DNA from: a virus
Taxonomy: Duplodnaviria; Caudoviricetes
Reading direction: 5' to 3' (one strand)
IMG/VR virus record: IMGVR_UViG_3300047447_000196
Location: 1-64,000 of that record
DNA: 64,000 bases
Under the pieces are notes generated by a model. It made no database searches. It saw nothing but the letters and a program-made list of their open reading frames with translations, and had not been told where the DNA came from. Numbering within the stretch: position 1 is the first letter of the stretch; every line of letters starts with the position of its first letter. Made by a program: the position numbers and the translations under genes. This document shows positions 1 through 64,000 of the stretch, piece by piece.

Positions 1-439
1 CCTTCATCTCGACCAGGGGCGTCCTCACGATGGTGAGCAGCAGCACCGCTTCGCTGGCGGGCGCCGGGTGCAGCAGGATCGAGCCGGTCTGGTAGTCGGT
101 GATGAACACCAGCGGGACGGCCGGGGCAGCGTTGCGCCAGTACGGGTTGTGCTCGTCCATGTCCTGCACGGTGCGGCGGAACAGCGGCCGGCCGCCCATC
201 AGCTGGGCGCGGCGGATGAACAGCACCGCCGGGTCGAGCGCGATCACGCCGGCGTCGAGCGGATCGACGTGCAGCTGGGTCAGCGCGCTGGACGAGTCGA
301 CCAGCAGGCGCGCACGGCGGCAGGCCTCGGCTTCGGCGTCGTTGGCGAACTCGATCAGTTCCTCGTCGCTCCACAGGTACGGCTCGGTGGCGTCGTCGGC
401 TTCGTTGCGAAACACCGTAATCAGTTCCTGCAGGGTCAT
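1..439 (-). CDS. Putative head-tail adaptor/virion protein (runs off the left edge)
   Basis: Not in ORF track. Translated by hand: MTLQELITVFRNEADDATEPYLWSDEELIEFANDAEAEACRRARLLVD..., resembling phage adaptor N-termini. Follows the capsid cluster. Confidence 0.6.
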   Translation of the reverse strand, partial: MTLQELITVFRNEADDATEPYLWSDEELIEFANDAEAEACRRARLLVDSSSALTQLHVDPLDAGVIALDPAVLFIRRAQLMGGRPLFRRTVQDMDEHNPYWRNAAPAVPLVFITDYQTGSILLHPAPASEAVLLLTIVRTPLVEMK

Positions 440-443
440 GGCG

Positions 444-2048
444 TCACTCCTTCCACTCGTGGTACACGGCCTCGACCTCGTCGAAGATCGCGGCCGGCGT
501 GATGTCGACCTGGCACTTGGCCGCGCCGGTGGCCTCGTCGATGTTGCAGTAAGCCCGGCCGTAGTGCAGGCGGTGGCACGGGTAGCAGCTGGTGCCGGCC
601 GGGGCCAGGGTACGGGTGTTGAACCAGTGCTTGGTCAGGTTTTCCTTGGAGCTGTGCGACAGCATGATCACCTTGGCGACGTCTTCCTCGAAGGCGACGG
701 CGTTCAGGACGCCCGTCTCCGGGCCGATCACCAGGTCCACCTTCTGCGCCAGCGCCAGGGTGTCGCGGATGCCCATCTTGCCGCTCTCGCGGTACACGCG
801 CGGTTCGAGTTCCCAGCCACATTCGAGGATCTGGCAGGCCTCGTCGCCGGTCAGGATGATCACGGCCTCGGGAATGTCGGTCAGGATGCGGGCGACGACG
901 GCGTCCATGTGCGGCGTGAACTTGTGCACCGAGGAACCGGCCAGCGCCCACATGATGGTGAACACCTTCGGGCTGGCCATGCCGATCATGAGGTCCTTCT
1001 GCGGGCGCCGCGCCAGCTGGATCGCGGTCAGGAAGCCCCGGGCCTTGCCCGCTTCCTCGGCGGTCGGGTAGAAGCGCGCCTCCGAGTAGTACGGTAGCTC
1101 GGCGAGGTAGCTGGTCCATTCCAGGTAGTTCTTGTTCAGGACGACCTGGCGCACAGCTTGCGGCCACATGTGGTTGGCCCGGCCCGGCATGGCCAGCAGC
1201 GTACCCTCGACGGACTCGGACAGCTGCACGAACTTGTCGTAGCGCTTCGCCAGGGCTTCCCAGTACAGCGGCAGCTCGTGGTTCGGCACCAGGTCCGGGT
1301 CGAGGATCACGAAGTCGTCGATGTGCGGGTCTTCGCGCACGATGTCGTGGCCGCCCGGCGTGGTCACGACCGTGACGTGGTAGCCCTGGCGTTTCAGTTC
1401 GGGGAAGATGTTGGCGGCCTGGATCATGTCGCCGAATCCGCCCGCGCGGAACACGCACGCGGTTTTTTCCGGGCGCGGGTTTTTATAGGTCGCGCGGCAG
1501 TCGATCTCGGCCAGCTTCTGCACGACCAGGAGAAAACTGTACTCCATGCCGCCGGTTCGGGTCTCGTTGATGACCACGTCCATGCCGGTCTGGCTGCTGG
1601 CGGCCACGCTGGCGATGTGGCCCAGCACGTCCTCGGGCGTGAAATCGTGCTTGTGGTCGGGGTTGGCGCCCGGGGTGCCGATCCGGGGGTAGTGGTCCCG
1701 ATGCGGAAGATATAGGACGAGGTGTCCGTTGGGTTTTAGGACACGCCACCATTCCTTGAGCGCGGCCTCGGTGTCGACGATGTGCTCGAGCAGGTGCGAG
1801 GAGAACACGGCGTCAACAGCCGCACTCTCGAAGTCGCCGAGGTCGGCGCAATCCTTGACCTTGAGATCGGGCTGGATCTGGATGCCGAACAGTTCGGTAT
1901 CGACGCAGCTGTCCACGCCGACGACGTGCGGTAACACCTTGCGTGGACCGCACCCGAGATCGAGCACGGTGCCACGCAGGTACTGCACGACGTCCCAGAC
2001 CACCTTGCGGGCTTCCTCGCCCTGCGGGTCATCCGGGCGCCAGGTCAA
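444..2048 (-). CDS. Class I SAM methyltransferase fused to GT9 (heptosyltransferase-like) glycosyltransferase
   Basis: N-term VLDLGCG...VFSSHLLEH...EWWRVLKPNG. C-term RAGGFGDMIQ...DLVIGPETGVLNAVA, which is GT9-like. Confidence 0.85.
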   Translation of the reverse strand: MTWRPDDPQGEEARKVVWDVVQYLRGTVLDLGCGPRKVLPHVVGVDSCVDTELFGIQIQPDLKVKDCADLGDFESAAVDAVFSSHLLEHIVDTEAALKEWWRVLKPNGHLVLYLPHRDHYPRIGTPGANPDHKHDFTPEDVLGHIASVAASSQTGMDVVINETRTGGMEYSFLLVVQKLAEIDCRATYKNPRPEKTACVFRAGGFGDMIQAANIFPELKRQGYHVTVVTTPGGHDIVREDPHIDDFVILDPDLVPNHELPLYWEALAKRYDKFVQLSESVEGTLLAMPGRANHMWPQAVRQVVLNKNYLEWTSYLAELPYYSEARFYPTAEEAGKARGFLTAIQLARRPQKDLMIGMASPKVFTIMWALAGSSVHKFTPHMDAVVARILTDIPEAVIILTGDEACQILECGWELEPRVYRESGKMGIRDTLALAQKVDLVIGPETGVLNAVAFEEDVAKVIMLSHSSKENLTKHWFNTRTLAPAGTSCYPCHRLHYGRAYCNIDEATGAAKCQVDITPAAIFDEVEAVYHEWKE

Positions 2049-2248
2049 GCTGGCTCCTGCAGCTGGACGTCGAGCTGGGTGGCAGCGGCTTTCTTGCCCG
2101 CCTTGGCCGGGGCCGGCGCGGGGGCCGCATCAAGCGACACCCACGCCTTGCCGCCGGCGGTGAAGTAGACGCCGCCCTGCTCGAAGGCGCGGCCTTCGTT
2201 GTCGTTCACGACCTGGGCGTAGGGCTTGTTGCGATCGAGTTCGGGCAT
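2045..2248 (-). CDS. Hypothetical protein
   Basis: MPELDRNKPYAQVV..., coupled to neighbouring genes in the late operon. Confidence 0.5.
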   Translation of the reverse strand: MPELDRNKPYAQVVNDNEGRAFEQGGVYFTAGGKAWVSLDAAPAPAPAKAGKKAAATQLDVQLQEPA

Positions 2249-2252
2249 GCGC

Positions 2253-2495
2253 TTACTCCTTGAACGTGTGGGTCGTCTTGCCGAAGGTCGGGTCGGTGGC
2301 GTGGCACTGCTCCATCGGGTCGCTGCCGGTGCCGGACAGGCCGCCGAGGCGGTTGATGTCGTCGAGGCCGATGCCGCGGCCATCCAGTTCGGTCTTGACG
2401 CCGGTCATGCCGGTGCCGGTGCCACGATCGGGGACGGGCTTCCTGTCGCCCATGACGACGCCGGTGCCGTCGGGCTTGTAGTTCGATTCGGACAT
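2253..2495 (-). CDS. Hypothetical protein
   Basis: MSESNYKPDG..., with a KEN-encoding purine-rich RBS (AAGGAG) upstream. Confidence 0.55.
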   Translation of the reverse strand: MSESNYKPDGTGVVMGDRKPVPDRGTGTGMTGVKTELDGRGIGLDDINRLGGLSGTGSDPMEQCHATDPTFGKTTHTFKE

Positions 2496-2520
2496 GCTGT
2501 TCTCCTTGGGGTGAGACGGA

Positions 2521-2772
2521 TTAGCGCTCGTTGCCGCGGGGGCGGTGCGCGAAGCCGGGGCGCTCGGCGAAGATGTCGCCGACATAGTTCTCGCCGTCGT
2601 CGGCGTTCTGCGGCAGCCAGTGCGGGACCGTTTCCGGGTCCGGCTCCTTGCTGAACCCGCGGGCCAGGTCGGCCAGGCTCAGATCGTTGCCGGTGCCCGA
2701 GCCGCCGGTCAGGCTGGCGTTCGAGGATTTGAGCGGGCCGCTTTTATTCAGCTCGCTGTTTTCGATGGTCAT
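2521..2772 (-). CDS. Hypothetical protein downstream of capsid gene
   Basis: 83 aa ORF with GGAGG RBS. Confidence 0.55.
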   Translation of the reverse strand: MTIENSELNKSGPLKSSNASLTGGSGTGNDLSLADLARGFSKEPDPETVPHWLPQNADDGENYVGDIFAERPGFAHRPRGNER

Positions 2773-2803
2773 GGAGACCTCCTGGTTACTGTGATCGTCA
2801 CGT

Positions 2804-2841
2804 AAAAACGCCCGCCCCGCCGTGAGGTAGGGGCAGGCGTT
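2804..2841 (-). terminator. Intrinsic terminator after major capsid gene
   Basis: AACGCCTGCCCC...GGGGCGGGCGTT hairpin followed by T-run on minus strand. Confidence 0.55.
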
Positions 2842-2853
2842 CAGGGACGCTGC

Positions 2854-4304
2854 TTACGCAGCGCTGTCCCAGCGCACGATGCGGGCGTTGGCGGCCTGCG
2901 TCTGCACGATGCCGAAGCCACCCAGGTAGTACCACGCGATACCGCGCGAACGACCGTAGTCGCTCGGGATGGCGCCGCGCATTTCTTCCGGGATGACGAT
3001 GCCTTCGGCGACGGTGTCGTTGCCGAAGAAGTACGCCCAGTTGGACTGGCCATTGGTCCAGGCCGCCTTGGCGATGTTGGTCTGCTCGACGAAGCGAACC
3101 GATTCGTAACGGCCGATTTCGCCGTTCAGGATCATCTGGAAGCCGGCGTCCACGTACTGGTGGACCGCTTCCAGGTCGTTCTTCACCTTGCGGAAGGTGG
3201 TCGGGTGCGCCAGCGAGATGTAGTCATCCCCGGTATACGGCGGGATGTTGCGTTCTTTCATCACATCGACGATGGCCTTGATGTGATCCTTGCCCAGCGC
3301 GACGTTGTTGGTGCCAGCGGCGGTGCCGTTGGTCGACAGCGTGACCGAGTTGGTCGAGGTGCCGCCGGTGGCGACCACGCGCAGCGGGGTCAGGCGGAAC
3401 TGCGCTTCGGCGGCGATGTCGAACGCCTTCTTCGCATCGTTCTTGAGCACCTTGGCGATGATCTCCTTCACCGGCTGCTCGGACAGATCGTCCAGCTTGC
3501 TGGTGTAGGGGACCGAGTTACCCATTTCGGTAACGGTCATGGTGCCCTGAGTGATGACGAAGTTCGTCGTCGGCATGGCGGTGCCCTCGGTGAGGGTGGT
3601 GCCCTGCGTCACGACGTCGCTGTAGATGTTCCAGTGGAACGCCTCGCCGATGCCCTTGCCCTGGACAGCGGCGTCCTTGATGTCAGCGAACTGCAATCTG
3701 TTACTTGAAGGCCTGGCGGTGCACTGCCAGGCGGGCGGTCATTTCTGCCGCCTCTCCGTCTTTGCTGACGTTAGCTTATACGGAGTTCGGACTATCGCAT
3801 CCCTGTTGCCAGGGCCTTCCCGCTTAGTCTCTCAGGCTGCACGGCCTTGCGGCCTGCTTGCCCCTTGTCGCCCCGCTACAGGGCTTCCAAGTCGATCAGG
3901 GAGGGTTTTAATTCCGCCAGCACTTAACGGAACTTGGTGAGGGGCTGCACGGACATGCGCAGCACTTTCGAGAGGTTGGGGGACCACATATAGCCCATGA
4001 TGTTCGCACGGTGTCGCTACCACCGCGCCGCCGGTTCCCAGGCCGGCTGCTTACCGTTTCCGGCAAGATCAGATCATTTCATCGTCCGCGTGGGACGCCA
4101 TGCACTTCGGGACCGCTTGGCCCCTACTCCCGCCTCCGGGATGATCGTTGAACGTTCCGGCTTGCGCCGGCTTCGCTGCAGATTGCCTTCGCCTTCACGC
4201 GGTCAGGGTTCCCTGCAATTCACACGGTTATCAGTCGCCGATTACTCGGCGACGGGGCAGTAAACTTTACCCAGGCTGTTCGTCAGCCAGACTTGACCTG
4301 CCAT
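2854..4304 (-). CDS. Major capsid protein (N4-gp56-like), spliced from 3 exons: 4304-4269, 3995-3927, 3693-2854; 314 aa
   Basis: Joined exons read in frame: MAGQVWLTNSLG|GYMWSPNLSKVLRMSVQPLTKFR|QFADIKD...TEMGNSVPYTSKLDDLS...GEIGRYESVRFVE...DYGRSRGIAWYYLGGFG. RBS AAGGAG before ATG at 4304. Directly follows the scaffold gene. Confidence 0.9.
3694..3926 (-). ncRNA. Group I intron 2 in capsid gene (233 nt, no ORF)
   Basis: Exon ends in U and intron ends in G. P1 UUCCGU:GCGGAA with U.G at the splice site; P10 CAG:CUG; P7 GACUA (3829-3825):UAGUC (3794-3790); P8 CCCUG-GCAA-CAGGG; GGCC-GCAA-GGCC hairpin; R-like CUGAGAGACUA and S-like AUGCGAUAGUCC. Confidence 0.9.
3996..4268 (-). ncRNA. Group I intron 1 in capsid gene (273 nt, no ORF)
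   Basis: Exon ends in U and intron ends in G. P1 GGGU:GCCC with U.G; P/Q-like AAUUGCAGGGAA and AAUCUGCAGCG (P4 UUGCAG:CUGCAG); P7 GAUCA (4146-4142):UGAUC (4071-4067); P9 CUUGCCG-GAAA-CGGUAAG. In-frame TAA at the 9th codon of the intron blocks readthrough. Confidence 0.88.
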
Positions 4305-4346
4305 AATATTTCTCCTTAGATTGCAAAAATGATGGATTTGCGCCTG

Positions 4347-5396
4347 TCAGCCCGCGCGCGCCGCCCTCATGGCGGCGATGATCGAGGACGCATCCTCGGG
4401 CGTGGTTTCGGTGGGCGCGGTTTTGGTGTTGATCGACGTCACGTTGTCGATCGTTCGCTTCTGCTCCAGCTTTTGCGCTCGGGAGGACGTGGTCGGGGCA
4501 GGATCTTCGCGGCGGCCCGGTTCCTGTACGGCGCTCCATCCGAACTTGGTAGCGAGTTCCTTGCTGACGGTGTCCAGCGCGGCGAAGAAGTCGGTGCCTT
4601 CTTCTGCCTGCTTGCGCTGGATCTTGGCCAGGGCCAGGGCTTCGATGTCGGGGTCGGCGTACATCTCGGGATAGTCGTGACGGTTCTGCGTCAATACACT
4701 CTCTACGACGAGCTTCTGCTGCACGTTGTGCGTCACCGCCTGGGCGATCTGGTCGACGTCGAGGATGGGCGCAGCTGCTTGAGCCTGCTGCCGTCCAGCC
4801 AACATTTCGTCCAGTTTGGTGAGCGCACTTTCTTCATCACCCTCAAAGAGGGCCTTGAGGAAATCTTTGCGGGCGGCGACGGCGTCGACGTCCGCGGGAT
4901 CGGGTTCGCGGGCCTGCTGGCCCTGCTGTTGCTGCAGCTGTTCCTGGTACTGCAGCATCTGCTGCTCGCGCAGCAGGCGTGCCGCCTCGGCTTCCTGGGC
5001 CTCGCGCAGGAGGCGCGTGGCTTCGGCCAGGCGTTTATCGGCGGCTGAATTCTTCTGGTACTGCCTGACGACCTCGTCGACCGGGACTTCGATCTCCTCG
5101 CCGTCGATCTTGACCTTGACCAGGGCCGGCGCGGCGGCGGATGCCGGGGCCGGTGCGGCGGCCGGGTCGTTCAGCTGGGCGTCCAGCTGGGAGGCAGCGG
5201 GTGCGGGTTCCGGCTCGGGCGCCGGTTCGTCCGGCAGCTGCCAGCCGTTCTGTGCGGCCATTTCGGCCTGGTGGCGCGCTTCGAGGGCTTCGAGGGCCTG
5301 TTCGCGCGCGGTCTTCTGCGGTGCTGCTTCTGCTGCGGTTTCTGCCGGTGCTGCGGCGACTTCATCGTTTTGCACGTCCGATTGGATAGCGCTCAT
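4347..5396 (-). CDS. Capsid scaffolding protein
   Basis: Acidic coiled-coil protein with VKVKIDGEEIEVPVDEVVRQYQK...ADKRLAEA motif, between portal and capsid. Confidence 0.8.
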   Translation of the reverse strand: MSAIQSDVQNDEVAAAPAETAAEAAPQKTAREQALEALEARHQAEMAAQNGWQLPDEPAPEPEPAPAASQLDAQLNDPAAAPAPASAAAPALVKVKIDGEEIEVPVDEVVRQYQKNSAADKRLAEATRLLREAQEAEAARLLREQQMLQYQEQLQQQQGQQAREPDPADVDAVAARKDFLKALFEGDEESALTKLDEMLAGRQQAQAAAPILDVDQIAQAVTHNVQQKLVVESVLTQNRHDYPEMYADPDIEALALAKIQRKQAEEGTDFFAALDTVSKELATKFGWSAVQEPGRREDPAPTTSSRAQKLEQKRTIDNVTSINTKTAPTETTPEDASSIIAAMRAARAG

Positions 5397-5434
5397 TGAT
5401 TACTCCTGGGTGATGCGCCCGCGGGCTGCGGGCG

Positions 5435-5502
5435 AAAAAAAACCCGCTTCGAGGGCGGGTCTGAAACTGGGCGTAAAAAAACCCGCTGCGTGAGCGGGTT
5501 TC
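5435..5502 (-). terminator. Two tandem intrinsic terminators
   Basis: ACCCGC-stem hairpins, each followed by a T-run on minus strand (5435-5460, 5475-5502). Confidence 0.75.
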
Positions 5503-5519
5503 AGGGGGAAGCGGCGGAT

Positions 5520-5849
5520 CTAGTCGGGCCGGGGACCGTGGCGCGCTTCGAGCTGGCGGTTGTGCTCGAGGATCATGTCGCAGTAGCGGCGCAGCGCATC
5601 GACCGCGTACAGATCCGGCAGGCGAATCGCAAACAGGTCGTGCTGGCCCTGCATGACGGCCAGCGTTACTTCCTCGTCGGCGCCAAGGGAGTGCCAGCAG
5701 CGCAGCGCCACCTCGCCGCCGCCGACGCCGAAGCTCTCGCCCGGTGTGAAGATGGCTTCGAGCGCCCGGCTCAGGTCGGGGGAACGAATGCCGAACTCGT
5801 CCGGCCCGTCGTACTGGATCTGGCAGTGTCCGATCGTCAGCTCGTTCAT
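5520..5849 (-). CDS. Hypothetical protein (paralog of 5846-6202)
   Basis: MNELTIGHCQ..., shares VDALRRYC[DE]MIL.HN with its neighbour; ATGA overlap. Confidence 0.7.
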   Translation of the reverse strand: MNELTIGHCQIQYDGPDEFGIRSPDLSRALEAIFTPGESFGVGGGEVALRCWHSLGADEEVTLAVMQGQHDLFAIRLPDLYAVDALRRYCDMILEHNRQLEARHGPRPD

Positions 5850-6202
5850 GCCTGCGCTTCCTGCCTTTCCAGCGCAACCGCAGCGTCCTCGTCGAAGCCG
5901 CTGTTGTGGACCAGGATCATTTCGCAGTAGCGGCGCAGGGCGTCGACCTCGCACATGTCGCGCAGGTGGGCCGTCAGCACCTGGTTGCCGTCCTTCTGGA
6001 TCGTGATGTACATGCCCTGGTCGGCGCCGACTTCGTGCTCCAGCTGCACGGTGCAGGGATGGAAAAATTCGTCTTCACGGCCCGGCTGCACGAACACGCC
6101 GGTCAGCGCTTGCGCCAGCTCCGGGAATGCGAGCGGGTCGTGTTTTTCGTCGCGCAGTTCCTGGAACATCGCGTCACACTGGGTCAGGATCATTTGGGTC
6201 AC
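5846..6202 (-). CDS. Hypothetical protein (paralog of 5520-5849)
   Basis: GTG start after GGAGA; VDALRRYCEMILVHN. Confidence 0.7.
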   Translation of the reverse strand: MTQMILTQCDAMFQELRDEKHDPLAFPELAQALTGVFVQPGREDEFFHPCTVQLEHEVGADQGMYITIQKDGNQVLTAHLRDMCEVDALRRYCEMILVHNSGFDEDAAVALERQEAQA

Positions 6203-6277
6203 GGTTATTCTCCACAAGTTGTTGGGAGGATAATCTTGTGCCCGCCCGGCGGCTCGGTCAAGGCTAGACCTGCGGGT

Positions 6278-6505
6278 CTAGCCAAGTATTTTTACTTCGC
6301 TTTCCGTTTCTACCCATACGCGCGCTCCACAGGACAGCGGCTTGTCGGGGGAGTAGACGATGCGGGACGGCCCGAGGATCTCGACCTCGTAGGCGTAGGT
6401 ATTCGATTTGTAGGTCTTGACGGTCAGGACCGGGGCCTGCTGGTCGGCCGGCTTGCCAGCGTTGGCGCGGATCTTGTGCTGGTTGACGTGCACGATCGTC
6501 TTCAT
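6278..6505 (-). CDS. Small phage hypothetical protein
   Basis: MKTIVHVNQHKIRAN...KPLSCGARVWVETE resembles a recurrent phage small-protein family. Confidence 0.7.
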   Translation of the reverse strand: MKTIVHVNQHKIRANAGKPADQQAPVLTVKTYKSNTYAYEVEILGPSRIVYSPDKPLSCGARVWVETESEVKILG

Positions 6506-6771
6506 TCGTCACCGAACAGGTAGAGGAACACCGGCGAACCTTCGCCGACCCAGCTGCCGGCGATGTTGAAGTCGAAGTGTTCCTGCGCCTCGTCCTCGTC
6601 CATGCCGTGGTGGTCCATCAGGACCTGCAGCACCTTCTCGACGTCGTAGGCGGCCACGCGCAGGTTGATGCGTTCGGCGATGCCGATCACGCAGGGGTCG
6701 AACAGGTCGCGCGGCTCCAAGAGCATCGCGTCGTCGCCGTCCAGGATCTCGTCGATGTCTTCGCTCAGCAT
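6502..6771 (-). CDS. Phage hypothetical protein
   Basis: MLSEDIDE...EAQEHFDFNIAGSWVGEGSPVF; TGATG coupling. Confidence 0.7.
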   Translation of the reverse strand: MLSEDIDEILDGDDAMLLEPRDLFDPCVIGIAERINLRVAAYDVEKVLQVLMDHHGMDEDEAQEHFDFNIAGSWVGEGSPVFLYLFGDE

Positions 6772-7076
6772 CACTCGCCCTCCTGGCTTTGCAGCTCGGC
6801 CTCGGCGGCCTGGCCGGCGATCTTGGCTTCTTCCAGCCAGTCGGCCACCGAGTCGGCGCGCTGCACGACCAGCTGCAGGCCGCGGATCTGCTCGACGTCG
6901 GCGGCCGGCACGTAGGCCAGCGCCTCGAGCGCGGCCTCCCTCTCCTGTTCGGCGCGGCCCAGCAGGTACTGGCCGACCGGCCCCTCGATGAAGGCCGTCA
7001 CGTCCAGGCCGAACTGCACCGTGTGCAGCAGCTGGCGCACCTCCGGGGGAAAGCGCGAGAAGTCGATTTCGATCAT
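6771..7076 (-). CDS. Hypothetical protein downstream of portal
   Basis: 101 aa helical ORF overlapping the portal stop. Confidence 0.7.
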   Translation of the reverse strand: MIEIDFSRFPPEVRQLLHTVQFGLDVTAFIEGPVGQYLLGRAEQEREAALEALAYVPAADVEQIRGLQLVVQRADSVADWLEEAKIAGQAAEAELQSQEGE

Positions 7077-10000
7077 GCGGTGTAGTGCTCCACGAGTTTG
7101 TCGAAGTAGTCACGGCCCAGCTGCTCGACACAATCGGCCGGGATGATGTAGTCGCCGCCCTGCAGGCCGACCGGGGCCATGGCGGCCGGGTCGCCCGGGG
7201 CGCCTTGCGCCGGCTGGTGGAACTGCGCGACCAGCTGGTCGAAGAAGTCCTGGCCGATCGCGGCGACCACGGCCGCCGGGATCAGGTACTCGCCGCTCGA
7301 CACCTGGGCCGGCTGCTGGCCGTCGATCAGGGCCGGGATCGCGTCGTCCGTCCCGCCGCCCGGTCCCTGGATCAGGCCGCCGTCGGCGTAGCCGGGCGCC
7401 TGCTGCTGGCGCTGCATCTTCTCGACGTACTCCGGGATCGAGTTGATCGAGGCGTCGAGCTTGGCGCGGTTGTCGCCGATGTAGCGCATGGCCTGCTGGG
7501 CGGCGCTGTGGATCGGCGCCTTGGCCAGCTTGTAGCCTGGCACCAGGCCGATCGCATCGAGCGCGGCGTCACCGTACTGGCCCTTGCGCACGTCGTTGGC
7601 CACGTCCAGCGCCGAGGTCACGGTGCCGGTGCCGGGCAGCATGTCCAGCGCCAGCTTGGTCTTCGGGTTCTCGTTCGACAGGCGCTCGTAGCCGGCCAGC
7701 GCGCGGCCTGGCAGGCTCGCCACCTGCTGCACGCCGTTGTTCATTGCGGTCGCCGCGCCGTTCCAGGCCTGCTGCACCGGGTTGAGCGGGTTGTTCGGGT
7801 CCACCAGGCCGCCGTCGGCATAGCCCTGGCCCTCGTTGCCGTCCGGGGCGCGCGGGCGCGCGGCGCCGCCCCAGGTCGGGTCCTGGCCGTCCAGGAAGCG
7901 GTCGCGCGCCTGGTCGCCGTAGCTGCTGCCCCACTGGCCGCCGGTCTTGTTCAGCGACTTGATGTGGTTGACGTAGCCGCTGATCTGGCCCAGCGCCTGG
8001 TGCCGCATCTGCTGGTTCGACGGGTCGTAGTTGCCGCCCAGGATGCCCATGTTGTATGCGGTCGACAGCAGCGCATCGCGGTCCTTGAAGCCGGTCAGCG
8101 CGTCGGCGCGGTCGAGGTTGGCGCCGGTGTAGCCGTACAGGTGGTCGGCGATGAAGCCGCCATCCGCGAACGCGGCGCGCGCGATCAGGCTGGCCCCGGC
8201 CGAATCGGGCCGGGTGGTCTCGATGCCGGCTCTAGCGCCGGTCCCGGCGGTCGGCGGCATCGGCGGCAGCGGCATGTTGGTGGTCGACGCGCCCTGCCCC
8301 GGCATGAAGCCGATGCCGGTACGGCGGTTCTTCACAGCCTCGATCCCGAGGCCGGCGGCTGGGCCGCCCGGCTGCGGGAAGTTCGGGTCGATGCCGCTCG
8401 GGGTCGGCGGGCGGTAGCCGGCGGCCTTCATCAGCTCGTCGGCGATCGGCGCCACGCCCGGCACCGCGGCGATGACCTCGGCGGTCTGCATCGCCGAGAA
8501 CTGGGCTTCGGAACCCTTCTTGACCGCATCGGCCGCCGTGACCTTGTCTTTCACACTCAGGCTGGCCACCTCGGCGTCGATCTTGCGGATCTGCGCGGCG
8601 ATCAGGGCCGGATCGACCTTCTGCGCCAGCTGCTGCTGCAACTGGTTGACCTGGTCCTGCAGCTGCTTGATGCGCGGGTCGGCGCCGTCGAAGTTGAAGA
8701 AGCGGGCGCCGTCCTTGTAGCCGAGCTTGCCGAACAGCTCCTTGACGATCTCCTCGACGTTCATGCCCAGCTGCACCAGGCCCTCGTTGGCCAGCATGTT
8801 GCCCAGCGCGGTCATGCCGTCGACGAACTGGCGCACCTGGTCGGCCGGGTTCACGGCGCCCATCCCGACATTCACATTCAGCGTGAACTCGTGCATCAGC
8901 ATGTCGTCCGTGACCTGGTCCATGCCGAAGCGCTGGTTCAGCTGCGCACTCTTGCCGCACAGCGCGATCAGGGCGTCGTCGGTCTCGTAATACTGTTCCA
9001 GCAGCACGATCTGGCGCAGGACCGGCTCGACCCAGGTCTCGACGAAGGTGCGCAGCTGGTAGCCCGAGACCTGGTTGGCGCCGGCGTCCAGCATCTGCAT
9101 GCCGCCCACGGTCTCGTTCAGCTTGCGGTTGCTCTGGACCGACGACCCCGAAAAGGTGCCGGCGACGTCATCAAAATCCAGGTTCAGGACTTCCTGTTCC
9201 TTGTAGGAGGAGCCGGTGACGTCGTTGAACTCGACGACCTTGACGTCGTCGATGTCCTGCACCAGGGTCACGCTGCCCGGCACGTTGCGGGTGACGGAGC
9301 GCAGGTCGACCTGCTTGTTGCGGCGCGCGAAATAGCGCTTGTTCATCGCCAGCTTGACGTTGTCGATGCGCTGGTTGGCCACTTCGTTGATCTCGGCCTG
9401 CACGTCCTTGGTGAGCCTGGGCACCGAGGACGGATACAGCTTGTGGGTTTCCAGCACGGCGGCGCCGATCACGTACGGGCGGCGGCCGTGGAAGTAGACC
9501 TCCTCGAGCGGGACCGGGTCCGACAGCAGGTGTTCGCAGCCGAGGGTGTAGTAGCAGTAGTCGACGCCGTCGACCTCGACCACGTTCTTGTGCACCCACA
9601 CGACATTGAAATTGCCGTTGGCCTGCTGCTGGTACTTGGAGTCCGGGCGCGGGGCTTCGCGCTGCAGGCGGATGGTGTCGCCGTAGGTCTTGGTCGCGCC
9701 CTGGATCTGCGAGTCCGACAGCTGTCGCCACCTCGGTTCGCCGGTCTTCGGGTCGACGCGGGTCATGCGGGCCTTGACGTCCTTGACGTACATCGGGATC
9801 AGCTCGATCACGTACGGGCTTGTGCCGATCGGGTCGGTCCAGTCGGCGCCCGGGTCGATGCGCAGGTTCTCGATCGGGATCAGGCGGATCGCCGGGCGGT
9901 CGATCTTCTTCTTCTCGTCGTACTGCCAATACTGGTACGACGCCACCACGCCGACGGTCTGCGCGTCCTGGTAGGCGCCCACGAGGGTCAGGAACCAGGG

Positions 10001-10378
10001 GATCGACTTGGTCAGGCGGTGCTGCAGCAGCTCGCCCATCACGGCGGCGCTGGCCATCTGCGCGGGATCGTCCTCGTCCTGGGCCGTCACCTTGACGACG
10101 TCATTGCTGGCAAAAAACGCCTGTGCTGCGGCCGCCTCGTTCTTGCGGATGGTCGTGCGCGTTTTCGGCCGGAACAGTTTACTTCTACCCTTGTTGGCGT
10201 CGGCCAGGTACTTGCTGCCGCTGGGGTGCTGGCCCTGGAACTGGCGCAAATCGCCCTCGATCTGTGCGCGCACGGAGCTGTCGAACCAGTTGGTCGAGGC
10301 CGAGTAGGCGTCACGCGCCAGGGCGACCCAGTCGGGCGTGCTTTGCGCCGGCGCGGCGGTGTTGGTCTGGTCGTCCAT
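7073..10378 (-). CDS. Portal protein (podovirus-type) with ~375-aa C-terminal extension
   Basis: LFRPKTRTTIRK, IELIPMYV, NEVANQRIDNVKLAMN, ETVGGMQML and FVETWVEPVLRQIV motifs; position upstream of scaffold/capsid. Confidence 0.85.
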   Translation of the reverse strand: MDDQTNTAAPAQSTPDWVALARDAYSASTNWFDSSVRAQIEGDLRQFQGQHPSGSKYLADANKGRSKLFRPKTRTTIRKNEAAAAQAFFASNDVVKVTAQDEDDPAQMASAAVMGELLQHRLTKSIPWFLTLVGAYQDAQTVGVVASYQYWQYDEKKKIDRPAIRLIPIENLRIDPGADWTDPIGTSPYVIELIPMYVKDVKARMTRVDPKTGEPRWRQLSDSQIQGATKTYGDTIRLQREAPRPDSKYQQQANGNFNVVWVHKNVVEVDGVDYCYYTLGCEHLLSDPVPLEEVYFHGRRPYVIGAAVLETHKLYPSSVPRLTKDVQAEINEVANQRIDNVKLAMNKRYFARRNKQVDLRSVTRNVPGSVTLVQDIDDVKVVEFNDVTGSSYKEQEVLNLDFDDVAGTFSGSSVQSNRKLNETVGGMQMLDAGANQVSGYQLRTFVETWVEPVLRQIVLLEQYYETDDALIALCGKSAQLNQRFGMDQVTDDMLMHEFTLNVNVGMGAVNPADQVRQFVDGMTALGNMLANEGLVQLGMNVEEIVKELFGKLGYKDGARFFNFDGADPRIKQLQDQVNQLQQQLAQKVDPALIAAQIRKIDAEVASLSVKDKVTAADAVKKGSEAQFSAMQTAEVIAAVPGVAPIADELMKAAGYRPPTPSGIDPNFPQPGGPAAGLGIEAVKNRRTGIGFMPGQGASTTNMPLPPMPPTAGTGARAGIETTRPDSAGASLIARAAFADGGFIADHLYGYTGANLDRADALTGFKDRDALLSTAYNMGILGGNYDPSNQQMRHQALGQISGYVNHIKSLNKTGGQWGSSYGDQARDRFLDGQDPTWGGAARPRAPDGNEGQGYADGGLVDPNNPLNPVQQAWNGAATAMNNGVQQVASLPGRALAGYERLSNENPKTKLALDMLPGTGTVTSALDVANDVRKGQYGDAALDAIGLVPGYKLAKAPIHSAAQQAMRYIGDNRAKLDASINSIPEYVEKMQRQQQAPGYADGGLIQGPGGGTDDAIPALIDGQQPAQVSSGEYLIPAAVVAAIGQDFFDQLVAQFHQPAQGAPGDPAAMAPVGLQGGDYIIPADCVEQLGRDYFDKLVEHYTA

Positions 10379-10387
10379 GGGGCCTCG

Positions 10388-10744
10388 TTAGCGGTCGAAC
10401 ACGAAGTCGCCGGCGAAGTTGGTCGCCAGCTGGGTGTACTGCGATTCGTTGAACTGGCCCCGGGACAGGCGGAAGCGCTCGAGGATCTCGCCGCCGGCGC
10501 GGATCACGTCCTTCCTGAACTCGGACGCCGAGTAGATGTCCACGAGTTTCAGGCGGTAGCCCCACTGGCCGGACAGCATCAGGTCGTGGATGTTGGCCAC
10601 GCCGTTCGGGCCGTCGACGTTGATCGCCCACAGGTGGCCCGGGTAGTGGCTGTGCAGCGTGTCGGCGATCTCCTTGGCGAGGATCATGTCGTGCGCGCTG
10701 GTCGCCATGGCGCTGTCGTCCAGGCCGACGAGGATTTTGCTCAT
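10388..10744 (-). CDS. Phage hypothetical protein
   Basis: 118 aa, AKEIADTLHSHYPGHLWAINVD...AGGEILERFRLSRG. Confidence 0.7.
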   Translation of the reverse strand: MSKILVGLDDSAMATSAHDMILAKEIADTLHSHYPGHLWAINVDGPNGVANIHDLMLSGQWGYRLKLVDIYSASEFRKDVIRAGGEILERFRLSRGQFNESQYTQLATNFAGDFVFDR

Positions 10745-10762
10745 GGGGGGTGTCCTAAAGGG

Positions 10763-10915
10763 TCAGTCGTCGTAGAAATCCGGCTCGGTCTCGCTCTGGA
10801 TCAGGCGAGCCTTCTCGTAGTCGGACAGCCACTGGTATTGCTGGAAGGAGTACAGGGCGCGGATGGAGTCGGGCAGCGCCTGGTACTCGCGGTAGACCAG
10901 GCTCGATTCGTTCAT
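10763..10915 (-). CDS. Small hypothetical protein
   Basis: Hand-translated MNESSLVYREYQALPDSIRALYSFQQYQWLSDYEKARLIQSETEPDFYDD (50 aa). Confidence 0.55.
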   Translation of the reverse strand: MNESSLVYREYQALPDSIRALYSFQQYQWLSDYEKARLIQSETEPDFYDD

Positions 10916-10924
10916 GGCTTCCAT

Positions 10925-13900
10925 CTACACCACCGTGATCGTGTGGTTCAGGGCGTTGTAGCCGGTCGCCGCTTCCCACAGGCCGGTGTTGGCCAGCCGG
11001 ATCGCGTAGGCCGGGTTCGCGGCGAGGGTGGCATCCGCATCCGGCAGCGCCAGGAACAAGGCGTAGCTGCCCGCCGCCATCCCGGCCGGCAGGAGCAAGG
11101 TCTCGTTCACGTCCGTGGTCGTGCCGGCCAGCCAGGTCCGGGGGTCGGTGCCCAAGGCCAGGCGCGTCTCGGCGCCCGTCGTCGTGTTGCGCAGCACGAG
11201 GTAGACGGTGCGGCCGGAGACCGGGGCGGCGAACCCGCTGTTGTTGACCGAGAACGCCACATTGATGCTGGTGCCGCGGGTGCCGACGGTGGGGTAGCTG
11301 CCGGTCGTGAGGGCCAGGCGGTAGCCGAGGCGCTTGCTGATCGTCGCGTAGTCGCCGCTGTCCTTCCACGACTGGATGACGAGATCCTGGTAGCCGGAAT
11401 TGATGAAGGTCCAGTGGAACCGGGTCATCTCGGCGATGGCCGTCGCGCCGCTGGATCTCGGCTCGTTGTAGGTGCAGGTCTCGCCGCCCATCGGCACATA
11501 GAGGGTGTCGGCGGCCAGGAAGGCTTCTTCGGTCGGCTGGTCGTAGTAGGTGCCGGAATCGTCCGGGCCGGACAGGAAACAGTCGTTGAAGTGGCCGACG
11601 CGGGAGCGCGCGCTGCCGTCGAACGCGGTGCTGCTGGAGACCGGCGTGTTGCCGGTGTTGTACATCTTGATCCACGGCTGGCGCACCTGCACCCAGCGGT
11701 GCGCCGGCATCACGGCCAGGGCCTTGTCGACCACGGCCTTGCGCAGCTGGCGGTTGGCGTCGGACAGGTTCGGCGGCCACGAGTCGGCGCCGAAGTTGTT
11801 GGACCCCTGGAATTCGCCCCAGCGTCCCACGAAGCCGGCCTGCATGCCGAAGATCACGTCGTCGTTGGCGGAGAGATATGGCGCCAGCTGGTCGAGGTGG
11901 CCCTGGATGCGGGTGAGCGTGGCGTCGGCGGTGTCGGTCGAGGTGTAGGCGAACCGGAGGATCGCCTTCATGCCGAGCGAACGGATCGAGTCGAGGTGCG
12001 ACTGGAAGGCGTTCAGGAACGTGGCATCCAGCGCGGCGGTCTTGTACGAGGACAGGTAGGCCTGGTACAGCACCAGGCTCATGTTCTGGGCCTTGTACTG
12101 GTTCAGGTTCGCTGCCGAAAAATCGCCGGTGTGCAGCAGGTGGACATACAGGCCGCGTTCCGGGTTGGCAAAATCGGCGGTGCTGGCGGTGTAGGTCACG
12201 CTGCTGCCGGCGCTGCTGGCGACGATGGCGGCCTGGACACTCTGGGCCTGCTTCGTCATCGCCAGGCCGCTGCTCGATTTCGCCACGGCGGCCTGGGCGC
12301 GCTGGCCCTGCTTCGTCGTGACGTTCGACAGGTTCTCGTAGCTGCCCAGCAGCGCGGCGCGCTGGCCCTGCGTCGTCGCGGCGCTGGCGCTGATGCCGGT
12401 GCCGCCCAGCAGGGCTGCACGCTGCGCCTGGCGGGTGCTGGCGGTGCTCGGGGTGGCCGTGATCGCCAGCGCGCCGGTCGACGACTGGCGGTGGTTCGTC
12501 TTGACGGTGAGATCCAGCAGCGGGGCCTTGGCGGTCTGCGCGAGGCGCGGCACCACGGCGAACTGCGCGCCGTAGCCGTAGTTCGGTTTCGTCGGGCGCG
12601 ACTGGAACTTGTTCCAGGCGGTCAGGCCGCCCGGATAGCCCGCGTCGACCGTGAAGGCCAGCGCCGGCTGGTAGTCGGCCGCGAAGCCGACCGTGGAGTC
12701 CGGGTAGCCGTCGATGTCGCCCGGCAGCAGCGGCGAGCCGGCGGTGGCGAGGCGCTGCGGCGAGTCGCAGGGGTACTGCGCCTGGCTGGCCGGGATCGTG
12801 AACTGCCAGCACTGGGCCAGCGTCGGGAACATCGGCGCGGACGAGGTGGTCTTGACGCCCAGCGAGTAGGCGCAGGAATCCTGCACGCAGATCGCCGGGT
12901 CGAGCATGCGGCCGACCTGGAATTTCGCTTTCCAGTCCAGCAGGCGCTTGGCCTCGCTGTTCCCCAGCAGCTCGACGCCGTGGCCGATCGACATGGTGAA
13001 GAAGTCGTCCTGCCAGCAGGCCAGGCCGTTGGCGCTGCCGCCGTTGATGTTGTAGGCCAGCGCCTGATCCTCGATCACGCCCAGCGGGTTGCTGTTGCCG
13101 TCGACGTACTTGGCGACGTACCAGGCGATGTTGTCGGCGTAGCAGGTGGTGAAATGCGACTTCAGGTAGTGGTCGTCCGGCGTGATCGCGGCGGCCTGCG
13201 CGATCGTGCGCATGCTCCATGCCTGGCCGCGCACCTGGTCGGGGTGGACCAGCGACTTGCCGAACTCCCTGTAGTACGGGTTCCCGAAGTACATGTCGTA
13301 GGTGGCGAAGAACTGCAACTGCTCCAGATAGAAGTAGTCGCCGCTCAAGAGGTACGGCAGGTAGCAGATGCCCGGCTGGTGCGCGCAATCGACCACGCCC
13401 TGCGTGACGGTGGTCAGGTCGGGCAGCTTCTCGTTCTTGCCGGTGGCCGGGTTGAGCGCATCGCCGGGGTTGCCGAGGATGCAGGCGTACGGGAAGTTCC
13501 TGGTCGACAGCGGCAGGCCGCGGCCCGGCCCGCTGCTGTCGTCGCGCCGGCAGATCGGCCAGGAACCGGCAATGTCGCCGGCCGCCAGCACGATCGCCTT
13601 GGCGCGGCGGTCCATGGTGAGGATCGCGGCGACGTGGGTGTCCGGCATGATGCCGATGTCGCTGCGCCCGCCGGTGGTCGGCATGTACGGCGTGAAGCGG
13701 CCGAACTTCATCGGCTCGTAGGTGCCGCCGGTGAGCCAGGTGTCGTAGCTGGCCAGCTCGCTTTCGGGGAAGGTGATGCTCTGGTCGTAGTTCGGGACCA
13801 GTTTCGACGCGATCAGGTAGGCGGTGTCGTGGCGGACGTGCAGGGTCGGCGCTTGCCCGATCCAGAACGTCTTCTTCCAGCGCCCGGTCGGCGTGTGGGT

Positions 13901-15094
13901 CAGCCCCGTCTTGCTGTAATAGGTGGTCGCACCGGCCTTGAGCGTGACGTCGTAGGTGATGTCGGTCGTCGACAGGTAGGCCTTGGTGTGCTCGACGGTG
14001 GCGTCGACGCGGACCTGGCCGCTGCTGAACACGCGCACCGAGAACTGGGCGGTCAGGGTCGGGTGCGGGCCGGCAGCGCCGACGAACGGCACGTTGAAGA
14101 TGAAGTCCGAGGCGACCGGGCCGGCGAGCCAGGTGTCGTAGGCGGCGCCGGCGCAGCTGGCGGTCCAGGTGGCGCCGGCGATGACGAGCTGGGCGACCGG
14201 CAGCGTGGCCGGCATGGCGACCGCAGGCAGGCCCGGGGGAGAAGCGGCGCGGCGGATCGACAGCGTCTGCGAGCTGGATGCGGCCAGACTCGGCATCACG
14301 CCGCACAGGATCGCGTGGCGCACCGAGCCGTCCGCGTGTTTCGCCTTGACGGTGAACTGGGCCGGGACGCTGGTGCCGTCCGGCTGCACCAGGGCGACGT
14401 TCGCGCCCGCACTTGGGAGGTGGCCCGAGGCGAACGCATGGCCGAGGTAGAACGGCGCGTTGGTGACAGGCGTGGCGGCGGTGTTCTCGATCTTGAGCGT
14501 GGTGATCTCGCTGCCGAGCGGGATCGGGTCCTCGCTGCCCGGCAGCTTGCCGTCGATTCCCATCACGCTTGCTGCGTACTGGGCCTGGCGGGTGGTCACG
14601 GCGCCGGCGATCGGCGGGTTGGCGCCGTTGAGGGCGATGCCGACCTGGGTCTTCTGCGCCTGGCGGCTGGTCGCGGTGCTGTTGGTCGCCAGGTTCTCGC
14701 TGGTGATCGTGACCTGCAAGGCGCTGTGCTGGCGCTGGCGGGTCGCCACGTCGGCGTCCAGCTGCGGATCGACACCATCGACACCGAACACGGCGGCGAC
14801 CAGCTGGGCCTGCATGGACGCGGCGCTGGCGTCGGTGACGATGTTCTCGCTGGTGACGGCGGCGTCGGCGGCCACGAACTGCACCTGGCGGGTGACGACG
14901 GAAAGCGTCAGTTCCGGCGGCAGGTCGTCGCGCGGCGCGTACAGGGTCGAGTTGACGTCGGTGACGAAGGTGCGGCCGCCGAACCCATAGGCGAGCACCG
15001 GCCGCGCATCGAAGTTGGCGGCGGGATCGGCCATCCCGACTTCCTCCGACCACAGGCGGGTCGAGAAGCTCGGAATGGTGGGATCGTTACTCAT
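10925..15094 (-). CDS. Large putative virion protein: repeat scaffold + RGLX/YetA-like lyase region + DUF4874/DUF4832 glycoside-hydrolase-like domain
   Basis: PFYLGHAF...VPAQFTV..HADGSVRHA and HQPGICYLPYLLSGD...QVRGQAWSMR; C-term FANPERGLY...AILRFAY...AGFVGRWGE...GHFNDCFL...GGETC...RLGYRL. Confidence 0.7.
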   Translation of the reverse strand: MSNDPTIPSFSTRLWSEEVGMADPAANFDARPVLAYGFGGRTFVTDVNSTLYAPRDDLPPELTLSVVTRQVQFVAADAAVTSENIVTDASAASMQAQLVAAVFGVDGVDPQLDADVATRQRQHSALQVTITSENLATNSTATSRQAQKTQVGIALNGANPPIAGAVTTRQAQYAASVMGIDGKLPGSEDPIPLGSEITTLKIENTAATPVTNAPFYLGHAFASGHLPSAGANVALVQPDGTSVPAQFTVKAKHADGSVRHAILCGVMPSLAASSSQTLSIRRAASPPGLPAVAMPATLPVAQLVIAGATWTASCAGAAYDTWLAGPVASDFIFNVPFVGAAGPHPTLTAQFSVRVFSSGQVRVDATVEHTKAYLSTTDITYDVTLKAGATTYYSKTGLTHTPTGRWKKTFWIGQAPTLHVRHDTAYLIASKLVPNYDQSITFPESELASYDTWLTGGTYEPMKFGRFTPYMPTTGGRSDIGIMPDTHVAAILTMDRRAKAIVLAAGDIAGSWPICRRDDSSGPGRGLPLSTRNFPYACILGNPGDALNPATGKNEKLPDLTTVTQGVVDCAHQPGICYLPYLLSGDYFYLEQLQFFATYDMYFGNPYYREFGKSLVHPDQVRGQAWSMRTIAQAAAITPDDHYLKSHFTTCYADNIAWYVAKYVDGNSNPLGVIEDQALAYNINGGSANGLACWQDDFFTMSIGHGVELLGNSEAKRLLDWKAKFQVGRMLDPAICVQDSCAYSLGVKTTSSAPMFPTLAQCWQFTIPASQAQYPCDSPQRLATAGSPLLPGDIDGYPDSTVGFAADYQPALAFTVDAGYPGGLTAWNKFQSRPTKPNYGYGAQFAVVPRLAQTAKAPLLDLTVKTNHRQSSTGALAITATPSTASTRQAQRAALLGGTGISASAATTQGQRAALLGSYENLSNVTTKQGQRAQAAVAKSSSGLAMTKQAQSVQAAIVASSAGSSVTYTASTADFANPERGLYVHLLHTGDFSAANLNQYKAQNMSLVLYQAYLSSYKTAALDATFLNAFQSHLDSIRSLGMKAILRFAYTSTDTADATLTRIQGHLDQLAPYLSANDDVIFGMQAGFVGRWGEFQGSNNFGADSWPPNLSDANRQLRKAVVDKALAVMPAHRWVQVRQPWIKMYNTGNTPVSSSTAFDGSARSRVGHFNDCFLSGPDDSGTYYDQPTEEAFLAADTLYVPMGGETCTYNEPRSSGATAIAEMTRFHWTFINSGYQDLVIQSWKDSGDYATISKRLGYRLALTTGSYPTVGTRGTSINVAFSVNNSGFAAPVSGRTVYLVLRNTTTGAETRLALGTDPRTWLAGTTTDVNETLLLPAGMAAGSYALFLALPDADATLAANPAYAIRLANTGLWEAATGYNALNHTITVV

Positions 15095-15214
15095 CTAGGT
15101 CCTCTGGAATGGGCAGCGGCTTGGGTGGCGGCGACTTGGGCGGCAGGCTGTCCAGCCAGGCCACGAAGTCCGGCGACGGCTCGAACGGCGCGGGTGGGAA
15201 CGCGCCGTCCGCCA

Positions 15215-15475
15215 TCACATCCCCCTGCCCTTGTGCTTGGCGTGGGCCGGGATTTGGTTGGCCTGGTTGTGGGTGTCGGTGCGGACCACGCCTCTAGCGG
15301 TCGGCACGCTCGGCACCTGGCGGCTGGTCTTCGGCACTGGCGGACGCGCCATCGGCGACGGCGCGGCGCTTGGTGCCGGGACGGCAGCCGGACGGGCAGC
15401 CTTCGGCGGCAGCGGCGGCGGGTTCATGGACGGCACTTGTTCCGGCTTGGCGACAGGCTTGACGAACTTCTTCAT
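15215..15475 (-). CDS. Pro/Lys-rich hypothetical protein
   Basis: MKKFVKPVAKP..., GGAG RBS; low complexity. Confidence 0.4.
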   Translation of the reverse strand: MKKFVKPVAKPEQVPSMNPPPLPPKAARPAAVPAPSAAPSPMARPPVPKTSRQVPSVPTARGVVRTDTHNQANQIPAHAKHKGRGM

Positions 15476-15529
15476 GGGAGGTCTCCGAAAGTCTTGACAG
15501 GTGGTAACGAACCGCGACAAACTGGCGCG

Positions 15530-16768
15530 ATGGATATCCAAAAAGAAACGGAACGGGCCGAAGTCCTGCTGCCGGCCCAGCTCGACGACGATGTGCTGCG
15601 CTACGTGATGGAGTGCGCGCACCTGAACAACCCGGACGGCGCGCGCCTGGTGAAGTCGATCCACCTTTTCATGCACGAGGCGCTGCGCACCAGGCCACCC
15701 GAGCCGCAGTACCACGCCACGCTGCGCGGCATGGCCGATTGCATGGACATGGTCTGGCGGGAGCTGATCGAGGCCGGGGTGATCGACCAGAAGGTGGCGC
15801 CGATGTTCGTGGCCGAGGCGGTGCTGGCCCGGCTGGATGGTCTGCGCAACGAAATGCTCGTCGTGCAACGTCGCCTCGCCGGCGAGACCCTGCGCGCCGG
15901 TCTGGCCGAGGCGCGCGCCGCGTCGAAGTCGAAGGAGTGCATCGAGCTGCGCGAGCGCATGGCGGCAAGGCCGGCGATCCCGGCCACGCCGGAGCAGGCC
16001 ATCGCCTTCATCGGCAACCAGTGCGAGGTGCGCGAGGATGCGGTGCCGCTGGACCGGACCCGCTTCCAGCTCACCGTCCACGATCTGCTGTCTGCGTTCC
16101 GCTGGTGGTTCCACGATGACGTGGCTGACGGCGCGATCTACGAGGCGGTGTCGCGCCGTGCCGATCCGGCAGCGCATGATGCGGCCGTCGCCGAGTCCAT
16201 GGCCGTGCTGTCTAATTCCGCCGAATTCGACGGAATTAGAATGCCTACAGGCCGGGACCAAACCGCTGTTCCGGTGGCGACCGGAGCCGTTGAAACCCGC
16301 ATGGATACTGGCTTCCAGCCTCTGCCAGAGGGTGGGCCTAATTCCCCCGAATTCGAGGGAATTAACAAAGCCGTGACTGTCACGGAAAAGGGGCCGTGGC
16401 AGGCCGAGGAAATCGCGCAACGGCTGCCCCCGCCCCGCGCTACGGTCGCTGCGGTGACGGCCGAGCTTCTGGCCGCCGGCAACGCGGTGGTCGAGCACTG
16501 GCACTCGCGCGACTGGAAAAAGCCGCCTACTGCGGATGTCATCGCCCGGCTGACGAGGGCGGTAGGCCGGGTCAAACGTGGCCGTGAGCTGTACACCTGC
16601 GTCGACAAGGGCGGCGAATACGAACTGGTTGGCGAGGCGAAGGGCGCCGGGACGTTGAAGACTTATTCGGGCTTGATCGTCTACCAGGACAGCATGACCG
16701 GGCAGATGTACTGCCGTTCGATGACGGACTTCGACAAGCGCATGCAGCGCATCAAGGAGACGCTGTGA
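15530..16768 (+). CDS. Mosaic hypothetical protein with C-terminal DUF1653-like domain (412 aa)
   Basis: Only the last 412 aa (MDIQKETE...) of the 3227-aa track ORF look coding; ends KGGEYELVGEA...LIVYQD...YCRSMTDFDKRM. Confidence 0.65.
   Translation: MDIQKETERAEVLLPAQLDDDVLRYVMECAHLNNPDGARLVKSIHLFMHEALRTRPPEPQYHATLRGMADCMDMVWRELIEAGVIDQKVAPMFVAEAVLARLDGLRNEMLVVQRRLAGETLRAGLAEARAASKSKECIELRERMAARPAIPATPEQAIAFIGNQCEVREDAVPLDRTRFQLTVHDLLSAFRWWFHDDVADGAIYEAVSRRADPAAHDAAVAESMAVLSNSAEFDGIRMPTGRDQTAVPVATGAVETRMDTGFQPLPEGGPNSPEFEGINKAVTVTEKGPWQAEEIAQRLPPPRATVAAVTAELLAAGNAVVEHWHSRDWKKPPTADVIARLTRAVGRVKRGRELYTCVDKGGEYELVGEAKGAGTLKTYSGLIVYQDSMTGQMYCRSMTDFDKRMQRIKETL
16211..16364. repeat. Two near-perfect palindromes TAATTCC(G/C)CCGAATTCGA(C/G)GGAATTA inside a CDS
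   Basis: 16211-16240 (14/15 pairs) and 16339-16364 (12/13 pairs). Confidence 0.85.
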
Positions 16769-17229
16769 ACGTATTGTTTTTTGACATCGACGGCGTCGTG
16801 AATTCCGAGCGCAGCAGCCTGGGGCTGGGCGGCTACCCGCACAGCTTCGCCGAGACCGACATGCCCAAGTTCGACCACGTCGCCGTGGGCCTGATCCGCA
16901 GGCTGTGCCGCGTGACCAAGACGCAGATCGTGCTGTCGTCCACCTGGCGCATGTACCACACGCCGGGGCAGGTATCCGAGGCGCTGGACCTGCCGGTGAT
17001 CGACAGGACGGCGGACCACGGCAGCTACGACACGCGGGGCAGCGAGATCGCGGCCTGGCTCGCCGAGCATCCCGAGGTCGAGGCCTACGCGATCGTCGAC
17101 GACGTGCCGGTCTGCGACGGGCATCCCGACCTGCAGGCGCGCTTCGTGCAGACCAACCCGATGACCGGCCTGTCTCTCGACGACTATCGCCAGCTGCGCC
17201 ACCTGCTCGCCCCGGAGTGCTACGAATGA
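16765..17229 (+). CDS. HAD-family phosphatase (HAD_SAK-like)
   Basis: VLFFDIDGVVN, IVLSSTWR, RGSEIAAWL, YAIVDD. Confidence 0.8.
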   Translation: MNVLFFDIDGVVNSERSSLGLGGYPHSFAETDMPKFDHVAVGLIRRLCRVTKTQIVLSSTWRMYHTPGQVSEALDLPVIDRTADHGSYDTRGSEIAAWLAEHPEVEAYAIVDDVPVCDGHPDLQARFVQTNPMTGLSLDDYRQLRHLLAPECYE

Positions 17230-17495
17230 ACTACGCTGATCACCTGCCCAATGGCTGGGCCAAAATCGCACAACAACTGCAAGAGCGGCTGGAACCGTTC
17301 GTGGCTGCAGGAGGGCGTGTCTTGCAGGTCAAGGAAAAGTTCGGCGGCCTGCGCGTCTACACCGTAGGCCACGATGTGCCCGACCTGGACGACCTGTACG
17401 AGGCCGCCGAACAGACCTGCGTGGAGTGCGGCGCACCAGGCACCATGAGCACCCGGCACGGCTGGGTCAGCCCCCGCTGCGAGGAGCACACATGA
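17226..17495 (+). CDS. Phage hypothetical protein
   Basis: QVKEKFGGLRVY...CVECGAPG...RCEEH. Confidence 0.7.
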   Translation: MNYADHLPNGWAKIAQQLQERLEPFVAAGGRVLQVKEKFGGLRVYTVGHDVPDLDDLYEAAEQTCVECGAPGTMSTRHGWVSPRCEEHT

Positions 17496-17761
17496 CGAGC
17501 CGCGCCATCGACGCCCACTACGACGCCGACTACGTGCTGACCGACGCCGACCGCGAGCGCGGCGCGGTGAAGATCGACCCGTACTTCGTGGCGCTGCAGT
17601 GGAGGACCGGGACCAGGGACCCGTCGGGCGTCCTGTTCCACCTGCTCAAGACCATCGCCCGCTTCGGCGAGAAGAACAGCCGGGAGCGCGAGATCCGCGC
17701 CCTGTACAAGAGCCTGCTGCGCCTCGCTGCACTGGAAGGCGTGGAGCTGGATCATGAGTGA
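17492..17761 (+). CDS. Hypothetical protein
   Basis: ATGA-coupled ORF MTSRAIDAHY... Confidence 0.6.
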   Translation: MTSRAIDAHYDADYVLTDADRERGAVKIDPYFVALQWRTGTRDPSGVLFHLLKTIARFGEKNSREREIRALYKSLLRLAALEGVELDHE

Positions 17762-18062
17762 CCACGACTACCAGCGCGCCGTCATCGGGATGGGCGAGAT
17801 CCTGACCGGCGTGGTCAATGCCTGCCGGGGCGAGCCGCCCGAGGACTGTTCCTGGTCGACGCATGACGCTGCGGAGCTGGCCGGCAAGGCCGCGGCCGTG
17901 GCCAACGCGGCGCTGGCGGTCTACGGCCCTGATTCCGGTGACGCCGAGTCGGAGGCGTTCGTCCGCGCCCTGTACGACTGGCGTCTCGTGGTCGAGGACA
18001 CCATCAGGCAGCGCGCCGAGCTGGACGAGCTGCGCGAGAACCAGGGGAGACTGGAACCATGA
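17754..18062 (+). CDS. Hypothetical protein
   Basis: 102 aa, overlapping start/stop. Confidence 0.6.
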   Translation: MSDHDYQRAVIGMGEILTGVVNACRGEPPEDCSWSTHDAAELAGKAAAVANAALAVYGPDSGDAESEAFVRALYDWRLVVEDTIRQRAELDELRENQGRLEP

Positions 18063-18198
18063 CCAATCCGACCGCTCGCGCCCTTGCGACCGCTGCCATG
18101 GGCGGCAGCGCCGCACTCATTTCATTCGCCGCACCATCTGTCGCCATCATGGCCGTCATCGGCCTGGTGCTTGGCGTCTATTTCATCTGGGAGGGAGC

Positions 18199-18414
18199 AT
18201 GACCGACACCAACGAGAACATCCAGTTCGACCCCGAGAAGATCGCCAAGCTGCAACCGTGGAAGGCGTCCGACTACCTGAACACCGACGAGGAGATCGCG
18301 GCCTACCTGGAAGCCGTGCTGGACGAGCCGGACGGCGATCCCGAGAAAGAGGTGCTGATGCTGTGCAGCGTGCTGCGCGACGTGATCGCCGCACTCAGGA
18401 AGCGCCAGGCATGA
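18199..18414 (+). CDS. HI1420-type antitoxin N-terminal-like fragment (no HTH)
   Basis: PWKASDYLNTDEEIAAYLEAVLDE..GD. Confidence 0.5.
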   Translation: MTDTNENIQFDPEKIAKLQPWKASDYLNTDEEIAAYLEAVLDEPDGDPEKEVLMLCSVLRDVIAALRKRQA

Positions 18415-18671
18415 AGCCCGACGAACCGATCCTGAAGGAGGGCGACGTCGTCCAGCTCTCGCCGCGCGTCGGCAACCCGATGTTCGCCTGCTGCATGATG
18501 ACCGTCACCGAACCCAAGGCCTGGGGAGCGCAGGGCTACGTCCAGATGACCGGCGAGCACGGCCAGCCCGGCGGGCAGGCGTTCTACCGCGCCAAGTGGG
18601 ACGAGATGGAGTACGTCGGCCAGTGTGTGTGGATACGGGGCCGCGGCGACGAGGACGAGGTCGGGCAGTGA
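18411..18671 (+). CDS. Hypothetical protein
   Basis: MKPDEPILKEGDVVQL..., coupled. Confidence 0.6.
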   Translation: MKPDEPILKEGDVVQLSPRVGNPMFACCMMTVTEPKAWGAQGYVQMTGEHGQPGGQAFYRAKWDEMEYVGQCVWIRGRGDEDEVGQ

Positions 18672-18871
18672 GCGATCCGACCCTGGTCTACGTGCCCAGC
18701 GGTCTGCCGCGCCGTTACTGCACCGAGGACAGCCCCATGCAGATGCCGGACAAGGACGCCTACCAGTGGGGGCATCCTGACGCCGGCCGCATCCGCGCCT
18801 TCTTCAACCTTGCCATCTACCAGTGCCCGCACTGCGGGCTGACCTTCCACGCACCGGAGAGACCACAATGA
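18668..18871 (+). CDS. Small hypothetical protein with CxxC
   Basis: ...YQCPHCGLTF; GTGA overlap. Confidence 0.55.
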   Translation: MSDPTLVYVPSGLPRRYCTEDSPMQMPDKDAYQWGHPDAGRIRAFFNLAIYQCPHCGLTFHAPERPQ

Positions 18872-19101
18872 GCAAGCCCATGCAGCGCGCAGTACCCTAT
18901 ATCCCGTTCCTCGAGTTCCTGGCCGAGGCGGGCTGCGAGTCCGACGAGGATCTGGTCGAGCTGATGGACGGCATCGCCGACACGCTCGGCGACATGTTCG
19001 GCTTCCAGAGCGACCGCTACGAAGCGGTGGAACGCTTCGTCACCCGCCTGCAGGCAGCTGCGGATGCGGCAGCGCTGAGCCAGTCCATGGCGAAGAACTG
19101 A
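18868..19101 (+). CDS. Hypothetical protein
   Basis: MSKPMQRAVP..., coupled. Confidence 0.55.
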   Translation: MSKPMQRAVPYIPFLEFLAEAGCESDEDLVELMDGIADTLGDMFGFQSDRYEAVERFVTRLQAAADAAALSQSMAKN

Positions 19102-19131
19102 CCCACTGCACGCCGAACCGAGGAATCGAGC

Positions 19132-19362
19132 ATGAACACCTGGAACTACCGCGTCGTCCGCTCGACCCTGATCCATCAGGGCGTTCGCTACGAGTCCTAC
19201 GCCGTCCATGAAGCGTACTACGACACGCCGCTCGAATCGCCGCACTCGATCATGGAACGCCCGGTGACGACCAGCTTCGACAGCGTGGACGATCTGCGCA
19301 GCGGCCTGACGAAGATGCTGGCCAGCCTGGACAAGCCGACCCTGAACTACGAGGACTTCTGA
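19132..19362 (+). CDS. Phage hypothetical protein
   Basis: MNTWNYRVV...YAVHEAYYD; GAGGA RBS. Confidence 0.7.
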   Translation: MNTWNYRVVRSTLIHQGVRYESYAVHEAYYDTPLESPHSIMERPVTTSFDSVDDLRSGLTKMLASLDKPTLNYEDF

Positions 19363-19364
19363 GC

Positions 19365-19718
19365 ATGGCCCGACTGACCGCCGACCAGCTCGACGACCTG
19401 ACCGACCGCTGGCATGCCGGCGAAGGTGAGGGCCAGTCGCTGCGGGAGTTCCTGGGCATGTCCCGGATCGAGTACGCCGTCTACGTCCTGCACGGCATCG
19501 CGCCGGGGTCCAGGGTCCTGAGCCGCAACCTGCGGGAGGGGCAGTTCATGGGCCGATCCTCGGGCAAGGCGGTGCGGCACTGGGCACCGTTCCTTCCGAC
19601 ACCGCAGGCACCGTTCGCTCGGGCCTTCCACCGGGGCCAGCTTGCGCGGCAGGATGCGCGGCAGCGTGGCGTCGAGCTGGAAGTGACCCGCATGGCAGAC
19701 CAGCAGGGGGCGTCATGA
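19365..19718 (+). CDS. Hypothetical protein
   Basis: RWHAG...SLREFLGMSRIEYAVYV. Confidence 0.55.
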   Translation: MARLTADQLDDLTDRWHAGEGEGQSLREFLGMSRIEYAVYVLHGIAPGSRVLSRNLREGQFMGRSSGKAVRHWAPFLPTPQAPFARAFHRGQLARQDARQRGVELEVTRMADQQGAS

Positions 19719-19972
19719 CTAGCCGCCGGCAGCGTGACGGCTGGTACGTTGGTGCTGTGTGTGGTCGGCATGTCCGTCGCCGTACCTTGCTGCCTGCCCT
19801 GATGCTCGGCGACACCGAGTTGTTCCCCGAGTCGGTGCCGATGGTGGACAACGGGATCGCTTGGCTGACGCTGGTGCAGCGCGGCGTCACCCTGCTCCCG
19901 ATCCCGAGACGCTTCCGCTACCGGACCAAGACCATGCAGTGCGAGGTGCGGGTCGAGGTGGCGGACGACTGA
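19715..19972 (+). CDS. Hypothetical protein
   Basis: 85 aa, coupled. Confidence 0.5.
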   Translation: MTSRRQRDGWYVGAVCGRHVRRRTLLPALMLGDTELFPESVPMVDNGIAWLTLVQRGVTLLPIPRRFRYRTKTMQCEVRVEVADD

Positions 19973-20072
19973 CGTAGAAACGCCCCCAGCACTTAGCAAG
20001 CACCGGAGGCGTTGATCGCCCCCACCACCTACGGCAATGAGAGCGCCCCGAACGGGGTCCAGTGTAACCCGG

Positions 20073-20639
20073 TCACGCTGTCCCATCAAGGTAGCGGTAC
20101 AGGGCGGTCCTGCTGATGCCGTACTCCCTGGCCAGCGAGGACTTGCAGATCGCCGGATCGGCAGCGCGTAGCCGCAGCTCCTGCGCCTGGGCACCGTTCA
20201 GGGTCGGCTTCCTGCCCTTGTACACGCCCTTTTGCTTCGCCAGGGCGATCCCCTCGGCCTGCCGCTCACGGATCAAGGCCCGCTCGAACTGCGCCATTGC
20301 GCCCAGCATCGTCAGCAGCAGCATGTTCATGGGGCTGGCCTCGCCCGAGAAGGTGAGGGCCTGCTTGGTGAACACCACCGTGATGCCGTCCTGGGTCAGA
20401 CGCTCGACCAACTGCAGGAGATCCACCGTGTTCCTGGCCAGCCGGTCCATCGAGTGCACGTAGAGCGTGTCGCCTTCGCGGATGTAGTCGAGCATGGCCT
20501 TGAGTGCGGGCCGGTTGGTGTTGCAGCCGCTGCACTTGTCCTCGAAGGTCTTGTCCAGCTCGATCCCGTCCAGCTGGCGCTCGGTGTTCTGGTCCACGCT
20601 CGACACGCGGACATAGCCGATGGTCTTGCCCTTGTTCAT
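20073..20639 (-). CDS. Serine recombinase (resolvase/invertase family) with C-terminal HTH
   Basis: IGYVRVSSVDQN, GDTLYVHSMDRLARN, AQFERALIRERQAEGIALAK..YKGRKP, GISRTALYRY. Confidence 0.95.
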   Translation of the reverse strand: MNKGKTIGYVRVSSVDQNTERQLDGIELDKTFEDKCSGCNTNRPALKAMLDYIREGDTLYVHSMDRLARNTVDLLQLVERLTQDGITVVFTKQALTFSGEASPMNMLLLTMLGAMAQFERALIRERQAEGIALAKQKGVYKGRKPTLNGAQAQELRLRAADPAICKSSLAREYGISRTALYRYLDGTA

Positions 20640-20647
20640 GGCCTGCT

Positions 20648-20775
20648 CCTCTCAACGGTGATGTGTACCGTTTGAGACTAGACCATTGGGCGTATATGTC
20701 AAGGTGACTCGTGCACCCACCCTATTGATACGGATCTGACTGGTGCTCGACCGTGTCCGTATGGGTCTACCCTAT
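20648..20775. promoter_or_regulatory. Candidate res site upstream of resolvase
   Basis: Lower-GC intergenic with imperfect inverted repeat TCTCAACGGT...ACCGTTTGAGA and further partial dyads; the usual position for res. Confidence 0.5.
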
Positions 20776-20966
20776 CTGAGCAGGCCCCAGCGCCGCAGGT
20801 GATCCAGCTTGGCCCTGGCCAGCCTGAGCCGGCGGGCCACCACCTCGCGGGCCGCTTCCAGCTCGACGGCGGTCACGGCCACCTCGACGCTGTGGATGCC
20901 ACGCACCATGCGGTAGTAGACCAGACGCCCATCCTGGCGCTTCTCGTTGCGGATCTCCATGCTCAC
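20772..20966 (-). CDS. Hypothetical protein
   Basis: 64 aa, coupled to terL stop. Confidence 0.5.
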   Translation of the reverse strand: MSMEIRNEKRQDGRLVYYRMVRGIHSVEVAVTAVELEAAREVVARRLRLARAKLDHLRRWGLLR

Positions 20967-22579
20967 ACCCCGTCGGCGTAGGTCTCGGGTTCCAGCGCCC
21001 GCTCGTCGATGATGATCGGCGGCACCGGCGACATGTCGTAGATCCGGCTCACCGCGTCGATCAGGTCCTTCTTCGAGCTGAACGGGTAGGTCAGGTATTC
21101 TTCGAGGAAACCTTTGTTGAGGCTGTAGATGTTCCCCTCGTGATCCCTGCGCTGCACCGGCTTGAAGATGCGGAAGCCCTGGCCCTGTTCCCTGATGCGC
21201 TTCTGGTTGGCGGTCTCGCCCGTCACCACGGCGGCCATATAGAAGCGGCGGCTGATGAAGTCGGGCTGCAGCCTCTGGACCCTGTCGTCCTTGGCCTGGG
21301 CACCGTCGCTGGTCCAGTTCAGTTCGAGGATCTCGAAGGCGTCCTTGTCGCGGGTCATCTGCTCCTCGAAATATTCGAGGTCCGCCTGCATCCCGTAACG
21401 CTCATAGCCGAGGTAGACGGCCTGCACGCCCGGCTGGGCCATCCAGTACCGGCGCAGGCCTTTCAGGGCCTCCCAGCGCTCTCTGAGGCCCATCTTGTGG
21501 CGGTAGCCGTCCAGCAGGTACTTGTTGCCGCCGCTGTCGATCCCGACCACGGCCATCGCGGTGTTATCGGACCCCTTCTTCTTGCTGTGCGCCGGGTCGC
21601 ACATGATGTAGACGTTGAGCGTGGCCGGGCGGATGTCCAGGAACGAGAGCCATTCCTTCTTGAACATCGCCTCATTGCCCGCTGCCGGGTTCATCAATTG
21701 CTGACACGCAATCGTGGCCGGCCCCTGCGCGAGCTTCTTGTCGGTCCAGGCCTGCTGGGTCAGGAACACAGGGCGCCCGTCGGGGGTGCCGTCATGCGTG
21801 GCCGGGTACAGGCGCACCTTGAGGATCTTGCGGTCGATGATCTCCTGGTAGGTGTCCATGTAGCTGTAGCGGGTGCCGACGTGCCATGCCCGGATGCGCC
21901 CGTCCTCGCCGCGTGCGCCCAGGTTGTCCGAGAGTTCCCAGGCCGTGGTCGTCTTGTTGACCTGATCCGGGGTGCTGACGGACTCGCGCGTGACCACGTC
22001 ATCGTAGACGCGCAGCAGAAAGTGCGCGCCGGTCGGCTGGCCGTCCACCAGGCCGTGCGCCTCGACCGTGGCCTCCTTCGGGTTGCTCTTGCGCTTGACC
22101 ACGATGCCCTTCTCCTCGCTCCACTTGGGCGACTGGCCGCGTGGATCGCTGTAGAAGATGTCGGGGTAGACGCTTTGCAGGTCGCGGTTCGCTTCCAGCT
22201 CCTGCTTGATCTGCAACAGGAACTTGCGGGCCACCGGCTTGGTGTGCGAGAAGATGCCGACCGTGACTTCCGGGTTCTGGATGATCTCGTGGATGATGCC
22301 CGCGAAGGTGATGACGGTCGATTTGTAGTGCTCGCGCGCCCACAGGTCCAGGCACCCATCGGGTTCGGCCTCGACCTCGCGGCAGCGCGCGTAGATCCAC
22401 GGATGGATCGCATCGAGCCGGTGCAGCAGGCGGGTCAACAGATAGAACCTGTCATGCCTGCCCAGCCATGCCTTGCCCTCGATGCCGTAGCGCGTCTCGA
22501 CCAGCTCCCACAGGTCCGCCACCGCGTCAAACGGGGCGCTGTGCAGCGTGTCGCGGAACTCGTCAGGCAGGGTCAGCAT
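20963..22579 (-). CDS. terL: Terminase large subunit
   Basis: WAREHYKS (Walker A variant), VYDDVV (Walker B), GTRY, CDPA, YERYGMQ, DLIDAVSR. Confidence 0.9.
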   Translation of the reverse strand: MLTLPDEFRDTLHSAPFDAVADLWELVETRYGIEGKAWLGRHDRFYLLTRLLHRLDAIHPWIYARCREVEAEPDGCLDLWAREHYKSTVITFAGIIHEIIQNPEVTVGIFSHTKPVARKFLLQIKQELEANRDLQSVYPDIFYSDPRGQSPKWSEEKGIVVKRKSNPKEATVEAHGLVDGQPTGAHFLLRVYDDVVTRESVSTPDQVNKTTTAWELSDNLGARGEDGRIRAWHVGTRYSYMDTYQEIIDRKILKVRLYPATHDGTPDGRPVFLTQQAWTDKKLAQGPATIACQQLMNPAAGNEAMFKKEWLSFLDIRPATLNVYIMCDPAHSKKKGSDNTAMAVVGIDSGGNKYLLDGYRHKMGLRERWEALKGLRRYWMAQPGVQAVYLGYERYGMQADLEYFEEQMTRDKDAFEILELNWTSDGAQAKDDRVQRLQPDFISRRFYMAAVVTGETANQKRIREQGQGFRIFKPVQRRDHEGNIYSLNKGFLEEYLTYPFSSKKDLIDAVSRIYDMSPVPPIIIDERALEPETYADGV

Positions 22580-23120
22580 CGGGCGCTGGCGCTCCTACGG
22601 GCTGTTGCAGGCGCTTCTTGAAGGCGGCGCGCAGTTCGGCGAAGCCGTCCGACACTTCGACCGTCACGTTGGTGTCGCCCTCGCCCGGATCGTCCAGCTC
22701 GCGGATCTTCCTGATCGTCTCCACCGCGATCTTGTTGGCCTCGACGATGGTCTTGACATCCTTGGGGTGATCGACGCTGTCCACCATCGTGAGCAGCTTG
22801 CCCATGCTCTTGCGCGCCACAGCCAGGCCGGTGTTCATGTCCTGTACGTCCTGGGTGGCCTCATCCAGTTGGATTTGACGAACCGCTTCGTCATTCGTCA
22901 GGTCGTTCGTCACGGCCTCGTCAGTCAGTGACATGCCTGCCATTGCTTCCCGGACAAGTTCCCGCTTAACATCACTGCTCCCCTTGATCCAGCCTTCCCG
23001 CTTGGCATAGCGGCGCAAGGTCGGTTCGGGGATGCCGTGCTTGGTGGCCAGCGCATTGATGCTGTACCCACCTGCCGCGTAGTCGAGCGCCGCAGCACTG
23101 AAATCGTATTGAGTGGTCAT
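22563..23120 (-). CDS. terS: Terminase small subunit
   Basis: N-terminal HTH (YSINALATKHGIPEPTLRRYAKREGW), overlaps the terL start. Confidence 0.75.
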   Translation of the reverse strand: MTTQYDFSAAALDYAAGGYSINALATKHGIPEPTLRRYAKREGWIKGSSDVKRELVREAMAGMSLTDEAVTNDLTNDEAVRQIQLDEATQDVQDMNTGLAVARKSMGKLLTMVDSVDHPKDVKTIVEANKIAVETIRKIRELDDPGEGDTNVTVEVSDGFAELRAAFKKRLQQPVGAPAPDADPA

Positions 23121-23256
23121 GAGCTGTGTCCTTTGTGCATGTGTGACGGCATGCGCAATTGTGCGCCACTATGTAGCATCATGCTATATACTATTTGTAT
23201 GGGCCTGTGCGCCTACCTGTCCTCAAGTTACTCAACCATATCGAAAGGGTCAGATC

Positions 23257-23457
23257 GTGAAACACAAGGTGAAGAAGTTAGATGATGGTGACTTTGAATA
23301 TCGCGGTGTCGAATTCACCCGCGTTGATCGCTTGCGCGGGTATAGCGATCACTACCGCACCTGCCGCAAGGTCAACGGTGTGCCGGTCGTTGCCGCGACC
23401 CGCCGCGAACTGCTGGCTGCGATAGACCGCAACCTCGATGGCGAGGGGGCCTTATGA
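23257..23457 (+). CDS. Hypothetical protein
   Basis: GTG start, first gene of plus-strand block. Confidence 0.5.
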   Translation: MKHKVKKLDDGDFEYRGVEFTRVDRLRGYSDHYRTCRKVNGVPVVAATRRELLAAIDRNLDGEGAL

Positions 23458-23654
23458 AAAAGGCTTCCGTCTTCATTTGTGCGCGCTGCGGCCTCCCGGT
23501 CACAGCATGGCGCGACGGCTGGAAGCACTGCGCGAACAGGCACGGCGCATCGTGCGGGAAGCCTCCACACGTCATCCGGCGTGATGACCCGCGTGATGAC
23601 TCCACCGAGGCGGCGCTTGCCGCTGCCCTAGGCCGGACCAACAAGCAACCCTAA
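23454..23654 (+). CDS. Small CxxC protein
   Basis: CARCG...WKHC. Confidence 0.5.
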   Translation: MKKASVFICARCGLPVTAWRDGWKHCANRHGASCGKPPHVIRRDDPRDDSTEAALAAALGRTNKQP

Positions 23655-23693
23655 GCGCCGCCCCAGCGGGCTTTGTATGGAAAGGAGCTACCG

Positions 23694-24194
23694 ATGAGCA
23701 AGACCAACGTAGTCGCGTTCCCCGAGGCGCAGCCGCGCCAGGACACCCGCCGGCAGCGCGAGGATGCGACCATCCGCCGCGCCCTGTGCATCCTGTCGAA
23801 CCGCATGCGCCAGCCCGGCCCGGCGATCAACAGCCCTGCCACGGCGCGCAGCTATGTGCGCCTGTACGCGGGTGAGCTGGAACATGAAGTCTTCTTGGTG
23901 CTGTTCCTCGACGCGAAGCACTGCCTGATCGCGCGTGAGGAGATGTTCCGGGGCACCCTGGTCCAGACCAGCGTCTACCCGCGCGAGGTCGTCAAGGCGG
24001 CGCTGGCCCATAACGCGGCGGCGGTCGTGCTGGCCCATAACCATCCATCGGGCAGGCCTGAGCCAAGCGAGGCCGACAAGTTGCTCACCCGCGCGCTGTC
24101 GCAGGCCCTGGCCCTGATCGACGTGCGCGTGCTGGACCACATCATCGTCACCGCTTCCGACTCGTATTCTTTTGCCGACCACGGCCTCATCTGA
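23694..24194 (+). CDS. radC: RadC/JAB-domain protein
   Basis: EVFLVLFLD...FRGTL...[24 protein letters not shown]...PSEAD...VLDHIIV. Confidence 0.92.
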
Positions 24195-24206
24195 AAGGAG
24201 ATCGTC

Positions 24207-25118
24207 ATGCTACAGAAACCGCTTGTCGCCGCCCTACGCGACATCATCAGCAGTTCCGACGCCAACGACGGCGATTCGCTCGCCGAAGCGATCCAGCAGG
24301 CCCGCAAGCTGGTCGAGAACCCGCCAGCCTACGACACCGATCAGGCAATACTCGACAACTTCATCAGCGCCCTGGCCGATCTCGGCTTTGGTGACGACGA
24401 CGCGCCGGTCAACGGCGGCGATTGCGTGGACGCGATCTGCGAGTATTGGGACCGGCTGGCACCCCTGGCCTCGGAGTGGCCGCTGCCGCCCGAGCTGGCC
24501 CAGGTGCGCACCGGGCTGACCGTGGGCACCCGCGTGCTCTCCATCGAGGGCGAGACCTCGGACACCGACCACGGCGAGCGCCACACCGGCCCCAACGCGA
24601 TTGGCACCATCACCGGGATCGACGACACCGTCGAGCATGGGATCTGCTTGGCGTTCGAGCCTTCCGGCGTGTCGGTGCGGCTGTCCTGCGCCGAGCTGGC
24701 GGACGACCTGAAATACGAGATCGACCCGGAGACCTACTACCTGAGCCGCGAGGACGTTGTCGAAGTGGTCGAGCGCATGCTGGGCCACGAGGGGAATCAC
24801 GAGCTGGCCGCGCGCGTGGTGGCGAACATGATCGAACAGGGGCAGGTCGAGCACAGCGAACGCGGGTACATGATCGAGCGCGACACCAACGTGTTCGAGA
24901 TCGCTGCGGACCTCAAGGACGGCCCCTACCCTGCGCATCTGGCCCGCGCCGACCATCTGCTCAGCGCCCACGAGCTGCGCGTGAAGTACGGCACCCGCAA
25001 CGGTGGCGGCGAGCATCCGCGCTACCTGCGCAAGCACTGGCGCAACCATGTCGCAATCGAATCCACGATCCTGGGCTACTGGCCGTGGGTCGAGGAACAG
25101 CTTGCACAAGAGGACTGA
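24207..25118 (+). CDS. Mosaic hypothetical protein
   Basis: 303 aa, AAGGAG RBS. Confidence 0.7.
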   Translation: MLQKPLVAALRDIISSSDANDGDSLAEAIQQARKLVENPPAYDTDQAILDNFISALADLGFGDDDAPVNGGDCVDAICEYWDRLAPLASEWPLPPELAQVRTGLTVGTRVLSIEGETSDTDHGERHTGPNAIGTITGIDDTVEHGICLAFEPSGVSVRLSCAELADDLKYEIDPETYYLSREDVVEVVERMLGHEGNHELAARVVANMIEQGQVEHSERGYMIERDTNVFEIAADLKDGPYPAHLARADHLLSAHELRVKYGTRNGGGEHPRYLRKHWRNHVAIESTILGYWPWVEEQLAQED

Positions 25119-25190
25119 GCCAGTCTGAGCGCCTTGTACGCAGCGCGCTCAGGCGGGGGCCGTCCCCGATTACCTGCAGGAGAGCCGAAC
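25119..25190 (+). repeat. Structured leader repeat copy 1
   Basis: GCCAGT + hairpin CTGAGCGC/GCGCTCAG + hairpin CGGGG/CCCCG + AGGAG RBS. Confidence 0.75.
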
Positions 25191-25637
25191 ATGCCCAAGA
25201 AAACCTACCGCGTGGTCCACAACGGGGTCGAGCACACCCGCAAGACCGACCGGACCTACACCCATGTGGTGCTGGTGCGCCGCGACTATCAGACCGAGCT
25301 GGCCGACACCGTCAAGGAAGCCCGCGAACGCGCCAGGAGGGAGCACGGCTATGCCGTCGAGCGCGCCAACCAGCCGCTGACCGGGCGTAGCTGGATGACC
25401 GCCGAGGATCTCGCCGAGGACGCGCGCATCGCGGGCCTGCCACTCGAACAGTACGAGGCCGAGGTGATCGAGAAAGCCTGCGCCTACGTCGAGACCCGGC
25501 GCGCGAAAGGCGTGTTCGACCAGCCCGGCCCGCTCACATGGTGCGGCAGGCCGGATCTGGCCGCGAAGGAAGAAGCCAACGCGCGCAAGTCCGGGTATTG
25601 GGCCGAGGTGGTCGTCGTCGAGGTGCCGCAACCCTGA
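25191..25637 (+). CDS. Hypothetical protein
   Basis: MPKKTYRVVHNG..., RBS. Confidence 0.7.
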   Translation: MPKKTYRVVHNGVEHTRKTDRTYTHVVLVRRDYQTELADTVKEARERARREHGYAVERANQPLTGRSWMTAEDLAEDARIAGLPLEQYEAEVIEKACAYVETRRAKGVFDQPGPLTWCGRPDLAAKEEANARKSGYWAEVVVVEVPQP

Positions 25638-25641
25638 CCAT

Positions 25642-25706
25642 GCCAGTCTCAGCGTCTCCGCAAGGGGGCGCTCAGGCGGGAATGGTCCCGACTACAGGAG
25701 GATGCC
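25642..25706 (+). repeat. Structured leader repeat copy 2
   Basis: GCCAGTCTCAGCGTCTCC-GCAA-GGGGGCGCTCAG-GCGGGA-ATGG-TCCCG...AGGAGG. Confidence 0.75.
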
Positions 25707-26174
25707 ATGACAACAACACCGCAAGATCCGCTGGCCGAGCTGCTGCGCGTGGTGAAGCAGTACGACGACGAGGAGATCAACCAGCCCGAAAGCTGCCCGA
25801 CCGGCACGGACTACAACAACCTGTTCTCGCTGGTCACGAGCTACATCGAGCGCGTGAACGCGCCGCTGCCCTCGACCGCGCCGAAGCAGGAGCCGCTTGC
25901 GCGGACCGTCTACGAGTGCCCGGACTGCGACTGGACCGGCACGATGGACCAGCTGAACCGCCTGAGCGAGATAGAGAACATCGACGAGCGTGTCGAACCC
26001 GGCGAGCTGGTCCCGGCTGGCTGCTGCCCTAACTGCGAGAGGCTGCTGCCAGTCGAGGATTGCAACGTTCCCCACCACACCCTGTACGAAGTCGGCCTGA
26101 TCATGCGCCAGCGTGGCTGGACCGTGACCGCACCCGCAGATTGCCCATCCCTTGATACCGTGAAAGGAGCCTGA
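25707..26174 (+). CDS. Hypothetical protein with CxxC motifs
   Basis: YECPDCDW...ERVEPGELVPAGCCPNC. Confidence 0.7.
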   Translation: MTTTPQDPLAELLRVVKQYDDEEINQPESCPTGTDYNNLFSLVTSYIERVNAPLPSTAPKQEPLARTVYECPDCDWTGTMDQLNRLSEIENIDERVEPGELVPAGCCPNCERLLPVEDCNVPHHTLYEVGLIMRQRGWTVTAPADCPSLDTVKGA

Positions 26175-26176
26175 CC

Positions 26177-26326
26177 ATGAAACTCGTCGTGACCGCAAAA
26201 ATCTACATCGAGGCCGAGGACGACACCGAGGCCGAAGCCGTAGTCCAGGCTGCGCTTGACAATATGGTGGGTGGCGACATCGACCTGACCGAAGTGATCG
26301 CCGTCGAAGTGGAGAGCCAATCATGA
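26177..26326 (+). CDS. Small acidic hypothetical protein
   Basis: Hand-translated MKLVVTAKIYIEAEDDTEAEAVV... Confidence 0.5.
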   Translation: MKLVVTAKIYIEAEDDTEAEAVVQAALDNMVGGDIDLTEVIAVEVESQS

Positions 26327-26386
26327 TGCTCGCTTCGGGGCAGATCGGCCTGTGCGATAGCTGCCAAGACCTGAAAGGAGGCTGAC

Positions 26387-26629
26387 ATGAACCAGCAAGC
26401 CCTGCCGCCCGACCCGGACGGCCAGAACGACGAACGCGCCGAATGGGCCGCCGAGTCGATCCGCACCTTCGCGCGCGTGACCTGCATGGACACCGCAAAC
26501 GAGGACGACGACACGATCCTGGGCGACCTGCTGTGCGACCTGATGCACTGGTGCGACCGCGAGGGAATCGACTTCGACGCCGTGCTGGGGGCCGCACGCG
26601 AGAACTACGGCGCGGAAACCGCCGACTGA
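26387..26629 (+). CDS. Hypothetical protein
   Basis: ILGDLLCDLMHWCDREGIDF; GGAGG RBS. Confidence 0.7.
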   Translation: MNQQALPPDPDGQNDERAEWAAESIRTFARVTCMDTANEDDDTILGDLLCDLMHWCDREGIDFDAVLGAARENYGAETAD

Positions 26630-26633
26630 CAGC

Positions 26634-26702
26634 GCCAGTGCCAGCGCCTGCGATGCGGGCGCTGGTGCGGGGATTGTCCCGGCAACCGCAAGGAGAACCA
26701 GC
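26634..26702 (+). repeat. Structured leader repeat copy 3
   Basis: GCCAGTGCCAGCGCCTGC-GAT-GCGGGCGCTGGT-GCGGGG-ATTG-TCCCG...AAGGAG. Confidence 0.75.
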
Positions 26703-27125
26703 ATGGATCTGAAACTGACCGCAATCACGGCGGCGTTCGTGATGAATGGCCTGCACCGCGCCGACCTCGATTACATCATGCAGGCGTACACCGGCGACGG
26801 TGGCCAGCTCGAACTGGTCGAGGGCGTCCTGGAATGGGTTCCGGCCATTCTGGCGCTGCGCGCTGCCGCCGACAGCATCGGCGTGGACTACCCCGGCGTG
26901 TTCGAGTATGAAGTCAGCTGCGAGTTCGGCCAGTGGCTCGGTGGCAGCATCATCGACGACGGCGACCTGCCCGACCGTGGGCACGCGATGGAGATCCTGA
27001 TCGACCTGGTCGAGTCCTTCTTCCGCGTGAAGGACGATCCCGTCACCGCCCGCCGCCTGCGCGCCGTGATCGACGCGGCTGCGGACAAGCTCATGGCCCC
27101 GCAAGCCGCCAACGACGGAGCCTGA
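26703..27125 (+). CDS. Hypothetical protein
   Basis: 140 aa, RBS. Confidence 0.7.
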   Translation: MDLKLTAITAAFVMNGLHRADLDYIMQAYTGDGGQLELVEGVLEWVPAILALRAAADSIGVDYPGVFEYEVSCEFGQWLGGSIIDDGDLPDRGHAMEILIDLVESFFRVKDDPVTARRLRAVIDAAADKLMAPQAANDGA

Positions 27126-27128
27126 GCC

Positions 27129-27446
27129 ATGCGCCGCCACCCCGTACAGGTTCGTCACCCGGTGACGAAGCGTGACGAACAGTTCGTCAACCCGCGCTGG
27201 TGGACCCCGAGCGGGGACGAGCGCCGCTACATGGCCGAGCGTGACCTGCTGCGCGCACCGGCCCGGCAGGAGCGGCCCATGTGGCCGTTCGTGCTGCTGG
27301 CCGTCAGCCTGGCGCTGGTCCTCGCCATCGACGCCGCGCCGCAACTGCGCGGTATCCTCGCTGACATCCCCTGGGCCAAGCTGTTCAACTATCAGCCCGT
27401 CTCGCCGATTGATCCCGGCGACCGCAACGGCCTGCTGCACAAATGA
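27129..27446 (+). CDS. Putative single-pass membrane protein
   Basis: Hydrophobic stretch WPFVLLAVSLALVLAI. Confidence 0.55.
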   Translation: MRRHPVQVRHPVTKRDEQFVNPRWWTPSGDERRYMAERDLLRAPARQERPMWPFVLLAVSLALVLAIDAAPQLRGILADIPWAKLFNYQPVSPIDPGDRNGLLHK

Positions 27447-27456
27447 AGGAGCGGAA

Positions 27457-27825
27457 ATGAAACGACCGAGAAACTACACCCCGACCAGCATCAGCCCGCA
27501 CGCGGTGGGTTCGACCCGTATCTGCCATGCCTGCGAGGCCACGCTGGCCCAGGCGCAGATGACCGAGATCCACCCGGTGCCGGGCCTGACCATGTACCGC
27601 TGCCCGGCCTGCGTCGAGCTGCTTGCGCGCGTGCTGGCCTACGCCAAGTCGCGCTGGTGCTGGGACGACGCCGCCATGCTGGAAGAACTGTTCGAGCGCC
27701 ACTGGGTGCGCGGCGAGACGGTGGACAGCTTCGTTGACGGCTGGGCCAAAGACTACGACCTGACCGACCCGCACGACGTCGGCCTGCAACCCGAGGAGAC
27801 CCCGATGAAAGGAACCAAGCAATGA
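27457..27825 (+). CDS. Hypothetical protein with CxxC pair
   Basis: CHACE...YRCPAC; RBS. Confidence 0.6.
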   Translation: MKRPRNYTPTSISPHAVGSTRICHACEATLAQAQMTEIHPVPGLTMYRCPACVELLARVLAYAKSRWCWDDAAMLEELFERHWVRGETVDSFVDGWAKDYDLTDPHDVGLQPEETPMKGTKQ

Positions 27826-28013
27826 GCGGCAGAGCATCCGCCGAAGTCACCAGGGCCGTCGCCATGCTGCGCGAGAGCGGCGGCACGATGACCGCCTACG
27901 CGGCCGCGAAAGCGGTCGGCATCGCCCTGTCAACCATCTACCGCTCGCCCCTGTACAAGGCGTACCGGACCGAGCAGGACCAGTCCACCCACAAGCCAAA
28001 GGAGGAACCATGA
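27822..28013 (+). CDS. Small HTH protein
   Basis: TAYAAAKAVGIALSTIYR. Confidence 0.6.
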   Translation: MSGRASAEVTRAVAMLRESGGTMTAYAAAKAVGIALSTIYRSPLYKAYRTEQDQSTHKPKEEP

Positions 28014-28486
28014 AAAAGCGAAACCCGGAAGTCTGGCACCGTCTAACCAGTACGCACTCCAGCATGGACGACATGATCGCCCGCTACGGCTGGGCCGTGC
28101 AGGGCGTGTTCGGCAGCGATACCAGCCCGACGTTCAGCTACACGGTCGGGCTGGCCGCGAAGGGCCTGCCCGAGATCGTGGTGTTCGGCCTGCCGGCGCA
28201 GGTTGCGCACCAGTTCCTGAACGACCTGGGCCGGCGCTTCACCAGCACCGGCGTGCCGCCGCTGGACACCGACCTGACCGATATCGCCGAGGACTACCCG
28301 GCCCGGCTGGTGCCGGTGCCCCGCGCCGAGGCCGACAAGTACATGTTCGCCACCAAGCACCGCTACCCGGCCTACACGGCGGTGCAGCTCGTTTGGGTGG
28401 ACACGAACAGCCTGTTTCCCTGGGAGTCGGGGTTCGATCCCGACCTCGCCCTGAAACAGCCGATCCTGCGGGACCGGCTTCACTGA
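28010..28486 (+). CDS. DUF4262-like protein
   Basis: GWAVQGV...FSYTVGL...GLPEIVVFGLP...VQLVWVD...FPWE. Confidence 0.75.
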   Translation: MKKRNPEVWHRLTSTHSSMDDMIARYGWAVQGVFGSDTSPTFSYTVGLAAKGLPEIVVFGLPAQVAHQFLNDLGRRFTSTGVPPLDTDLTDIAEDYPARLVPVPRAEADKYMFATKHRYPAYTAVQLVWVDTNSLFPWESGFDPDLALKQPILRDRLH

Positions 28487-28498
28487 AAGGAGCAAGCC

Positions 28499-28849
28499 AT
28501 GAACGACTCGATCACGCGGCTCGACTACTTCGCCGCCCATGCGCCGACGGCGATTCCCGACTGGTTCAAGCCCGAAGAACCGGAGTACAACGGCCCGGCC
28601 TACCCCACCCTTCCCGCCGGCATCCCGGAGGAGGACCGCAAGATGATCGCAAGCTGGGAGAGGGACCCCTGCTTCGACCTCGACGGCGAATACGCATGGT
28701 TCCAGCAGGACGTTGAAGCCTACCGGGCGGCGATGAGGGATCACAAGGAGCGGATCGCGGTGGAGCGCTATCTGCGGTGGCCGTGGGCCTACGCGAAAAG
28801 CATGCTGCTCTGGTGCGACGTCTACACCGTCCAGAAGGAGCCGTCATGA
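28499..28849 (+). CDS. Hypothetical protein
   Basis: TRLDYFAAHAP...WPWAYAKSML. Confidence 0.65.
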   Translation: MNDSITRLDYFAAHAPTAIPDWFKPEEPEYNGPAYPTLPAGIPEEDRKMIASWERDPCFDLDGEYAWFQQDVEAYRAAMRDHKERIAVERYLRWPWAYAKSMLLWCDVYTVQKEPS

Positions 28850-29061
28850 GCCAATCCCTCGTCACCATCACGGCCACGATGGAGGACCCGGTGGCGTGGG
28901 AGCTGGCGCAGTTCTGCAAGCGCAGCACCTTCGACATCTTCTACGACCTGACCGAAGCCCACCTGAGCCACGACGAGCGAACCGCCCTCGCCTACCGCAT
29001 GATTCGCGGGATCGAGCTGGTCCAGCGCGCCCTGGCCGAGCAGGGCTATTCACCACGCTAA
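28846..29061 (+). CDS. Hypothetical protein
   Basis: AWELAQFCKR...VQRALAEQGYSPR. Confidence 0.6.
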   Translation: MSQSLVTITATMEDPVAWELAQFCKRSTFDIFYDLTEAHLSHDERTALAYRMIRGIELVQRALAEQGYSPR

Positions 29062-29073
29062 CAGGAGAACAAC

Positions 29074-29634
29074 ATGACTTCAATTCTGACCATCAAGGGT
29101 TCGACCAGCACGCAGCAGATCGAGGACGCGATCCCCTACACCGACATGCGCCGCCACGCCATCGAGCGCCGCGACGACGCCGCCGCAGTGATCGCCGAGC
29201 AGGGCGACCAGGACGTGCTGGAACTGCACCAGATCGACGGCGTCGATGTGCTGTACTCGCCGACCTTCGGCTACGCCTACGTCAACGCGCAGTCGGGCGG
29301 CATCGGCGACAGCATGGTGATCGACAACGGCGAAGCCGCGTCAGCCGAACATGCCGCCCTGGTCTGGCAAACCCGGAACGCCCCGGAAGGCGCCATCTTT
29401 GAATTCACATGGCGCAACAAGTTCCTCTGCACCGACGTCGAGAGCATTGGAGGGTTCCGCGACAAGCTGGCCGAGGCCGTCGCCACACTTGACCGCTGGA
29501 TGGCCGCTGGCGTAACCCTTGACGAGTTCAGTGGCATCGAGGACGACTACGCCACCTTCCAGACCACGAACAAGGAGTTCGCGCTGGCAGAAGGCTTTCA
29601 TCTGGCCCAACCGGATGAGGAGGACGACGACTGA
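29074..29634 (+). CDS. Hypothetical acidic protein
   Basis: 186 aa, AGGAG RBS. Confidence 0.65.
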   Translation: MTSILTIKGSTSTQQIEDAIPYTDMRRHAIERRDDAAAVIAEQGDQDVLELHQIDGVDVLYSPTFGYAYVNAQSGGIGDSMVIDNGEAASAEHAALVWQTRNAPEGAIFEFTWRNKFLCTDVESIGGFRDKLAEAVATLDRWMAAGVTLDEFSGIEDDYATFQTTNKEFALAEGFHLAQPDEEDDD

Positions 29635-29652
29635 ACCGCCCCGCTCCGTGTG

Positions 29653-29676
29653 AAGCCGCCTGCGGGCGGCTTTTTT
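29653..29676 (+). terminator. Intrinsic terminator ending the plus-strand block
   Basis: GCCGCC-TGCG-GGCGGC-TTTTTT. Confidence 0.75.
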
Positions 29677-29998
29677 ACGTCCGCAGCCGGCCAACGCAGG
29701 GCATGTCCCACTGCGCGCGCAGGCCCTCGCCGGCATCGGCGACGATCCGGGCCACATAGCGCGCCCCTTCCACCAGGGCGAGCGTGAACGGCAGCGTGGC
29801 GCGGTAGACGCCGTTCGAGTCGGCCAGGTACGGCATGGCGAGGGGCCAGTCGGTCCCGGCCACAGGCAGGCCGGCGGCATCGTACAGCGCGACCGATATA
29901 TTCGCATCGGTCACGTACTCGCCGCTGGTCTCGTTCTTCAGGCCCGTCACATCGACGATGCTGTTGTTGCCTAGATAAAGGATGTGGATCGTGCTCAT
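29675..29998 (-). CDS. Putative virion accessory (beta-rich) protein
   Basis: 107 aa, coupled to the fibre gene; VALYDAAG...NGVYRATLP. Confidence 0.6.
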   Translation of the reverse strand: MSTIHILYLGNNSIVDVTGLKNETSGEYVTDANISVALYDAAGLPVAGTDWPLAMPYLADSNGVYRATLPFTLALVEGARYVARIVADAGEGLRAQWDMPCVGRLRT

Positions 29999-32472
29999 CA
30001 GTCGGGCCTCAAGTCAGCGCGCCCGGACAGGACGGCGCGCACGCGGGTCGGCGCGTCGAGCGCAGTATGGAGTTCGGTCGTACCGGCCAGCACCGGGTGC
30101 AGGCGCTTCGCCCCCAGCGTGAGCGAGCCGGGCTTCGGCACGTAGTGTTCCAGCACGCCGCGCGCGCTTTGCCGGTCCTGGGCGGTCTGGACGGCCACGT
30201 CCACGCCGACCACCAGCAGGTTGCCGTCGCCGATGTGCTGGACCTGCCCGAGCTGGATCTGGCTGTCCGCTGCCACGCCCGCCTGCAGGGCGCTGGTCTG
30301 CCCCTGCATGGTGGAGGCCGGCGCATCCGACGACAGGCCGAGCACGCCACCTGTGACCTGCGCCTGCCCGCTCTCGACCGTGTTGACGGCCTCGGCGCGC
30401 GCCTGGGCGCGCACGCGCTGGCGGTGGCCGGTGAAGGCGCTGGCTTCGATGGAGACCGCGCATTCCGCGGCGGCGCCCTGGCCCTGCCCGGTCGCCACGA
30501 CGGTCGGGCTGTCCACCCCGGCCACGGCAGTGACTTGCTGGCCCTGCAGGGTCATCACCTCGGCGACGTAGGCGCTGGCAATGGCCGCGCTGGTGCGCTG
30601 GGCGCTGGCGGTGCCGGCGCTGGCGTCGAGGCTCAGGCCGAGCTGGCCGATGGCCGACTGTGCCTGGGCGCTCGTGGCGCTGGCGTCGAGGCTGACTTCG
30701 GCGGCAACTGCTGCCTGCTGGGCCTGCGAGGATGCCGCGCTGGCGGCAGCGGAGACGCCGGCCTCGGCAGTGCTGGTCTGGCCCTGGCTGGTGGCGGTCT
30801 GGCCCGGCTGGAACACGTTGGCCTGCGCGCTGCTGCTCTGGCCCTGCGCGGTGGCGGCGTTGGCGACCAGTCGGGCGCCGGCGGTGGCGGCTGCGTGCTG
30901 GCCTTGCGCGCTCGTGATCGCGGAACCGGCCCCGACCGATGCGGCGGCGCTGCTTTCCTGCGCCTGCCGGGTGCGGCCGGCCAGGCCGGTCTGGTCGGTG
31001 AGCGATGCCACGCCCATCACGCGCCGCCCGTACCCGTCGCCGGTGTAGGAGACCGGGGTCGATGCCAGGACCGCGTTGTTGATCCGGTAGCCGTCGCAGC
31101 CGTAGCCGCCCTCGGCCTGCGTGACCGTGAACGCCGGGCTGATGGACGAGATGTAGTCGCCCCAGTCCGTCGTCGCCGCCATCGCCATGAAGCCTGCGCC
31201 GCTGGTGGCGATCGCCGGGGTGGCGATGGTGTAGCTTTCGGCGGTGTTGATCTTCGTTGCCGAGGCGTCGATCTGGGCAAGGCTCGGCGACTGGACGTAG
31301 TAGACGACCTGGTAGCGCGGGCCGAGGGTGACGCCGAATTCGACCGTGATGACGTTGGCTGTTGCCGCCGGCACGTTCAGCGCGGCGTACCAGCTGACCG
31401 ACGCGCCGTGGCCGGCCACGTCCGCCACGCTGGTGATGAGCTGGTAGGTGTTGCCGGCGGTGTCCGTCACCGACTGTGGCGTGTACCACATGCGGTTGTA
31501 GACGCCGACCAGGATCTGGGTGCCGTCCGCCACGTCGCGCGCCGGCATCACCGACTGCGTGTAGGTGTAGTCGTCGTCTTCCTGGAATACCCGATCCAGC
31601 AGCACCCACGGCGTGACCGCGCTGGCCTGCGCGCTGCTGCCCTGCGCCTGGCTGGTGCTGGCGCTGGTGGCCGAGCTGACGCTGGCGCTGGCCGCGCCGT
31701 GCTGGCCCTGGCTGGTGGCGACGCTGGCGCTGACGCCAGTCGAGGCTGCGGCGCTGGCGGTCTGGCCTTGGCGGGTGGTGGCGACGACATCGCCGACACT
31801 GGTTGCGGCGGCGCTGGCGCTGCTGCTCTGCCCCTGGCTGGTGGTGACAGTTGCCGTCACGACGTTACTGCTGGAGAACGCCTTGACCTGCCCCACCGCC
31901 GACCAGCTCTCGTTGGCGCGGGTGTACTTCGTGGTCCAGGTCGAGCCGTCGTCCGAATACTGGAGCTGGAAGTCCTTCGGCGATTCACCCGGTTGCCAGC
32001 AGGTCAGCGCGAATTCGACGACATCCTTGGCGTTGCCCGCGCCGAAGTCGTAGCCGATCCACTGCGGCAACGCAAAGGTGCCCTGGTTGATGTACCAGGT
32101 GGTGCTGGTCGTGTCGTCGAACGCCTTCGCCGCCTCGAAGCCGCCGGTCTGGTTCGAGTAGATTGCCGTGCCGCCGACGCACTGGTCGGCCCCGCCGACA
32201 CTCGCGCGGAACTCAATCTCGGACGTGTCCAGGTGGGGCGTGCCGGTGGCCGCCGTGATGTAGACGCGCCAGTAGCGGTGCGGGGTCACACCGGGGCTGG
32301 CGCTGCTCTGCGCCTGGCTGGTGGCGACAGTGGCGCTGATGCCGGTCGCGCCGACGGCCGCGCTGGACTGGGCCTGGGAGGTGGTTCCGGTCGGACTGCC
32401 CGAGGTCGATGCTGTAAGGCCTGGCTGCGCCCCGATAGGTGATTCTGAAAGGGCGCTATGACCTAACGGCAC
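29998..32472 (-). CDS. Putative fibre/decoration protein with discoidin(F5/8C)-like domain and T(S/T)Q(A/G)Q repeats
   Basis: HRYWRVYIT...AAKAFDD...WIGYDFG...PKDFQLQYSDDGSTWT; ~20-aa Ser/Ala/Gln repeats. Confidence 0.7.
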   Translation of the reverse strand: MPLGHSALSESPIGAQPGLTASTSGSPTGTTSQAQSSAAVGATGISATVATSQAQSSASPGVTPHRYWRVYITAATGTPHLDTSEIEFRASVGGADQCVGGTAIYSNQTGGFEAAKAFDDTTSTTWYINQGTFALPQWIGYDFGAGNAKDVVEFALTCWQPGESPKDFQLQYSDDGSTWTTKYTRANESWSAVGQVKAFSSSNVVTATVTTSQGQSSSASAAATSVGDVVATTRQGQTASAAASTGVSASVATSQGQHGAASASVSSATSASTSQAQGSSAQASAVTPWVLLDRVFQEDDDYTYTQSVMPARDVADGTQILVGVYNRMWYTPQSVTDTAGNTYQLITSVADVAGHGASVSWYAALNVPAATANVITVEFGVTLGPRYQVVYYVQSPSLAQIDASATKINTAESYTIATPAIATSGAGFMAMAATTDWGDYISSISPAFTVTQAEGGYGCDGYRINNAVLASTPVSYTGDGYGRRVMGVASLTDQTGLAGRTRQAQESSAAASVGAGSAITSAQGQHAAATAGARLVANAATAQGQSSSAQANVFQPGQTATSQGQTSTAEAGVSAAASAASSQAQQAAVAAEVSLDASATSAQAQSAIGQLGLSLDASAGTASAQRTSAAIASAYVAEVMTLQGQQVTAVAGVDSPTVVATGQGQGAAAECAVSIEASAFTGHRQRVRAQARAEAVNTVESGQAQVTGGVLGLSSDAPASTMQGQTSALQAGVAADSQIQLGQVQHIGDGNLLVVGVDVAVQTAQDRQSARGVLEHYVPKPGSLTLGAKRLHPVLAGTTELHTALDAPTRVRAVLSGRADLRPD

Positions 32473-32484
32473 GTCAGTCTCCTA

Positions 32485-34311
32485 TCATGCCCACTCGTAC
32501 TGGACTTCGCTGCTACCGTAACTGCCAGAACCAGCAATATTCAGGGTAGTTGAGGTAGTCAGCACCTGAACATCCAGTACGTCGCCGGCCGCTACAGTGA
32601 TCCACCCGCTGCTGATGGTGTTGCCGGTCTCGTCAACTCCAAACAGCGCATTGAATCGGAAGGCAACGTTGTTTTTACTGAGGCGGTGATACCTGCTACC
32701 AGTATTGTTCCCGGCCCACACGATGTAACTCGTGATGCGAACCCTGGTGTATCCGGTCGGGACGGTGACTTGGGTCGGGGTAGAGGACGAGAACGCACCA
32801 ACATCATCCTGCACGTTCGTATCGTACGAAACCTTGACCCAGGTGCCTTGCGTGATGGACTGGCTGGCGGCCAGCTTCAGGGTCGTGAGAGCAGGCAGGG
32901 TCGTATTTTTCCATGCGCTACCAACGTAGGCATAGAGAGCCTTTTTCGTCGAGTCGTAGACCATCGGGACCGTCCCGACAGGGACGCTGGCGGGCGTGCC
33001 GGTCGGCGTGCCCGCGCAAGTCGGCAGGCAGGTAAAGCCGCCGATCGCGGTCGTCGCCAGCGCCGCGCCGGAGCCGTTGAGGACGACATTACCCGGCGTG
33101 CCGGTTCCGGTTGCCGCGCCGGGGGTCAGGGTGACGGAGCCGCCGTTCTTGTTCGTGCCAACACCCGCCGCGCCCGCAATGGCGACGGCGCCGCCATTGC
33201 CCGCCTGCGGTGCGCCGCCAGTGATGGTGACATTGCCGCCTGCGCCTGCGACATTGCCGCCCTGCCCGCCAGTGACCGTGACGGAACCGCCGCCAGCCGA
33301 TTGCTGGTTTCCGCCTGCGTCACCACCCTTGACAGTCACGTTGCCCGGCACGGTCGTACCACCAACCGTGCTTTGGGTGGAGTTGCCGCCACGGATCGTT
33401 ACGCTGCCGCCGCCGTTCTGGTTGCCACCGTCCCCACCACGAACGATGGCTTGACCGGGAATGATGGTATCGCCACCAGCCACCAGCGCCGCCCCCCCCG
33501 AACCACCGGTGCTGCCTGTGCCACCCTGCACGGTTGCCTGTCCACCTTGCTGGCTAATGCCGACGCCACCGAGCAGCTTTACCTGCCCGGCACCATTATC
33601 ATTACCAATCGTGATCGTGCCTGCCGCGCTGAAGTAGGAGGAACCGCATTTGATCGTGATGTCGCCACCAGCAGCACCCGCACTGTTACCGGAGAAGCCG
33701 GACTGGATGGTGATGCTGCCGCCCCTGCCGCCGCCAGCGCTGGCATCAGCGCCGTAGAGGTAGAGGTTGCCTTGCCAGCTGGCGCCGTTGCCGACACCGG
33801 ACTTGATCGTGACATCGCCACCCTGCCCGGACGAGGAACCGCCCGATCCACCCTGCACCGTGAGCGAGGTGCCGGTACTGGTGGTCGACGACGGGGCCAG
33901 GCCTTGCAGCCTGGCGCTGCCGCTGGCGGGGCCGACGTAGAGGATGTTGTTCACCCTGTCCCACGTCAGGTTCGTCGGATCGGCCAGCAGGCCCGCCTGC
34001 GATGCGGCCAGGTCGATCCAGACCTGCTTGGTGCCCGCAGCAAAGTTGACGGCGGCCCCCGCATTGCTGGAGGCCAGCACGGTCGTGCGGGTGAGGGTGT
34101 TGGCAGCCGAATAGGTGCCGAGACCGACTTCCCAGTCCCCGGTCGGTGCGCCACCGCTGTCTACCGCCTGGATGCAGTAGTAGCAGGTATCGTTCACCGA
34201 ACACGCGCTGGAGAACGCCGAGAAGCCGGTCATGGCCCCGGACAGGGCCAGCGCGCCGGTGCCTGTGGTGGCAGTCGTTTCCTTGACCCTATCCTTGATC
34301 TGCAAAGTCAT
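32485..34311 (-). CDS. Putative tail fibre/spike with Gly-rich repeats and C-terminal C1q-like beta domain
   Basis: N-term DRVKETTATTGTGALAL...WEVGLGTY...TLTRTTVLASSN..AAVNFAAGTKQV; GG-rich middle. Confidence 0.7.
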   Translation of the reverse strand: MTLQIKDRVKETTATTGTGALALSGAMTGFSAFSSACSVNDTCYYCIQAVDSGGAPTGDWEVGLGTYSAANTLTRTTVLASSNAGAAVNFAAGTKQVWIDLAASQAGLLADPTNLTWDRVNNILYVGPASGSARLQGLAPSSTTSTGTSLTVQGGSGGSSSGQGGDVTIKSGVGNGASWQGNLYLYGADASAGGGRGGSITIQSGFSGNSAGAAGGDITIKCGSSYFSAAGTITIGNDNGAGQVKLLGGVGISQQGGQATVQGGTGSTGGSGGAALVAGGDTIIPGQAIVRGGDGGNQNGGGSVTIRGGNSTQSTVGGTTVPGNVTVKGGDAGGNQQSAGGGSVTVTGGQGGNVAGAGGNVTITGGAPQAGNGGAVAIAGAAGVGTNKNGGSVTLTPGAATGTGTPGNVVLNGSGAALATTAIGGFTCLPTCAGTPTGTPASVPVGTVPMVYDSTKKALYAYVGSAWKNTTLPALTTLKLAASQSITQGTWVKVSYDTNVQDDVGAFSSSTPTQVTVPTGYTRVRITSYIVWAGNNTGSRYHRLSKNNVAFRFNALFGVDETGNTISSGWITVAAGDVLDVQVLTTSTTLNIAGSGSYGSSEVQYEWA

Positions 34312-34358
34312 GCCCTGCCACCCATTTCTTCAGTTGTTACATAGGAAACGATAGTTTC

Positions 34359-34778
34359 CTACAGGCCACTCGAACTGTTGAGCACGTCGTGGGTAAACGA
34401 CGAACAGCTGACGGTCTGGCCGGCGCTGATCGAGGTGGTGGCGATGATCATGTTGCTGGCGCTGGTGCCGACCGAGCCGTCCATCACGACGGTGGTGCCG
34501 TCGCTCTTGAAGGCGCGAAAGAAGGTCGCGGTGCCGGTGGCGTCGGCCGACGAGTCGGCGGTGATCGCGTTGAAGGTGATGAGGCCGCCCGAGGCTGCCG
34601 GCGCGGCGGTCGCCGAGAAGCGCAGCTCGGCCAGCAGGGTGTTGCCGGACAGCGCGGTGTTGGCGGTGGCCGGCTGGGTGCCGGAATAGATGCGCAGGTA
34701 GCCGTTGCCCAGCAGTGCCGACAGGGCGTCGGCCTGGGCGTTGACGGTGGCGTCAGCCAGTTGGGTGTTCATTGCCAT
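34359..34778 (-). CDS. Putative virion structural protein
   Basis: GYLRIYSGTQPATANTAL..NTLLAEL...ATGTATFFR...DGSVGTS...TTSISAGQTVS. Confidence 0.7.
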   Translation of the reverse strand: MAMNTQLADATVNAQADALSALLGNGYLRIYSGTQPATANTALSGNTLLAELRFSATAAPAASGGLITFNAITADSSADATGTATFFRAFKSDGTTVVMDGSVGTSASNMIIATTSISAGQTVSCSSFTHDVLNSSSGL

Positions 34779-34820
34779 GATGGATCTCCTTGCCAGCGCC
34801 TGGGCTGGACAGTCAAGACG

Positions 34821-34846
34821 AAAAAAAACCCGCCGGTGGGCGGGTT
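34821..34846 (-). terminator. Intrinsic terminator
   Basis: AACCCGCCCACCGGCGGG-TTTTTTTT. Confidence 0.7.
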
Positions 34847-34912
34847 GTAGAAAAAGGTTGCGGATGACGGGCCGGCGCCAAGCGCCGGGGCGGCCCCGTA
34901 CCTCCGCAGAAA

Positions 34913-35188
34913 TCAGTCGGCGGCTTCGGTGAAGGTGACGTAATACTTCTTGCCGACGGCGAGCTTGTCGATGACGGCCTGGTTCATGATCGTCGCCTCG
35001 AAGCTGGCGCATGGGGTCCAGTGGCCGAAGATGGCGTTTTCGCTCATCGCCTGGTTCTCGCTGGACCCTTCCCATACGGCGCCGAAGCGCACCTGGTTGC
35101 AGGGCAGCTGGTTGTTGTCCTTGTCAAAGCCGTGGCCGCGCGGGCCGATGAAGTTGAGTTGCAGCTTGCAGACCATGACATCGCTCAT
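34913..35188 (-). CDS. Phage hypothetical protein
   Basis: ENAIFGHWTPCASFEATIMN...GKKYYVTFTEA. Confidence 0.7.
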   Translation of the reverse strand: MSDVMVCKLQLNFIGPRGHGFDKDNNQLPCNQVRFGAVWEGSSENQAMSENAIFGHWTPCASFEATIMNQAVIDKLAVGKKYYVTFTEAAD

Positions 35189-35419
35189 GATGTTTCCTCT
35201 ATATATAGACAGGGATAGAGGGGCTGGGTCTTACAGTCTTGCACCCCGAAATTTAATCTTGGTAACTACAGGGCGGGTGGCGGGGAGCGAGGGTCGCCGT
35301 CCGCTGCTGCACGGTTTGTCGCTGACACCCCGAATAACGCCGGGTGTTTCGCCCGAGTTATGCTGTTTCAAAAGGGCCAGTGTTCAGCCATTACAACCCA
35401 ATTGCCCAGCAGTGCCGCT

Positions 35420-35448
35420 AGGATACGAAACAAGGGCGCGCAATTCAA
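35420..35448 (-). promoter_or_regulatory. Sigma70-type late promoter (pR'-like) downstream of Q
   Basis: TTGAAT-17 bp-TATCCT on minus strand. Confidence 0.6.
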
Positions 35449-35963
35449 GCCATTTTTACCTCGGCGTCCTCGCGGTCGCTGCGCAGCTTCTTGTTGGCGC
35501 GGAACATTCCGCGGCGTTCGTACGCTTCCAGTTCCTCGACCATGTCGAGCACGTAGTCGCGGATCGTCTTGTCGCAGCGCAGCTCGGCCTTGCCAGTGCC
35601 CTGGCACAGCGGGCAATCGCGCTCGGACAGCACCGGCGCGCCCAGCTCCTTGACCTTGCCGTGCCCGGTGCAGGCCGGGCACACCGAATTGAGCCAGTAG
35701 CGCAGCGAGAAGTGCGCCACCGAGTCGACCCGGACGTGTTCCGGCCAGCTGCGCAGCCCGGCCTTGCGCGACACCATCCAGGTCCACTCGTCGAGGGTGC
35801 GCCGGTAGCTGGGCGCGTCCAGCGCGTATTTCAGGCGGATGATCTTGGAACTGAACCCGCCGGCCAGCGCGACCGCCATCAGCACCTCGGGCGCGGTATG
35901 CAGCGCGTCGTTGCGCAGGTTGCCGGACAGGGTCGCGCAGGCGTAGCGTTCGGCCAGGGACAT
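35445..35963 (-). CDS. Q-like late antiterminator with CxxCxGxG zinc fingers
   Basis: CPACTGHG...CPLCQGTG; last early gene before the late promoter. Confidence 0.7.
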   Translation of the reverse strand: MSLAERYACATLSGNLRNDALHTAPEVLMAVALAGGFSSKIIRLKYALDAPSYRRTLDEWTWMVSRKAGLRSWPEHVRVDSVAHFSLRYWLNSVCPACTGHGKVKELGAPVLSERDCPLCQGTGKAELRCDKTIRDYVLDMVEELEAYERRGMFRANKKLRSDREDAEVKMA

Positions 35964-35973
35964 GGGATCTTCC

Positions 35974-36165
35974 TCAGACGAGTTTCAGGGTATTGAGGAC
36001 ATGGTCGATGGCGCGGTCGACCTGCTGCGGGGTCGGATTGCCGCCGATGATCGGGTCGATCAGGGCGGCGATCTCGTCCTGGCGCTCCTCGCTGGCGCAC
36101 AGCATCAGGCGCAGCATGCGGTAGCGCCTGGCATCGCGCTCGTTCTCTTGGGCTTGGGTAATCAC
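35974..36165 (-). CDS. Hypothetical protein
   Basis: DARRYRMLR...VDRAID. Confidence 0.55.
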   Translation of the reverse strand: MITQAQENERDARRYRMLRLMLCASEERQDEIAALIDPIIGGNPTPQQVDRAIDHVLNTLKLV

Positions 36166-36503
36166 TTGGTCTCCAGGATGTCGATGTTGTACTTGTGCTT
36201 CATCAGGTGCCGCTTAATTCTGTAGACGGGAGTCAACATTCCTTTGACGTCCTCGATCACCTGGCGGCCCTCGGCGGTCAGGTAGGCAAAATCGGCCACG
36301 TAGCGGATCGCCGGGGTGGCGCGCTTCGATCCCAGCAAACGCACCGGCGGCACCAGCTCGAACGACACCTGGCGGCGCAGCTGCGAGATCTGGCCGTCCT
36401 CCTCCTGCAGGCGCAGCACCAGGTAGCGCCGCGCCTCGGCCTGCGAGTCGAACAGGACGCCGTTCACCTCGGTACGCTTGTTGCGGTACTTGGGCTGGCG
36501 CAT
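36162..36503 (-). CDS. DUF1064-like PD-(D/E)xK nuclease
   Basis: KYRNKRTEVNGVLFDSQAEARRY...YVADFAY...VIEDVKG...YRIKRHLM. Confidence 0.85.
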   Translation of the reverse strand: MRQPKYRNKRTEVNGVLFDSQAEARRYLVLRLQEEDGQISQLRRQVSFELVPPVRLLGSKRATPAIRYVADFAYLTAEGRQVIEDVKGMLTPVYRIKRHLMKHKYNIDILETK

Positions 36504-36721
36504 CAATAGTCCTCCCCTGCCAGGCGCCGGAAGCGCGCCGTCGGCAGGACCACCACCTCGGCCAGCTGGCGCGGCTGCTTGAGGCGCTGTTCGCGGCGGT
36601 TGATCTCGGCGATCGCGCGGGTTCTGGCGCGGGCGCGCACGCTCGGGTCGCTCGACATGGCCTCGGCCAGGTTGCGCGCTTGCCGGGCGGCGCGCACCCT
36701 GGCGATCTGGATCACGCCCAT
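36503..36721 (-). CDS. Basic hypothetical protein
   Basis: MGVIQIARVR..., TGATG coupling. Confidence 0.5.
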   Translation of the reverse strand: MGVIQIARVRAARQARNLAEAMSSDPSVRARARTRAIAEINRREQRLKQPRQLAEVVVLPTARFRRLAGEDY

Positions 36722-37119
36722 CACGCGGTCTCCCTGGTGCAGCGGCCGTAGTGGCTGGGCACGCCTTTCAGGTCGTTGCTGCCCTCCCTCTGGCCGCGCG
36801 AGGACGGCATGTTCTGGCGCGAGAGCGGTTTGAATGGCGGCATCGTGCGCGGCGGCACGCGCGGCGCGTTCGGGTCTTCGGCCGGCTGGATCAGGCCGTA
36901 GCGCACCAGCAGCGCCTCGCTGGCGTGGTAGCGCTGGCCGACCTTCACCGCGCAGCCACGCATGACCAGGTCCTCGTACAACGACTCGATCTCGGCCAGC
37001 GACAGGTTCATGGTGCCGAGGGTGCCGATGCCCTCCTGCGGCGTGACGCAGGCGCCGGCCAGCAGCAGGTTGGTGATCTTGCGCTGGTTCGAGTTCGAGG
37101 GCGGCATCTTCATCTTCAT
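36721..37119 (-). CDS. Hypothetical protein
   Basis: 132 aa, coupled. Confidence 0.55.
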   Translation of the reverse strand: MKMKMPPSNSNQRKITNLLLAGACVTPQEGIGTLGTMNLSLAEIESLYEDLVMRGCAVKVGQRYHASEALLVRYGLIQPAEDPNAPRVPPRTMPPFKPLSRQNMPSSRGQREGSNDLKGVPSHYGRCTRETA

Positions 37120-37541
37120 GGTGCTTCTCCTTCGCTGTAGACCGGGTCCAGGCCGTGCTCGGCCATCCAGAGGGCCAGGCGCTGGTGGTTGTTGTCAGGG
37201 GTCTGGCGGTAGCCGTGCTGCACGGCGCGCGCCAGGTTGAGGACGTACTCGCGGCCGGGGCCGGGGTGGCGCAGCTCGCGCCGCCACTCGGCCATGTCCT
37301 CATAGGTCCAGCCGTACTGCCTTGCCACCACTTCCAGCGCCCGCACCACGCGCGCCATGCGCGGGATGTCCTCGAGCGCGGCGCGCTTGATGCGGATGCG
37401 CGTCTTCTCGAGGTCGATGTCGGCCTTCTCCCAGTCGAAGAACCAGGCGACCTTGTTGAAATCCTTCTCGTAGTCACGCGAGACGCGGATCTTGGTCGTG
37501 GCCGGCTCCACCGGGCGCGGGGCGCGGGGCAGGTATCCCAT
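37116..37541 (-). CDS. Hypothetical protein
   Basis: 141 aa, coupled. Confidence 0.6.
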   Translation of the reverse strand: MGYLPRAPRPVEPATTKIRVSRDYEKDFNKVAWFFDWEKADIDLEKTRIRIKRAALEDIPRMARVVRALEVVARQYGWTYEDMAEWRRELRHPGPGREYVLNLARAVQHGYRQTPDNNHQRLALWMAEHGLDPVYSEGEAP

Positions 37542-38113
37542 CAGGCGCCGGTGCGGATGCTGGTGCTGTACATCGACATGTTCCCGTAGGCCTCGGCCAC
37601 GCCGGCGCTGCTGGCGGCCACGCCGCGGGTGTTGGCGCCGCTGATGCCGAACGTCTCGGCGGCCTTGAAGGCGTCGATGCCGGCGCCCTGGAACAGGACC
37701 GCCCAGCCCTTGTCGTCCTCGTACAGCTTGATCAGGGCCTTGGCGCCCTCGACCGTGAACTTGCGGCTGGCGTTCTCCTCGCCGTCGGTGAAGATGTTGA
37801 CGATCACCTTGTCGGTCCAGGCCTCGCGCGCGATGCGCTCGCCCTGTTTCATGAAGGTCATGCCGATCGCGTCGGCCAGCGCGGTGCTGCCGATCGTGAC
37901 GTACTGGGCCTGCGTCAGGTTGCCCAGGTGGGCGATGTTGACGCCCTCGTACACGGTCTCGATCTCGCTGTTGAACAGGATCAGCGTGGCGCGAGCATGG
38001 CCCGGCAGGGTGCGCTGTTCCATCAGGTAGCCGTTCAGGCCGCCGATGGTGTCGGTGCGCAGCTTTTCCATCGAGCCGCTGCGGTCCAGGATGTTGATGA
38101 TTTCTACGTTCAT
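37541..38113 (-). CDS. vWA-domain protein
   Basis: ILDRSGSM (MIDAS), TALADAIG, IFTDGEENAS, VLFQGAGIDA. Confidence 0.85.
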   Translation of the reverse strand: MNVEIINILDRSGSMEKLRTDTIGGLNGYLMEQRTLPGHARATLILFNSEIETVYEGVNIAHLGNLTQAQYVTIGSTALADAIGMTFMKQGERIAREAWTDKVIVNIFTDGEENASRKFTVEGAKALIKLYEDDKGWAVLFQGAGIDAFKAAETFGISGANTRGVAASSAGVAEAYGNMSMYSTSIRTGA

Positions 38114-38430
38114 AAAGCCCCTTCGTGGTTGACCATCTAAAACCGTGCGCCCAGCAGGGTCCAAAGGTGAGAGGGAGCAGGCAGGCTGCTACTGGCTCTC
38201 ACCTGCGCCATGCCACCGCTGTTCTGGGGCACCACGCCGCTCGCTGGAGTCCGAATTTCCTCGACCTGGCGTTGTCTCACCCCCTTGGCACCAGGTCTTG
38301 CTGCGATCGCTTCGGCAACGTCGCGTCGGCGCGCCTGCAAGGTTGGGCAGGGGCCGGTCTTTTTGCGGTGGGGACCGATCCAGGTCCATGCACGTTTGAT
38401 CAGGGTGTCGTCCGCGCCACCCGGGCTTGC

Positions 38431-39321
38431 CTACCGGATCACCGGCCGCGCCGCCCGCATCAGTTCCATGCGCAGCCGGCGCGGGCCGGCTTCTCCCCAT
38501 TCCAGCAGCGCGTCGGCCCAGTCCGTGCCGATGATGTTGGCCGGGTAGGCCACGCCACAGCCGAGCAGCGCGGCCGCTTCCTTCGCCTTCTCGATGCCGG
38601 GGTTGAAGCCGCGCCGGGCCTCGGTCTCCCAGTCGTTGTCGGCGCACACCACGGCCAGGCCTTCGACGCGCGCGTTCTCGGCCACGACGACCAGGTTGCC
38701 GGCGTCCAGGCAGATCTCGACGGCCGCGTTCGGCAGGTTCTGGAACACCGCCAGGCCGGTCGCAAACCCTTCGGTGAAGCCGTGCAGCACGCTGCCGGGG
38801 CGGGCCAGCACCAGGGACGCGCCCTTGGTCGAGCAGCCGGGATAGTTCTTCTTGGTCCCGTCCGGCCAGATCCGCTGCACGGTGGCCAGGCGCCCTTCGC
38901 GGTACAAAGGCCAGACCAGGATCTCGCCGTCCACGCGCAGCTGCGAGCAGCCGAGCATCGACAGGCCCTTGGCGGCGAGGTACGGGTGGCCGCCTTCCAG
39001 GCGCGGCAGGCCGTGGAAGTAGGACGCCATGTCCCCATAGGCGCGCGCCGCCCTGGCCCGCTCGCGCTGGCGGCGCGCGGCGTTGTCGCGCTCGATCTTC
39101 TTGCGCTCGACCGGGGTGATCGGGGTGTCGTCGGACCACTCGATCCACTCCTCGTCGACCGCGTAATCCTTGAAGTAGCCACGGCGGCCGCCCACGCGCA
39201 GCATGTAGACGCCGTTCTTCTTCTTCGGCTTGTCGACCGTGGCGCAGCGATACCAGACGCCGTTCGGGGCGACCTCGCCCGGAATGAAGCCGGCGGCCAG
39301 CAGCGTGTTATAGAAATCCAT
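38431..39321 (-). CDS. Toprim-domain DNA primase (TraC-like)
   Basis: HPYLAAKG, TVQRIWPDGTKK, EGFATG, DAGNL, CADND, GTDWAD. Confidence 0.85.
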   Translation of the reverse strand: MDFYNTLLAAGFIPGEVAPNGVWYRCATVDKPKKKNGVYMLRVGGRRGYFKDYAVDEEWIEWSDDTPITPVERKKIERDNAARRQRERARAARAYGDMASYFHGLPRLEGGHPYLAAKGLSMLGCSQLRVDGEILVWPLYREGRLATVQRIWPDGTKKNYPGCSTKGASLVLARPGSVLHGFTEGFATGLAVFQNLPNAAVEICLDAGNLVVVAENARVEGLAVVCADNDWETEARRGFNPGIEKAKEAAALLGCGVAYPANIIGTDWADALLEWGEAGPRRLRMELMRAARPVIR

Positions 39322-40820
39322 TACCGGCCTCCCCTGCCGAAGCCGCGGGCCTTGCCGATGGCGATGTCGATCGACTTGAGTTTTCCGCGCACCCAGTCCT
39401 TCGGTTCGACCGGCTCGACCTCGGCCAGCGGGATGCGCGGCGCCGGATAGCCGGTCATCTTGGTATAGCGGTCGCGCACCCACTTCTCGGCGACGTCGGC
39501 CGGCTTCTTGCGGCGCAGCGCCTCGTGCACCAGCTGCGGGTACAGGTCGGCCTCGACCTCGGTGCGCGAGAACGCGGCCAGCAGCTCGACCATGCTGCCC
39601 GGCTCGTGGCGTACGGCTTCGCGCGGCGGGTAGACGTGGCCGCAGGTCGGGCAGAACGGCTGCGGGTGGTGCAGGCACTTGCAGGCCGGGCACTTGACCG
39701 GCCTGGCCTCGCCCTTCTCGCGGCTCTTGCCGGCGGCGTTCTTGCGCCCGCGCACGAAGTCGAGCGCGCCTTCCTCGAAGAAACGGTTCCAGTCGTCCCA
39801 GAAGCGCTCGCTGTTGCCCGAGTGGTCGAGCACGATCAGGTCGTCCTTCCCCGGGCTGGTGCGCAGGCCCCGGCCGAACAGCTGGATGTACTCGGCGAGG
39901 GAGTTGGCCAGCGGGCGCGCCATGATGACCACGCCAATGTCGGGCACATCGAACCCTTTGCTGGCGGCCGTCACGGTGATCAGGCCCCGGATCGACGAGT
40001 CCGGGCGGCGGAATTCCTCGACCACGTCGGCGCGCTCGACGTCGCCCTCGCGGTAGGTGTAGGCCCGGGTCATGATATTGGCGGCCAGGAACTGGCGTTC
40101 CAGCTCCTGCACATGGGCCGTGTCGACCGCCGAGCAGATGAACTTGCGGTCCTGGCCCAGGCGCAGGTACTCGGCCACGCAATCGCCGACGACTTTACGG
40201 GCGCGGTCGCTGGTGGCGGCGGTGTCGAACTCGCCATTGACGATCGGCACGCCGGTCATGTCCGGCTCGCGCGCGGCGAAGATGCGAAACGGCGCCAGGT
40301 AGCCGCGGCGGATCAGGTCGTTGGTGGTGGCGACGTTGATCAGGACCTCGTACATCTTGTCCAGGCCGCGCGTGAAGGGGGTGGCGGTCAGGCCGATGAA
40401 GATGGTCGAGCCGTCGTCGTCCAGCATGCGCTTTTTGACGGCCTGGCTGATGGTGTGGCACTCGTCGACCAGGATCACGACGGCCGACGGCCATTTTCGC
40501 CGGCCCACGGTCTGGATCGAGCAGACCTGGACACGCTCCCACGGCGCCGCGCGCGGATGCACGCCCTGGATCACGCCGTGCGGGATGCCCTCGGCATCGA
40601 ACACCATCGAGGTCTGGTCGATCAGGTTGATGCGATCGCACACGAACGCGGCGCGGTGCATCTTTTTCAGGGTCTGGCGCACCATGAACGCGCCGATCTT
40701 GGTTTTACCCGAGCCGGTCGGGGCCACCAGGCAGATGCGGCGGTAGCCGGCGCGGATCGCGTTGCGGATGGATTCGATCGCGTCGATCTGGTAGTCGCGC
40801 AGGTCGCCGAAGTTCTCCAT
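39321..40820 (-). CDS. SF2 DEAD/DEAH-box helicase
   Basis: LRDYQ, APTGSGKT, VDECH, GLTATP, SKGFDVPD, QLFGRGLR, CPAC..CPTC. Confidence 0.92.
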   Translation of the reverse strand: MENFGDLRDYQIDAIESIRNAIRAGYRRICLVAPTGSGKTKIGAFMVRQTLKKMHRAAFVCDRINLIDQTSMVFDAEGIPHGVIQGVHPRAAPWERVQVCSIQTVGRRKWPSAVVILVDECHTISQAVKKRMLDDDGSTIFIGLTATPFTRGLDKMYEVLINVATTNDLIRRGYLAPFRIFAAREPDMTGVPIVNGEFDTAATSDRARKVVGDCVAEYLRLGQDRKFICSAVDTAHVQELERQFLAANIMTRAYTYREGDVERADVVEEFRRPDSSIRGLITVTAASKGFDVPDIGVVIMARPLANSLAEYIQLFGRGLRTSPGKDDLIVLDHSGNSERFWDDWNRFFEEGALDFVRGRKNAAGKSREKGEARPVKCPACKCLHHPQPFCPTCGHVYPPREAVRHEPGSMVELLAAFSRTEVEADLYPQLVHEALRRKKPADVAEKWVRDRYTKMTGYPAPRIPLAEVEPVEPKDWVRGKLKSIDIAIGKARGFGRGGR

Positions 40821-41153
40821 TCAGACGCCCCGCACCAGCTTGCGCACGCGCTCGAGCAGGTCGTGCTCGCTCGGCGCACCGACCAGGGCCACCAGGTCGC
40901 CGAGCAGCCGGCGGTGGTGCTGCAACTGGCGCTTATGGTTGTCGCGCTCGCGGGTCAGCTCGATCACCCGGGCCAGCTCCTGGTCGAGGCGGCGCTTGAT
41001 GCCGAAGCGCGCGCGGATCTCGGCCGCCAGCAGGTCGCCGCGGTGGCCGGCATTGAGCGCGTCGAGCTGGGCGGTCAGGATCTCGACCTCCTCGTTCAGG
41101 AGGTCGATCATTTCCTCGGCGGATGGCGCGCCCAGGTCGTCGTCGGCGCTCAT
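40821..41153 (-). CDS. Coiled-coil hypothetical protein
   Basis: MSADDDLGAP..., coupled. Confidence 0.55.
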   Translation of the reverse strand: MSADDDLGAPSAEEMIDLLNEEVEILTAQLDALNAGHRGDLLAAEIRARFGIKRRLDQELARVIELTRERDNHKRQLQHHRRLLGDLVALVGAPSEHDLLERVRKLVRGV

Positions 41154-41581
41154 TTGCACACCTGCCAGTGGTAGCCGCGGCGGCGGTGGCGGTCCTCGAT
41201 GCTCGCTTGTTCCAGCTGGCTGCGCTTGGTCCTCTCGGCGTCGGTGCGGTAAAAGCTCTTGCGCGCCTCGTTGATATAGCCGCGGCTCTGGCCGTTGAAC
41301 ACGAACGCCTCGACCTGCGGGGCCAGCGCCAGGCGTGCCCGGTCGTCGGCGGCATCCCATAGCGCATCCGACAGCGGCCGGTTCGATTCGGCCAAGTAGG
41401 TGCGGACGGTACGCCGGCGCCCTTTGAACGCCCACTGGCCGAGCCAGGGGTACAGGGAGTGCGCATCGGCGAACTCGATCCGCGGCCCGTCCTCGGCCAG
41501 CACCTGCAGGTAGGTGAGCAGGGACCAGTCCTTGACCCAGGCGACGATGAAATACTGCGCGGCTTTCCGGCGGTCCATCAT
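41150..41581 (-). CDS. Hypothetical protein
   Basis: MMDRRKAAQY..., coupled. Confidence 0.55.
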   Translation of the reverse strand: MMDRRKAAQYFIVAWVKDWSLLTYLQVLAEDGPRIEFADAHSLYPWLGQWAFKGRRRTVRTYLAESNRPLSDALWDAADDRARLALAPQVEAFVFNGQSRGYINEARKSFYRTDAERTKRSQLEQASIEDRHRRRGYHWQVCK

Positions 41582-41982
41582 GGCGCGACCCCCAGGCGTT
41601 CGTTGCACAGCGCGCGCAGTTCCTGCTGGGTGCCGTACAGCTTCTCGAAGCGCGCCTTGTTCGGATGGACGGCCACCAGGCTCTTGTCGTTGCCGGTGCC
41701 CTGCTGGTGGTGGCCGGCGCATAAAGGCAAGACATTCATGTGGCAGCCCGGTTTCGTGCGGCCGTCGATGTGGTGGATCGACACGTAGTCGGAGGTCGGC
41801 AGGCCGGCCACGCGGCAGGCGATGCAGCCGATCTCGCGCGCCAGGCGGTCCCAGTACGCCGCTTCCTGCGCCGAGACGGCGCGCTGGCGGCTTTTACCGA
41901 GGCCGCTCTTGCGGGTGGCCGGCGCCTTGGCGCGGGCGCGGCGGACAAAGCCGGTGCGCTGCAGGATCGCGGTGCGCTTCAT
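41578..41982 (-). CDS. ref: Ref-family RecA-dependent HNH nuclease
   Basis: GCIACR...IHHIDGRTKPGCH..VLPLCAGHHQ...HPNKARFEKLYGTQQEL. Confidence 0.82.
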   Translation of the reverse strand: MKRTAILQRTGFVRRARAKAPATRKSGLGKSRQRAVSAQEAAYWDRLAREIGCIACRVAGLPTSDYVSIHHIDGRTKPGCHMNVLPLCAGHHQQGTGNDKSLVAVHPNKARFEKLYGTQQELRALCNERLGVAP

Positions 41983-42551
41983 TTGAGCGAACTCGCCCTG
42001 ACCACGCGCATGCCCAGCTGGCGCGCCAGGTAGACCTCGGTGCTGGCGCCCTTCGAGCGCTCCCAGCCAGGCAGGGTCCCGACGGTGTCGCAGTGTTCCA
42101 GCATGTCGGCCAGGTCGATGCGCATGAACTCGGCCCAGTCGCTGTCGGGCGGCAGGTCGACCTCGGCCGGATTGATCACGCGCAGACCCAGGTTGCGCAG
42201 GCGCGCGGCCTCGGCGTTAAATGCGGGAAAATTCAGCTCGGGCTTGCCGGTCATCGGCCCGGACAGGTAGATCGCGTCACGCGGCGGGCGCTGGCGGAAC
42301 GGCCGCGGCTCGTTCAGGTTGTAGTCCTCGCGCAGCTGCTCGCACTGGACCGCCCCTTCGGTGGCGGTCTCGACGGCGGCGCAGCGCGCGATCGGCAGGC
42401 GTTTATGACGCCACTGCAGCACGGCCTGGGGCGAGACGCCCAGCTTGCGGGCCAGGCTGCTGGCCGAACCGACGGTGGCGATCGCGGTGTCGAGGGTGGC
42501 CTGTTCGCGGCGGCGGGTGGCCGCCCGGGTCCGTGCGGAAAGTTTTTTCAT
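41979..42551 (-). CDS. Cro/YdaS-like HTH fused to DUF4406 domain
   Basis: GSASSLARKLGVSPQAVLQW...VETATEGAV..EQLR, then IYLSGPMTG.PELNFPAF...NPAE...LPGWERSKGASTE. Confidence 0.82.
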   Translation of the reverse strand: MKKLSARTRAATRRREQATLDTAIATVGSASSLARKLGVSPQAVLQWRHKRLPIARCAAVETATEGAVQCEQLREDYNLNEPRPFRQRPPRDAIYLSGPMTGKPELNFPAFNAEAARLRNLGLRVINPAEVDLPPDSDWAEFMRIDLADMLEHCDTVGTLPGWERSKGASTEVYLARQLGMRVVRASSLK

Positions 42552-42558
42552 GTGGCCT

Positions 42559-42618
42559 ATTCTACAAGCAACACTTTAAAACTCAAGCAAAACTTTAACG
42601 AATCAAGCGCCCCTTAAA
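42559..42618. promoter_or_regulatory. OR: three operators (consensus TTAAAG-N5-CTTTAA) overlapping the cro promoter
   Basis: TACAAG-N5-CTTTAA (42563), CTCAAG-N5-CTTTAA (42582), ATCAAG-N5-CTTAAA (42602); minus-strand TTGAGT-16-TAGAAT. Confidence 0.7.
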
Positions 42619-42676
42619 CTTCCGCTGTGATATGTTGCCACTTGTGAATATTCACGACTTTGAGACGGGACCTACC

Positions 42677-43306
42677 ATGCCAACCATTCACGAACGGATT
42701 AAACGCTTGCGCGAGAAGAAGGGAATGAGCCGCGCAGATCTTGCAGAGAGGGTGAAGGTCACACAACAGGCCGTGCACGGCTGGGAACAAAAAGGCGCCG
42801 TGCCGTCGCATAGTCGGCTGCGAACACTTGCCGAAGTCTTAAATACAACAACGGAATACTTGTCCGCTGGAATTGATGTTAATGTTCCGTTAGCACAAAA
42901 ATATACTTTGGTAAGGTTGCTAGGGACGGACAAAGAAGGAGGCTCGGCAGTGAATTTCCATGATGAAGTCGGCGGCCTCGTCGACGATGTACACAGCTAT
43001 GCCTACCGCAGGGACTTCCTGCTGCGGCTGGGCGTGGCGCCCGAGCATTGCCGCGTCTACATGGCGGAAAACAGCGGCATGAACCTGGGCGAGCAGCTGC
43101 TCGTCGACACCAGCCAGACCGAGATCGAGAACGACAAGGTATTCCTGCTCGACACCCCGGCCGGCGTCCAGGTGCGGCGCCTGCACATCCAGCTGGACGG
43201 GTCGGTGCGGGTCATCGCCGACAGCCCGGCCGTGCCGCAGCAGGTGGTGCCGGCCGGCGTGGTCAAGCTGATCGGCAAGGTCGTCGCGCACCAGGGCGCA
43301 TTGTAG
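42677..43306 (+). CDS. cI: CI-like repressor (XRE HTH + degenerate S24 domain)
   Basis: RIKRLREKKGMSRADLAERVKVTQQAVHGWE; GEQLLVD...VRRL...IGKVV; divergent from cro. Confidence 0.85.
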   Translation: MPTIHERIKRLREKKGMSRADLAERVKVTQQAVHGWEQKGAVPSHSRLRTLAEVLNTTTEYLSAGIDVNVPLAQKYTLVRLLGTDKEGGSAVNFHDEVGGLVDDVHSYAYRRDFLLRLGVAPEHCRVYMAENSGMNLGEQLLVDTSQTEIENDKVFLLDTPAGVQVRRLHIQLDGSVRVIADSPAVPQQVVPAGVVKLIGKVVAHQGAL

Positions 43307-43325
43307 TTATTTCAACACACCAACC

Positions 43326-43355
43326 GGGCCGGCTTTTACGCCGGCCCTTTTTTTT
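43326..43355 (+). terminator. Intrinsic terminator after cI
   Basis: GGGCCGGC-loop-GCCGGCCC-T8. Confidence 0.75.
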
Positions 43356-43489
43356 GCCCTCTCCCCAAGCGCGCTCGAGGAGGTCTCAAAGCATTGATCA
43401 GAGATGATCAGAGATGACCAGAGATCGCCAGATGCACATGCAGAACGCTTAACATTGCGTTTCCACAACAAAGTGTAATGGAATGTAGA

Positions 43490-43551
43490 TTAAAGTCCGA
43501 CTCAAAACTTTAAAGTTTCGCTTGTACATTAAAGCCAAACTTTAATAGACT
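43490..43551 (+). promoter_or_regulatory. OL: three operators and early promoter
   Basis: TTAAAG-N5-CTCAAA (43490), TTAAAG-N5-CTTGTA (43510), TTAAAG-N5-CTTTAA (43529); TTGTAC...TAGACT. Confidence 0.7.
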
Positions 43552-43559
43552 GGTTTCTG

Positions 43560-44000
43560 TTGCCTCACAACAAACAGGAGCCGCCGTTGGACCATACCGC
43601 CTACATCACGCTGCCCGAACTTTCCCTGCCGCTCGGCCCCAACGGGGCGGTGCTGATGCACCTGGCCGGGCCGATCCTGCTGGAAGTCGAGTTCACCTAC
43701 GAGCCGGGCTACCCGGGCCGTCCGGCCAGTGCCAGCGGCGACCCGGGCGACCCCGGCCTGCCCGAGGAATTCGACTTCAAGCATGTGCGCACCCAGCACC
43801 CGCTGGTGCTGACCTCCCCGGACAGCGACATCCGCACCGTGATCTCGGCCGGCCATGACCTGTTCGAGCACCTGACCGCGCTGCAGCTGCTGGCGATCGA
43901 GACCGAGCTGGTCCAGCGCCGCCGCGACAGCCGCCTGGACGCGAAGGTCGACGAGGCGATCGTGGCCCGCGCGATGGGCTACCTGGGGGACGTGGCATGA
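43560..44000 (+). CDS. Hypothetical protein
   Basis: 146 aa, first gene after OL. Confidence 0.55.
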   Translation: MPHNKQEPPLDHTAYITLPELSLPLGPNGAVLMHLAGPILLEVEFTYEPGYPGRPASASGDPGDPGLPEEFDFKHVRTQHPLVLTSPDSDIRTVISAGHDLFEHLTALQLLAIETELVQRRRDSRLDAKVDEAIVARAMGYLGDVA

Positions 44001-44509
44001 ACGCGCCGGCCGTGAAAACCCACTGGAAGCAGCTGATCGACCCCCGCTTCGTCGGCGTCTACGCCCTGCCGAACGGCGAGGACATGACGGTGACGATCAA
44101 GTACGTCCAGAAGGAAACCATCACCATGATGGGCGGCAAGAAGGAAGACCACTCGCTGGCCTACCTGGTCGAAACCAAGCCCCTCATCCTCAACAGCACC
44201 AACAGCAAGACGATCGAGAAGCTGTACGGTCCCTACATCGAGGACTGGGCCGGCCGCAAGATCACGCTGTACGCCAGCACGACGAAACTCGGCAGCGAAA
44301 TGGTCGAGTGCCTGCGCATCCGCGCCAAGGTCCCGGCCGAGGTGAAGGCGGCGCTGCCGGGGCCGCGCATGAACGCGGCGCTGCAGGCGGTCAGGGAGGG
44401 CAAGTATTCGGCCGAGTCGCTGCGCGTGAAATACGCGCTCACCCCGGACCAGGAGGCCAGCCTGGCCGCGCTCGAGCTTGAACTGGCCGCCAAACCGGAG
44501 GGTGCCTGA
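43997..44509 (+). CDS. Phage recombination-module protein
   Basis: KPLILNSTNSKTIEKLYG..IEDWAG.KITLY...ECLRIR; lies beside the exonuclease. Confidence 0.7.
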   Translation: MNAPAVKTHWKQLIDPRFVGVYALPNGEDMTVTIKYVQKETITMMGGKKEDHSLAYLVETKPLILNSTNSKTIEKLYGPYIEDWAGRKITLYASTTKLGSEMVECLRIRAKVPAEVKAALPGPRMNAALQAVREGKYSAESLRVKYALTPDQEASLAALELELAAKPEGA

Positions 44510-44829
44510 TGCGCCCCGCCCGCGAGCTGGGCATGCAGGCCGCCATCGCCCACGCTGGCGACGACTGGCGCGATCAGGCGACCCGCGAATTGGTCCGGTT
44601 CGCGCGCGAGCACGGCGCCGCGTTCCTGGTCGAGGCGGCGCGGCACGCCGCAGCGGAACGGGGCCTGGAAGCGCCGCCGGACAGCCGCGCCTGGGGCGCC
44701 GTGACCAAACGGGCGCACCGCGCCGGCCTGATCGAGCCAGCCGGGTTTGCACAAGGCTCCAACGGCAGCCCGAAACCGATGTGGCGCGCCAGCCGCTGCC
44801 GCGATTGGCCACTGCGGGAAGGCGCATGA
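44509..44829 (+). CDS. Hypothetical protein
   Basis: RAWGAVTKRAHRAGLI. Confidence 0.6.
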   Translation: MRPARELGMQAAIAHAGDDWRDQATRELVRFAREHGAAFLVEAARHAAAERGLEAPPDSRAWGAVTKRAHRAGLIEPAGFAQGSNGSPKPMWRASRCRDWPLREGA

Positions 44830-45560
44830 TCCCGGACTTCCGCATCCGCTGTTCCTCGCTGGCCACGATCATGACCGATCCGCGCTCGATCGACCCGGCC
44901 CTCCTTAGCGACCCGGAGCTGGCCGCGATCGCGGCCAAGAAGGTCAAGACCGACGAGGACAAGGCGATCCTGGCGCCGCTGTTCGACAGCAGCTTATCCA
45001 GCGGCGCCAAGACCTACCTCGACAGCCTGGCCAAGGAGTACCTGTACGGCTACAACAACGTCGTGTCCAGCAAGTACACCGAGAAGGGCCAGATCGTCGA
45101 GGACGAGTCGATCCGGCTCTACAACGAGCTGTTCTTCACCAGCTACACGAAGAACACCGAGCGCAAGGTCAACGCCTGGCTGACCGGCGAGTGCGACATC
45201 GACACCGGCGAGGAGATCATCGACATCAAGTCGTCCTGGTCGATGGTGACGTTCCCCGAGCTGCCCGAGGACGGCCACGACAACGACTACGAATGGCAGG
45301 TGCGCGGCTACATGATGCTGTGGAACCGCCCGCGCGCGAAAGTCGCGTACTGCCTGGTCGACACCCCGGACGAACTGATCGGCCGCGAGAACCCCGAGAT
45401 TCACCTGATGGACCGGCTGCCGCTCGACCTGCGCATCACGATCGTCGAGTACGAGCGCGACCGCGCCAAGGAGCAACGCATCATCCGCCGCGTCGAGGCC
45501 GCCCGCCTCTACGTGGCCGACCGCATCGAGCGCGTCCAGCTCGCCCACCGCTACCACTGA
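44826..45560 (+). CDS. PD-(D/E)xK exonuclease (lambda-exo/YqaJ-like)
   Basis: GECDI...IIDIKSSWS...YEWQVRGYMMLW. Confidence 0.8.
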   Translation: MIPDFRIRCSSLATIMTDPRSIDPALLSDPELAAIAAKKVKTDEDKAILAPLFDSSLSSGAKTYLDSLAKEYLYGYNNVVSSKYTEKGQIVEDESIRLYNELFFTSYTKNTERKVNAWLTGECDIDTGEEIIDIKSSWSMVTFPELPEDGHDNDYEWQVRGYMMLWNRPRAKVAYCLVDTPDELIGRENPEIHLMDRLPLDLRITIVEYERDRAKEQRIIRRVEAARLYVADRIERVQLAHRYH

Positions 45561-45564
45561 CCCC

Positions 45565-45906
45565 ATGAACCTGACCATCACCGTCGACAACGTCGAGCAG
45601 GCCGACCAGATCATCGAGATCCTGAGCCGCTACACCCGGTTCGAGCAGGCCGATCTCAGTCCGGCGCCGGCCGAGCAAGCGGGCAGCCGCACCCCGATCA
45701 CCGACCTCGAACTGGGCAGGCGCGCCTGCAATGTCCTGCGCAGAGCGGGCATCGAGACGATCGAGGAACTGCTTTGCTACACGCGCTGGGAACTGCGCCG
45801 CATGCCCAACGTGGGCGTGCACACCGTGGACGAAATCACCGAAGTGCTCAGCGACCGCGGCCTGTCGCTGGGCCAGCCGTACCGCCGCATCCTCATCCCT
45901 ACCTGA
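45565..45906 (+). CDS. RNA polymerase alpha-CTD-like protein
   Basis: [27 protein letters not shown]...[24 protein letters not shown]. Confidence 0.82.
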
Positions 45907-45925
45907 AAGAAAGGAATCCCTAGAC

Positions 45926-46366
45926 ATGGCATCCGTAAACAAGGTCCTGATCATTGGCAACCTCGGCCGCGACCCCGAAATGCGCTACATGCCCAGCGGC
46001 GATGCGATCGCCAACATCGCCGTGGCCACCTCGTACAAGAGCAAGGACAAGCAGACCGGCGAGGCCAAGGAGCTGACCGAGTGGCACCGGATCTCGTTCT
46101 TCGGCAAGCTCGCCGAGATCGTCGGCCAGTACCTGAAAAAAGGGTCGGCGGTGTATGTCGAGGGCCGCCTGCAGACCCGCAAGTACACGGACAAGGACGG
46201 CGTCGAGCGCTACGCCACCGACATCATCGCGGAAAACATGCAGATGCTCGGCGGCCGCGGCGATGGCGCGGGACAGGGCAGCGCACCGGCCGCGCGCCCG
46301 GCGCCGCAGCAGCAGGGACGCCCGGCGGCCCAGCCGGCTTTCGATGACCAGGACGTGCCGTTCTAG
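45926..46366 (+). CDS. ssb: Single-stranded DNA-binding protein
   Basis: [18 protein letters not shown]...TEWHRI...[12 protein letters not shown]...DDQDVPF. Confidence 0.97.
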
Positions 46367-46375
46367 GAGGCCACC

Positions 46376-46969
46376 ATGCGCGATCTGACCCCCATCGAAC
46401 AATTCCTGTCCGAGAACCTGGCCAAGCTGTCGGCCCTGCACCGGGACCCCTTCGATTACGACGCCGCCGCCGGCTACTTCATGGCCGACGTGGCGCGCGC
46501 GGTCGCCCAGGTGCTGGGCGAATCGGCGCCGCCGGCCCGCAAGATGCAGTTCACGAACGAGTTCTACAGGGTGCTGACCTGGTTCGAGGCAGGCAACGTC
46601 GCAGAACGGCGCCTGACGCCGTTCGCGCCGCCGGCGCCGCCCCTGCCGCCGCCCGAGGAGCACCCGGCCTGGGTGCAGCAGTTCCTCCTGGACTCCGACG
46701 TCGACCTCACGCCCGCACAGATGATCGCGGCGCGCCGCACGCTGCCGCTGCGCCAGAAGGACGTGGCCAGGCAGATCAACGTCAGCCAGTGGTGGATCAG
46801 CCGCTGGGAGCTGGGCGAGGACAAGCCGACCCGCGAGCAGCTGGTCGCGCTGCGCAAGGCGCTGGAACTGCCGCCGACCGGCTTCCCGCCGGAACGCATG
46901 AACGCCCCCGAGGGCAAGCTGGTGCGCAATCCCCGGCGCCCCGACCAGGCCCCACAGCAGGCCGACTGA
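46376..46969 (+). CDS. Protein with C-terminal XRE HTH
   Basis: LRQKDVARQINVSQWWISRWELG..KPT. Confidence 0.65.
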   Translation: MRDLTPIEQFLSENLAKLSALHRDPFDYDAAAGYFMADVARAVAQVLGESAPPARKMQFTNEFYRVLTWFEAGNVAERRLTPFAPPAPPLPPPEEHPAWVQQFLLDSDVDLTPAQMIAARRTLPLRQKDVARQINVSQWWISRWELGEDKPTREQLVALRKALELPPTGFPPERMNAPEGKLVRNPRRPDQAPQQAD

Positions 46970-46980
46970 CAGGAGACCCC

Positions 46981-47334
46981 ATGAGCGAGCACAACCTGGA
47001 TGATGCCCCGGGCATCGTCTACCACCCCGAGGACGACGGCAAGCCCTGCCTGGGCTGCTTCGTCGGCGCGATCTTCGATTCGCTGACCGAGACCGACCTG
47101 GTCAACCTGCCGACCGCCGTCGACGACATGGACGGCGTGGAGGACGAGGACCCGCGCGACGTCGAATTCGCGCGCAAGCTCGGCGCGACCTTCGCCATCG
47201 TCGCCGACAAGCTGGCCGCGCTGGCGGTGCAGCTGGTGGGCGACGACGCCGAGGTGCTGATCGAGCCGTTCCACGAACGCCTGGACCACATGATCGTGCT
47301 GATCAACTCCAAAGGAGAAGGCCATGTCCACTGA
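46981..47334 (+). CDS. Acidic hypothetical protein (paralog of next)
   Basis: GKPCLGCF...LGATFA..AD. Confidence 0.65.
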   Translation: MSEHNLDDAPGIVYHPEDDGKPCLGCFVGAIFDSLTETDLVNLPTAVDDMDGVEDEDPRDVEFARKLGATFAIVADKLAALAVQLVGDDAEVLIEPFHERLDHMIVLINSKGEGHVH

Positions 47335-47722
47335 CCTGCACTGCCCGAGCTTTCACAGCGGCTTCTTCGTGCGCCACGAGAAAGGCGGCCACCCGGAAGA
47401 CCTGGTCACGATCGAGCGCGACGACAACGGCATGCCGTGCTTCGCCTGCTTCTTCGAGGCCATGTTCGAGTCGCTGCCCCTCGACAAGTACAAGGAGCTG
47501 GCCAGGATCGACGTCAGCGGCCTGGAAGACGACATCGGGGCGCTCGCGGTGCGTACCGGCGCGACGTTCGCCTACTTGGCCGACGCGATCGCCTGGGTGC
47601 TGGCGCGCGGCCTGTCGGTCCCGGAGGAGACCGTGCCGCTGCTGGTCGACCGCCTGTACAAGGCCATCAAGATCGCGGTCGACGACATGCAGGCGGAAGG
47701 CGTGGAGCCGCTGGTTCGCTGA
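47324..47722 (+). CDS. Acidic hypothetical protein (paralog of previous)
   Basis: GMPCFACF...TGATFA..AD. Confidence 0.65.
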   Translation: MSTDLHCPSFHSGFFVRHEKGGHPEDLVTIERDDNGMPCFACFFEAMFESLPLDKYKELARIDVSGLEDDIGALAVRTGATFAYLADAIAWVLARGLSVPEETVPLLVDRLYKAIKIAVDDMQAEGVEPLVR

Positions 47723-48114
47723 TGCAGCGCCTGTTCGTCCTGCGCGAAGCCGCGCACCTGGCCAGCCTGGTCGCGTTCCTGGGCGCGAACTGGCAGGCCT
47801 TCGCGCGCGAGGGCAGGTTCCTTGCCGTGACGGTCACGCTATATAAGAGCAAACGTTCGCTCGACCAGAACCGGCGCTATTTCGGGCCGGCCGTCCTCGG
47901 CGCGATCGAGGAACAGGCCTGGATCGACGGGCGCCAGTACAGCAAAGAGGTGTGGCACGAGCAGTTCAAACGCCAGTTCATCGGCACCATCGACCTGCCG
48001 GACGGCTCGACGATGGCCATGTCCTCGACCGACCTGTCGGTCGAGGAGTTCAGCCGGTTCATGCAGGAGGTCGAAGTCTACGCCGCCAGCATGCTCGGCG
48101 TGCAGTTCCCCTGA
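47722..48114 (+). CDS. ninB: NinB-family recombination protein
   Basis: KRSLDQNRRY...EVWHEQFK...SSTDLSVEEFSRFMQEVE..A. Confidence 0.8.
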   Translation: MQRLFVLREAAHLASLVAFLGANWQAFAREGRFLAVTVTLYKSKRSLDQNRRYFGPAVLGAIEEQAWIDGRQYSKEVWHEQFKRQFIGTIDLPDGSTMAMSSTDLSVEEFSRFMQEVEVYAASMLGVQFP

Positions 48115-48132
48115 AACCCTATAGGAGGTCCC

Positions 48133-48390
48133 ATGCCCCGCAAGAAACCCGACCCGCGCCAACAGAACGCCAACAACCTGCTCGACAAGCTGCTCGAAGT
48201 CCTGGGCTGCAAGAACGACGCCGCCATGTGCCGCGTGATGTCGATCGCGCCGCCGGTGATCAGCAAGATGCGCCACCTGCACCTGCCGGTGTCGGCCAAC
48301 TTCCTGATCGCCGCGCACGACGCCAGCGGCCTGTCGATCAACGAGCTGCGCGCGCTGCTGTACGCGCCGCTCGAGACCGCCCCGGCCTGA
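48133..48390 (+). CDS. Small HTH-like protein
   Basis: KNDAAMCRVMSIAPPVISKMRH. Confidence 0.6.
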   Translation: MPRKKPDPRQQNANNLLDKLLEVLGCKNDAAMCRVMSIAPPVISKMRHLHLPVSANFLIAAHDASGLSINELRALLYAPLETAPA

Positions 48391-48944
48391 TGGGCGAGAG
48401 CAGCCTGCCGGCACGGCGTGTCATCACGATCGTGCCCGTCACCGACCTGGCCCTGGTGCAGCGCGCGGCCGAAATGACCACGCACGGCCAGCCGGTCAAG
48501 GCCCCGCTCAAGGCCTGGTATCGCACCGAGCACAGCCCAATCCGGGCGCGCGTGTTCTGGATCGAGCTGGCCGCGATCCCGACCTTCGTGTCGGTCCACC
48601 TGGTCCGGCACAAGCATGGTGTCGAGCACTTCGTGCAGAGCATGCGCGACGACCGCGGCGGGGCGGGCGATGATGTCGTCAACCGCAACACCCCAGTCAA
48701 CCACGGCATGCTGGTCAACGCCCAGGCCCTCATCACCATGAGCCGAAAACGCCTGTGCTACAACGCCTCCGGCAAGACGGTCGCCACCTGGCGCCGCGTG
48801 CGCAAGGAAATGATCGAGGTCGACGCCGACCTGGCGCGCTACATGGTGCCCGAGTGCGTCTACCGCAACGGCATCTGCCCGGAGTTCAGGGAGTGCAAGC
48901 CGGGCCTTGAACGGGTATTGCGGGCCTACCGCGAGCATGGCTGA
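48390..48944 (+). CDS. ThyX-like (flavin-dependent thymidylate synthase-related) protein
   Basis: EHSPIR...HLVRHK...VQSMR...NAQALI.MSRKRLC...VPECVYR.G.CPE. Confidence 0.6.
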   Translation: MGESSLPARRVITIVPVTDLALVQRAAEMTTHGQPVKAPLKAWYRTEHSPIRARVFWIELAAIPTFVSVHLVRHKHGVEHFVQSMRDDRGGAGDDVVNRNTPVNHGMLVNAQALITMSRKRLCYNASGKTVATWRRVRKEMIEVDADLARYMVPECVYRNGICPEFRECKPGLERVLRAYREHG

Positions 48945-48951
48945 GAGAGGG

Positions 48952-48974
48952 GGGGTGTAATAGTATTACACCCC
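48952..48974. promoter_or_regulatory. parS-like/operator palindrome upstream of parA
   Basis: GGGGTGTAATA-G-TATTACACCCC, 11-bp arms. Confidence 0.7.
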
Positions 48975-49047
48975 TCGTTTTATCCAAGTGGTAATTTTCG
49001 CTGATCCGTGGGATAATTTCCTTTTCCCAACCACGGAGCAGTGAAAA

Positions 49048-49860
49048 ATGGCGAAAACCGCAGCGGTGGTCAACCACAAGGGCGGCGTCAACAAGACGTT
49101 CGTTGTCACCTCCGGGGCGGACGCCCTGGCGCGCGAAGGGCTGGACGTGCTGGTGGTCGACCTCGATCCGCAGGCGCACGCGACGGCCCTGATCTACAGC
49201 TTCACCGAAGTGCCAAAGGTGCCGGTCGAGCGCGTGCTGGCTGGCCAGGCCTCGATCGCCGAGGCGATCATTACCGAGACCCGGATTCCGGGCGTGCACC
49301 TGCTCGGCTCGACGCTGAAACTGGCGAACCTGGAACGTGAGCTGCTGTACGCGAACCCGTTCAACGCCACGCGCCTGCTGGCCGAGAAGCTGGCCTTGGT
49401 GGCCGACGCCTACGACGTGATCCTGATCGACTGTCCGCCGTCGCTGGGCCTGCTCAGCGCCAACGCGCTGGCCAGTGCCGACATGGTGATGGTGCCGGTC
49501 GAATCCGGCTCGAAGCTGTCCCTGATCGGTTCGGACGACATCCTGGGCTTCATCCGCCAGGCCAAGACCATCAACCAGAAGCTGCAGTTCGGCGGCGCGA
49601 TCCTCACCAAGCACGATGGCCGCAAGCAGGTGTGCCGGATCGTCGCCAACGAGGTCAAGGCCTGCTTCGGCGACGTGTTCGAGACGGCGCTGCCGGAAAG
49701 CACCGACGTCAGGAAGGCGCAGCTGATCGGCAAGACCATCCTGCAGCTGGACAAGGACCACACCGTCTCGCGCGTGACCGTGCGGCTGATGCGCGAGCTG
49801 ATGGGCAAGCTGGACATTGTCGCGCGCCGCAAGCAGGAGGAGCTGGCCCATGCCGAGTAA
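49048..49860 (+). CDS. parA: ParA partition ATPase
   Basis: NHKGGVNKT, VLVVDLDPQAHAT, YDVILIDCPPSLG. Confidence 0.93.
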   Translation: MAKTAAVVNHKGGVNKTFVVTSGADALAREGLDVLVVDLDPQAHATALIYSFTEVPKVPVERVLAGQASIAEAIITETRIPGVHLLGSTLKLANLERELLYANPFNATRLLAEKLALVADAYDVILIDCPPSLGLLSANALASADMVMVPVESGSKLSLIGSDDILGFIRQAKTINQKLQFGGAILTKHDGRKQVCRIVANEVKACFGDVFETALPESTDVRKAQLIGKTILQLDKDHTVSRVTVRLMRELMGKLDIVARRKQEELAHAE

Positions 49861-50752
49861 GCTGGAAAAGGAACTGATGGCCGGCGCCGCCGACCGCCGC
49901 ACCCCGGAACAGGTCGACACCCTGCTCGCGGGCACCATTTTCGGCAAGATGGGCAACGACACGGTGCCGCCGCAGCTGCTCAAACTGACCTCGCTGGTCG
50001 CCTCGCGCTTCCAGAGCCGCGGCAGCAAGGACAAGGCGCACATCGAGGTGCTGGCCGAGAGCATCCGCACCGAGGGCCTGCACGACCCGATCATCGTGCG
50101 CCCGGTCGCGGCCCCGGAGGGGTGTAATAGTATTACACCCTGGTTCGAGATCGTGGCCGGCCACAACCGGGTCGACGCCTACAAGGCGCTGGGCTGGACC
50201 GAGATCCCCGCGTTCGTGCGCAACTACAGCGACACCGAGGCGGCGCGCACGCTGACCACCGAGAACACCCACCGCAAGGGCCTGGACGACTGGGAGCTGT
50301 ACAAGCACATGGTCATGCTGCGCGAGGCCGGCGTGGCCACCACCAGTACCGAACTGGGCCGCCTGCTCAACGTCAACCGCGTCGTGGTCACGTACCTTGA
50401 CGCCTTTGGCGTGCTGCCCGAGGCCGCGCAGCAGCTGCTCGATGCCCATTTCAACCTGGTCGGCTACAACCTGGCGCAAAAGCTCAAGCCGTACTGCCCG
50501 CAGCATGCGCTGCTGGTGTTCGATGCCCTGGTCCTGCTGGCCAAGGGCAAGCTGACGCAGGCCGGCGTGCCGGCGTGGATCGAGGAGAAGGCCAACCCGC
50601 GCGCGACCAAACCGAGGAAGGACCTCGAGCTGGGCGGCGGCGTGCGCCTGATCGTCACCGCCGACACCGCCCGCTTTTCCGGCAATCTCGACTTCGACGC
50701 CCTGCACAAGCTGGTCGAGGAGAACTTGCCGCGGCTGCTTAAAAGTCACTAA
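49850..50752 (+). CDS. parB: ParB partition protein
   Basis: FQSR, LAESIRTEGLHDPIIVRP, EIVAGHNRVDAYKALG, ENTHRKGL, HTH. Confidence 0.9.
   Translation: MPSKLEKELMAGAADRRTPEQVDTLLAGTIFGKMGNDTVPPQLLKLTSLVASRFQSRGSKDKAHIEVLAESIRTEGLHDPIIVRPVAAPEGCNSITPWFEIVAGHNRVDAYKALGWTEIPAFVRNYSDTEAARTLTTENTHRKGLDDWELYKHMVMLREAGVATTSTELGRLLNVNRVVVTYLDAFGVLPEAAQQLLDAHFNLVGYNLAQKLKPYCPQHALLVFDALVLLAKGKLTQAGVPAWIEEKANPRATKPRKDLELGGGVRLIVTADTARFSGNLDFDALHKLVEENLPRLLKSH
50120..50140. promoter_or_regulatory. Second parS-like palindrome inside parB
   Basis: GGGTGTAATA-G-TATTACACCC, identical to the core at 48953-48973. Confidence 0.7.
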
Positions 50753-50853
50753 AAGTCACACATTCTCACGCTACGCGCGACACATAAAAACGCTTGCGGT
50801 CATTGATAACACTCAATAATAATGATGTATGTTCCATACCGTCAATTACAACC

Positions 50854-51225
50854 ATGATCAAAGTCCCTGAACGTTTTCGCGTCACCAGCGGCACCTACGG
50901 CACCACCAGCGAGGCCGGCTGCAACGGCCTGTTCATGGTCAAGCTCGCGCGCAACCAGACGCTGCGCGTGATCTGCTCGGACAAACTTGGTTGGGAGCAT
51001 GTGTCGGTCTCGCGCCAGGACCGTTGCCCGACGTGGGAAGAAATGTGCGCGGTAAAGGAATTGTTCTGGGACCCGGAGGACACGGTGATGCAGCTGCATG
51101 TGCCGCGCTCGTCATGGATCTCGAACCACTCGTTCTGCCTTCATCTTTGGCGGCCGCTCGACCTCGAGATCCCGCGCCCGCCGGACATCTTCGTCGGCGT
51201 GGCCAGCCTGGGCACCATCAAATGA
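50854..51225 (+). CDS. Phage hypothetical protein
   Basis: GWEHVSVSR.DRCPTWEEMC.VKELFW...CLHLWRP. Confidence 0.75.
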   Translation: MIKVPERFRVTSGTYGTTSEAGCNGLFMVKLARNQTLRVICSDKLGWEHVSVSRQDRCPTWEEMCAVKELFWDPEDTVMQLHVPRSSWISNHSFCLHLWRPLDLEIPRPPDIFVGVASLGTIK

Positions 51226-51374
51226 ACATCCCCGAACCCGACGTCGACATGACGCTCACCATGCCCTGGCCCTTGATCTGCCGGCTGGCCTGCCAGGCGC
51301 GCGTGCGCGGCATCAGCCTGGGCCAGCTGGTCGGCGAAGCGCTGGCCGAGCATCTGGCGCGGAGCGCGGCATGA
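51222..51374 (+). CDS. Small ribbon-helix-helix-like protein
   Basis: LACQARVRGISLGQLVGEALAE. Confidence 0.45.
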   Translation: MNIPEPDVDMTLTMPWPLICRLACQARVRGISLGQLVGEALAEHLARSAA

Positions 51375-51793
51375 GCGACGACCAGCTGGAGCGCATGCGC
51401 CGCATCGCCTACCTGCACGGCGTAGTCGCGGTGCTGATCGACGAGCTGGACCGGATCTACAAGCCCGGCCGCTTCATCCTCTGGCAGATGCTGGAGAACG
51501 GGCGCGGCAAGCGCCTGCTGTTCCAGGCAGACGCGGTGCTGTCCGAGATCGCGCGCCTGGAAGGCGTCGAGCGCACGCCGCTTGAGCCGATCAGCGTCAG
51601 GATGCCATGGTTCCACCCGCTGACCTGGCTGGGCCTGCAGTGGGGACTCGGAATCTTCCAGGCCTACATGGCGATCGACTACGCGCTGGACGGGCGCTGG
51701 GGCTGGGCCGCGTTCAACGCCAGCGGCGTGCTGGCCTGCCTGTGCTGGCGCCTGCCCTCATTCAAACTGGCCAAACAAGGAAGATGGATATGA
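51371..51793 (+). CDS. Putative membrane protein
   Basis: Two hydrophobic/aromatic C-terminal segments. Confidence 0.55.
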   Translation: MSDDQLERMRRIAYLHGVVAVLIDELDRIYKPGRFILWQMLENGRGKRLLFQADAVLSEIARLEGVERTPLEPISVRMPWFHPLTWLGLQWGLGIFQAYMAIDYALDGRWGWAAFNASGVLACLCWRLPSFKLAKQGRWI

Positions 51794-52074
51794 CGCACGA
51801 ATTCATGACACGCAAGCTGGCCAAGAAGGAGCACGAGTTCCTGATCGCCGTGGTCGACCTGGCGCAGAAGCACGGCCTGTCGCCGGCCGATGCGCTGCCG
51901 CTGTTCGGCCACGTCGCGCGCATGGCCGCGATGAGCCGGCACCAACGGCACGGCACCCCACTGGACGAGGCGACCATCACCGCGCTCGAAATGGTGCTGG
52001 CCGGCGCCGGCGCGGTCGCCGACCGCATCATGCTGGCCGACCCCGCCACCACCCCCGAAAGGAACGCGCACTGA
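51790..52074 (+). CDS. Small helical protein (family copy 1)
   Basis: VVDLAQKHGLSP...LFGHVAR. Confidence 0.65.
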   Translation: MTHEFMTRKLAKKEHEFLIAVVDLAQKHGLSPADALPLFGHVARMAAMSRHQRHGTPLDEATITALEMVLAGAGAVADRIMLADPATTPERNAH

Positions 52075-52394
52075 TGAACAAGAAAAAAGAACGCACCCCC
52101 CACGAGCTGGCCGAGGACGCGCAGAAGTTCCTGGAAGCGATCGCCGACCAGATGAAGCGCCTGGAGATCCAGCCGGGCCTGGTGTTCAGCCTGTTCGGCT
52201 ACTTCGCGCGCAGCATGGTCGACTACAAGGTCGACGAGGAAGGCGTCGACCGCGACCAGATCACCATCGCGGTCCTGAAGGACTTCACCAATGGCCTCGG
52301 GGTCAAGGGCGGCTTCGTCGAGATGCGCGGCGAAATGGCCGAGCAGGTCAAGGCGCAGTTCGAGCGGCAGCACGACGACAAACCACTACAGTGA
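52074..52394 (+). CDS. Small helical protein (family copy 2)
   Basis: FLEAI...LFGYFAR...GLG. Confidence 0.65.
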   Translation: MNKKKERTPHELAEDAQKFLEAIADQMKRLEIQPGLVFSLFGYFARSMVDYKVDEEGVDRDQITIAVLKDFTNGLGVKGGFVEMRGEMAEQVKAQFERQHDDKPLQ

Positions 52395-52401
52395 GGACAC
52401 C

Positions 52402-52887
52402 ATGAACGATGGAATGATTGTCTCGCGCTGGATCATCGGCGCGACCTGCGACGACGAGCACCTGGCCAAGATCCGCGAGGCCAACCCGGACATGCCGCCG
52501 CACGCCGTGGTGAGCCTGTCGGTGATGGAGACGACCGCCTCGCGCGGCGCGCGTTCCAGGCGCGTGCTGTGCTGCTGGGCCGGGGGCGATGTCACGGACA
52601 AGGGCGAGATCCTGATCTCGCTGATCGGCGAGGCGGCCGTCAACGCCCTCATGCGCCTGCCGGCCTGCATGGACGACCAGCTGACCAAGAAGGGCACGCT
52701 GGTGTTCCGCCAGGTGAAACTCGGCAAGACGCCGCTGCGCGACAAGGTGATCGACGCGGTGCTGGAAGCCAAGCCGGGCGAGCGCCTGTGCTTCATCGGC
52801 GACCTGGCCAAGGAACTCGACGGGCAGATGGCGCCGACCTTCAACATCATGGACGGCGAACCGATCATTTTGGAGGACAACCTGTGA
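52402..52887 (+). CDS. Hypothetical protein
   Basis: GAGGA RBS; LCFIGDLAKELDG. Confidence 0.65.
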   Translation: MNDGMIVSRWIIGATCDDEHLAKIREANPDMPPHAVVSLSVMETTASRGARSRRVLCCWAGGDVTDKGEILISLIGEAAVNALMRLPACMDDQLTKKGTLVFRQVKLGKTPLRDKVIDAVLEAKPGERLCFIGDLAKELDGQMAPTFNIMDGEPIILEDNL

Positions 52888-53135
52888 TGAGCGGACCACG
52901 CCCCGAGGTCGAGAGGAAGTTCGGCTCCGACGTGATCGACCTGGCGCAGGCCGCCGGCATGTCGCCGGAGCAGATGCTGGTGGCGTTCGGCCGCATGGCC
53001 CGGCATGTCGCGCAGCTGCAGGTCGAGGACGGCCGCACGCACGGCGACGCGATGCACCAGGTGCTCAGCCAGCTGATGATCGGCCTGGGCTTCCACATGG
53101 AGAAGATCGACGGCGACGAGGGGCCAGTCCATTGA
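52887..53135 (+). CDS. Small helical protein (family copy 3)
   Basis: VIDLAQAAGMSP...AFGRMAR...GLG. Confidence 0.65.
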   Translation: MSGPRPEVERKFGSDVIDLAQAAGMSPEQMLVAFGRMARHVAQLQVEDGRTHGDAMHQVLSQLMIGLGFHMEKIDGDEGPVH

Positions 53136-53307
53136 ACCCGGTCCTGCAAACCAAGCTACTGCTCATCGTGGTCCTGGCCGGCGCCGTGATCTCGACCGCC
53201 GCATGGCAGTGGACCGGCGCCTGGGCCAGCGTGGCCACCTTCGGCGGCGCACTGGCGGCCGGCATGGCGGCCGGGCGTGTCACCCGCATCGTGATCCGGG
53301 CCACCGA

Positions 53308-53541
53308 ATGAGCGGGCTGAACCTGCTGTCCGTCTGGACCGTCTACGACCACCCGAAAGACTACCCCGACAGCTGGGTAGCGCGCCGGCATGAGGTACGG
53401 GCCGGCGGCCAGACAGTCGCCACCATGGACGCCGTGTTCGGCACCAGCCTGGACGACGTGCGCGCCAAGCTGCCGCCCGACCTGTACTGCCTGCCGCGCC
53501 AACCCGATGACGAACCCCACATTGTAGAGAGCTGGATTTGA
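53308..53541 (+). CDS. Phage hypothetical protein
   Basis: WTVYDHPKDYPDSWVARR...RQPDDEPHIVESWI. Confidence 0.7.
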   Translation: MSGLNLLSVWTVYDHPKDYPDSWVARRHEVRAGGQTVATMDAVFGTSLDDVRAKLPPDLYCLPRQPDDEPHIVESWI

Positions 53542-53807
53542 AGCCGAACGACCTGCCCATCTGCCCCGGCTGCGACGAACCGATCGCCGACACCGACCAG
53601 CTGGCCCCAAGCTATTCCCAGCCGATGCACTACGAGTGCGGCCTGCGCGCCGTGCTCGGCTCGCTCGGCCATCAGAGAAAGCGCTGTTCCTGCTATGGCG
53701 GGAACGAAGAAGACCCGCCGGGCCTGACGCGCCGGCAGGCCGCGATGGCCGCTACCTTGTACTTCCACCTGGGCCGCGTGCCCGCCGACCAACCCCTAGA
53801 CCATTAA
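53538..53807 (+). CDS. Cys/His-rich hypothetical protein
   Basis: CPGCDE...HYEC...CSC..G..EDPPG. Confidence 0.6.
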   Translation: MKPNDLPICPGCDEPIADTDQLAPSYSQPMHYECGLRAVLGSLGHQRKRCSCYGGNEEDPPGLTRRQAAMAATLYFHLGRVPADQPLDH

Positions 53808-53809
53808 AC

Positions 53810-54160
53810 ATGAGCCGCATCACACCCCACCAGGCCGCGCTGGCCGACGTACTGCCTTTGATTGAATCGCTTGAACTTCCCTACCTGGAAGCCCTGCAAG
53901 GCCTGCTGGCCGAACACGTTGAGAAGCGCCGCTGCGAACGGCTGGCCCATGCGCGCGAGCAGGTCCTGCGCATCGCCCGCAACATCGGCATGACGCCCGA
54001 GCAGCTGATGGACGGCATCCCGCAGCGCGTGTTCCCCAACGCCGGCAAGCCGAAGTATCGCAACCCCGAGACCGGCAAGACCTGGAGCGGCTACGGCACC
54101 GTGCCTATGTGGATCAGGGGCAAGGACCGGACACCGTTCCTGATTGGGGATGAGGAATGA
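53810..54160 (+). CDS. H-NS-family protein 1
   Basis: PKYRNPETGKTWSGYGTVPMWI. Confidence 0.8.
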   Translation: MSRITPHQAALADVLPLIESLELPYLEALQGLLAEHVEKRRCERLAHAREQVLRIARNIGMTPEQLMDGIPQRVFPNAGKPKYRNPETGKTWSGYGTVPMWIRGKDRTPFLIGDEE

Positions 54161-54648
54161 GCGACTTGCACGCCAATTATCAGCAGTATCTGAGCCTGCA
54201 GGATCAGATCAAGAAGCTGCAGGAGCAGGCCACGCTGCTGATGATGGAGGGCCGCAACAAGGCGCTCGAGGACATCAAGGCCCTGGTCTCGGTCTACGAG
54301 ATCCGCGCCGAGGAACTGGGCTACCCGGCCCCGCCAAGCCCGCCCAAGCGCGAGCGCAGGCCCGAGAAGAAGCGCGACCGCACGCCGAAGGGCGCGCCGA
54401 AGTACCGCGACCCCGCGACTGGCGCCACCTGGACCGGCACCGGCCGCACCCCGAACTGGATCATCGACAAGAACTGGGACGAGTTCCTGATCGAAAAACC
54501 CGCACCGGCGCCGACGCCCCAGTACGCGCCCACGCCGTCGCCGGCGGTGGAGGCCAGTCACGCGGTGCATCAGATGGCGTCCAGCGGCCCGGCCCAGCCG
54601 GCGGCGGCCTGGCCGGGCGGTGCGCCGGACTTTGGCCGGCATCGGTAA
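54157..54648 (+). CDS. H-NS-family protein 2
   Basis: N-terminal coiled coil; PKYRDPATGATWTGTGRTPNWI..K..DEFLI. Confidence 0.88.
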   Translation: MSDLHANYQQYLSLQDQIKKLQEQATLLMMEGRNKALEDIKALVSVYEIRAEELGYPAPPSPPKRERRPEKKRDRTPKGAPKYRDPATGATWTGTGRTPNWIIDKNWDEFLIEKPAPAPTPQYAPTPSPAVEASHAVHQMASSGPAQPAAAWPGGAPDFGRHR

Positions 54649-54675
54649 AGTAAATCCGACACGACAGGATGCGAC

Positions 54676-55755
54676 ATGAGTGATACGACTCCGCAGCAGC
54701 GCGCGGTTGAGCAGAAGGTCAAGGCCAAGTCGATGGAGGCGGCCTTGAAGGTCTACGCCCCGCAGCAGCTGCCGTTCTGGCACGACGAGACCCGCGCGAT
54801 CGCCAACGAGCTGACGCGCTGCGGGCTGATCTCGTGCCGCAGCGGCGGGGTCCCGCGCCGCTACTTCGACAACGAGAAGCTGTTCTCGACCGGCAAATCG
54901 ACGGTCTTCTACAAGGGCGAGGAGCTGCGCGGCAACGACGAGGAGACCTTCTTGACGCTGGTGCACATGCTGCGCGAGGCAAAGGCCGGCAAGCTGGTCG
55001 TCAGGACCACCAGTGCCGAGCTGTGCCGCCTGAACGGCTGGGAATCGCGCCAGGTCTACTACAACGAGATCTACAAGTCGGTCCAGCGCCTGTCGGCGGG
55101 GTCGCTGACGATCTACTCGCGGCGGATCAGCAAGATGCGGCGCTACCAGAAGGCGCGCGATGCCGGCGTCAACGAGGCCGAGCTGGCCCGCCTGTGGGAC
55201 GAGATCCGCCAGGAGGAAGACGACAGGCCGGACGACGAGGACGACGGCCAGCCCGGCAACGACGAAGCCGAGGGCGAAGGCCTGATCGTCTCGATGGTCG
55301 GCAGCCGGATCAAGTTCGAGGGATCGACCGGGCTGGTCAACAAGATCCCGCAGGGGAACCTGACCTGGGAGATCCCGCTCGAGGAGGAGATGGTGTTCCT
55401 GTTCGCCAAGCAATGGCTGACCCTGATGCCGCAGCCGTCACGCCGGAAGCTCAGCACTGGCGGGCGCCGCCTGCAGGCCTACTACATGGGCCACCGGAAG
55501 CCGTATGCCGTGCTGGTGAGCACGCTCGCGGGCGTGCTGCAGCTGGACGACAGCAAGGGCAGGATCAAGGAGAACAAGCGCATCGTCAAGAAGCGCCTGC
55601 AGGAGCTGGTCGACGCCAGGGTGCTCGACTCGTTCGAGCTGGACGAAGGCCTGGGCGACGTCCGCGTGCACGTCAAGCGCGGCGCCATGATCGACCAGGC
55701 GCGGCTGGAGATCGACGCCGCCACCGAAAACGACACACCGGAGCAGGCCGGATGA
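54676..55755 (+). CDS. trfA: TrfA-family plasmid replication initiator
   Basis: QLPFW...RAIANELTRCGL...YKGEELRGNDEETFL.LVH...RRLQAYYMGHRKPY; iterons immediately downstream. Confidence 0.78.
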   Translation: MSDTTPQQRAVEQKVKAKSMEAALKVYAPQQLPFWHDETRAIANELTRCGLISCRSGGVPRRYFDNEKLFSTGKSTVFYKGEELRGNDEETFLTLVHMLREAKAGKLVVRTTSAELCRLNGWESRQVYYNEIYKSVQRLSAGSLTIYSRRISKMRRYQKARDAGVNEAELARLWDEIRQEEDDRPDDEDDGQPGNDEAEGEGLIVSMVGSRIKFEGSTGLVNKIPQGNLTWEIPLEEEMVFLFAKQWLTLMPQPSRRKLSTGGRRLQAYYMGHRKPYAVLVSTLAGVLQLDDSKGRIKENKRIVKKRLQELVDARVLDSFELDEGLGDVRVHVKRGAMIDQARLEIDAATENDTPEQAG

Positions 55756-56097
55756 GCCTACTTATCCACAGAAAACGACACACCGGCCACCGAAAACGAC
55801 ACACCTGGGCGCGCAAGGCGACCGAAAACGACACACCGGCACCAGAAAACGACCCACCCTTTACCGATAACGACACACCGTTTACCGATAACGACACACC
55901 GGGGGGTGTGAATAACGGACAAGATATCAACAACTTAGGCAACTTATCCACAAGCGTTAACCTTCTTTTGAACCTTCTTTTAAACCAAAGAGGGGGTAGC
56001 AGTAAAAAAGCGCTGCCAACCAACATGCACGGTGGGTCGTTTCCTTAAAGTTGACTTTACAAATTGTTTAACTGCGGCTTGACGTAAACGACACACC
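55722..56097. repeat. Iteron array with DnaA boxes (plasmid-type oriV)
   Basis: AACGAC(A/C)CACC core at 55731, 55776, 55797, 55829, 55850, 55871, 55892 (CGAC positions; spacings 45,21,32,21,21,21) plus 56089. DnaA boxes TTATCCACA at 55762 and 55944, TGTGAATAA at 55907. AT-rich tract follows. Confidence 0.9.
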
Positions 56098-56345
56098 TTC
56101 GTGAAATTCCACCCCGTCTGTAGGAACGAACCTACAAAAAATCACAGATTCTCACACAAGAAATTTTACAGACCAAAAGCAAGGCGTTGATTGGACAGAA
56201 AATTCCTTGTAACCGGCATGTTGTAGCAAGTAACCACCTGGCAACAACATACTTACAGGCCGACTTAAAAAAAACAAACAAATAGATTGGAAAGCTGTAA
56301 GGATTTCGTTAGGATAAGATTCCAAACAGCAAACTTGTGACGGCC

Positions 56346-58583
56346 ATGACCAAACGATTCTGGAGCGAACGTGAGCTGGACGACCTGGCCCGCGCCTTGC
56401 TGGTGCAGTACCCAAGCCGGGGGCTTGCGAAGGCGCGACAGCCCTACGACATCACGCTGACGGACATTGAATTCACGCCGGTGATGCAAAGCTGCCTCCC
56501 CCCTGACCGGCATGGCCTGCGCCCGAAGCTCCCGCGCCTGAAACGCGACCTGGCCAAGGCGTTCGTCCGCATCGCCAAGCGCGACAGTGTCGAGAGCGAG
56601 TCAGCAGAGCAGGAAAAGCAGGAACAGGAGCAGGGCGCCGCCCGGGTCCGTTGGAGCGATGCCGAGTGGGAGCAGTTCGCTTTCGCCCTGCATGAGCTGT
56701 GCCCCGAGCTGCACCTGGTGAACGCGGTCAACATGTCCGACGTCGCCCTGCACAAGATCAACCAGGCCGCGGCCACCATGCCCGAAGGCCGGCGCCGCAC
56801 TTTCAAGCGCCCGGGTGGCGTCACCGAGCGCCTGGCCGCGATCTACAAGGCGGCGCGCATCGGCCACGACCCGCGCTACTTCAGCGCCGAGACCGACGCC
56901 AGGCCGCGCGATGAAACCGACGAGACACCGGGCGTCGTCACCGAACGCATGCTCAAGACCGGCATCTTCTGGACCGCCGAGGAGTACCGCGCGATCGCCG
57001 CCGAACTGGTGCCGAACTACCCGCGCGCCCTCGTCGATGGCACCCTGCCGGACCTGAACATCACCGATCTGAACCAGGCCATCAGGCGCGCGCTGCCGGA
57101 AGACCGCCAGCGCCGCATGGCCAACCAGGCGCACATCCGCTCGTTCGGCCGGCGCCTGCGCGACACGCTCGACGGCAAGCCGCTGTGGCGCGCCGAGGAC
57201 TTCGCCGCCCACGCCCAGCATATCGAACCGGAACAGCCAGCCCCGGCACCGGCGGTCGTGGAGGAGAAGCCCTGGGCGGCCAAGCTGCGCGAGATCGTGG
57301 TGCCGGCGGCCGTGGAGAAGGCGGCGCCAGCCGCGGCCGAGGCGCCACGCGACCACAGGAGCGGGCCGCGGGTGCTGTGGTCGAGCGCCGAGTGGGACGC
57401 CCTGGTGCGCGAACTGTACCGGCTCGACCCGCTGCTCGAGGCGAGCTTCGCGGCCCTGACCCTGGGACAGCTGAACTCGGCCGCCGAGCGCATGGCGCGG
57501 CCGCGCCGCTTCTTCTCGGTCTCGGCCACCCGCAAGTACCTGGACACGGCGCGCGCGCGCGTGGCGGCCGCCCCGGCGCCGACGCCCACGCCCGCCCCGG
57601 CCCCGATCGAAGCCGTGGCCGCCACCACGCAGGCGCAGAAGACCACGAGCGCGGCCGACAAGCTGTTCGCCCGGATCGAATGGACGCGCGAGGAGTGGCT
57701 GCTGCTGGCCGAGGAAATCCACCGCCTGCACAAGATCCAGAACTACCCGTACGGCCAGAGCCTGGTCGGGCTGGAAACCGAGGACGTCGCGTTCGCCCAG
57801 GAACGGGTGCTGCCGCTCGAACGCCAGCGCCGCTTCCTGAAAGCGGTCTCGTTTTCGACGCTGAAACCGGACCTGCGGCGCGCCTTCGACGACCTGCGCT
57901 TCAAGCTCGACGGCCTGGCCACGCCGCCGGCACCGGCGCCGCAACCCGAACCGGAACCGGCGCCCGTCGCGGTCGAGGTCGCGGCGCCGGTGGTCCCGAC
58001 CGCAGCGCCGGCAGCGGCCGTGCCGCCGGAAGGCCTGGACCCGTACCGCGCCGCGTTCGCCCCGCTGGTGGCCCTGCTGGGCGCCGAGGTGGCGAAACAC
58101 CTGGCCCCGATGATCCAGTCGATGGTCGACCAGGCGCTGGCCGCGCACACGGTCATGGCCGCGCCGGCCGTGAACGACCCGGTGCCGGACGCGCCGCCGC
58201 ACCTGGCCGAGCCGGCGGACTACACGCCGCCGCAGCTGGTCGCGCGCCGCCCGTCCACCAGGTCCGCGCCGGCCGCCCCGCGCAAGCTGGTGGTGGGCGT
58301 GATGGTGAACCGTGGCAAGCAGTACCAGGACGAACTGGAGAAAACGTTCCCGATGGTCTCGATCAGGGTCGGCGACGTCTCGAAGCGCGGCGCCACCGAC
58401 AGCCTGGTCAACTGCGACCGGGTCTGGTCGATGACGCGCTTCATCGACCATTCCGTTGAGGCCAAGCTGAAAAAGCTGGTGGGCGATCGCTACGTGGCCT
58501 GCAACGGCGGCATGACTGACCTGAAACGCAACATCTCCGTGTGGTTGCGCAGCCAGGGTCTCGAGGTGGAACTGGCCGCGTGA
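56346..58583 (+). CDS. Multi-repeat protein: five W(S/T)xxE(W/Y/L) helical repeats + DUF2325-like C-terminus
   Basis: FWSERE, RWSDAEW, FWTAEEY, LWSSAEW, EWTREEW; C-term DRVWSMTRFIDHS...CNGGMTDL. Confidence 0.7.
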   Translation: MTKRFWSERELDDLARALLVQYPSRGLAKARQPYDITLTDIEFTPVMQSCLPPDRHGLRPKLPRLKRDLAKAFVRIAKRDSVESESAEQEKQEQEQGAARVRWSDAEWEQFAFALHELCPELHLVNAVNMSDVALHKINQAAATMPEGRRRTFKRPGGVTERLAAIYKAARIGHDPRYFSAETDARPRDETDETPGVVTERMLKTGIFWTAEEYRAIAAELVPNYPRALVDGTLPDLNITDLNQAIRRALPEDRQRRMANQAHIRSFGRRLRDTLDGKPLWRAEDFAAHAQHIEPEQPAPAPAVVEEKPWAAKLREIVVPAAVEKAAPAAAEAPRDHRSGPRVLWSSAEWDALVRELYRLDPLLEASFAALTLGQLNSAAERMARPRRFFSVSATRKYLDTARARVAAAPAPTPTPAPAPIEAVAATTQAQKTTSAADKLFARIEWTREEWLLLAEEIHRLHKIQNYPYGQSLVGLETEDVAFAQERVLPLERQRRFLKAVSFSTLKPDLRRAFDDLRFKLDGLATPPAPAPQPEPEPAPVAVEVAAPVVPTAAPAAAVPPEGLDPYRAAFAPLVALLGAEVAKHLAPMIQSMVDQALAAHTVMAAPAVNDPVPDAPPHLAEPADYTPPQLVARRPSTRSAPAAPRKLVVGVMVNRGKQYQDELEKTFPMVSIRVGDVSKRGATDSLVNCDRVWSMTRFIDHSVEAKLKKLVGDRYVACNGGMTDLKRNISVWLRSQGLEVELAA

Positions 58584-58646
58584 TCCATTTGTGCCCCTGG
58601 CCGCGCGCCAGTTTGCTATGCTGTGCGCCGACCTTTGGAGAGCAAG

Positions 58647-59273
58647 ATGGCAGACCTGGCAAAAATCCGCGCGCGGGAGAACGATCCGGCGATGTTCGAG
58701 CACGCCGAACGCATGGCGATGCAGCTGAACCAGCGCATCGACAGCGCCGGCATGAGGGCGCTCGGCCTGCAGGCCAAGGCGGCGAAAAGCCCCAAGGCGA
58801 AGGTGATCCTCTTGCGGCAGATGGCCGACAAGCTGGGCGAGGCCGCGCAGGGCCTGGTGCCGTGCAGGAAGGGCTGCAACCACTGCTGCCACATGGCGAC
58901 CATGATCCACCTCGGGGAGGCCGAGGCGATCGCCAAGGCCACCGGCACGAAGATGACGATGCCGAAGGCGTTCAACGTCGACCTGGCCAACGTCGAGAAG
59001 CTGCGCAACCGCTACGACGGCGTGCCGTGCCGGTTCCTGGTGGCCGGCAGCTGCTCGATCTACGCCGAGCGCCCGCTGGCCTGCCGCCTGCACATCGTGG
59101 TCGACCGCGACAACACCCTGTGCGAGATCGTGCCGGGCGAGAAGATCCGCGTGCCGATGGTCGACACGATCAAGTACGACTGGGCGATCTCCGATGCCTG
59201 GGGCGGCCCGCTCGAAATGCGCTACGCCGACATCCGCGAGTTCTTCCCGCCCAAACCCAACAAGAGTAAATGA
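58647..59273 (+). CDS. YkgJ-family Cys-cluster (Fe-S/Zn) protein
   Basis: CRKGCNHCC...PCRFL..GSCSIYAERPLACR. Confidence 0.8.
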   Translation: MADLAKIRARENDPAMFEHAERMAMQLNQRIDSAGMRALGLQAKAAKSPKAKVILLRQMADKLGEAAQGLVPCRKGCNHCCHMATMIHLGEAEAIAKATGTKMTMPKAFNVDLANVEKLRNRYDGVPCRFLVAGSCSIYAERPLACRLHIVVDRDNTLCEIVPGEKIRVPMVDTIKYDWAISDAWGGPLEMRYADIREFFPPKPNKSK

Positions 59274-59491
59274 TGCTGCACACAGAACATAATCCGGGGA
59301 AATACGACACCCTGTGCACCGAGGTGCGCGCGAAGGCCGAGGCGGTCGCCGCCGTGGTCATCATCCTGAGCGGCAACAAGGGCCATGGGTTTTCCGTCCA
59401 GGCGCCGCCCGAGGCGCTGTTCATGCTGCCCGGGATGCTGGAAACCATGGCCGCCGAGATCCGGCGCGACCTGAAAGCGAAAACCTCGTGA
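59270..59491 (+). CDS. Hypothetical protein
   Basis: PGKYD.LC...GNKGHGFSVQA. Confidence 0.65.
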   Translation: MMLHTEHNPGKYDTLCTEVRAKAEAVAAVVIILSGNKGHGFSVQAPPEALFMLPGMLETMAAEIRRDLKAKTS

Positions 59492-59865
59492 GCGACGGCT
59501 ACAAGGTGCGGCGCGAGCACGACTGTATCGTGATCGAGGGCTGGATTCCCGTCACCGACCTGGTCGCGCTGACCCGCGAGTGGGACAAGACCCGCGGCGA
59601 CGGCGAGGCGGCCTGGATCGTCGACAGCCTGCTGGCCTCGCACCTGCAGGTCAACATGGTGCTGGGCACGCCCCAGGCCTGCCTCGCGTGGCGCCAGCAG
59701 CTGGGGATCGCGGTGCCGGACAGCGCCGCGCGGCCGCGCTACCGGCTGGTCGACCAGCCGTACCCCGGGATCGTCTGCGGCAAGTGCGGAATGACCTCGT
59801 ACAACCGCAACGACATCACGCACCGCTACTGCGGCAACTGCAACATCTATCTGGACAACACATGA
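59488..59865 (+). CDS. Hypothetical protein with C-terminal zinc ribbon
   Basis: IVCGKCGMTSYN.NDI.HRYCGNC. Confidence 0.6.
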   Translation: MSDGYKVRREHDCIVIEGWIPVTDLVALTREWDKTRGDGEAAWIVDSLLASHLQVNMVLGTPQACLAWRQQLGIAVPDSAARPRYRLVDQPYPGIVCGKCGMTSYNRNDITHRYCGNCNIYLDNT

Positions 59866-60134
59866 ACATGCGAGACAAGAAGCGCGCCCTGATCGCGCGC
59901 CCGCTGGCGGCCTGGATGCCGCCGTCCGAGGCCGAGCTGGAACTGCTGGCGGCCCTGACCCAGGTGCGCCACGCGCGCGTGGCCTTGCTGCGCAAGCCCG
60001 GCATGCTGGACCAGCTCAAGGGACAGATCAAGCTGATGAACAAGGGCGCGGCCAAGTCGATGCGCAAGATGCTGGCCGAGGACCTGAAACTGATGCTGCT
60101 GCTGGACCGCCAGGAGAGGAGGCGCAGGACATGA
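59862..60134 (+). CDS. Hypothetical protein
   Basis: ATGA-coupled. Confidence 0.5.
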   Translation: MNMRDKKRALIARPLAAWMPPSEAELELLAALTQVRHARVALLRKPGMLDQLKGQIKLMNKGAAKSMRKMLAEDLKLMLLLDRQERRRRT

Positions 60135-60322
60135 ATGTCGGGAAGTACCCGTCCGAGGTGCGGGCCGCGATTGTGAGCCGACATCGGCGCGGCGGCCTGA
60201 CGCATGTGCAACTGGCCGCGCTGTTCGGCGTCAGCCGGGCCACCGTGGGCAAGATCGTGCGGGAAGCGCGGGCGCGGACAATCCCCGTCCGGCTTGACCA
60301 ACAGGAAGGGAGACACGCATGA
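60131..60322 (+). CDS. Small HTH protein
   Basis: THVQLAALFGVSRATVGKIVR. Confidence 0.65.
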   Translation: MNVGKYPSEVRAAIVSRHRRGGLTHVQLAALFGVSRATVGKIVREARARTIPVRLDQQEGRHA

Positions 60323-60717
60323 GTGAGGAATCCGTGCTCGAGGTGTGGGACTATGGCGGCGGCACGTTCGGTGGCCGCCTGGTGCGCCAGGGCGTCGAGC
60401 CGCGCCGCTACGAGGGCTGCGTGAGCGCCGAGAACGTGCGCCAGCTGGCGGTCGCCCTCGGCGAGAAGGTCGACCAGGTGGTGATGCTCGACGCGCCGGT
60501 GCCCTGGCCATTTCTTGCCGCCGCGTCAGGCCCGGCCGCCGGCGCGCCCGACCTGGAAAGGCAGCTGCTGGAGTGCATCCTGCGGCTGAACACCGGCCAG
60601 CGCAAGCGGCTGCTCGGCCTGCTGGCGACCCGCCCGCTGGAACAGCGCGTGCAGTTCGCCGAGCACTGCAACGACCTGGCGGCGGGCGCGGCCCGCACGC
60701 TGCTGGGGCGGCGCTGA
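60319..60717 (+). CDS. Hypothetical protein
   Basis: 132 aa, RBS. Confidence 0.55.
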   Translation: MSEESVLEVWDYGGGTFGGRLVRQGVEPRRYEGCVSAENVRQLAVALGEKVDQVVMLDAPVPWPFLAAASGPAAGAPDLERQLLECILRLNTGQRKRLLGLLATRPLEQRVQFAEHCNDLAAGAARTLLGRR

Positions 60718-60812
60718 TGCCACCAATCCATAACTATTGCCCGCGCGCATAATTAGCATTATGTCAAATACATTCCCAACAAATCTATTTCCAGACACCA
60801 TCGAGGTGTCCC

Positions 60813-61220
60813 TTGACTGACCGCGAAAAAATCAAATCACAATCGACGTTGTATGAACTTGGCGGCGTGCCGGCCGACAAGACAGCCCTGCTCGTCGTTC
60901 TCAAAGGCGAGCACTACACGCCGAATAAGCGATCTACCCAAGTGCTGTTTGACGTGCGTCCGCCCATGATCGAGCTGCGGCGGCGCGGCCCACAGCAGAC
61001 CGAGGACATGACCGGCCGCAAGCTGGGACGCCTGGAAGTTGTCGGCTACTGGGGTAGCACCGGCGTCGGAGCTGCCGGTCAAAAATGGGTATGCCGTTGC
61101 CGTTGCGGGATGTACGTGATTCGGGCTGCCAAGACGATACGTTTGGCGCGCGACCCTGACGACAAATGCGAGCACTGCCGCCACCTTGAATACATCAAGA
61201 AGCAAGGACGCAAGGTATGA
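60813..61220 (+). CDS. Protein resembling the N-terminal DNA-binding part of HNH/AP2 endonucleases
   Basis: DMTGRKLGRLEVVG...WVCRCRCG; no HNH catalytic motif. Confidence 0.5.
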   Translation: MTDREKIKSQSTLYELGGVPADKTALLVVLKGEHYTPNKRSTQVLFDVRPPMIELRRRGPQQTEDMTGRKLGRLEVVGYWGSTGVGAAGQKWVCRCRCGMYVIRAAKTIRLARDPDDKCEHCRHLEYIKKQGRKV

Positions 61221-61546
61221 CGACCCACCTCAACGGGCCGGAACATCCGGCGCAGATCCTCGTGGCCGCCCGGCTCGGTCACGCCGCATGGGACCAGATC
61301 CGGCCCGGCCGGCTCGCCAGCGCGGCCGAACGCGAACAGTTCACGGCCTGGCGCAAGCGACAGGTCGGCCGCGTCACCGGCTGGCAGGTCTTCCAGGGCT
61401 GGCTGCGCGAGCACATGGTCTCGATCGACCCCGGCGAGACGCGCGGCTCGTTCGATGCCTGGCTGCTGGAGGCGCGCTACCACGAATGGGATCTGCTCGA
61501 TGCCTGGATGGCCGCGAAGCAGTTCGCCGCCTGGGCCGGCTGGTAA
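61217..61546 (+). CDS. Trp-rich hypothetical protein
   Basis: 109 aa, coupled. Confidence 0.5.
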   Translation: MTTHLNGPEHPAQILVAARLGHAAWDQIRPGRLASAAEREQFTAWRKRQVGRVTGWQVFQGWLREHMVSIDPGETRGSFDAWLLEARYHEWDLLDAWMAAKQFAAWAGW

Positions 61547-61933
61547 ATGCGCGTGCTCGTCACCGGCGGGCGCAAGTACGCCAACCGGGCGCGGGTCTAC
61601 TCGGCCCTCGACGCGGTGCACGCCAAGCACGGCATCACCCTCCTGATCGAAGGCGGCGCGACCGGCGCCGACCGCCTGGCGCGCCACTGGGCGCAGCTGC
61701 GCGGCGTCCCCTTCCAGACCTGTGACGCCGACTGGGACCGCTACGGCAACGTGGCCGGCCTGCTGCGCAACAGCCAGATGCTGGCCGACTGGAAGCCGGA
61801 GGCGGTCGTCGCCTTCAAGGGCAACAACGGCACCGCCGACATGGTGGCCAAGGCGGAAGCGGCGAAGGTGCCGGTGTGGCGCGTGCCCGAGTTCGCATCA
61901 TCGCCGATACCCCCAAAAATACCCCCAAAATGA
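61547..61933 (+). CDS. DUF2493/YspA (SLOG-fold) protein
   Basis: MRVLVTGGR.Y...IEGGATGAD.LA..WA...ADWDRYG..AG..RNSQML...VVAF.G..GTADMV. Confidence 0.85.
   Translation: MRVLVTGGRKYANRARVYSALDAVHAKHGITLLIEGGATGADRLARHWAQLRGVPFQTCDADWDRYGNVAGLLRNSQMLADWKPEAVVAFKGNNGTADMVAKAEAAKVPVWRVPEFASSPIPPKIPPK
61907..61930 (+). repeat. Tandem 12-bp direct repeat ATACCCCCAAAA x2
   Basis: Exact duplication at 61907-61918 and 61919-61930. Confidence 0.8.
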
Positions 61934-62028
61934 AAAATGCAACTAACCAATATGTAACGCTGCTGGCCTACCGGGTGCCGCTGTCCTGCCGGATGCGCTA
62001 TACTGGCTGCATTCCATAGGAGCAAATC

Positions 62029-62208
62029 GTGAACGCCCTGATCCTCAAGGCAAACAAGTACGGCGTGGTCATCAAGACCCGCAGGCCGAAGCAGAAGCCG
62101 GTCCAGATGGACCTGTCCGGCGAACAAGGCTCGCGCGTGGTCCTGAACAGCGCCAAGCGCGTGATGACGACCCACGCGAAGGTCATCAAGGCCCTGGCCA
62201 ACCGCTGA
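62029..62208 (+). CDS. Putative antitoxin for Doc
   Basis: Hand-translated 59 aa MNALILKANK...SAKRVMTTHAKVIKALANR, directly upstream of doc; AGGAG RBS. Confidence 0.6.
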   Translation: MNALILKANKYGVVIKTRRPKQKPVQMDLSGEQGSRVVLNSAKRVMTTHAKVIKALANR

Positions 62209-62211
62209 TCC

Positions 62212-62577
62212 ATGATCTCGGCGGACAAGGTTCTTGAGATCCACGACTTCATCCTGAGCCAGGAACCTGGCTTGCAGGGCGACCACGGCCGCGCCGCGCT
62301 CGAGGGCGCCCTGTCCCGCATCGACACAGCCATCCACTACGGCGGCCTCGACGACGTGTTCGAGATCGCCGCCATGTACGCGGTGGCCATCGCGCGCGGC
62401 CACGTCTTCAACGACGCCAACAAGCGCACCGCCCTGGTGACGGCCCTGACCTACCTCGACACGCAGGGGATCGAGATCGAGCGCACCGACGCGCTCGAGG
62501 AGATCATGGTCGACGTTGCCGAGGGCACCGTCACGGTCGAGGAACTGGCCGCCCTGCTCGACTCCCTGGCACCATGA
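62212..62577 (+). CDS. doc: Death-on-curing (Fic/Doc) toxin
   Basis: HVFNDANKRTAL, the P1-Doc-type degenerate Fic motif. Confidence 0.9.
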   Translation: MISADKVLEIHDFILSQEPGLQGDHGRAALEGALSRIDTAIHYGGLDDVFEIAAMYAVAIARGHVFNDANKRTALVTALTYLDTQGIEIERTDALEEIMVDVAEGTVTVEELAALLDSLAP

Positions 62578-62897
62578 ACCTCGATTCCCCCGACCTGCTG
62601 GCCCAGGAGCTGGCCACTGTGCGCGCCAACTGGGACCCGTACCTGCTCGACATCACCGTCAAGCACGGCCGCATCTGCGGCATCCAGAAATTCATGTACA
62701 CCTGGGCGATCCTGGCCGACCTGACGCCGTGGGGCTACGCGCGCAACGGCCGCTGGTGCTACGGCAGCTACGAGAAGGCGAAGGCCGCGCTCGATGCCTG
62801 GTCCGGCGAGGACGGCACCGACCCCGAGGGCTGGCACCGGCATCCCGATTCTGGCCGCCGCCGCGAGCCGGACGGCCGCGAGTACGTGATGCCATGA
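62574..62897 (+). CDS. Phage hypothetical protein
   Basis: FMYTWAI...RWCY...A.AALDAW.G....GWHRHP.SGRRR. Confidence 0.65.
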   Translation: MNLDSPDLLAQELATVRANWDPYLLDITVKHGRICGIQKFMYTWAILADLTPWGYARNGRWCYGSYEKAKAALDAWSGEDGTDPEGWHRHPDSGRRREPDGREYVMP

Positions 62898-63133
62898 ACA
62901 CGACCTACAAGCGCGGCAAGTTCGTGCAGGTCGACTACCACGGCCAGAGCGTCAAAGCCATGATCCTGCTGGTCTCCCCCAACGGCCGCAGCCTGATGCT
63001 GGGATTCTCGGGCGCCCTGCGCACGCCCAGCGGCGGCATGATGGTCAGCAACATCCCGCTGCTGATGGACGACGATGGCGTGTACCGCGACCTGGTCGAG
63101 AACGCGCCGGCCACGCTAAAGCCGTTAACGTAA
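62894..63133 (+). CDS. Hypothetical protein
   Basis: MNTTYKRGKF..., coupled. Confidence 0.55.
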   Translation: MNTTYKRGKFVQVDYHGQSVKAMILLVSPNGRSLMLGFSGALRTPSGGMMVSNIPLLMDDDGVYRDLVENAPATLKPLT

Positions 63134-63165
63134 AAAAAGCCCGCCCACCGCGAAGGTGGACGGGC
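63132..63165 (-). terminator. Intrinsic terminator (minus strand)
   Basis: GCCCGTCCACC-TTCGC-GGTGGGCGGGC-T7. Confidence 0.6.
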
Positions 63166-63178
63166 GACTCACAACAAG

Positions 63179-63574
63179 ATGACCATCTACTACTACATCC
63201 TCGACGAGAACAAGCAGGCCCAGCCGGTCCACGACGTGTACGTGTGGGCCGACTACCAGGACGCGCACAAGCGGGTCGCCTCGACCCGGCGCGGCAAGGT
63301 ATGGGTCTCGACCGTCTTCCTCGGCATCGACCACCAGTTCGGCGACGGCCCGCCGCTGGTCTTCGAGAGCATGGTGTTCGGCGGCCCGAAGGACCAGTAC
63401 ATGGACCGTTACAGCAGCTACGACGACGCCCTCATGGGCCACCGGCGCATGTGCCGGATCGCGTTCCCGCCGGTGGCGCCGACCGCCAGCCGCAACCTGC
63501 GCGAGGGCCGCTACCTCGACCGCACGATCTCGCGCCGGCTGGCGGCCGGCCTGCTGCAACGACTGGCGCCTTAG
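63179..63574 (+). CDS. Phage hypothetical protein
   Basis: VSTVFLGIDHQFGDGPPLVFESMVFGG...RYSSYDDAL.GH. Confidence 0.7.
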   Translation: MTIYYYILDENKQAQPVHDVYVWADYQDAHKRVASTRRGKVWVSTVFLGIDHQFGDGPPLVFESMVFGGPKDQYMDRYSSYDDALMGHRRMCRIAFPPVAPTASRNLREGRYLDRTISRRLAAGLLQRLAP

Positions 63575-64000
63575 CCGCCCTCGAACATCCTTCTCTCCGC
63601 GGCGCGGCGCAGCACCAGGCCGCGTAGCTCGCGCCCACCGGCGAAGCGCCACTTCGGAAATTCCGCGGCGGCCCCGCTCCAGTCCTTGCGGCGGATTTTT
63701 CTCCTGAGCGTGCTGGCCGTGAGGCTCCCGAGGCCCAGGTTGTACGCGAACGAGGTCACGGCCGCGAGCCGGGCCGGGTACGGCGCCAGCTCCGGGCACA
63801 GCTGCAACACGCGCAGCATGAACCCGCCGGCCTCGCTGGCCAGCAGCATGTCGCACTGGGTCTGCGTGGCCGTGTCGCCCTCCTTCACCCCGCGCGTCGA
63901 TCCCCAGCATATTGTCCAGATCGAGACAGCGTCCTTGTAGGCCCGCAGCCGGCAGCCCTCGAACGCCCGGATCAGGCGCAGGGCCAGTTCGAGCGCATCG
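63571..64000 (-). CDS. GH24 lysozyme/endolysin (start lies beyond right edge)
   Basis: Hand-extended: LIRAFEGCRLRAYKDAVSIWTICWGST...SFAYNLG...STL.RK...AAAEFPKW..AGG..LRGLVLRRAAER. Confidence 0.92.
   Translation of the reverse strand, partial: DALELALRLIRAFEGCRLRAYKDAVSIWTICWGSTRGVKEGDTATQTQCDMLLASEAGGFMLRVLQLCPELAPYPARLAAVTSFAYNLGLGSLTASTLRRKIRRKDWSGAAAEFPKWRFAGGRELRGLVLRRAAERRMFEGG

Follow-up and report, generated by a model that had tools for sequence, protein, structure and literature searches.

How can a phage gene for the most abundant virion protein be expressed when its reading frame is broken twice close to its start? The question is raised by a major capsid gene on the minus strand (4304-2854) of the 64,000-nt stretch of viral DNA analysed here (the window), which comes from an uncultured record of 74,269 nt that is roughly 74% complete. 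The gene consists of three exons split by two inserts, and the problem falls into three parts: whether the exons together encode an intact protein, what kind of element the inserts are, and what might account for their presence.

The interrupted capsid gene

The elements of the gene, in the coordinates of the window, are as follows.

4312-4317, minus strand: Shine-Dalgarno-like AAGGAG, read from the sequence, 7 nt 5' of the capsid start codon
4304-4302, minus strand: capsid start codon, ATG
4269-4304, minus strand: capsid exon 1, 12 codons, translation MAGQVWLTNSLG, last codon GGU; equals the N-terminus of 314-aa uninterrupted homologs
3996-4268, minus strand: insert 1 (intron 1), 273 nt, predicted ORF-less group I intron; 5' end AAAG, 3' end AUCAUG
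4258-4255, minus strand: guide GCCC of intron 1, pairing with exon GGGU, with a U.G pair at the splice site
3927-3995, minus strand: capsid exon 2, 69 nt, 23 codons, GYMWSPNLSKVLRMSVQPLTKFR, 3' end UUCCGU; collinear with residues 13-35 of uninterrupted homologs
3694-3926, minus strand: insert 2 (intron 2), 233 nt, proposed ORF-less compact group I intron; 5' end UAAG, 3' end AUUG
3916-3911, minus strand: guide GCGGAA of intron 2
3831-3826 and 3793-3789, minus strand: the two strands of P7 of intron 2
2854-3693, minus strand: capsid exon 3, 279 codons and the stop codon, from the ORF list

Joined by script, exons 1, 2 and 3 give 314 codons plus a stop codon, with no internal stop. The predicted RNA junctions (the slash marks the splice site) are CUGGGU/GGCUAU between exons 1 and 2 and UUCCGU/CAGUUC between exons 2 and 3, and the peptides across the two junctions of the spliced protein are MAGQVWLTNSLGGYMWSPNLSK and FRQFADIK. 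The original prediction had obtained this 314-aa frame, complete with ribosome-binding site and ATG, by cutting out 4268-3996 and 3926-3694, and all of its coordinates and junctions hold. It had also placed an in-frame stop in each unspliced insert, which translation confirms: the unspliced frame meets a stop 20 amino acids on, within insert 1, and the first in-frame codon of insert 2 is TAA. The annotated 280-aa ORF, which had been thought to lack a proper start, begins at a TTG that is the final three bases of insert 2; the call is a miscall of the capsid gene.

Comparison with intact relatives provides an independent view of the joined product. A search with exon 3 returned 5511 homologs, and among the best 120 most are exactly 314 aa long. 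The N-termini of uninterrupted 314-aa homologs read MAGQVWLTNSLGGYMWSPNLSKVLRMSVQPLTKFRQFADIK, which is the predicted joined product; that intact relatives open with the predicted peptide fixes both junctions. The spliced protein is 96.2% identical to one of these homologs (P0003) over its whole length and without gaps, and its first 41 residues are identical to those of another (P0010). At both junctions a shift of 1 nt leaves the protein unchanged (giving GGG or CGG codons), and the exact splice points therefore rest on the U/G rule of group I introns and on P1 pairing, rather than on the protein. Homologs called by JGI at 300 aa were considered as carriers of intron 1; the one checked, L003, is uninterrupted, so that the length of 300 aa reflects the call of the start codon and not an intron.

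The protein matches phrog_1357 (major head protein, E 2e-19). Against TIGR04387, the model of the N4-gp56 family, the scores are 50.5 bits for exon 3 by itself and 57.6 bits for the intact P0003 (E 1e-13 to 1e-15), both short of the curated cut-off of 60 bits, and many of the capsid homologs are labelled N4-gp56 family by JGI. Judged by sequence similarity, the capsid protein is a relative of the N4-gp56 family just under the equivalog cut-off, and it is in this form, as a relative, that the N4-gp56 kinship originally proposed is borne out. The closest named homolog is from a Telluria sp. metagenome bin. The gene sits in a head module: an SU10-type portal gene (7073-10378) precedes it, and directly before it lies a 349-aa ORF rich in Ala, Glu and Gln (4347-5396), which we take to encode a putative scaffold from its position and composition only. 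A simple terminator scan called none 3' of the capsid gene.

Group I features of the two inserts

The structural reading originally proposed for this locus was of a 69-nt exon flanked by two group I introns without ORFs, each bounded by a U before the 5' splice site and a terminal G, and each with a P1 containing a U.G pair, a P7 and GNRA hairpins; a search with the Rfam model RF00028 had been suggested as a check. For insert 1 the search gave a full-length match, at 4278-4050, covering all 253 model positions (1-253) with 49.3 bits and an E-value of 1.6e-9 for the whole 64-kb window. For insert 2 the same model gave no match in a 1-kb search at E-values of up to 10. RF00028 has a gathering cut-off of 50 bits, and a scan of the window with Rfam at gathering thresholds returned no match. 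Intron 1 misses the curated cut-off by 0.7 bits, which leaves the default scan empty; in E-value mode the intron becomes visible.

The relatives of intron 1 make its identity clearer. Inserts at the same junction, of the form CTGGGT/AAA...AAAATG/GG and 84-87% identical to intron 1, are present in independent contigs, and RF00028 scores of same-site homologs exceed the cut-off, at 59 bits in L086 and 75.9 bits in L075. In intron 1, as in L075, L086 and L133, exon GGGU pairs with intron GCCC in a P1 with a U.G pair, and the intron ends in G. The P7 strands are GAUCA with UGAUC here and in L166, and GACUA with UAGUC in L086, L096 and L133; the contrast between intron 1 and L086 or L096 consists of two compensatory double changes. 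Beyond the 3' end of the Rfam model, the hairpins P9.1 and P9.2 retain their pairing in intron 1 and its relatives through differing sequences. Hairpin loops of GAAA and GCAA are present in intron 1.

Intron 2 belongs to a family that RF00028 does not see: none of 13 family members scanned was matched by the model at its own position. A 16-nt stretch of its core is present in 69 viral contigs. Thirty-five distinct cores were aligned with MAFFT (alignment A1), and an unguided RNAalifold prediction from this alignment shows P3 enclosing P4, P5 and P6. With P7 included as a pseudoknot, 98.0% of the cells in A1 are paired, compared to 35-49% in slid controls, in which the pairing partners were moved by 1-3 columns; 11 pairs show compensatory change. 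A covariance model of the family, R1, has 97 matches, 57 of them distinct, and scores intron 2 at 98.2 bits (3912-3786), inside the range of the other members. The 57 distinct matches (alignment A3) have 98.3% of cells paired against 41-51% for slid controls and compensatory changes in 16 of 20 pairs, figures to be read with the fact that A3 was aligned to R1 and is hence biased toward the structure. Of 54 distinct sequences, 48 form P8 as a simple hairpin, and P8 itself occurs in 46 different versions.

The helix order supported by this covariation is P1, P3, P4-P6, P7, P3', P8, P7', P9, with a P3/P7 pseudoknot. The order is common to RF00028 and intron 2, as is a canonical P7 of the form (G/C)AGACUA...UAGUC with a bulge; the intron-2 family differs in being without P2 and in having a very small P4-P6 domain. 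P7 is GAGACUA...UAGUC with a bulged base, and the family offers a substitution at this helix, from GAG-A-GACU paired with AGUCC to GAA-C-GACU paired with AGUCU: the outer G changes to A, the bulge from A to C and the partner from C to U in the same three sequences. P6 and P8 of intron 2 carry GCAA loops, and its P1, formed by UUCCGU and GCGGAA, places a U.G pair at the splice site. A terminal G follows a conserved AAGUAACAG in each of the six close relatives, and among these six the pairing of P9, P9.1 and P9.2 is maintained by compensatory changes. Minimum-free-energy folds gave modest z-scores of -2.5 and -2.2.

Searches of the T4, Twort and SPO1 genomes with R1 produced no candidates. Given this, and the missing match to RF00028, the group I status of intron 2 rests on its fold and on the splice-site rules, which support its assignment as a compact group I intron. 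The U and G ends, the P1 with its U.G pair, the P7 and the GNRA hairpins are found in both inserts, and RF00028 for intron 1, covariation for intron 2 and homologs for both junctions agree with the proposed pair of introns around a 69-nt exon. The description as ORF-less likewise stands: neither insert is long enough for an endonuclease gene, just two same-strand ORFs of at least 40 aa overlap the inserts (63 and 52 aa), neither has a match in Pfam, and by the ORF list and Pfam there is no homing endonuclease ORF inside either intron. Across the whole 74,269-nt record RF00028 and R1 find one intron each and no others.

Distribution and possible change of insertion site

Most related capsid genes are intact: in 76 of 80 loci on viral contigs the homolog of this gene has no interruption, and these 76 include genes 88-96% identical to an uninterrupted query, P0006. 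The position occupied by intron 2, ..UUCCGU/CAG.. after codon 35, is termed site 2 below; site 3, ..UUCCAU/UGG.. after codon 55, lies 60 nt downstream. Interrupted loci carry the following.

L086: intron 1 only
L081: an intron of the intron-2 type only
L075-77: intron 1, and an intron of the intron-2 type after codon 55, not codon 35
L080 and L082-85: an intron of 740-870 nt at site 2 with an ORF of 206-208 aa
L142 (capsid homolog): three introns: the first of R1 type, at site 2; a second that follows residue 93 and contains an antisense HNH ORF; and a third close to residue 289

A further case of an intron at site 3 is probably P0066, a 260-aa protein that starts MWNVYSD. The ORF in the long introns of L080 and L082-85 hits phrog_5046, a family labelled HNH endonuclease, at E 4e-14, and contains LAGIIDGEG, which resembles the LAGLIDADG motif; the copy from L083 had no match in Pfam or NCBIfam and only non-significant matches to solved LAGLIDADG enzymes. 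These long introns have the guide region and the last ~60 nt in common with insert 2, around a different core. The base at the splice site is always T in intron-bearing alleles (GGT, CGT, CAT). In 20 intronless alleles a final T is seen once at codon 12 and once at the site-3 codon, and site 2 is CGT in eight of them.

Such patchiness, the independence of the two introns and the occupation of the same site by endonuclease-bearing introns point to selfish mobile elements and not to a dedicated regulatory device; both introns fit that description, in so far as it can be read from the distribution of sequences. Selfish introns would, on this reading, have colonised a tolerant, highly expressed late gene. 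The original prediction raised a role for the introns, in which two obligatory splicing events would govern how much capsid is made relative to scaffold, or when, or would tie virion production to GTP and Mg2+ status, and we consider an adaptive regulator of this kind unlikely. Its appeal lies in location: both introns fall inside the first 105 nt of the late gene with the highest expression, and the putative scaffold gene (4347-5396) immediately precedes that gene. In addition, T4 intron splicing reportedly depends on translation and growth state, according to a study cited in PMC8541194. However, a regulator of capsid production is hard to reconcile with the 76 of 80 uninterrupted relatives, close ones (88-96% identity to P0006) included, with the occurrence of each intron without the other, with versions carrying endonuclease-like ORFs at the same site, and with introns of the second type at differing sites and in unrelated genes (ribonucleotide reductase, portal and other capsid genes). 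The proposed role is left unsupported.

The last of these observations extends well beyond capsid genes. In a sample of contigs, the reading frames flanking intron-2-family cores are ribonucleotide reductase in L089, L127 and L143, portal in L095 and L153, and another type of major head protein in L110; GIY-YIG endonuclease genes adjoin the core in L092 and L119, and several contigs carry two to four copies. Two deposited phage records tell the same story. In Roseobacter phage CRP-118 the core (98.7 bits on R1) lies between two CDSs both called ribonucleotide reductase, and in MW202674 (87.7 bits) it lies between two CDSs both called P22 coat protein; no intron is annotated in either record. 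The family thus leaves capsid and ribonucleotide reductase genes as two CDSs in deposited records, and a covariance model for it would mend many phage annotations that are out of reach of RF00028. Among 29 bacterial contigs with the 16-nt core motif, three contain R1 matches, four in all. A scan of genome contigs with a 31-position pattern of intron 2 (27 positions specified) gave no match, and a P1 pattern run against metagenomes, TTCCRTTAA N(2-6) CTGGYGGAA, gave 120 matches that were all due to chance, none being followed by an intron core.

The presence of closely related introns at sites 2 and 3 raises the question of how an element without an ORF might come to occupy a new position. The guides differ in step with the sites, being GCGGAA in the three site-2 introns and GUGGAA in the three at site 3; in P1 this change is compensatory. 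TTCCGT occurs once in the spliced gene, at site 2; TTCCAT occurs once in the gene of L075, at site 3, and is absent from the genes of the window and of L081. The site-2 intron of L081 is 86% identical to the site-3 introns and 70% identical to intron 2 of the window. A tree places L081 together with the site-3 introns (support 90/94), with the intron of the window branching next and L142 outermost; the tree comprises six sequences and is rooted at its midpoint with L142 on a long branch, and the order within the group of L081 and the site-3 introns is not resolved.

On the simplest reading of these data, an ORF-less intron would have moved once, out of site 2 and into site 3, with its 6-nt guide directing it in the manner of reverse splicing. 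Recombination between intron ends and cores is an alternative to a guide-directed move, and one that has to be entertained because the ORF-bearing introns at site 2 show shared ends around a different core. Taken jointly, we would give an even chance to a twofold reading: that the intron moved from site 2 to site 3, likely by reverse splicing, with a change of guide from GCGGAA to GUGGAA, and that it belongs to a large family of compact introns that lack P2, have a minimal P4-P6, are invisible to RF00028 and are often multicopy. One lineage that occupies two sites separated by 60 nt, its guide differing to match, offers a clean natural case for tests of guide-directed mobility. It is this proposed guide-matched change of site, together with the existence of an intron family invisible to Rfam, that is of main interest here, rather than the location in a capsid gene.

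Expected splicing and known systems

The route from gene to protein would be as follows. The capsid precursor RNA would contain two independent ORF-less group I introns, each expected to fold as a ribozyme, with internal guides that pair with the upstream exon ends (GGGU with GCCC in intron 1, UUCCGU with GCGGAA in intron 2) and place a U.G pair at the cleavage site. Free guanosine would, as is standard for group I introns, attack the 5' splice site, and the freed exon would then attack just past the terminal G of the intron. The 314-aa capsid protein would be encoded only by the doubly spliced mRNA, because either intron, if left in place, stops translation at once. We infer efficient self-splicing of both introns in vivo.

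How confident can one be that the inserts work? On the sequence evidence we think it very probable that both are functional group I introns. Loss of splicing by one or both, or dependence on a protein helper acting in trans, would leave the capsid gene dead or crippled; we judge this quite unlikely, even though the contig is uncultured and incomplete and the RF00028 score of intron 1 lies under those of its homologs (49.3 against 59-76 bits). None of the exons is damaged, and their sequences differ little from the exons of intronless alleles; the core helices, U.G pairs and terminal G are all retained, intron 2 with its 98 bits on R1 falls within the range of its family, and the differences from the introns of relatives are compensatory. 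That the inserts belong to some other class of element is barely credible. The candidates considered were an assembly chimera, an intein, a group II intron, a translational bypass element and an insertion sequence or MITE, and the bare fact of an interrupted ORF is all that speaks for them. Against them, homologous inserts are found at identical junctions in independent contigs, which come from different samples, no ORF for a transposase or a reverse transcriptase is present, the in-frame stops inside the inserts mean that they are not inteins, the fold is that of group I introns, and 233-273 nt far exceeds the 50 nt of the translational bypass in T4 gene 60.

Functional group I introns in this gene would have company. 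The original prediction implied that the arrangement was rare, but group I introns in capsid genes have already been published and are a known arrangement, by comparison with which an exon of 69 nt is not extreme. The mycobacteriophage LittleE has one in its capsid gene, the splicing of which was shown by RT-PCR and N-terminal sequencing, and a related ORF-less copy is present in a tail gene of BAKA (Pope et al. 2013, PMC3706429); a capsid-gene intron in the lactococcal phage Tuc2009 appears as a citation in the same paper (PMC3706429). As in LittleE, the introns described here lie in the N-terminal part of the major capsid gene, and in both phages the exon ends in U and the intron in G. LittleE, however, has one intron of ~820 nt with an antisense endonuclease ORF, whereas the gene described here has two small predicted introns, both ORF-less, unrelated in type and separated by 69 nt, and belongs to a phage whose portal is of SU10 type and whose capsid is a relative of the N4-gp56 family. 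This phage is predicted to add an SU10-type-portal phage to those whose most abundant virion protein depends on ribozyme splicing.

More extensive fragmentation has been described elsewhere. A crAss-like capsid gene is in five fragments (Yutin et al. 2021, PMC7886860), and Jug phages have about 18 introns per genome, which are small (about 206 nt) and ORF-less and have been confirmed in part by metatranscriptome reads (PMC12880540). The likeness is that core structural genes, the capsid gene included, are split into pieces by group I introns; the difference is that these are phages of Bacteroidota with up to 14-18 introns per genome, compared to the two that RF00028 and R1 find in this 74-kb record. 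Staphylococcus phage Twort provides a parallel of another sort, in that its orf142 is described as having three group I introns in one gene, with exon skipping (Landthaler and Shub 1999, as cited in PMC6669764). Host and gene are different, and R1 has no match in the Twort genome, but there, as here, several group I introns share one late phage gene and are separated by short exons. Exon skipping in the capsid gene of the window would drop exactly 23 codons, in frame.

Capsid introns of the intron-2 lineage and at its site

In three viral contigs that carry the same capsid gene as the window, an intron of the lineage of the window's intron 2 lies after codon 55 (AFH|WNV; site 3), not after codon 35 (site 2, UUCCGU). 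The guide of these introns has changed from GCGGAA to GUGGAA, which fits the UUCCAU of site 3.

Site-3 introns of the intron-2 lineage
L075:2645-2873, after codon 55
L133:3656-3884, after codon 55
L132:122-349, after codon 55

Site 2 itself is occupied in three further contigs by larger introns, each with an endonuclease-like ORF of 206-208 aa (phrog_5046, a family labelled HNH endonuclease; LAGIIDGEG motif).

Larger site-2 introns with an endonuclease-like ORF
L080:1739-2500
L082:2095-2869
L083:2235-3003

In these introns the ORF begins within an expanded P1 loop and its frame runs on across the guide. Their guide region and final ~60 nt are shared with the window's intron 2; their core, however, is unlike that of intron 2 and gives no match to R1, the covariance model built from the intron-2 family.

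A more distant homolog of the capsid gene (L142:626-3100) contains three introns.

Introns of the L142 capsid gene
a, site 2, R1-type
b, after residue 93, containing an HNH ORF in antisense orientation; RF00028 (Rfam group I intron model) 87.8 bits
c, near residue 289; RF00028 92.3 bits

Other carriers of group I introns

In each of two deposited phage records, one gene is split into two CDSs by an intron of the intron-2 family that the record does not annotate.

Intron-2 family members in deposited records
OR420741.1 35056-35455, Roseobacter phage CRP-118 ribonucleotide reductase gene; R1 98.7 bits
MW202674.1 16872-17088, P22-type coat gene; R1 87.7 bits

The family is also multicopy within single contigs: L113 (copies at 3325, 3646, 5725 and 5957), L140 (302-969, three within ~700 nt), L136 and L150. 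In another viral contig, RF00028 matches five group I introns, at 75-93 bits, in ~2 kb (L160:9185-11250).

Other ORFs in the window

444-2048 (-), 534-aa ORF; a SAM methyltransferase domain (PF08241, E 2e-12) lies at its N-terminus
7085-16768 (+), 3227-aa ORF, antisense through the portal gene

Within the head module, the 534-aa ORF lies downstream of the capsid gene; in contigs L081 and L086 a similar gene also follows the capsid gene. The translation of the 3227-aa ORF is of low complexity and rich in Arg, Gly and Ala, and we regard this ORF not as a gene but as an ORF-listing artefact of GC-rich sequence.

Follow-up and report, generated by a model that had tools for sequence, protein, structure and literature searches.

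A previously undescribed family of cis-acting RNA motifs between accessory genes of an uncultured phage-plasmid and related phages

A repeated intergenic element in an accessory-gene operon

The 64,000-nucleotide stretch of DNA analyzed here (the window) comes from an uncultured phage-plasmid and contains, between leftward terminase and tail operons, a rightward operon of small accessory genes (23673..29634, + strand). This operon encodes a RadC/JAB protein (23673-24194), a 303-aa protein (24207-25118), proteins of 148, 155, 49, 80, 140, and 105 aa, a small 63-aa protein (27822-28013) with a weak, sub-threshold match to HTH_7 (E 0.0035), and a DUF4262 protein (28010-28486), all on the + strand. 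Near the repeated element described below, RadC and DUF4262 are the proteins of a recognized kind, and the other flanking proteins are without known function, which leaves the early anti-host role that the sequence-only reading gave to these genes conjectural. Sequence searches of the PDB with four of the flanking proteins gave no match, and relatives of the 155-aa protein were not found in genomes. Three of the gaps between these small genes each hold one copy of an element of approximately 60 nt that begins at the stop codon of one gene and extends nearly to the ribosome-binding site of the next, while the operon junctions without it all measure 2 to 12 nt, bar one of 60 nt.

The sequence-only reading had placed three copies at 25119, 25642, and 26634, and this is borne out: the pattern GCCAGT-N20-40-GCGGG-N3-8-CCCG matches the window exactly three times, at these positions and always on the + strand, against a chance expectation of 0.15 estimated from shuffles (0 of 100 shuffles gave three matches). 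Each match starts 0 to 4 nt past a TGA stop codon (25116-18, 25635-37, and 26627-29) with an AGGAG-type Shine-Dalgarno sequence and then an ATG (25191, 25707, and 26703) further downstream. Copy M1 (25112..25168, + strand; 60.1 bits with our covariance model) has an outer helix of GGAC (25112-25115, adjoining the TGA) with GTCC (25162-65), a core of GCCAGT (25119-24) and GCGGG (25153-57), a stem P2 (25125-36 with 25141-52), and an alternative hairpin, “hairpin 2,” at 25154-25168; a linker, the Shine-Dalgarno sequence AGGAG (25178-82), and the ATG of the 148-aa gene follow (25169..25193). Copy M2 (25636..25690, + strand; 72.6 bits, MFE -35.1, z -2.4) pairs GACCAT (25636-41), which overlaps the TGA, with ATGGTC (25682-87), and comprises core strands at 25642-47 and 25676-80, stem P2 (25648-59 with 25664-75) capped by a GCAA loop, and hairpin 2 at 25677-25690, followed by a linker, AGGAGG (25696-25701), and the ATG of the Cys-rich 155-aa gene (25691..25709). 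Copy M3 (26628..26681, + strand; 76.6 bits, MFE -40.7, z -2.6) pairs GACAG (26628-32), again overlapping the TGA, with TTGTC (26674-78), and comprises core strands at 26634-39 and 26667-71, stem P2 (26640-51 with 26655-66), and hairpin 2 at 26668-26681, followed by the C/A-rich linker GCAACC, AAGGAG (26690-95), and the ATG of the 140-aa gene (26682..26705). In M2 and M3 the core strands are GCCAGT and GCGGG, as in M1.

Across the whole 74-kb phage genome, which is 74% complete, the three copies score 60 to 77 bits with the covariance model and the next best hit scores 16.6 bits, and no fourth copy was found. Searching phages with such a model had been proposed as a check of the sequence-only reading, and it revealed further homologs, with covariation, in 20 related IMG/VR contigs that carry 1 to 6 clustered copies each (47 distinct alignment rows); copy M2 recurs identically in 4 other phage contigs. 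The claimed invariance of GCCAGT holds within the source genome and gives way to N-CCAG-Y in the relatives.

No known RNA family was matched: Rfam gave 0 matches over the window at the gathering score and, at E<=10, only two chance-level matches within 25050-26750 (E 4.5 and 6.9). Region 23000-29700 found no match among phage records by blastn and matched plasmids through radC alone. At least 120 matches came from a pattern scan over 596 Gb of prokaryote genomes; none among the genome matches listed combines a paired stem with the stop codon and Shine-Dalgarno context, and we treat these matches as chance. A metagenome scan matched only 2 contigs, one of them already known. The covariance model found no convincing copy in 150 sampled Burkholderiales genomes; a match in an Acidovorax MAG (37.9 bits) lacks the stop/Shine-Dalgarno arrangement, lies inside an antisense ORF, and is probably spurious. 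This absence speaks against a processing signal of general use in the host but does not weigh against a substrate specific to phages. A REP/RAYT or IS200-IS605 hairpin was rejected, as PF01797 (Y1/HUH) is absent and neither the 150 Burkholderiales genomes nor the genome matches listed hold convincing copies.

Two competing folds on the sense strand

The best-supported fold of the element is one long irregular hairpin, as indicated by covariation, RNAalifold, and free energy, because hairpin 2 (CGGGR-loop-YCCCG) gives up its loop and 3' arm to pairing with the 5 to 6 nt directly upstream of GCCAGT, stop codon included. This long hairpin, the fold at equilibrium, consists of an outer 5-bp helix, whose 5' strand includes or adjoins the stop codon of the preceding gene, the conserved core, and a 12-bp covarying stem. 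In the core, CCAGU lies opposite GCGGG and forms two C-G pairs, a fixed A•G mismatch, a G-C pair, and a fixed U·G wobble, so that 5 + 2 + 2 + 12 pairs and 3 mismatch layers add up to approximately 24 stacked layers. Compensatory changes occur at 9 of the 12 pairs of the stem and at 15 of 22 pairs over the whole element; the kept pairing described in the sequence-only reading thus holds, except that the stem of copy 2 has one C-C mismatch. Since the alignment was built by a model that knew the 12-bp stem alone, it is unbiased towards the outer helix, which is nevertheless paired at 87.8% (70.8% in shuffles, 20% to 43% when slid), shows double changes at all 5 pairs, and has a covariation score reached by 0 of 500 shuffles. 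RNAalifold independently predicts the same outer helix. For 43 of 46 copies the long hairpin matches the unconstrained MFE in energy, and its mean advantage in stability over the two-hairpin fold is 5.9 kcal/mol.

The two-hairpin architecture described before therefore does not stand as two neighboring hairpins, and its second hairpin survives as a conserved minor alternative, as hairpin 2 and the long hairpin are mutually exclusive competitors. Hairpin 2 probably forms too, judging from its sequence features: its CCG tail is invariant although unpaired in the long hairpin, its fifth pair varies between A-U, G·U, and C-G, its arms are lengthened together in eight rows, and in 42 of 45 copies folding of the 17-nt segment gives a hairpin whose closing pair is at position 2. 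An H-type pseudoknot of both helices is sterically implausible, with no linker left between the strands.

Several features point to an element of the sense-strand mRNA, because G·U pairs far outnumber A·C pairs in the alignment (136 versus 21), stop codon and Shine-Dalgarno sequence keep their places, and conservation exceeds that of the flanks. Wobble pairs are conserved at columns 18-73 (42 of 45 rows) and 28-63 (41 of 45), and every copy is oriented as its genes. Each of the 45 copies is flanked by the stop codon of one gene and by the Shine-Dalgarno sequence and start codon of another on the same strand, with the stop codon within alignment columns 2 to 10 in every case, the Shine-Dalgarno sequence 4 to 20 nt past CCCG, and the start codon 16 to 32 nt past CCCG. 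Element identity amounts to 85% to 100% where the flanking 200 nt reach 62% to 88%; better conserved than the flanking genes, the element is under selection. The suggestion of an unannotated cis-acting RNA is thus well supported by strong covariation, strand-specific G·U pairs, fixed placement, and the lack of an Rfam match, and the three copies are members of a new, previously undescribed family of approximately 60-nt cis-acting RNA motifs.

Other readings of such hairpins fare poorly. A single-stranded DNA promoter of the Frpo type, as entertained in the sequence-only reading, does not fit, since the stem sequence varies between copies and rebuilds no sigma-70 -35/-10 boxes, and portal, terminase, capsid, and tail genes imply that this tailed phage enters as dsDNA. 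No promoter-like sites were found in 22500-30500. Sigma-54 or ECF promoters, boxA/nut, HK022 put, and parS were rejected because the would-be boxes fall in the covarying stem or because one copy per operon would suffice. Stop-codon read-through into a fusion protein was considered, as copies 1 and 2 are in frame with the next gene, yet the frames are distributed 19/10/16 across the 45 copies, and it was rejected on this ground. It is highly improbable that the element is a terminator, attenuator, or pause hairpin grading transcription along the operon: a stable GC-rich hairpin (-30 to -40 kcal/mol) directly after an ORF would suit such a role, but no copy has a U-tract directly after the hairpin, C/A-rich linkers follow instead, and a terminator scan calls none. 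Furthermore, this reading leaves the conserved core and the pairing of the stop codon unexplained and would have to accommodate 3 to 6 copies in 3 to 4 kb of one operon.

The competing folds themselves suggest a ribosome-sensing switch or coupling device, in which a terminating ribosome would melt the outer helix and core and the 3' strand would refold into hairpin 2, so that downstream initiation or the fate of the mRNA would hinge on whether the preceding gene is translated. In favor of this, each of the 45 copies has its stop codon inside the 5' strand of the outer helix or just ahead of it, both mutually exclusive folds show signs of conservation, and the other junctions of the operon are tightly coupled apart from the single 60-nt gap. 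But neither fold pairs the Shine-Dalgarno sequence or the start codon, implying no obvious difference in output, and the position of the stop codon may merely reflect that the element abuts the ORF, so that we consider such a switch quite unlikely. A new class of protein-independent self-cleaving RNA that cuts the transcript between cistrons would agree with the small invariant core, the covarying flanking helices, the competing folds, the phage context, and the portability between unrelated phages, and it would have to be new given that known ribozyme families do not match. It nonetheless seems most improbable, with only approximately 13 conserved nucleotides in a nearly continuous helix, neither a junction nor a pseudoknot, and nothing that indicates a specific catalytic architecture. 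That the element works without a dedicated protein at all, as a new small self-cleaving RNA or as a ribosome-operated change from the long hairpin to the CGGGR/YCCCG hairpin, has in our view only a slim chance.

Gene exchange at the element-bearing junctions

Shuffling of the flanking genes in relatives had been put forward as a further check, and gene order indeed changes exactly at the junctions that bear the element. The relatives show differing combinations of upstream and downstream gene families there, with the 303-aa family followed by six different families, and the 5' edge of the element marks a break in similarity (7% to 24% identity upstream, 72% to 90% over the element and downstream gene). 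These changes fit homologous recombination at shared sequence. It is very unlikely that the element is primarily a DNA-level joint for the exchange of accessory genes between phages, as a cassette boundary or shared linker whose hairpin is incidental or an attC-like substrate. Though the changing gene combinations and the sharp 5' edge favor this explanation, the excess of G·U pairs and their conservation fit RNA rather than DNA, covariation within one genome reflects selection for pairing and not homology alone, and genes are also gained and lost at junctions without the element, so that shuffling is expected as a by-product of a conserved repeat. The dedicated cassette recombination site of the sequence-only reading is likewise unsupported for want of a tyrosine recombinase, a Y1 transposase, or attC core sites; PF00589 was not found in the 74-kb genome at its 74% completeness. 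Integron attC sites resemble the element as imperfect hairpins at the 3' end of small ORFs where gene content is shuffled, but they differ in their RYYYAAC/GTTRRRY (R''/R') core sites and IntI-type recombinase, both lacking here, and in that strand bias and G·U pairs fit RNA. No row contains GTTRRRY, the hairpin base is GAC.../...GUC, and the core is CCAGU/GCGGG.

Among published phage repeats, the ESAS of Cluster K mycobacteriophages are similar in several ways: they are repeated intergenic inverted repeats with variable spacer and one orientation, lie just upstream of the translation starts of a subset of non-structural genes, and travel with particular gene families, and neither they nor the present element have an assigned function (PMC3203893). 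In contrast, the ESAS arms follow a conserved, subcluster-specific 17-bp consensus and are tied to the 13-bp SAS (PMC3203893), whereas the arms here covary freely, only a 5+5 nt core is fixed, and hosts and phages are unrelated. Compared by published description, and with arms here that are no fixed consensus, homology to ESAS is unlikely.

A putative intercistronic processing site

An RNase-processing site was among the roles listed in the sequence-only reading, and it is also the mechanism that we prefer, as a tentative first choice somewhat short of an even chance: a T7-like, RNase III-type site for intercistronic processing and mRNA stability. The element's structure, covariation, strand, placement, and spread among phages are what the data support, and from this anatomy we infer cleavage, the identity of the enzyme, and a stabilizing effect. 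The imperfect duplex of roughly two turns would be the substrate of a double-strand-specific endoribonuclease, most likely host RNase III, and a cut at the imperfect core would separate the cistrons. If the cut fell on the 3' side close to the G of GCGGG, the upstream mRNA would keep the 12-bp stem as a protective 3' hairpin, and the first 15 nt of the freed downstream mRNA could refold into the CGGGR-loop-YCCCG hairpin, which would then be a 5'-terminal stem-loop with one unpaired nucleotide, 4 to 20 nt before a strong Shine-Dalgarno sequence. Cutting followed by refolding would account for the conservation of two folds that exclude each other.

An ideal RNase III substrate has 22 bp, and mismatches at the target site lead to single-strand cuts that leave stabilizing 3' hairpins (PMC3867540). 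As in such substrates, described as imperfect helices of approximately 20 to 22 bp whose target site holds mismatches or a loop (PMC3867540), the element is an imperfect helix of this size with mismatches in its core, and its position in all 45 copies is intercistronic, in a polycistronic phage transcript. The early RNase III sites of T7 (R0.3, R0.5, R1, R1.1, and R1.3) are likewise several related copies in one polycistronic operon (PMC3867540). When folded in this analysis, they too are irregular hairpins of approximately two turns that start at or next to the upstream stop codon, they end approximately 10 to 20 nt ahead of the next Shine-Dalgarno sequence as the element does, and their stop-to-start gaps measure 62 to 80 nt compared to 66 to 92 nt here. 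But there is no sequence similarity, and the conserved part is the upper stem in T7 sites, which have an open internal loop, whereas in the element it is a mismatch-bearing, weakly paired core in mid-helix. The element also conserves a second, exclusive fold, its cleavage is proposed from anatomy, and the host is a high-GC bacterium.

The factor acting on the element is probably not encoded by the phages, because a distant contig that carries 6 copies has nothing but SSB and a helicase in common with the source genome and no RNase III gene was found in the source phage. Bacterial RNase III needs little specific sequence, and the invariant CCAG/GCGGG core across divergent phages therefore fits a sequence-specific protein or an activity intrinsic to the RNA at least as well. 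It is thus conceivable, if unlikely, that the element serves as the operator of a trans-acting RNA-binding protein of phage or host that recognizes the CCAGU/GCGGG core with its purine-purine mismatches, and binding would then repress or activate downstream translation or alter mRNA stability. An invariant core between covarying helices is typical of a protein-recognition site, and the weak HTH_7 protein of the same operon has homologues in most close relatives. The HTH proteins that bind conserved hairpins in the 5' UTRs of acr operons set a precedent, with Aca2 binding two hairpins and repressing translation and Aca1 binding a single stem-loop (PMC13551039). These motifs share with the element that they are conserved hairpins near the ribosome-binding site in phage accessory or counter-defense mRNA, yet they sit at a single site, the 5' UTR of the operon, where the co-encoded HTH protein binds them (PMC13551039), while the element has 3 to 6 intercistronic copies and no clear cognate regulator. 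The limited gene content shared with the distant 6-copy contig leaves no common phage regulator visible, the HTH match is sub-threshold, and the Shine-Dalgarno sequence lies outside both folds, so that simple occlusion is not evident.

To our knowledge, structured RNA elements within phage accessory operons are barely catalogued, and the comparative support for this one is unusually clean, with 47 distinct rows and two conserved competing folds at exactly the place where phages exchange gene cassettes. Synthetic intercistronic insulators (RNase III or Csy4 sites, RiboJ) make the genes of an operon express independently of context. If the element is a processing and stabilizing site as we prefer, it would be a natural counterpart of these devices and show how phage-plasmids keep shuffled accessory genes expressed. 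The element would be of far greater interest should its conserved core prove protein-independent. On the reading that it needs no dedicated protein, it would work as a portable “punctuation mark” with which unrelated phages could add accessory genes to an operon while keeping their expression insulated.

Three element copies in a phage accessory operon

The window, 64 kb of a 74-kb IMG/VR viral record, has a G+C content of 66% and encodes an SU10-type portal, large terminase, major capsid and tail proteins together with ParA/ParB, a serine resolvase, SSB, an exonuclease and a helicase, a gene set that fits a tailed phage kept as a plasmid. Wedged between its leftward terminase and tail operons, a rightward (+) accessory operon of small genes (~23.2–29.6 kb) encodes RadC/JAB, a 303-aa protein, then proteins of 148, 155, 49, 80, 140 and 105 aa, DUF4262 and others, most of them without a known family in family and PDB sequence searches. 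The AT-rich divergent region at 23120–23260, with a terminase small-subunit-like HTH gene on one side and this operon on the other, is probably the operon's promoter; a sigma-70 scan called no site in it.

The sequence-only reading had placed three copies of a leader at 25119, 25642 and 26634 (M1, M2 and M3), each between a stop codon and an AGGAG ribosome-binding site, and both claims hold. The pattern GCCAGT...GCGGG...CCCG matches exactly there, always on the + strand (3 matches against 0.15 expected), and our covariance model R1 scores M1–M3 at 60–77 bits and everything else in the 74-kb genome at 16.6 bits or less. All three start 0–4 nt past a TGA and are followed by an AGGAG-type Shine-Dalgarno sequence, then ATG. 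The other operon junctions span 2–12 nt, with a single exception of 60 nt between the 49-aa and 80-aa genes (26327–26386, +), where the element is absent.

One long hairpin and a probable competing fold

Protein-guided and pattern searches of IMG/VR gathered about 20 related contigs, and the covariance-model check proposed earlier yielded further homologues with strong covariation. Because P2, the 12-bp stem, was the sole pairing given to R1, the alignment of its matches (A3; 47 distinct rows out of 128 matches) is unbiased toward any other helix. P2 is 94% paired on A3 with both-sided changes in 9 of 12 pairs, and copies within one genome have stems of differing sequence with pairing kept, as had been described for the long stem. 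The supposedly invariant GCCAGT is constant within M1–M3 only; among relatives the hexamer reads N-CCAG-Y. A C-C mismatch at the third P2 pair (columns 21–70), adjoining the core, recurs in 10 of 46 distinct copies including M2; this irregularity may be functional or simply tolerated.

The architecture itself has to be corrected from two neighboring hairpins to one long bistable hairpin. Single-sequence MFE folds return this long hairpin, without two neighboring ones, by pairing the 5–6 nt 5' of the hexamer with bases assigned to the "loop" and the start of the 3' arm of hairpin 2 (CGGGR-loop-YCCCG). The resulting outer helix (columns 7–11 with 80–84) is paired in 87.8% of cells, compared with 70.8% in shuffles and 20–43% with the partner slid. 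It occurs in 34 distinct combinations, it has compensatory variants in 5/5 pairs (for column pair 10–81, A-U 21, U-A 6, C-G 4, G-C 2 and U·G 3), its covariation score is reached by 0/500 shuffles, and RNAalifold on its own returns the same helix. Between outer helix and P2 lies a core of C14-G77, C15-G76, the invariant mismatch A16•G75, G17-C74 and U18·G73, which is replaced by C-G in 3 of 45 rows and is a wobble in the other 42. Over the full structure of 22 pairs, of which 15 are compensatory, pairing is 90.6%, and the loop ranges from 3 nt to insertions of >20 nt. The long hairpin equals the unconstrained MFE in energy in 43/46 copies, and its mean advantage in stability over the two-hairpin fold is 5.9 kcal/mol.

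Hairpin 2 is probably real too, as a fold competing with the long hairpin. Its CGGG/CCCG arms are invariant, and the long hairpin does not explain the conservation of the last three bases, CCG, because they have no partner there. Changes occur at the fifth pair (A-U 21, G·U 17, C-G 4), both arms are lengthened together to CGGGG...CCCCG in 8 rows, and the isolated 17-nt segment forms a hairpin closed at its second nucleotide (−5.4 to −10 kcal/mol) in 42/45 copies, with a shifted register in the remaining 3. The two folds have bases in common and are thus mutually exclusive; a pseudoknot of both helices was rejected, as no linker would remain between the strands.

Judged from its sequence variation, the element acts as RNA rather than DNA: there are 136 G·U pairs against 21 A·C, and wobbles are conserved at two positions. 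In 45/45 copies the upstream stop codon falls in columns 2–10, inside or just 5' of the outer-helix 5' strand, with a Shine-Dalgarno sequence 4–20 nt and a start codon 16–32 nt past CCCG, the linker to the start being C/A-rich and G-poor. On this evidence, together with the covariation and the lack of an Rfam match, the element is a genuine structured RNA family of phage mRNA, well supported and unannotated, as had been suspected. The stop codon within the outer helix raises the rival of a ribosome-operated switch. A terminator would be another, but fails on sequence for want of a U-tract, as does the suggested ssDNA promoter for want of -35/-10 boxes (scan of 22500–30500). The attC and REP readings fail as well, since the element has no core sites and neither a tyrosine recombinase nor a Y1 transposase was found in the 74-kb genome (74% complete); a read-through fusion is rejected by frames of 19/10/16 across copies.

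Distribution and gene shuffling

Related contigs carry 1–6 R1 copies, always on a single strand and clustered within about 3–4 kb. Between genomes the element is 85–100% identical, compared with 62–88% in the flanking 200 nt. Five phage contigs (the window, L005, L006, L007 and L010) have M2 (25630–25696; 67 nt) at 100% identity, despite only 59–70% identity of the 155-aa proteins downstream, which suggests very strong constraint or recent element exchange.

The element was not found in GenBank phages or PLSDB plasmids, nor convincingly in prokaryote genomes among the matches listed or in 150 sampled Burkholderiales genomes, and JGI metagenome contigs gave 2 matches only; from these negatives and that of Rfam, it is confined to a rare group of uncultured phages. 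The sole bacterial-genome match of R1 (37.9 bits; Acidovorax MAG contig L218, 711–780) is probably spurious, lying inside an antisense ORF with no stop/Shine-Dalgarno context. Within the group, the distant contigs G008 and G009 (62% G+C) have up to 6 copies, and since G009 has only SSB (45% identity) and helicase (29%) in common with this genome, the element is portable between otherwise unrelated phages. In the distant 62% G+C phage of L036 (IMGVR_UViG_3300020418_000038, 2100–5600) and L017, up to 6 copies flank small ORFs, an AAA_5 ATPase (371 aa) and a DUF7192 protein (269 aa), two of them with a long insertion at the P2 tip.

For the proposed cassette site, a rival that makes the element a recombination joint at the DNA level, the check suggested earlier is positive as an observation: gene families shuffle at element junctions. 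Family order differs from contig to contig, six different families follow the 303-aa family, and one downstream family plus the element's 3' half occurs behind differing upstream families, and vice versa. Similarity drops at the 5' edge of the element, from 72–90% identity in the element and 74–76% in the downstream gene to 7–24% upstream. Junctions without the element also vary in gene content. Because a recombinase is absent, we attribute the shuffling to homologous exchange at a conserved repeat and regard it as a side effect, not the purpose, of the RNA element.

A putative processing and stability site

Our best guess for function is a T7-like processing and stability site. Imperfect duplexes between cistrons are classic RNase III substrates, and the element likewise forms a duplex of about 24 layers between cistrons. 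The ideal substrate has 22 bp, target-site mismatches lead to single-strand cuts that leave stabilising 3' hairpins, and the T7 early precursor has five RNase III signals (PMC3867540). Folding of the T7 gaps 0.4/0.5, 0.7/1 and 1.2/1.3 gave an irregular hairpin in each; those of 0.4/0.5 and 1.2/1.3 have sequence in common, and the former starts at the stop codon and ends about 10–20 nt before the next Shine-Dalgarno sequence. Stop-to-start gaps are 62–80 nt in T7 and 66–92 nt for the element. If the cut fell on the 3' side, where P2 meets the core, P2 would stay at the 3' end of the upstream mRNA, and the downstream mRNA could then begin with hairpin 2 as a 5'-terminal stem-loop, a feature that slows 5'-end-dependent decay. 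Giving each product its own hairpin would be a single reason for conserving both folds.

Against RNase III stands the core, as this enzyme needs no invariant one. No RNase III gene was found in this phage (74-kb genome, 74% complete), and distant carriers without shared phage proteins point to a host enzyme or RNA-intrinsic activity as the putative cleaving agent; a new self-cleaving RNA is a rival here. Alternatively, the element might be recognized by a sequence-specific RNA-binding regulator, for which the Aca1/Aca2 RNA motifs set a precedent (PMC13551039). A candidate lies in the same operon: the 63-aa ORF at 27822–28013 (+), which has a below-threshold HTH_7 match (E 0.0035) and homologues in most close relatives. 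The HAD domain of "Swiss Army Knife" RNA repair proteins (PF18143, E 8e-28) is matched by a 154-aa protein encoded at 16765–17229 (+), which may thus repair RNA in a phage with an accessory operon that seems reliant on RNA processing.
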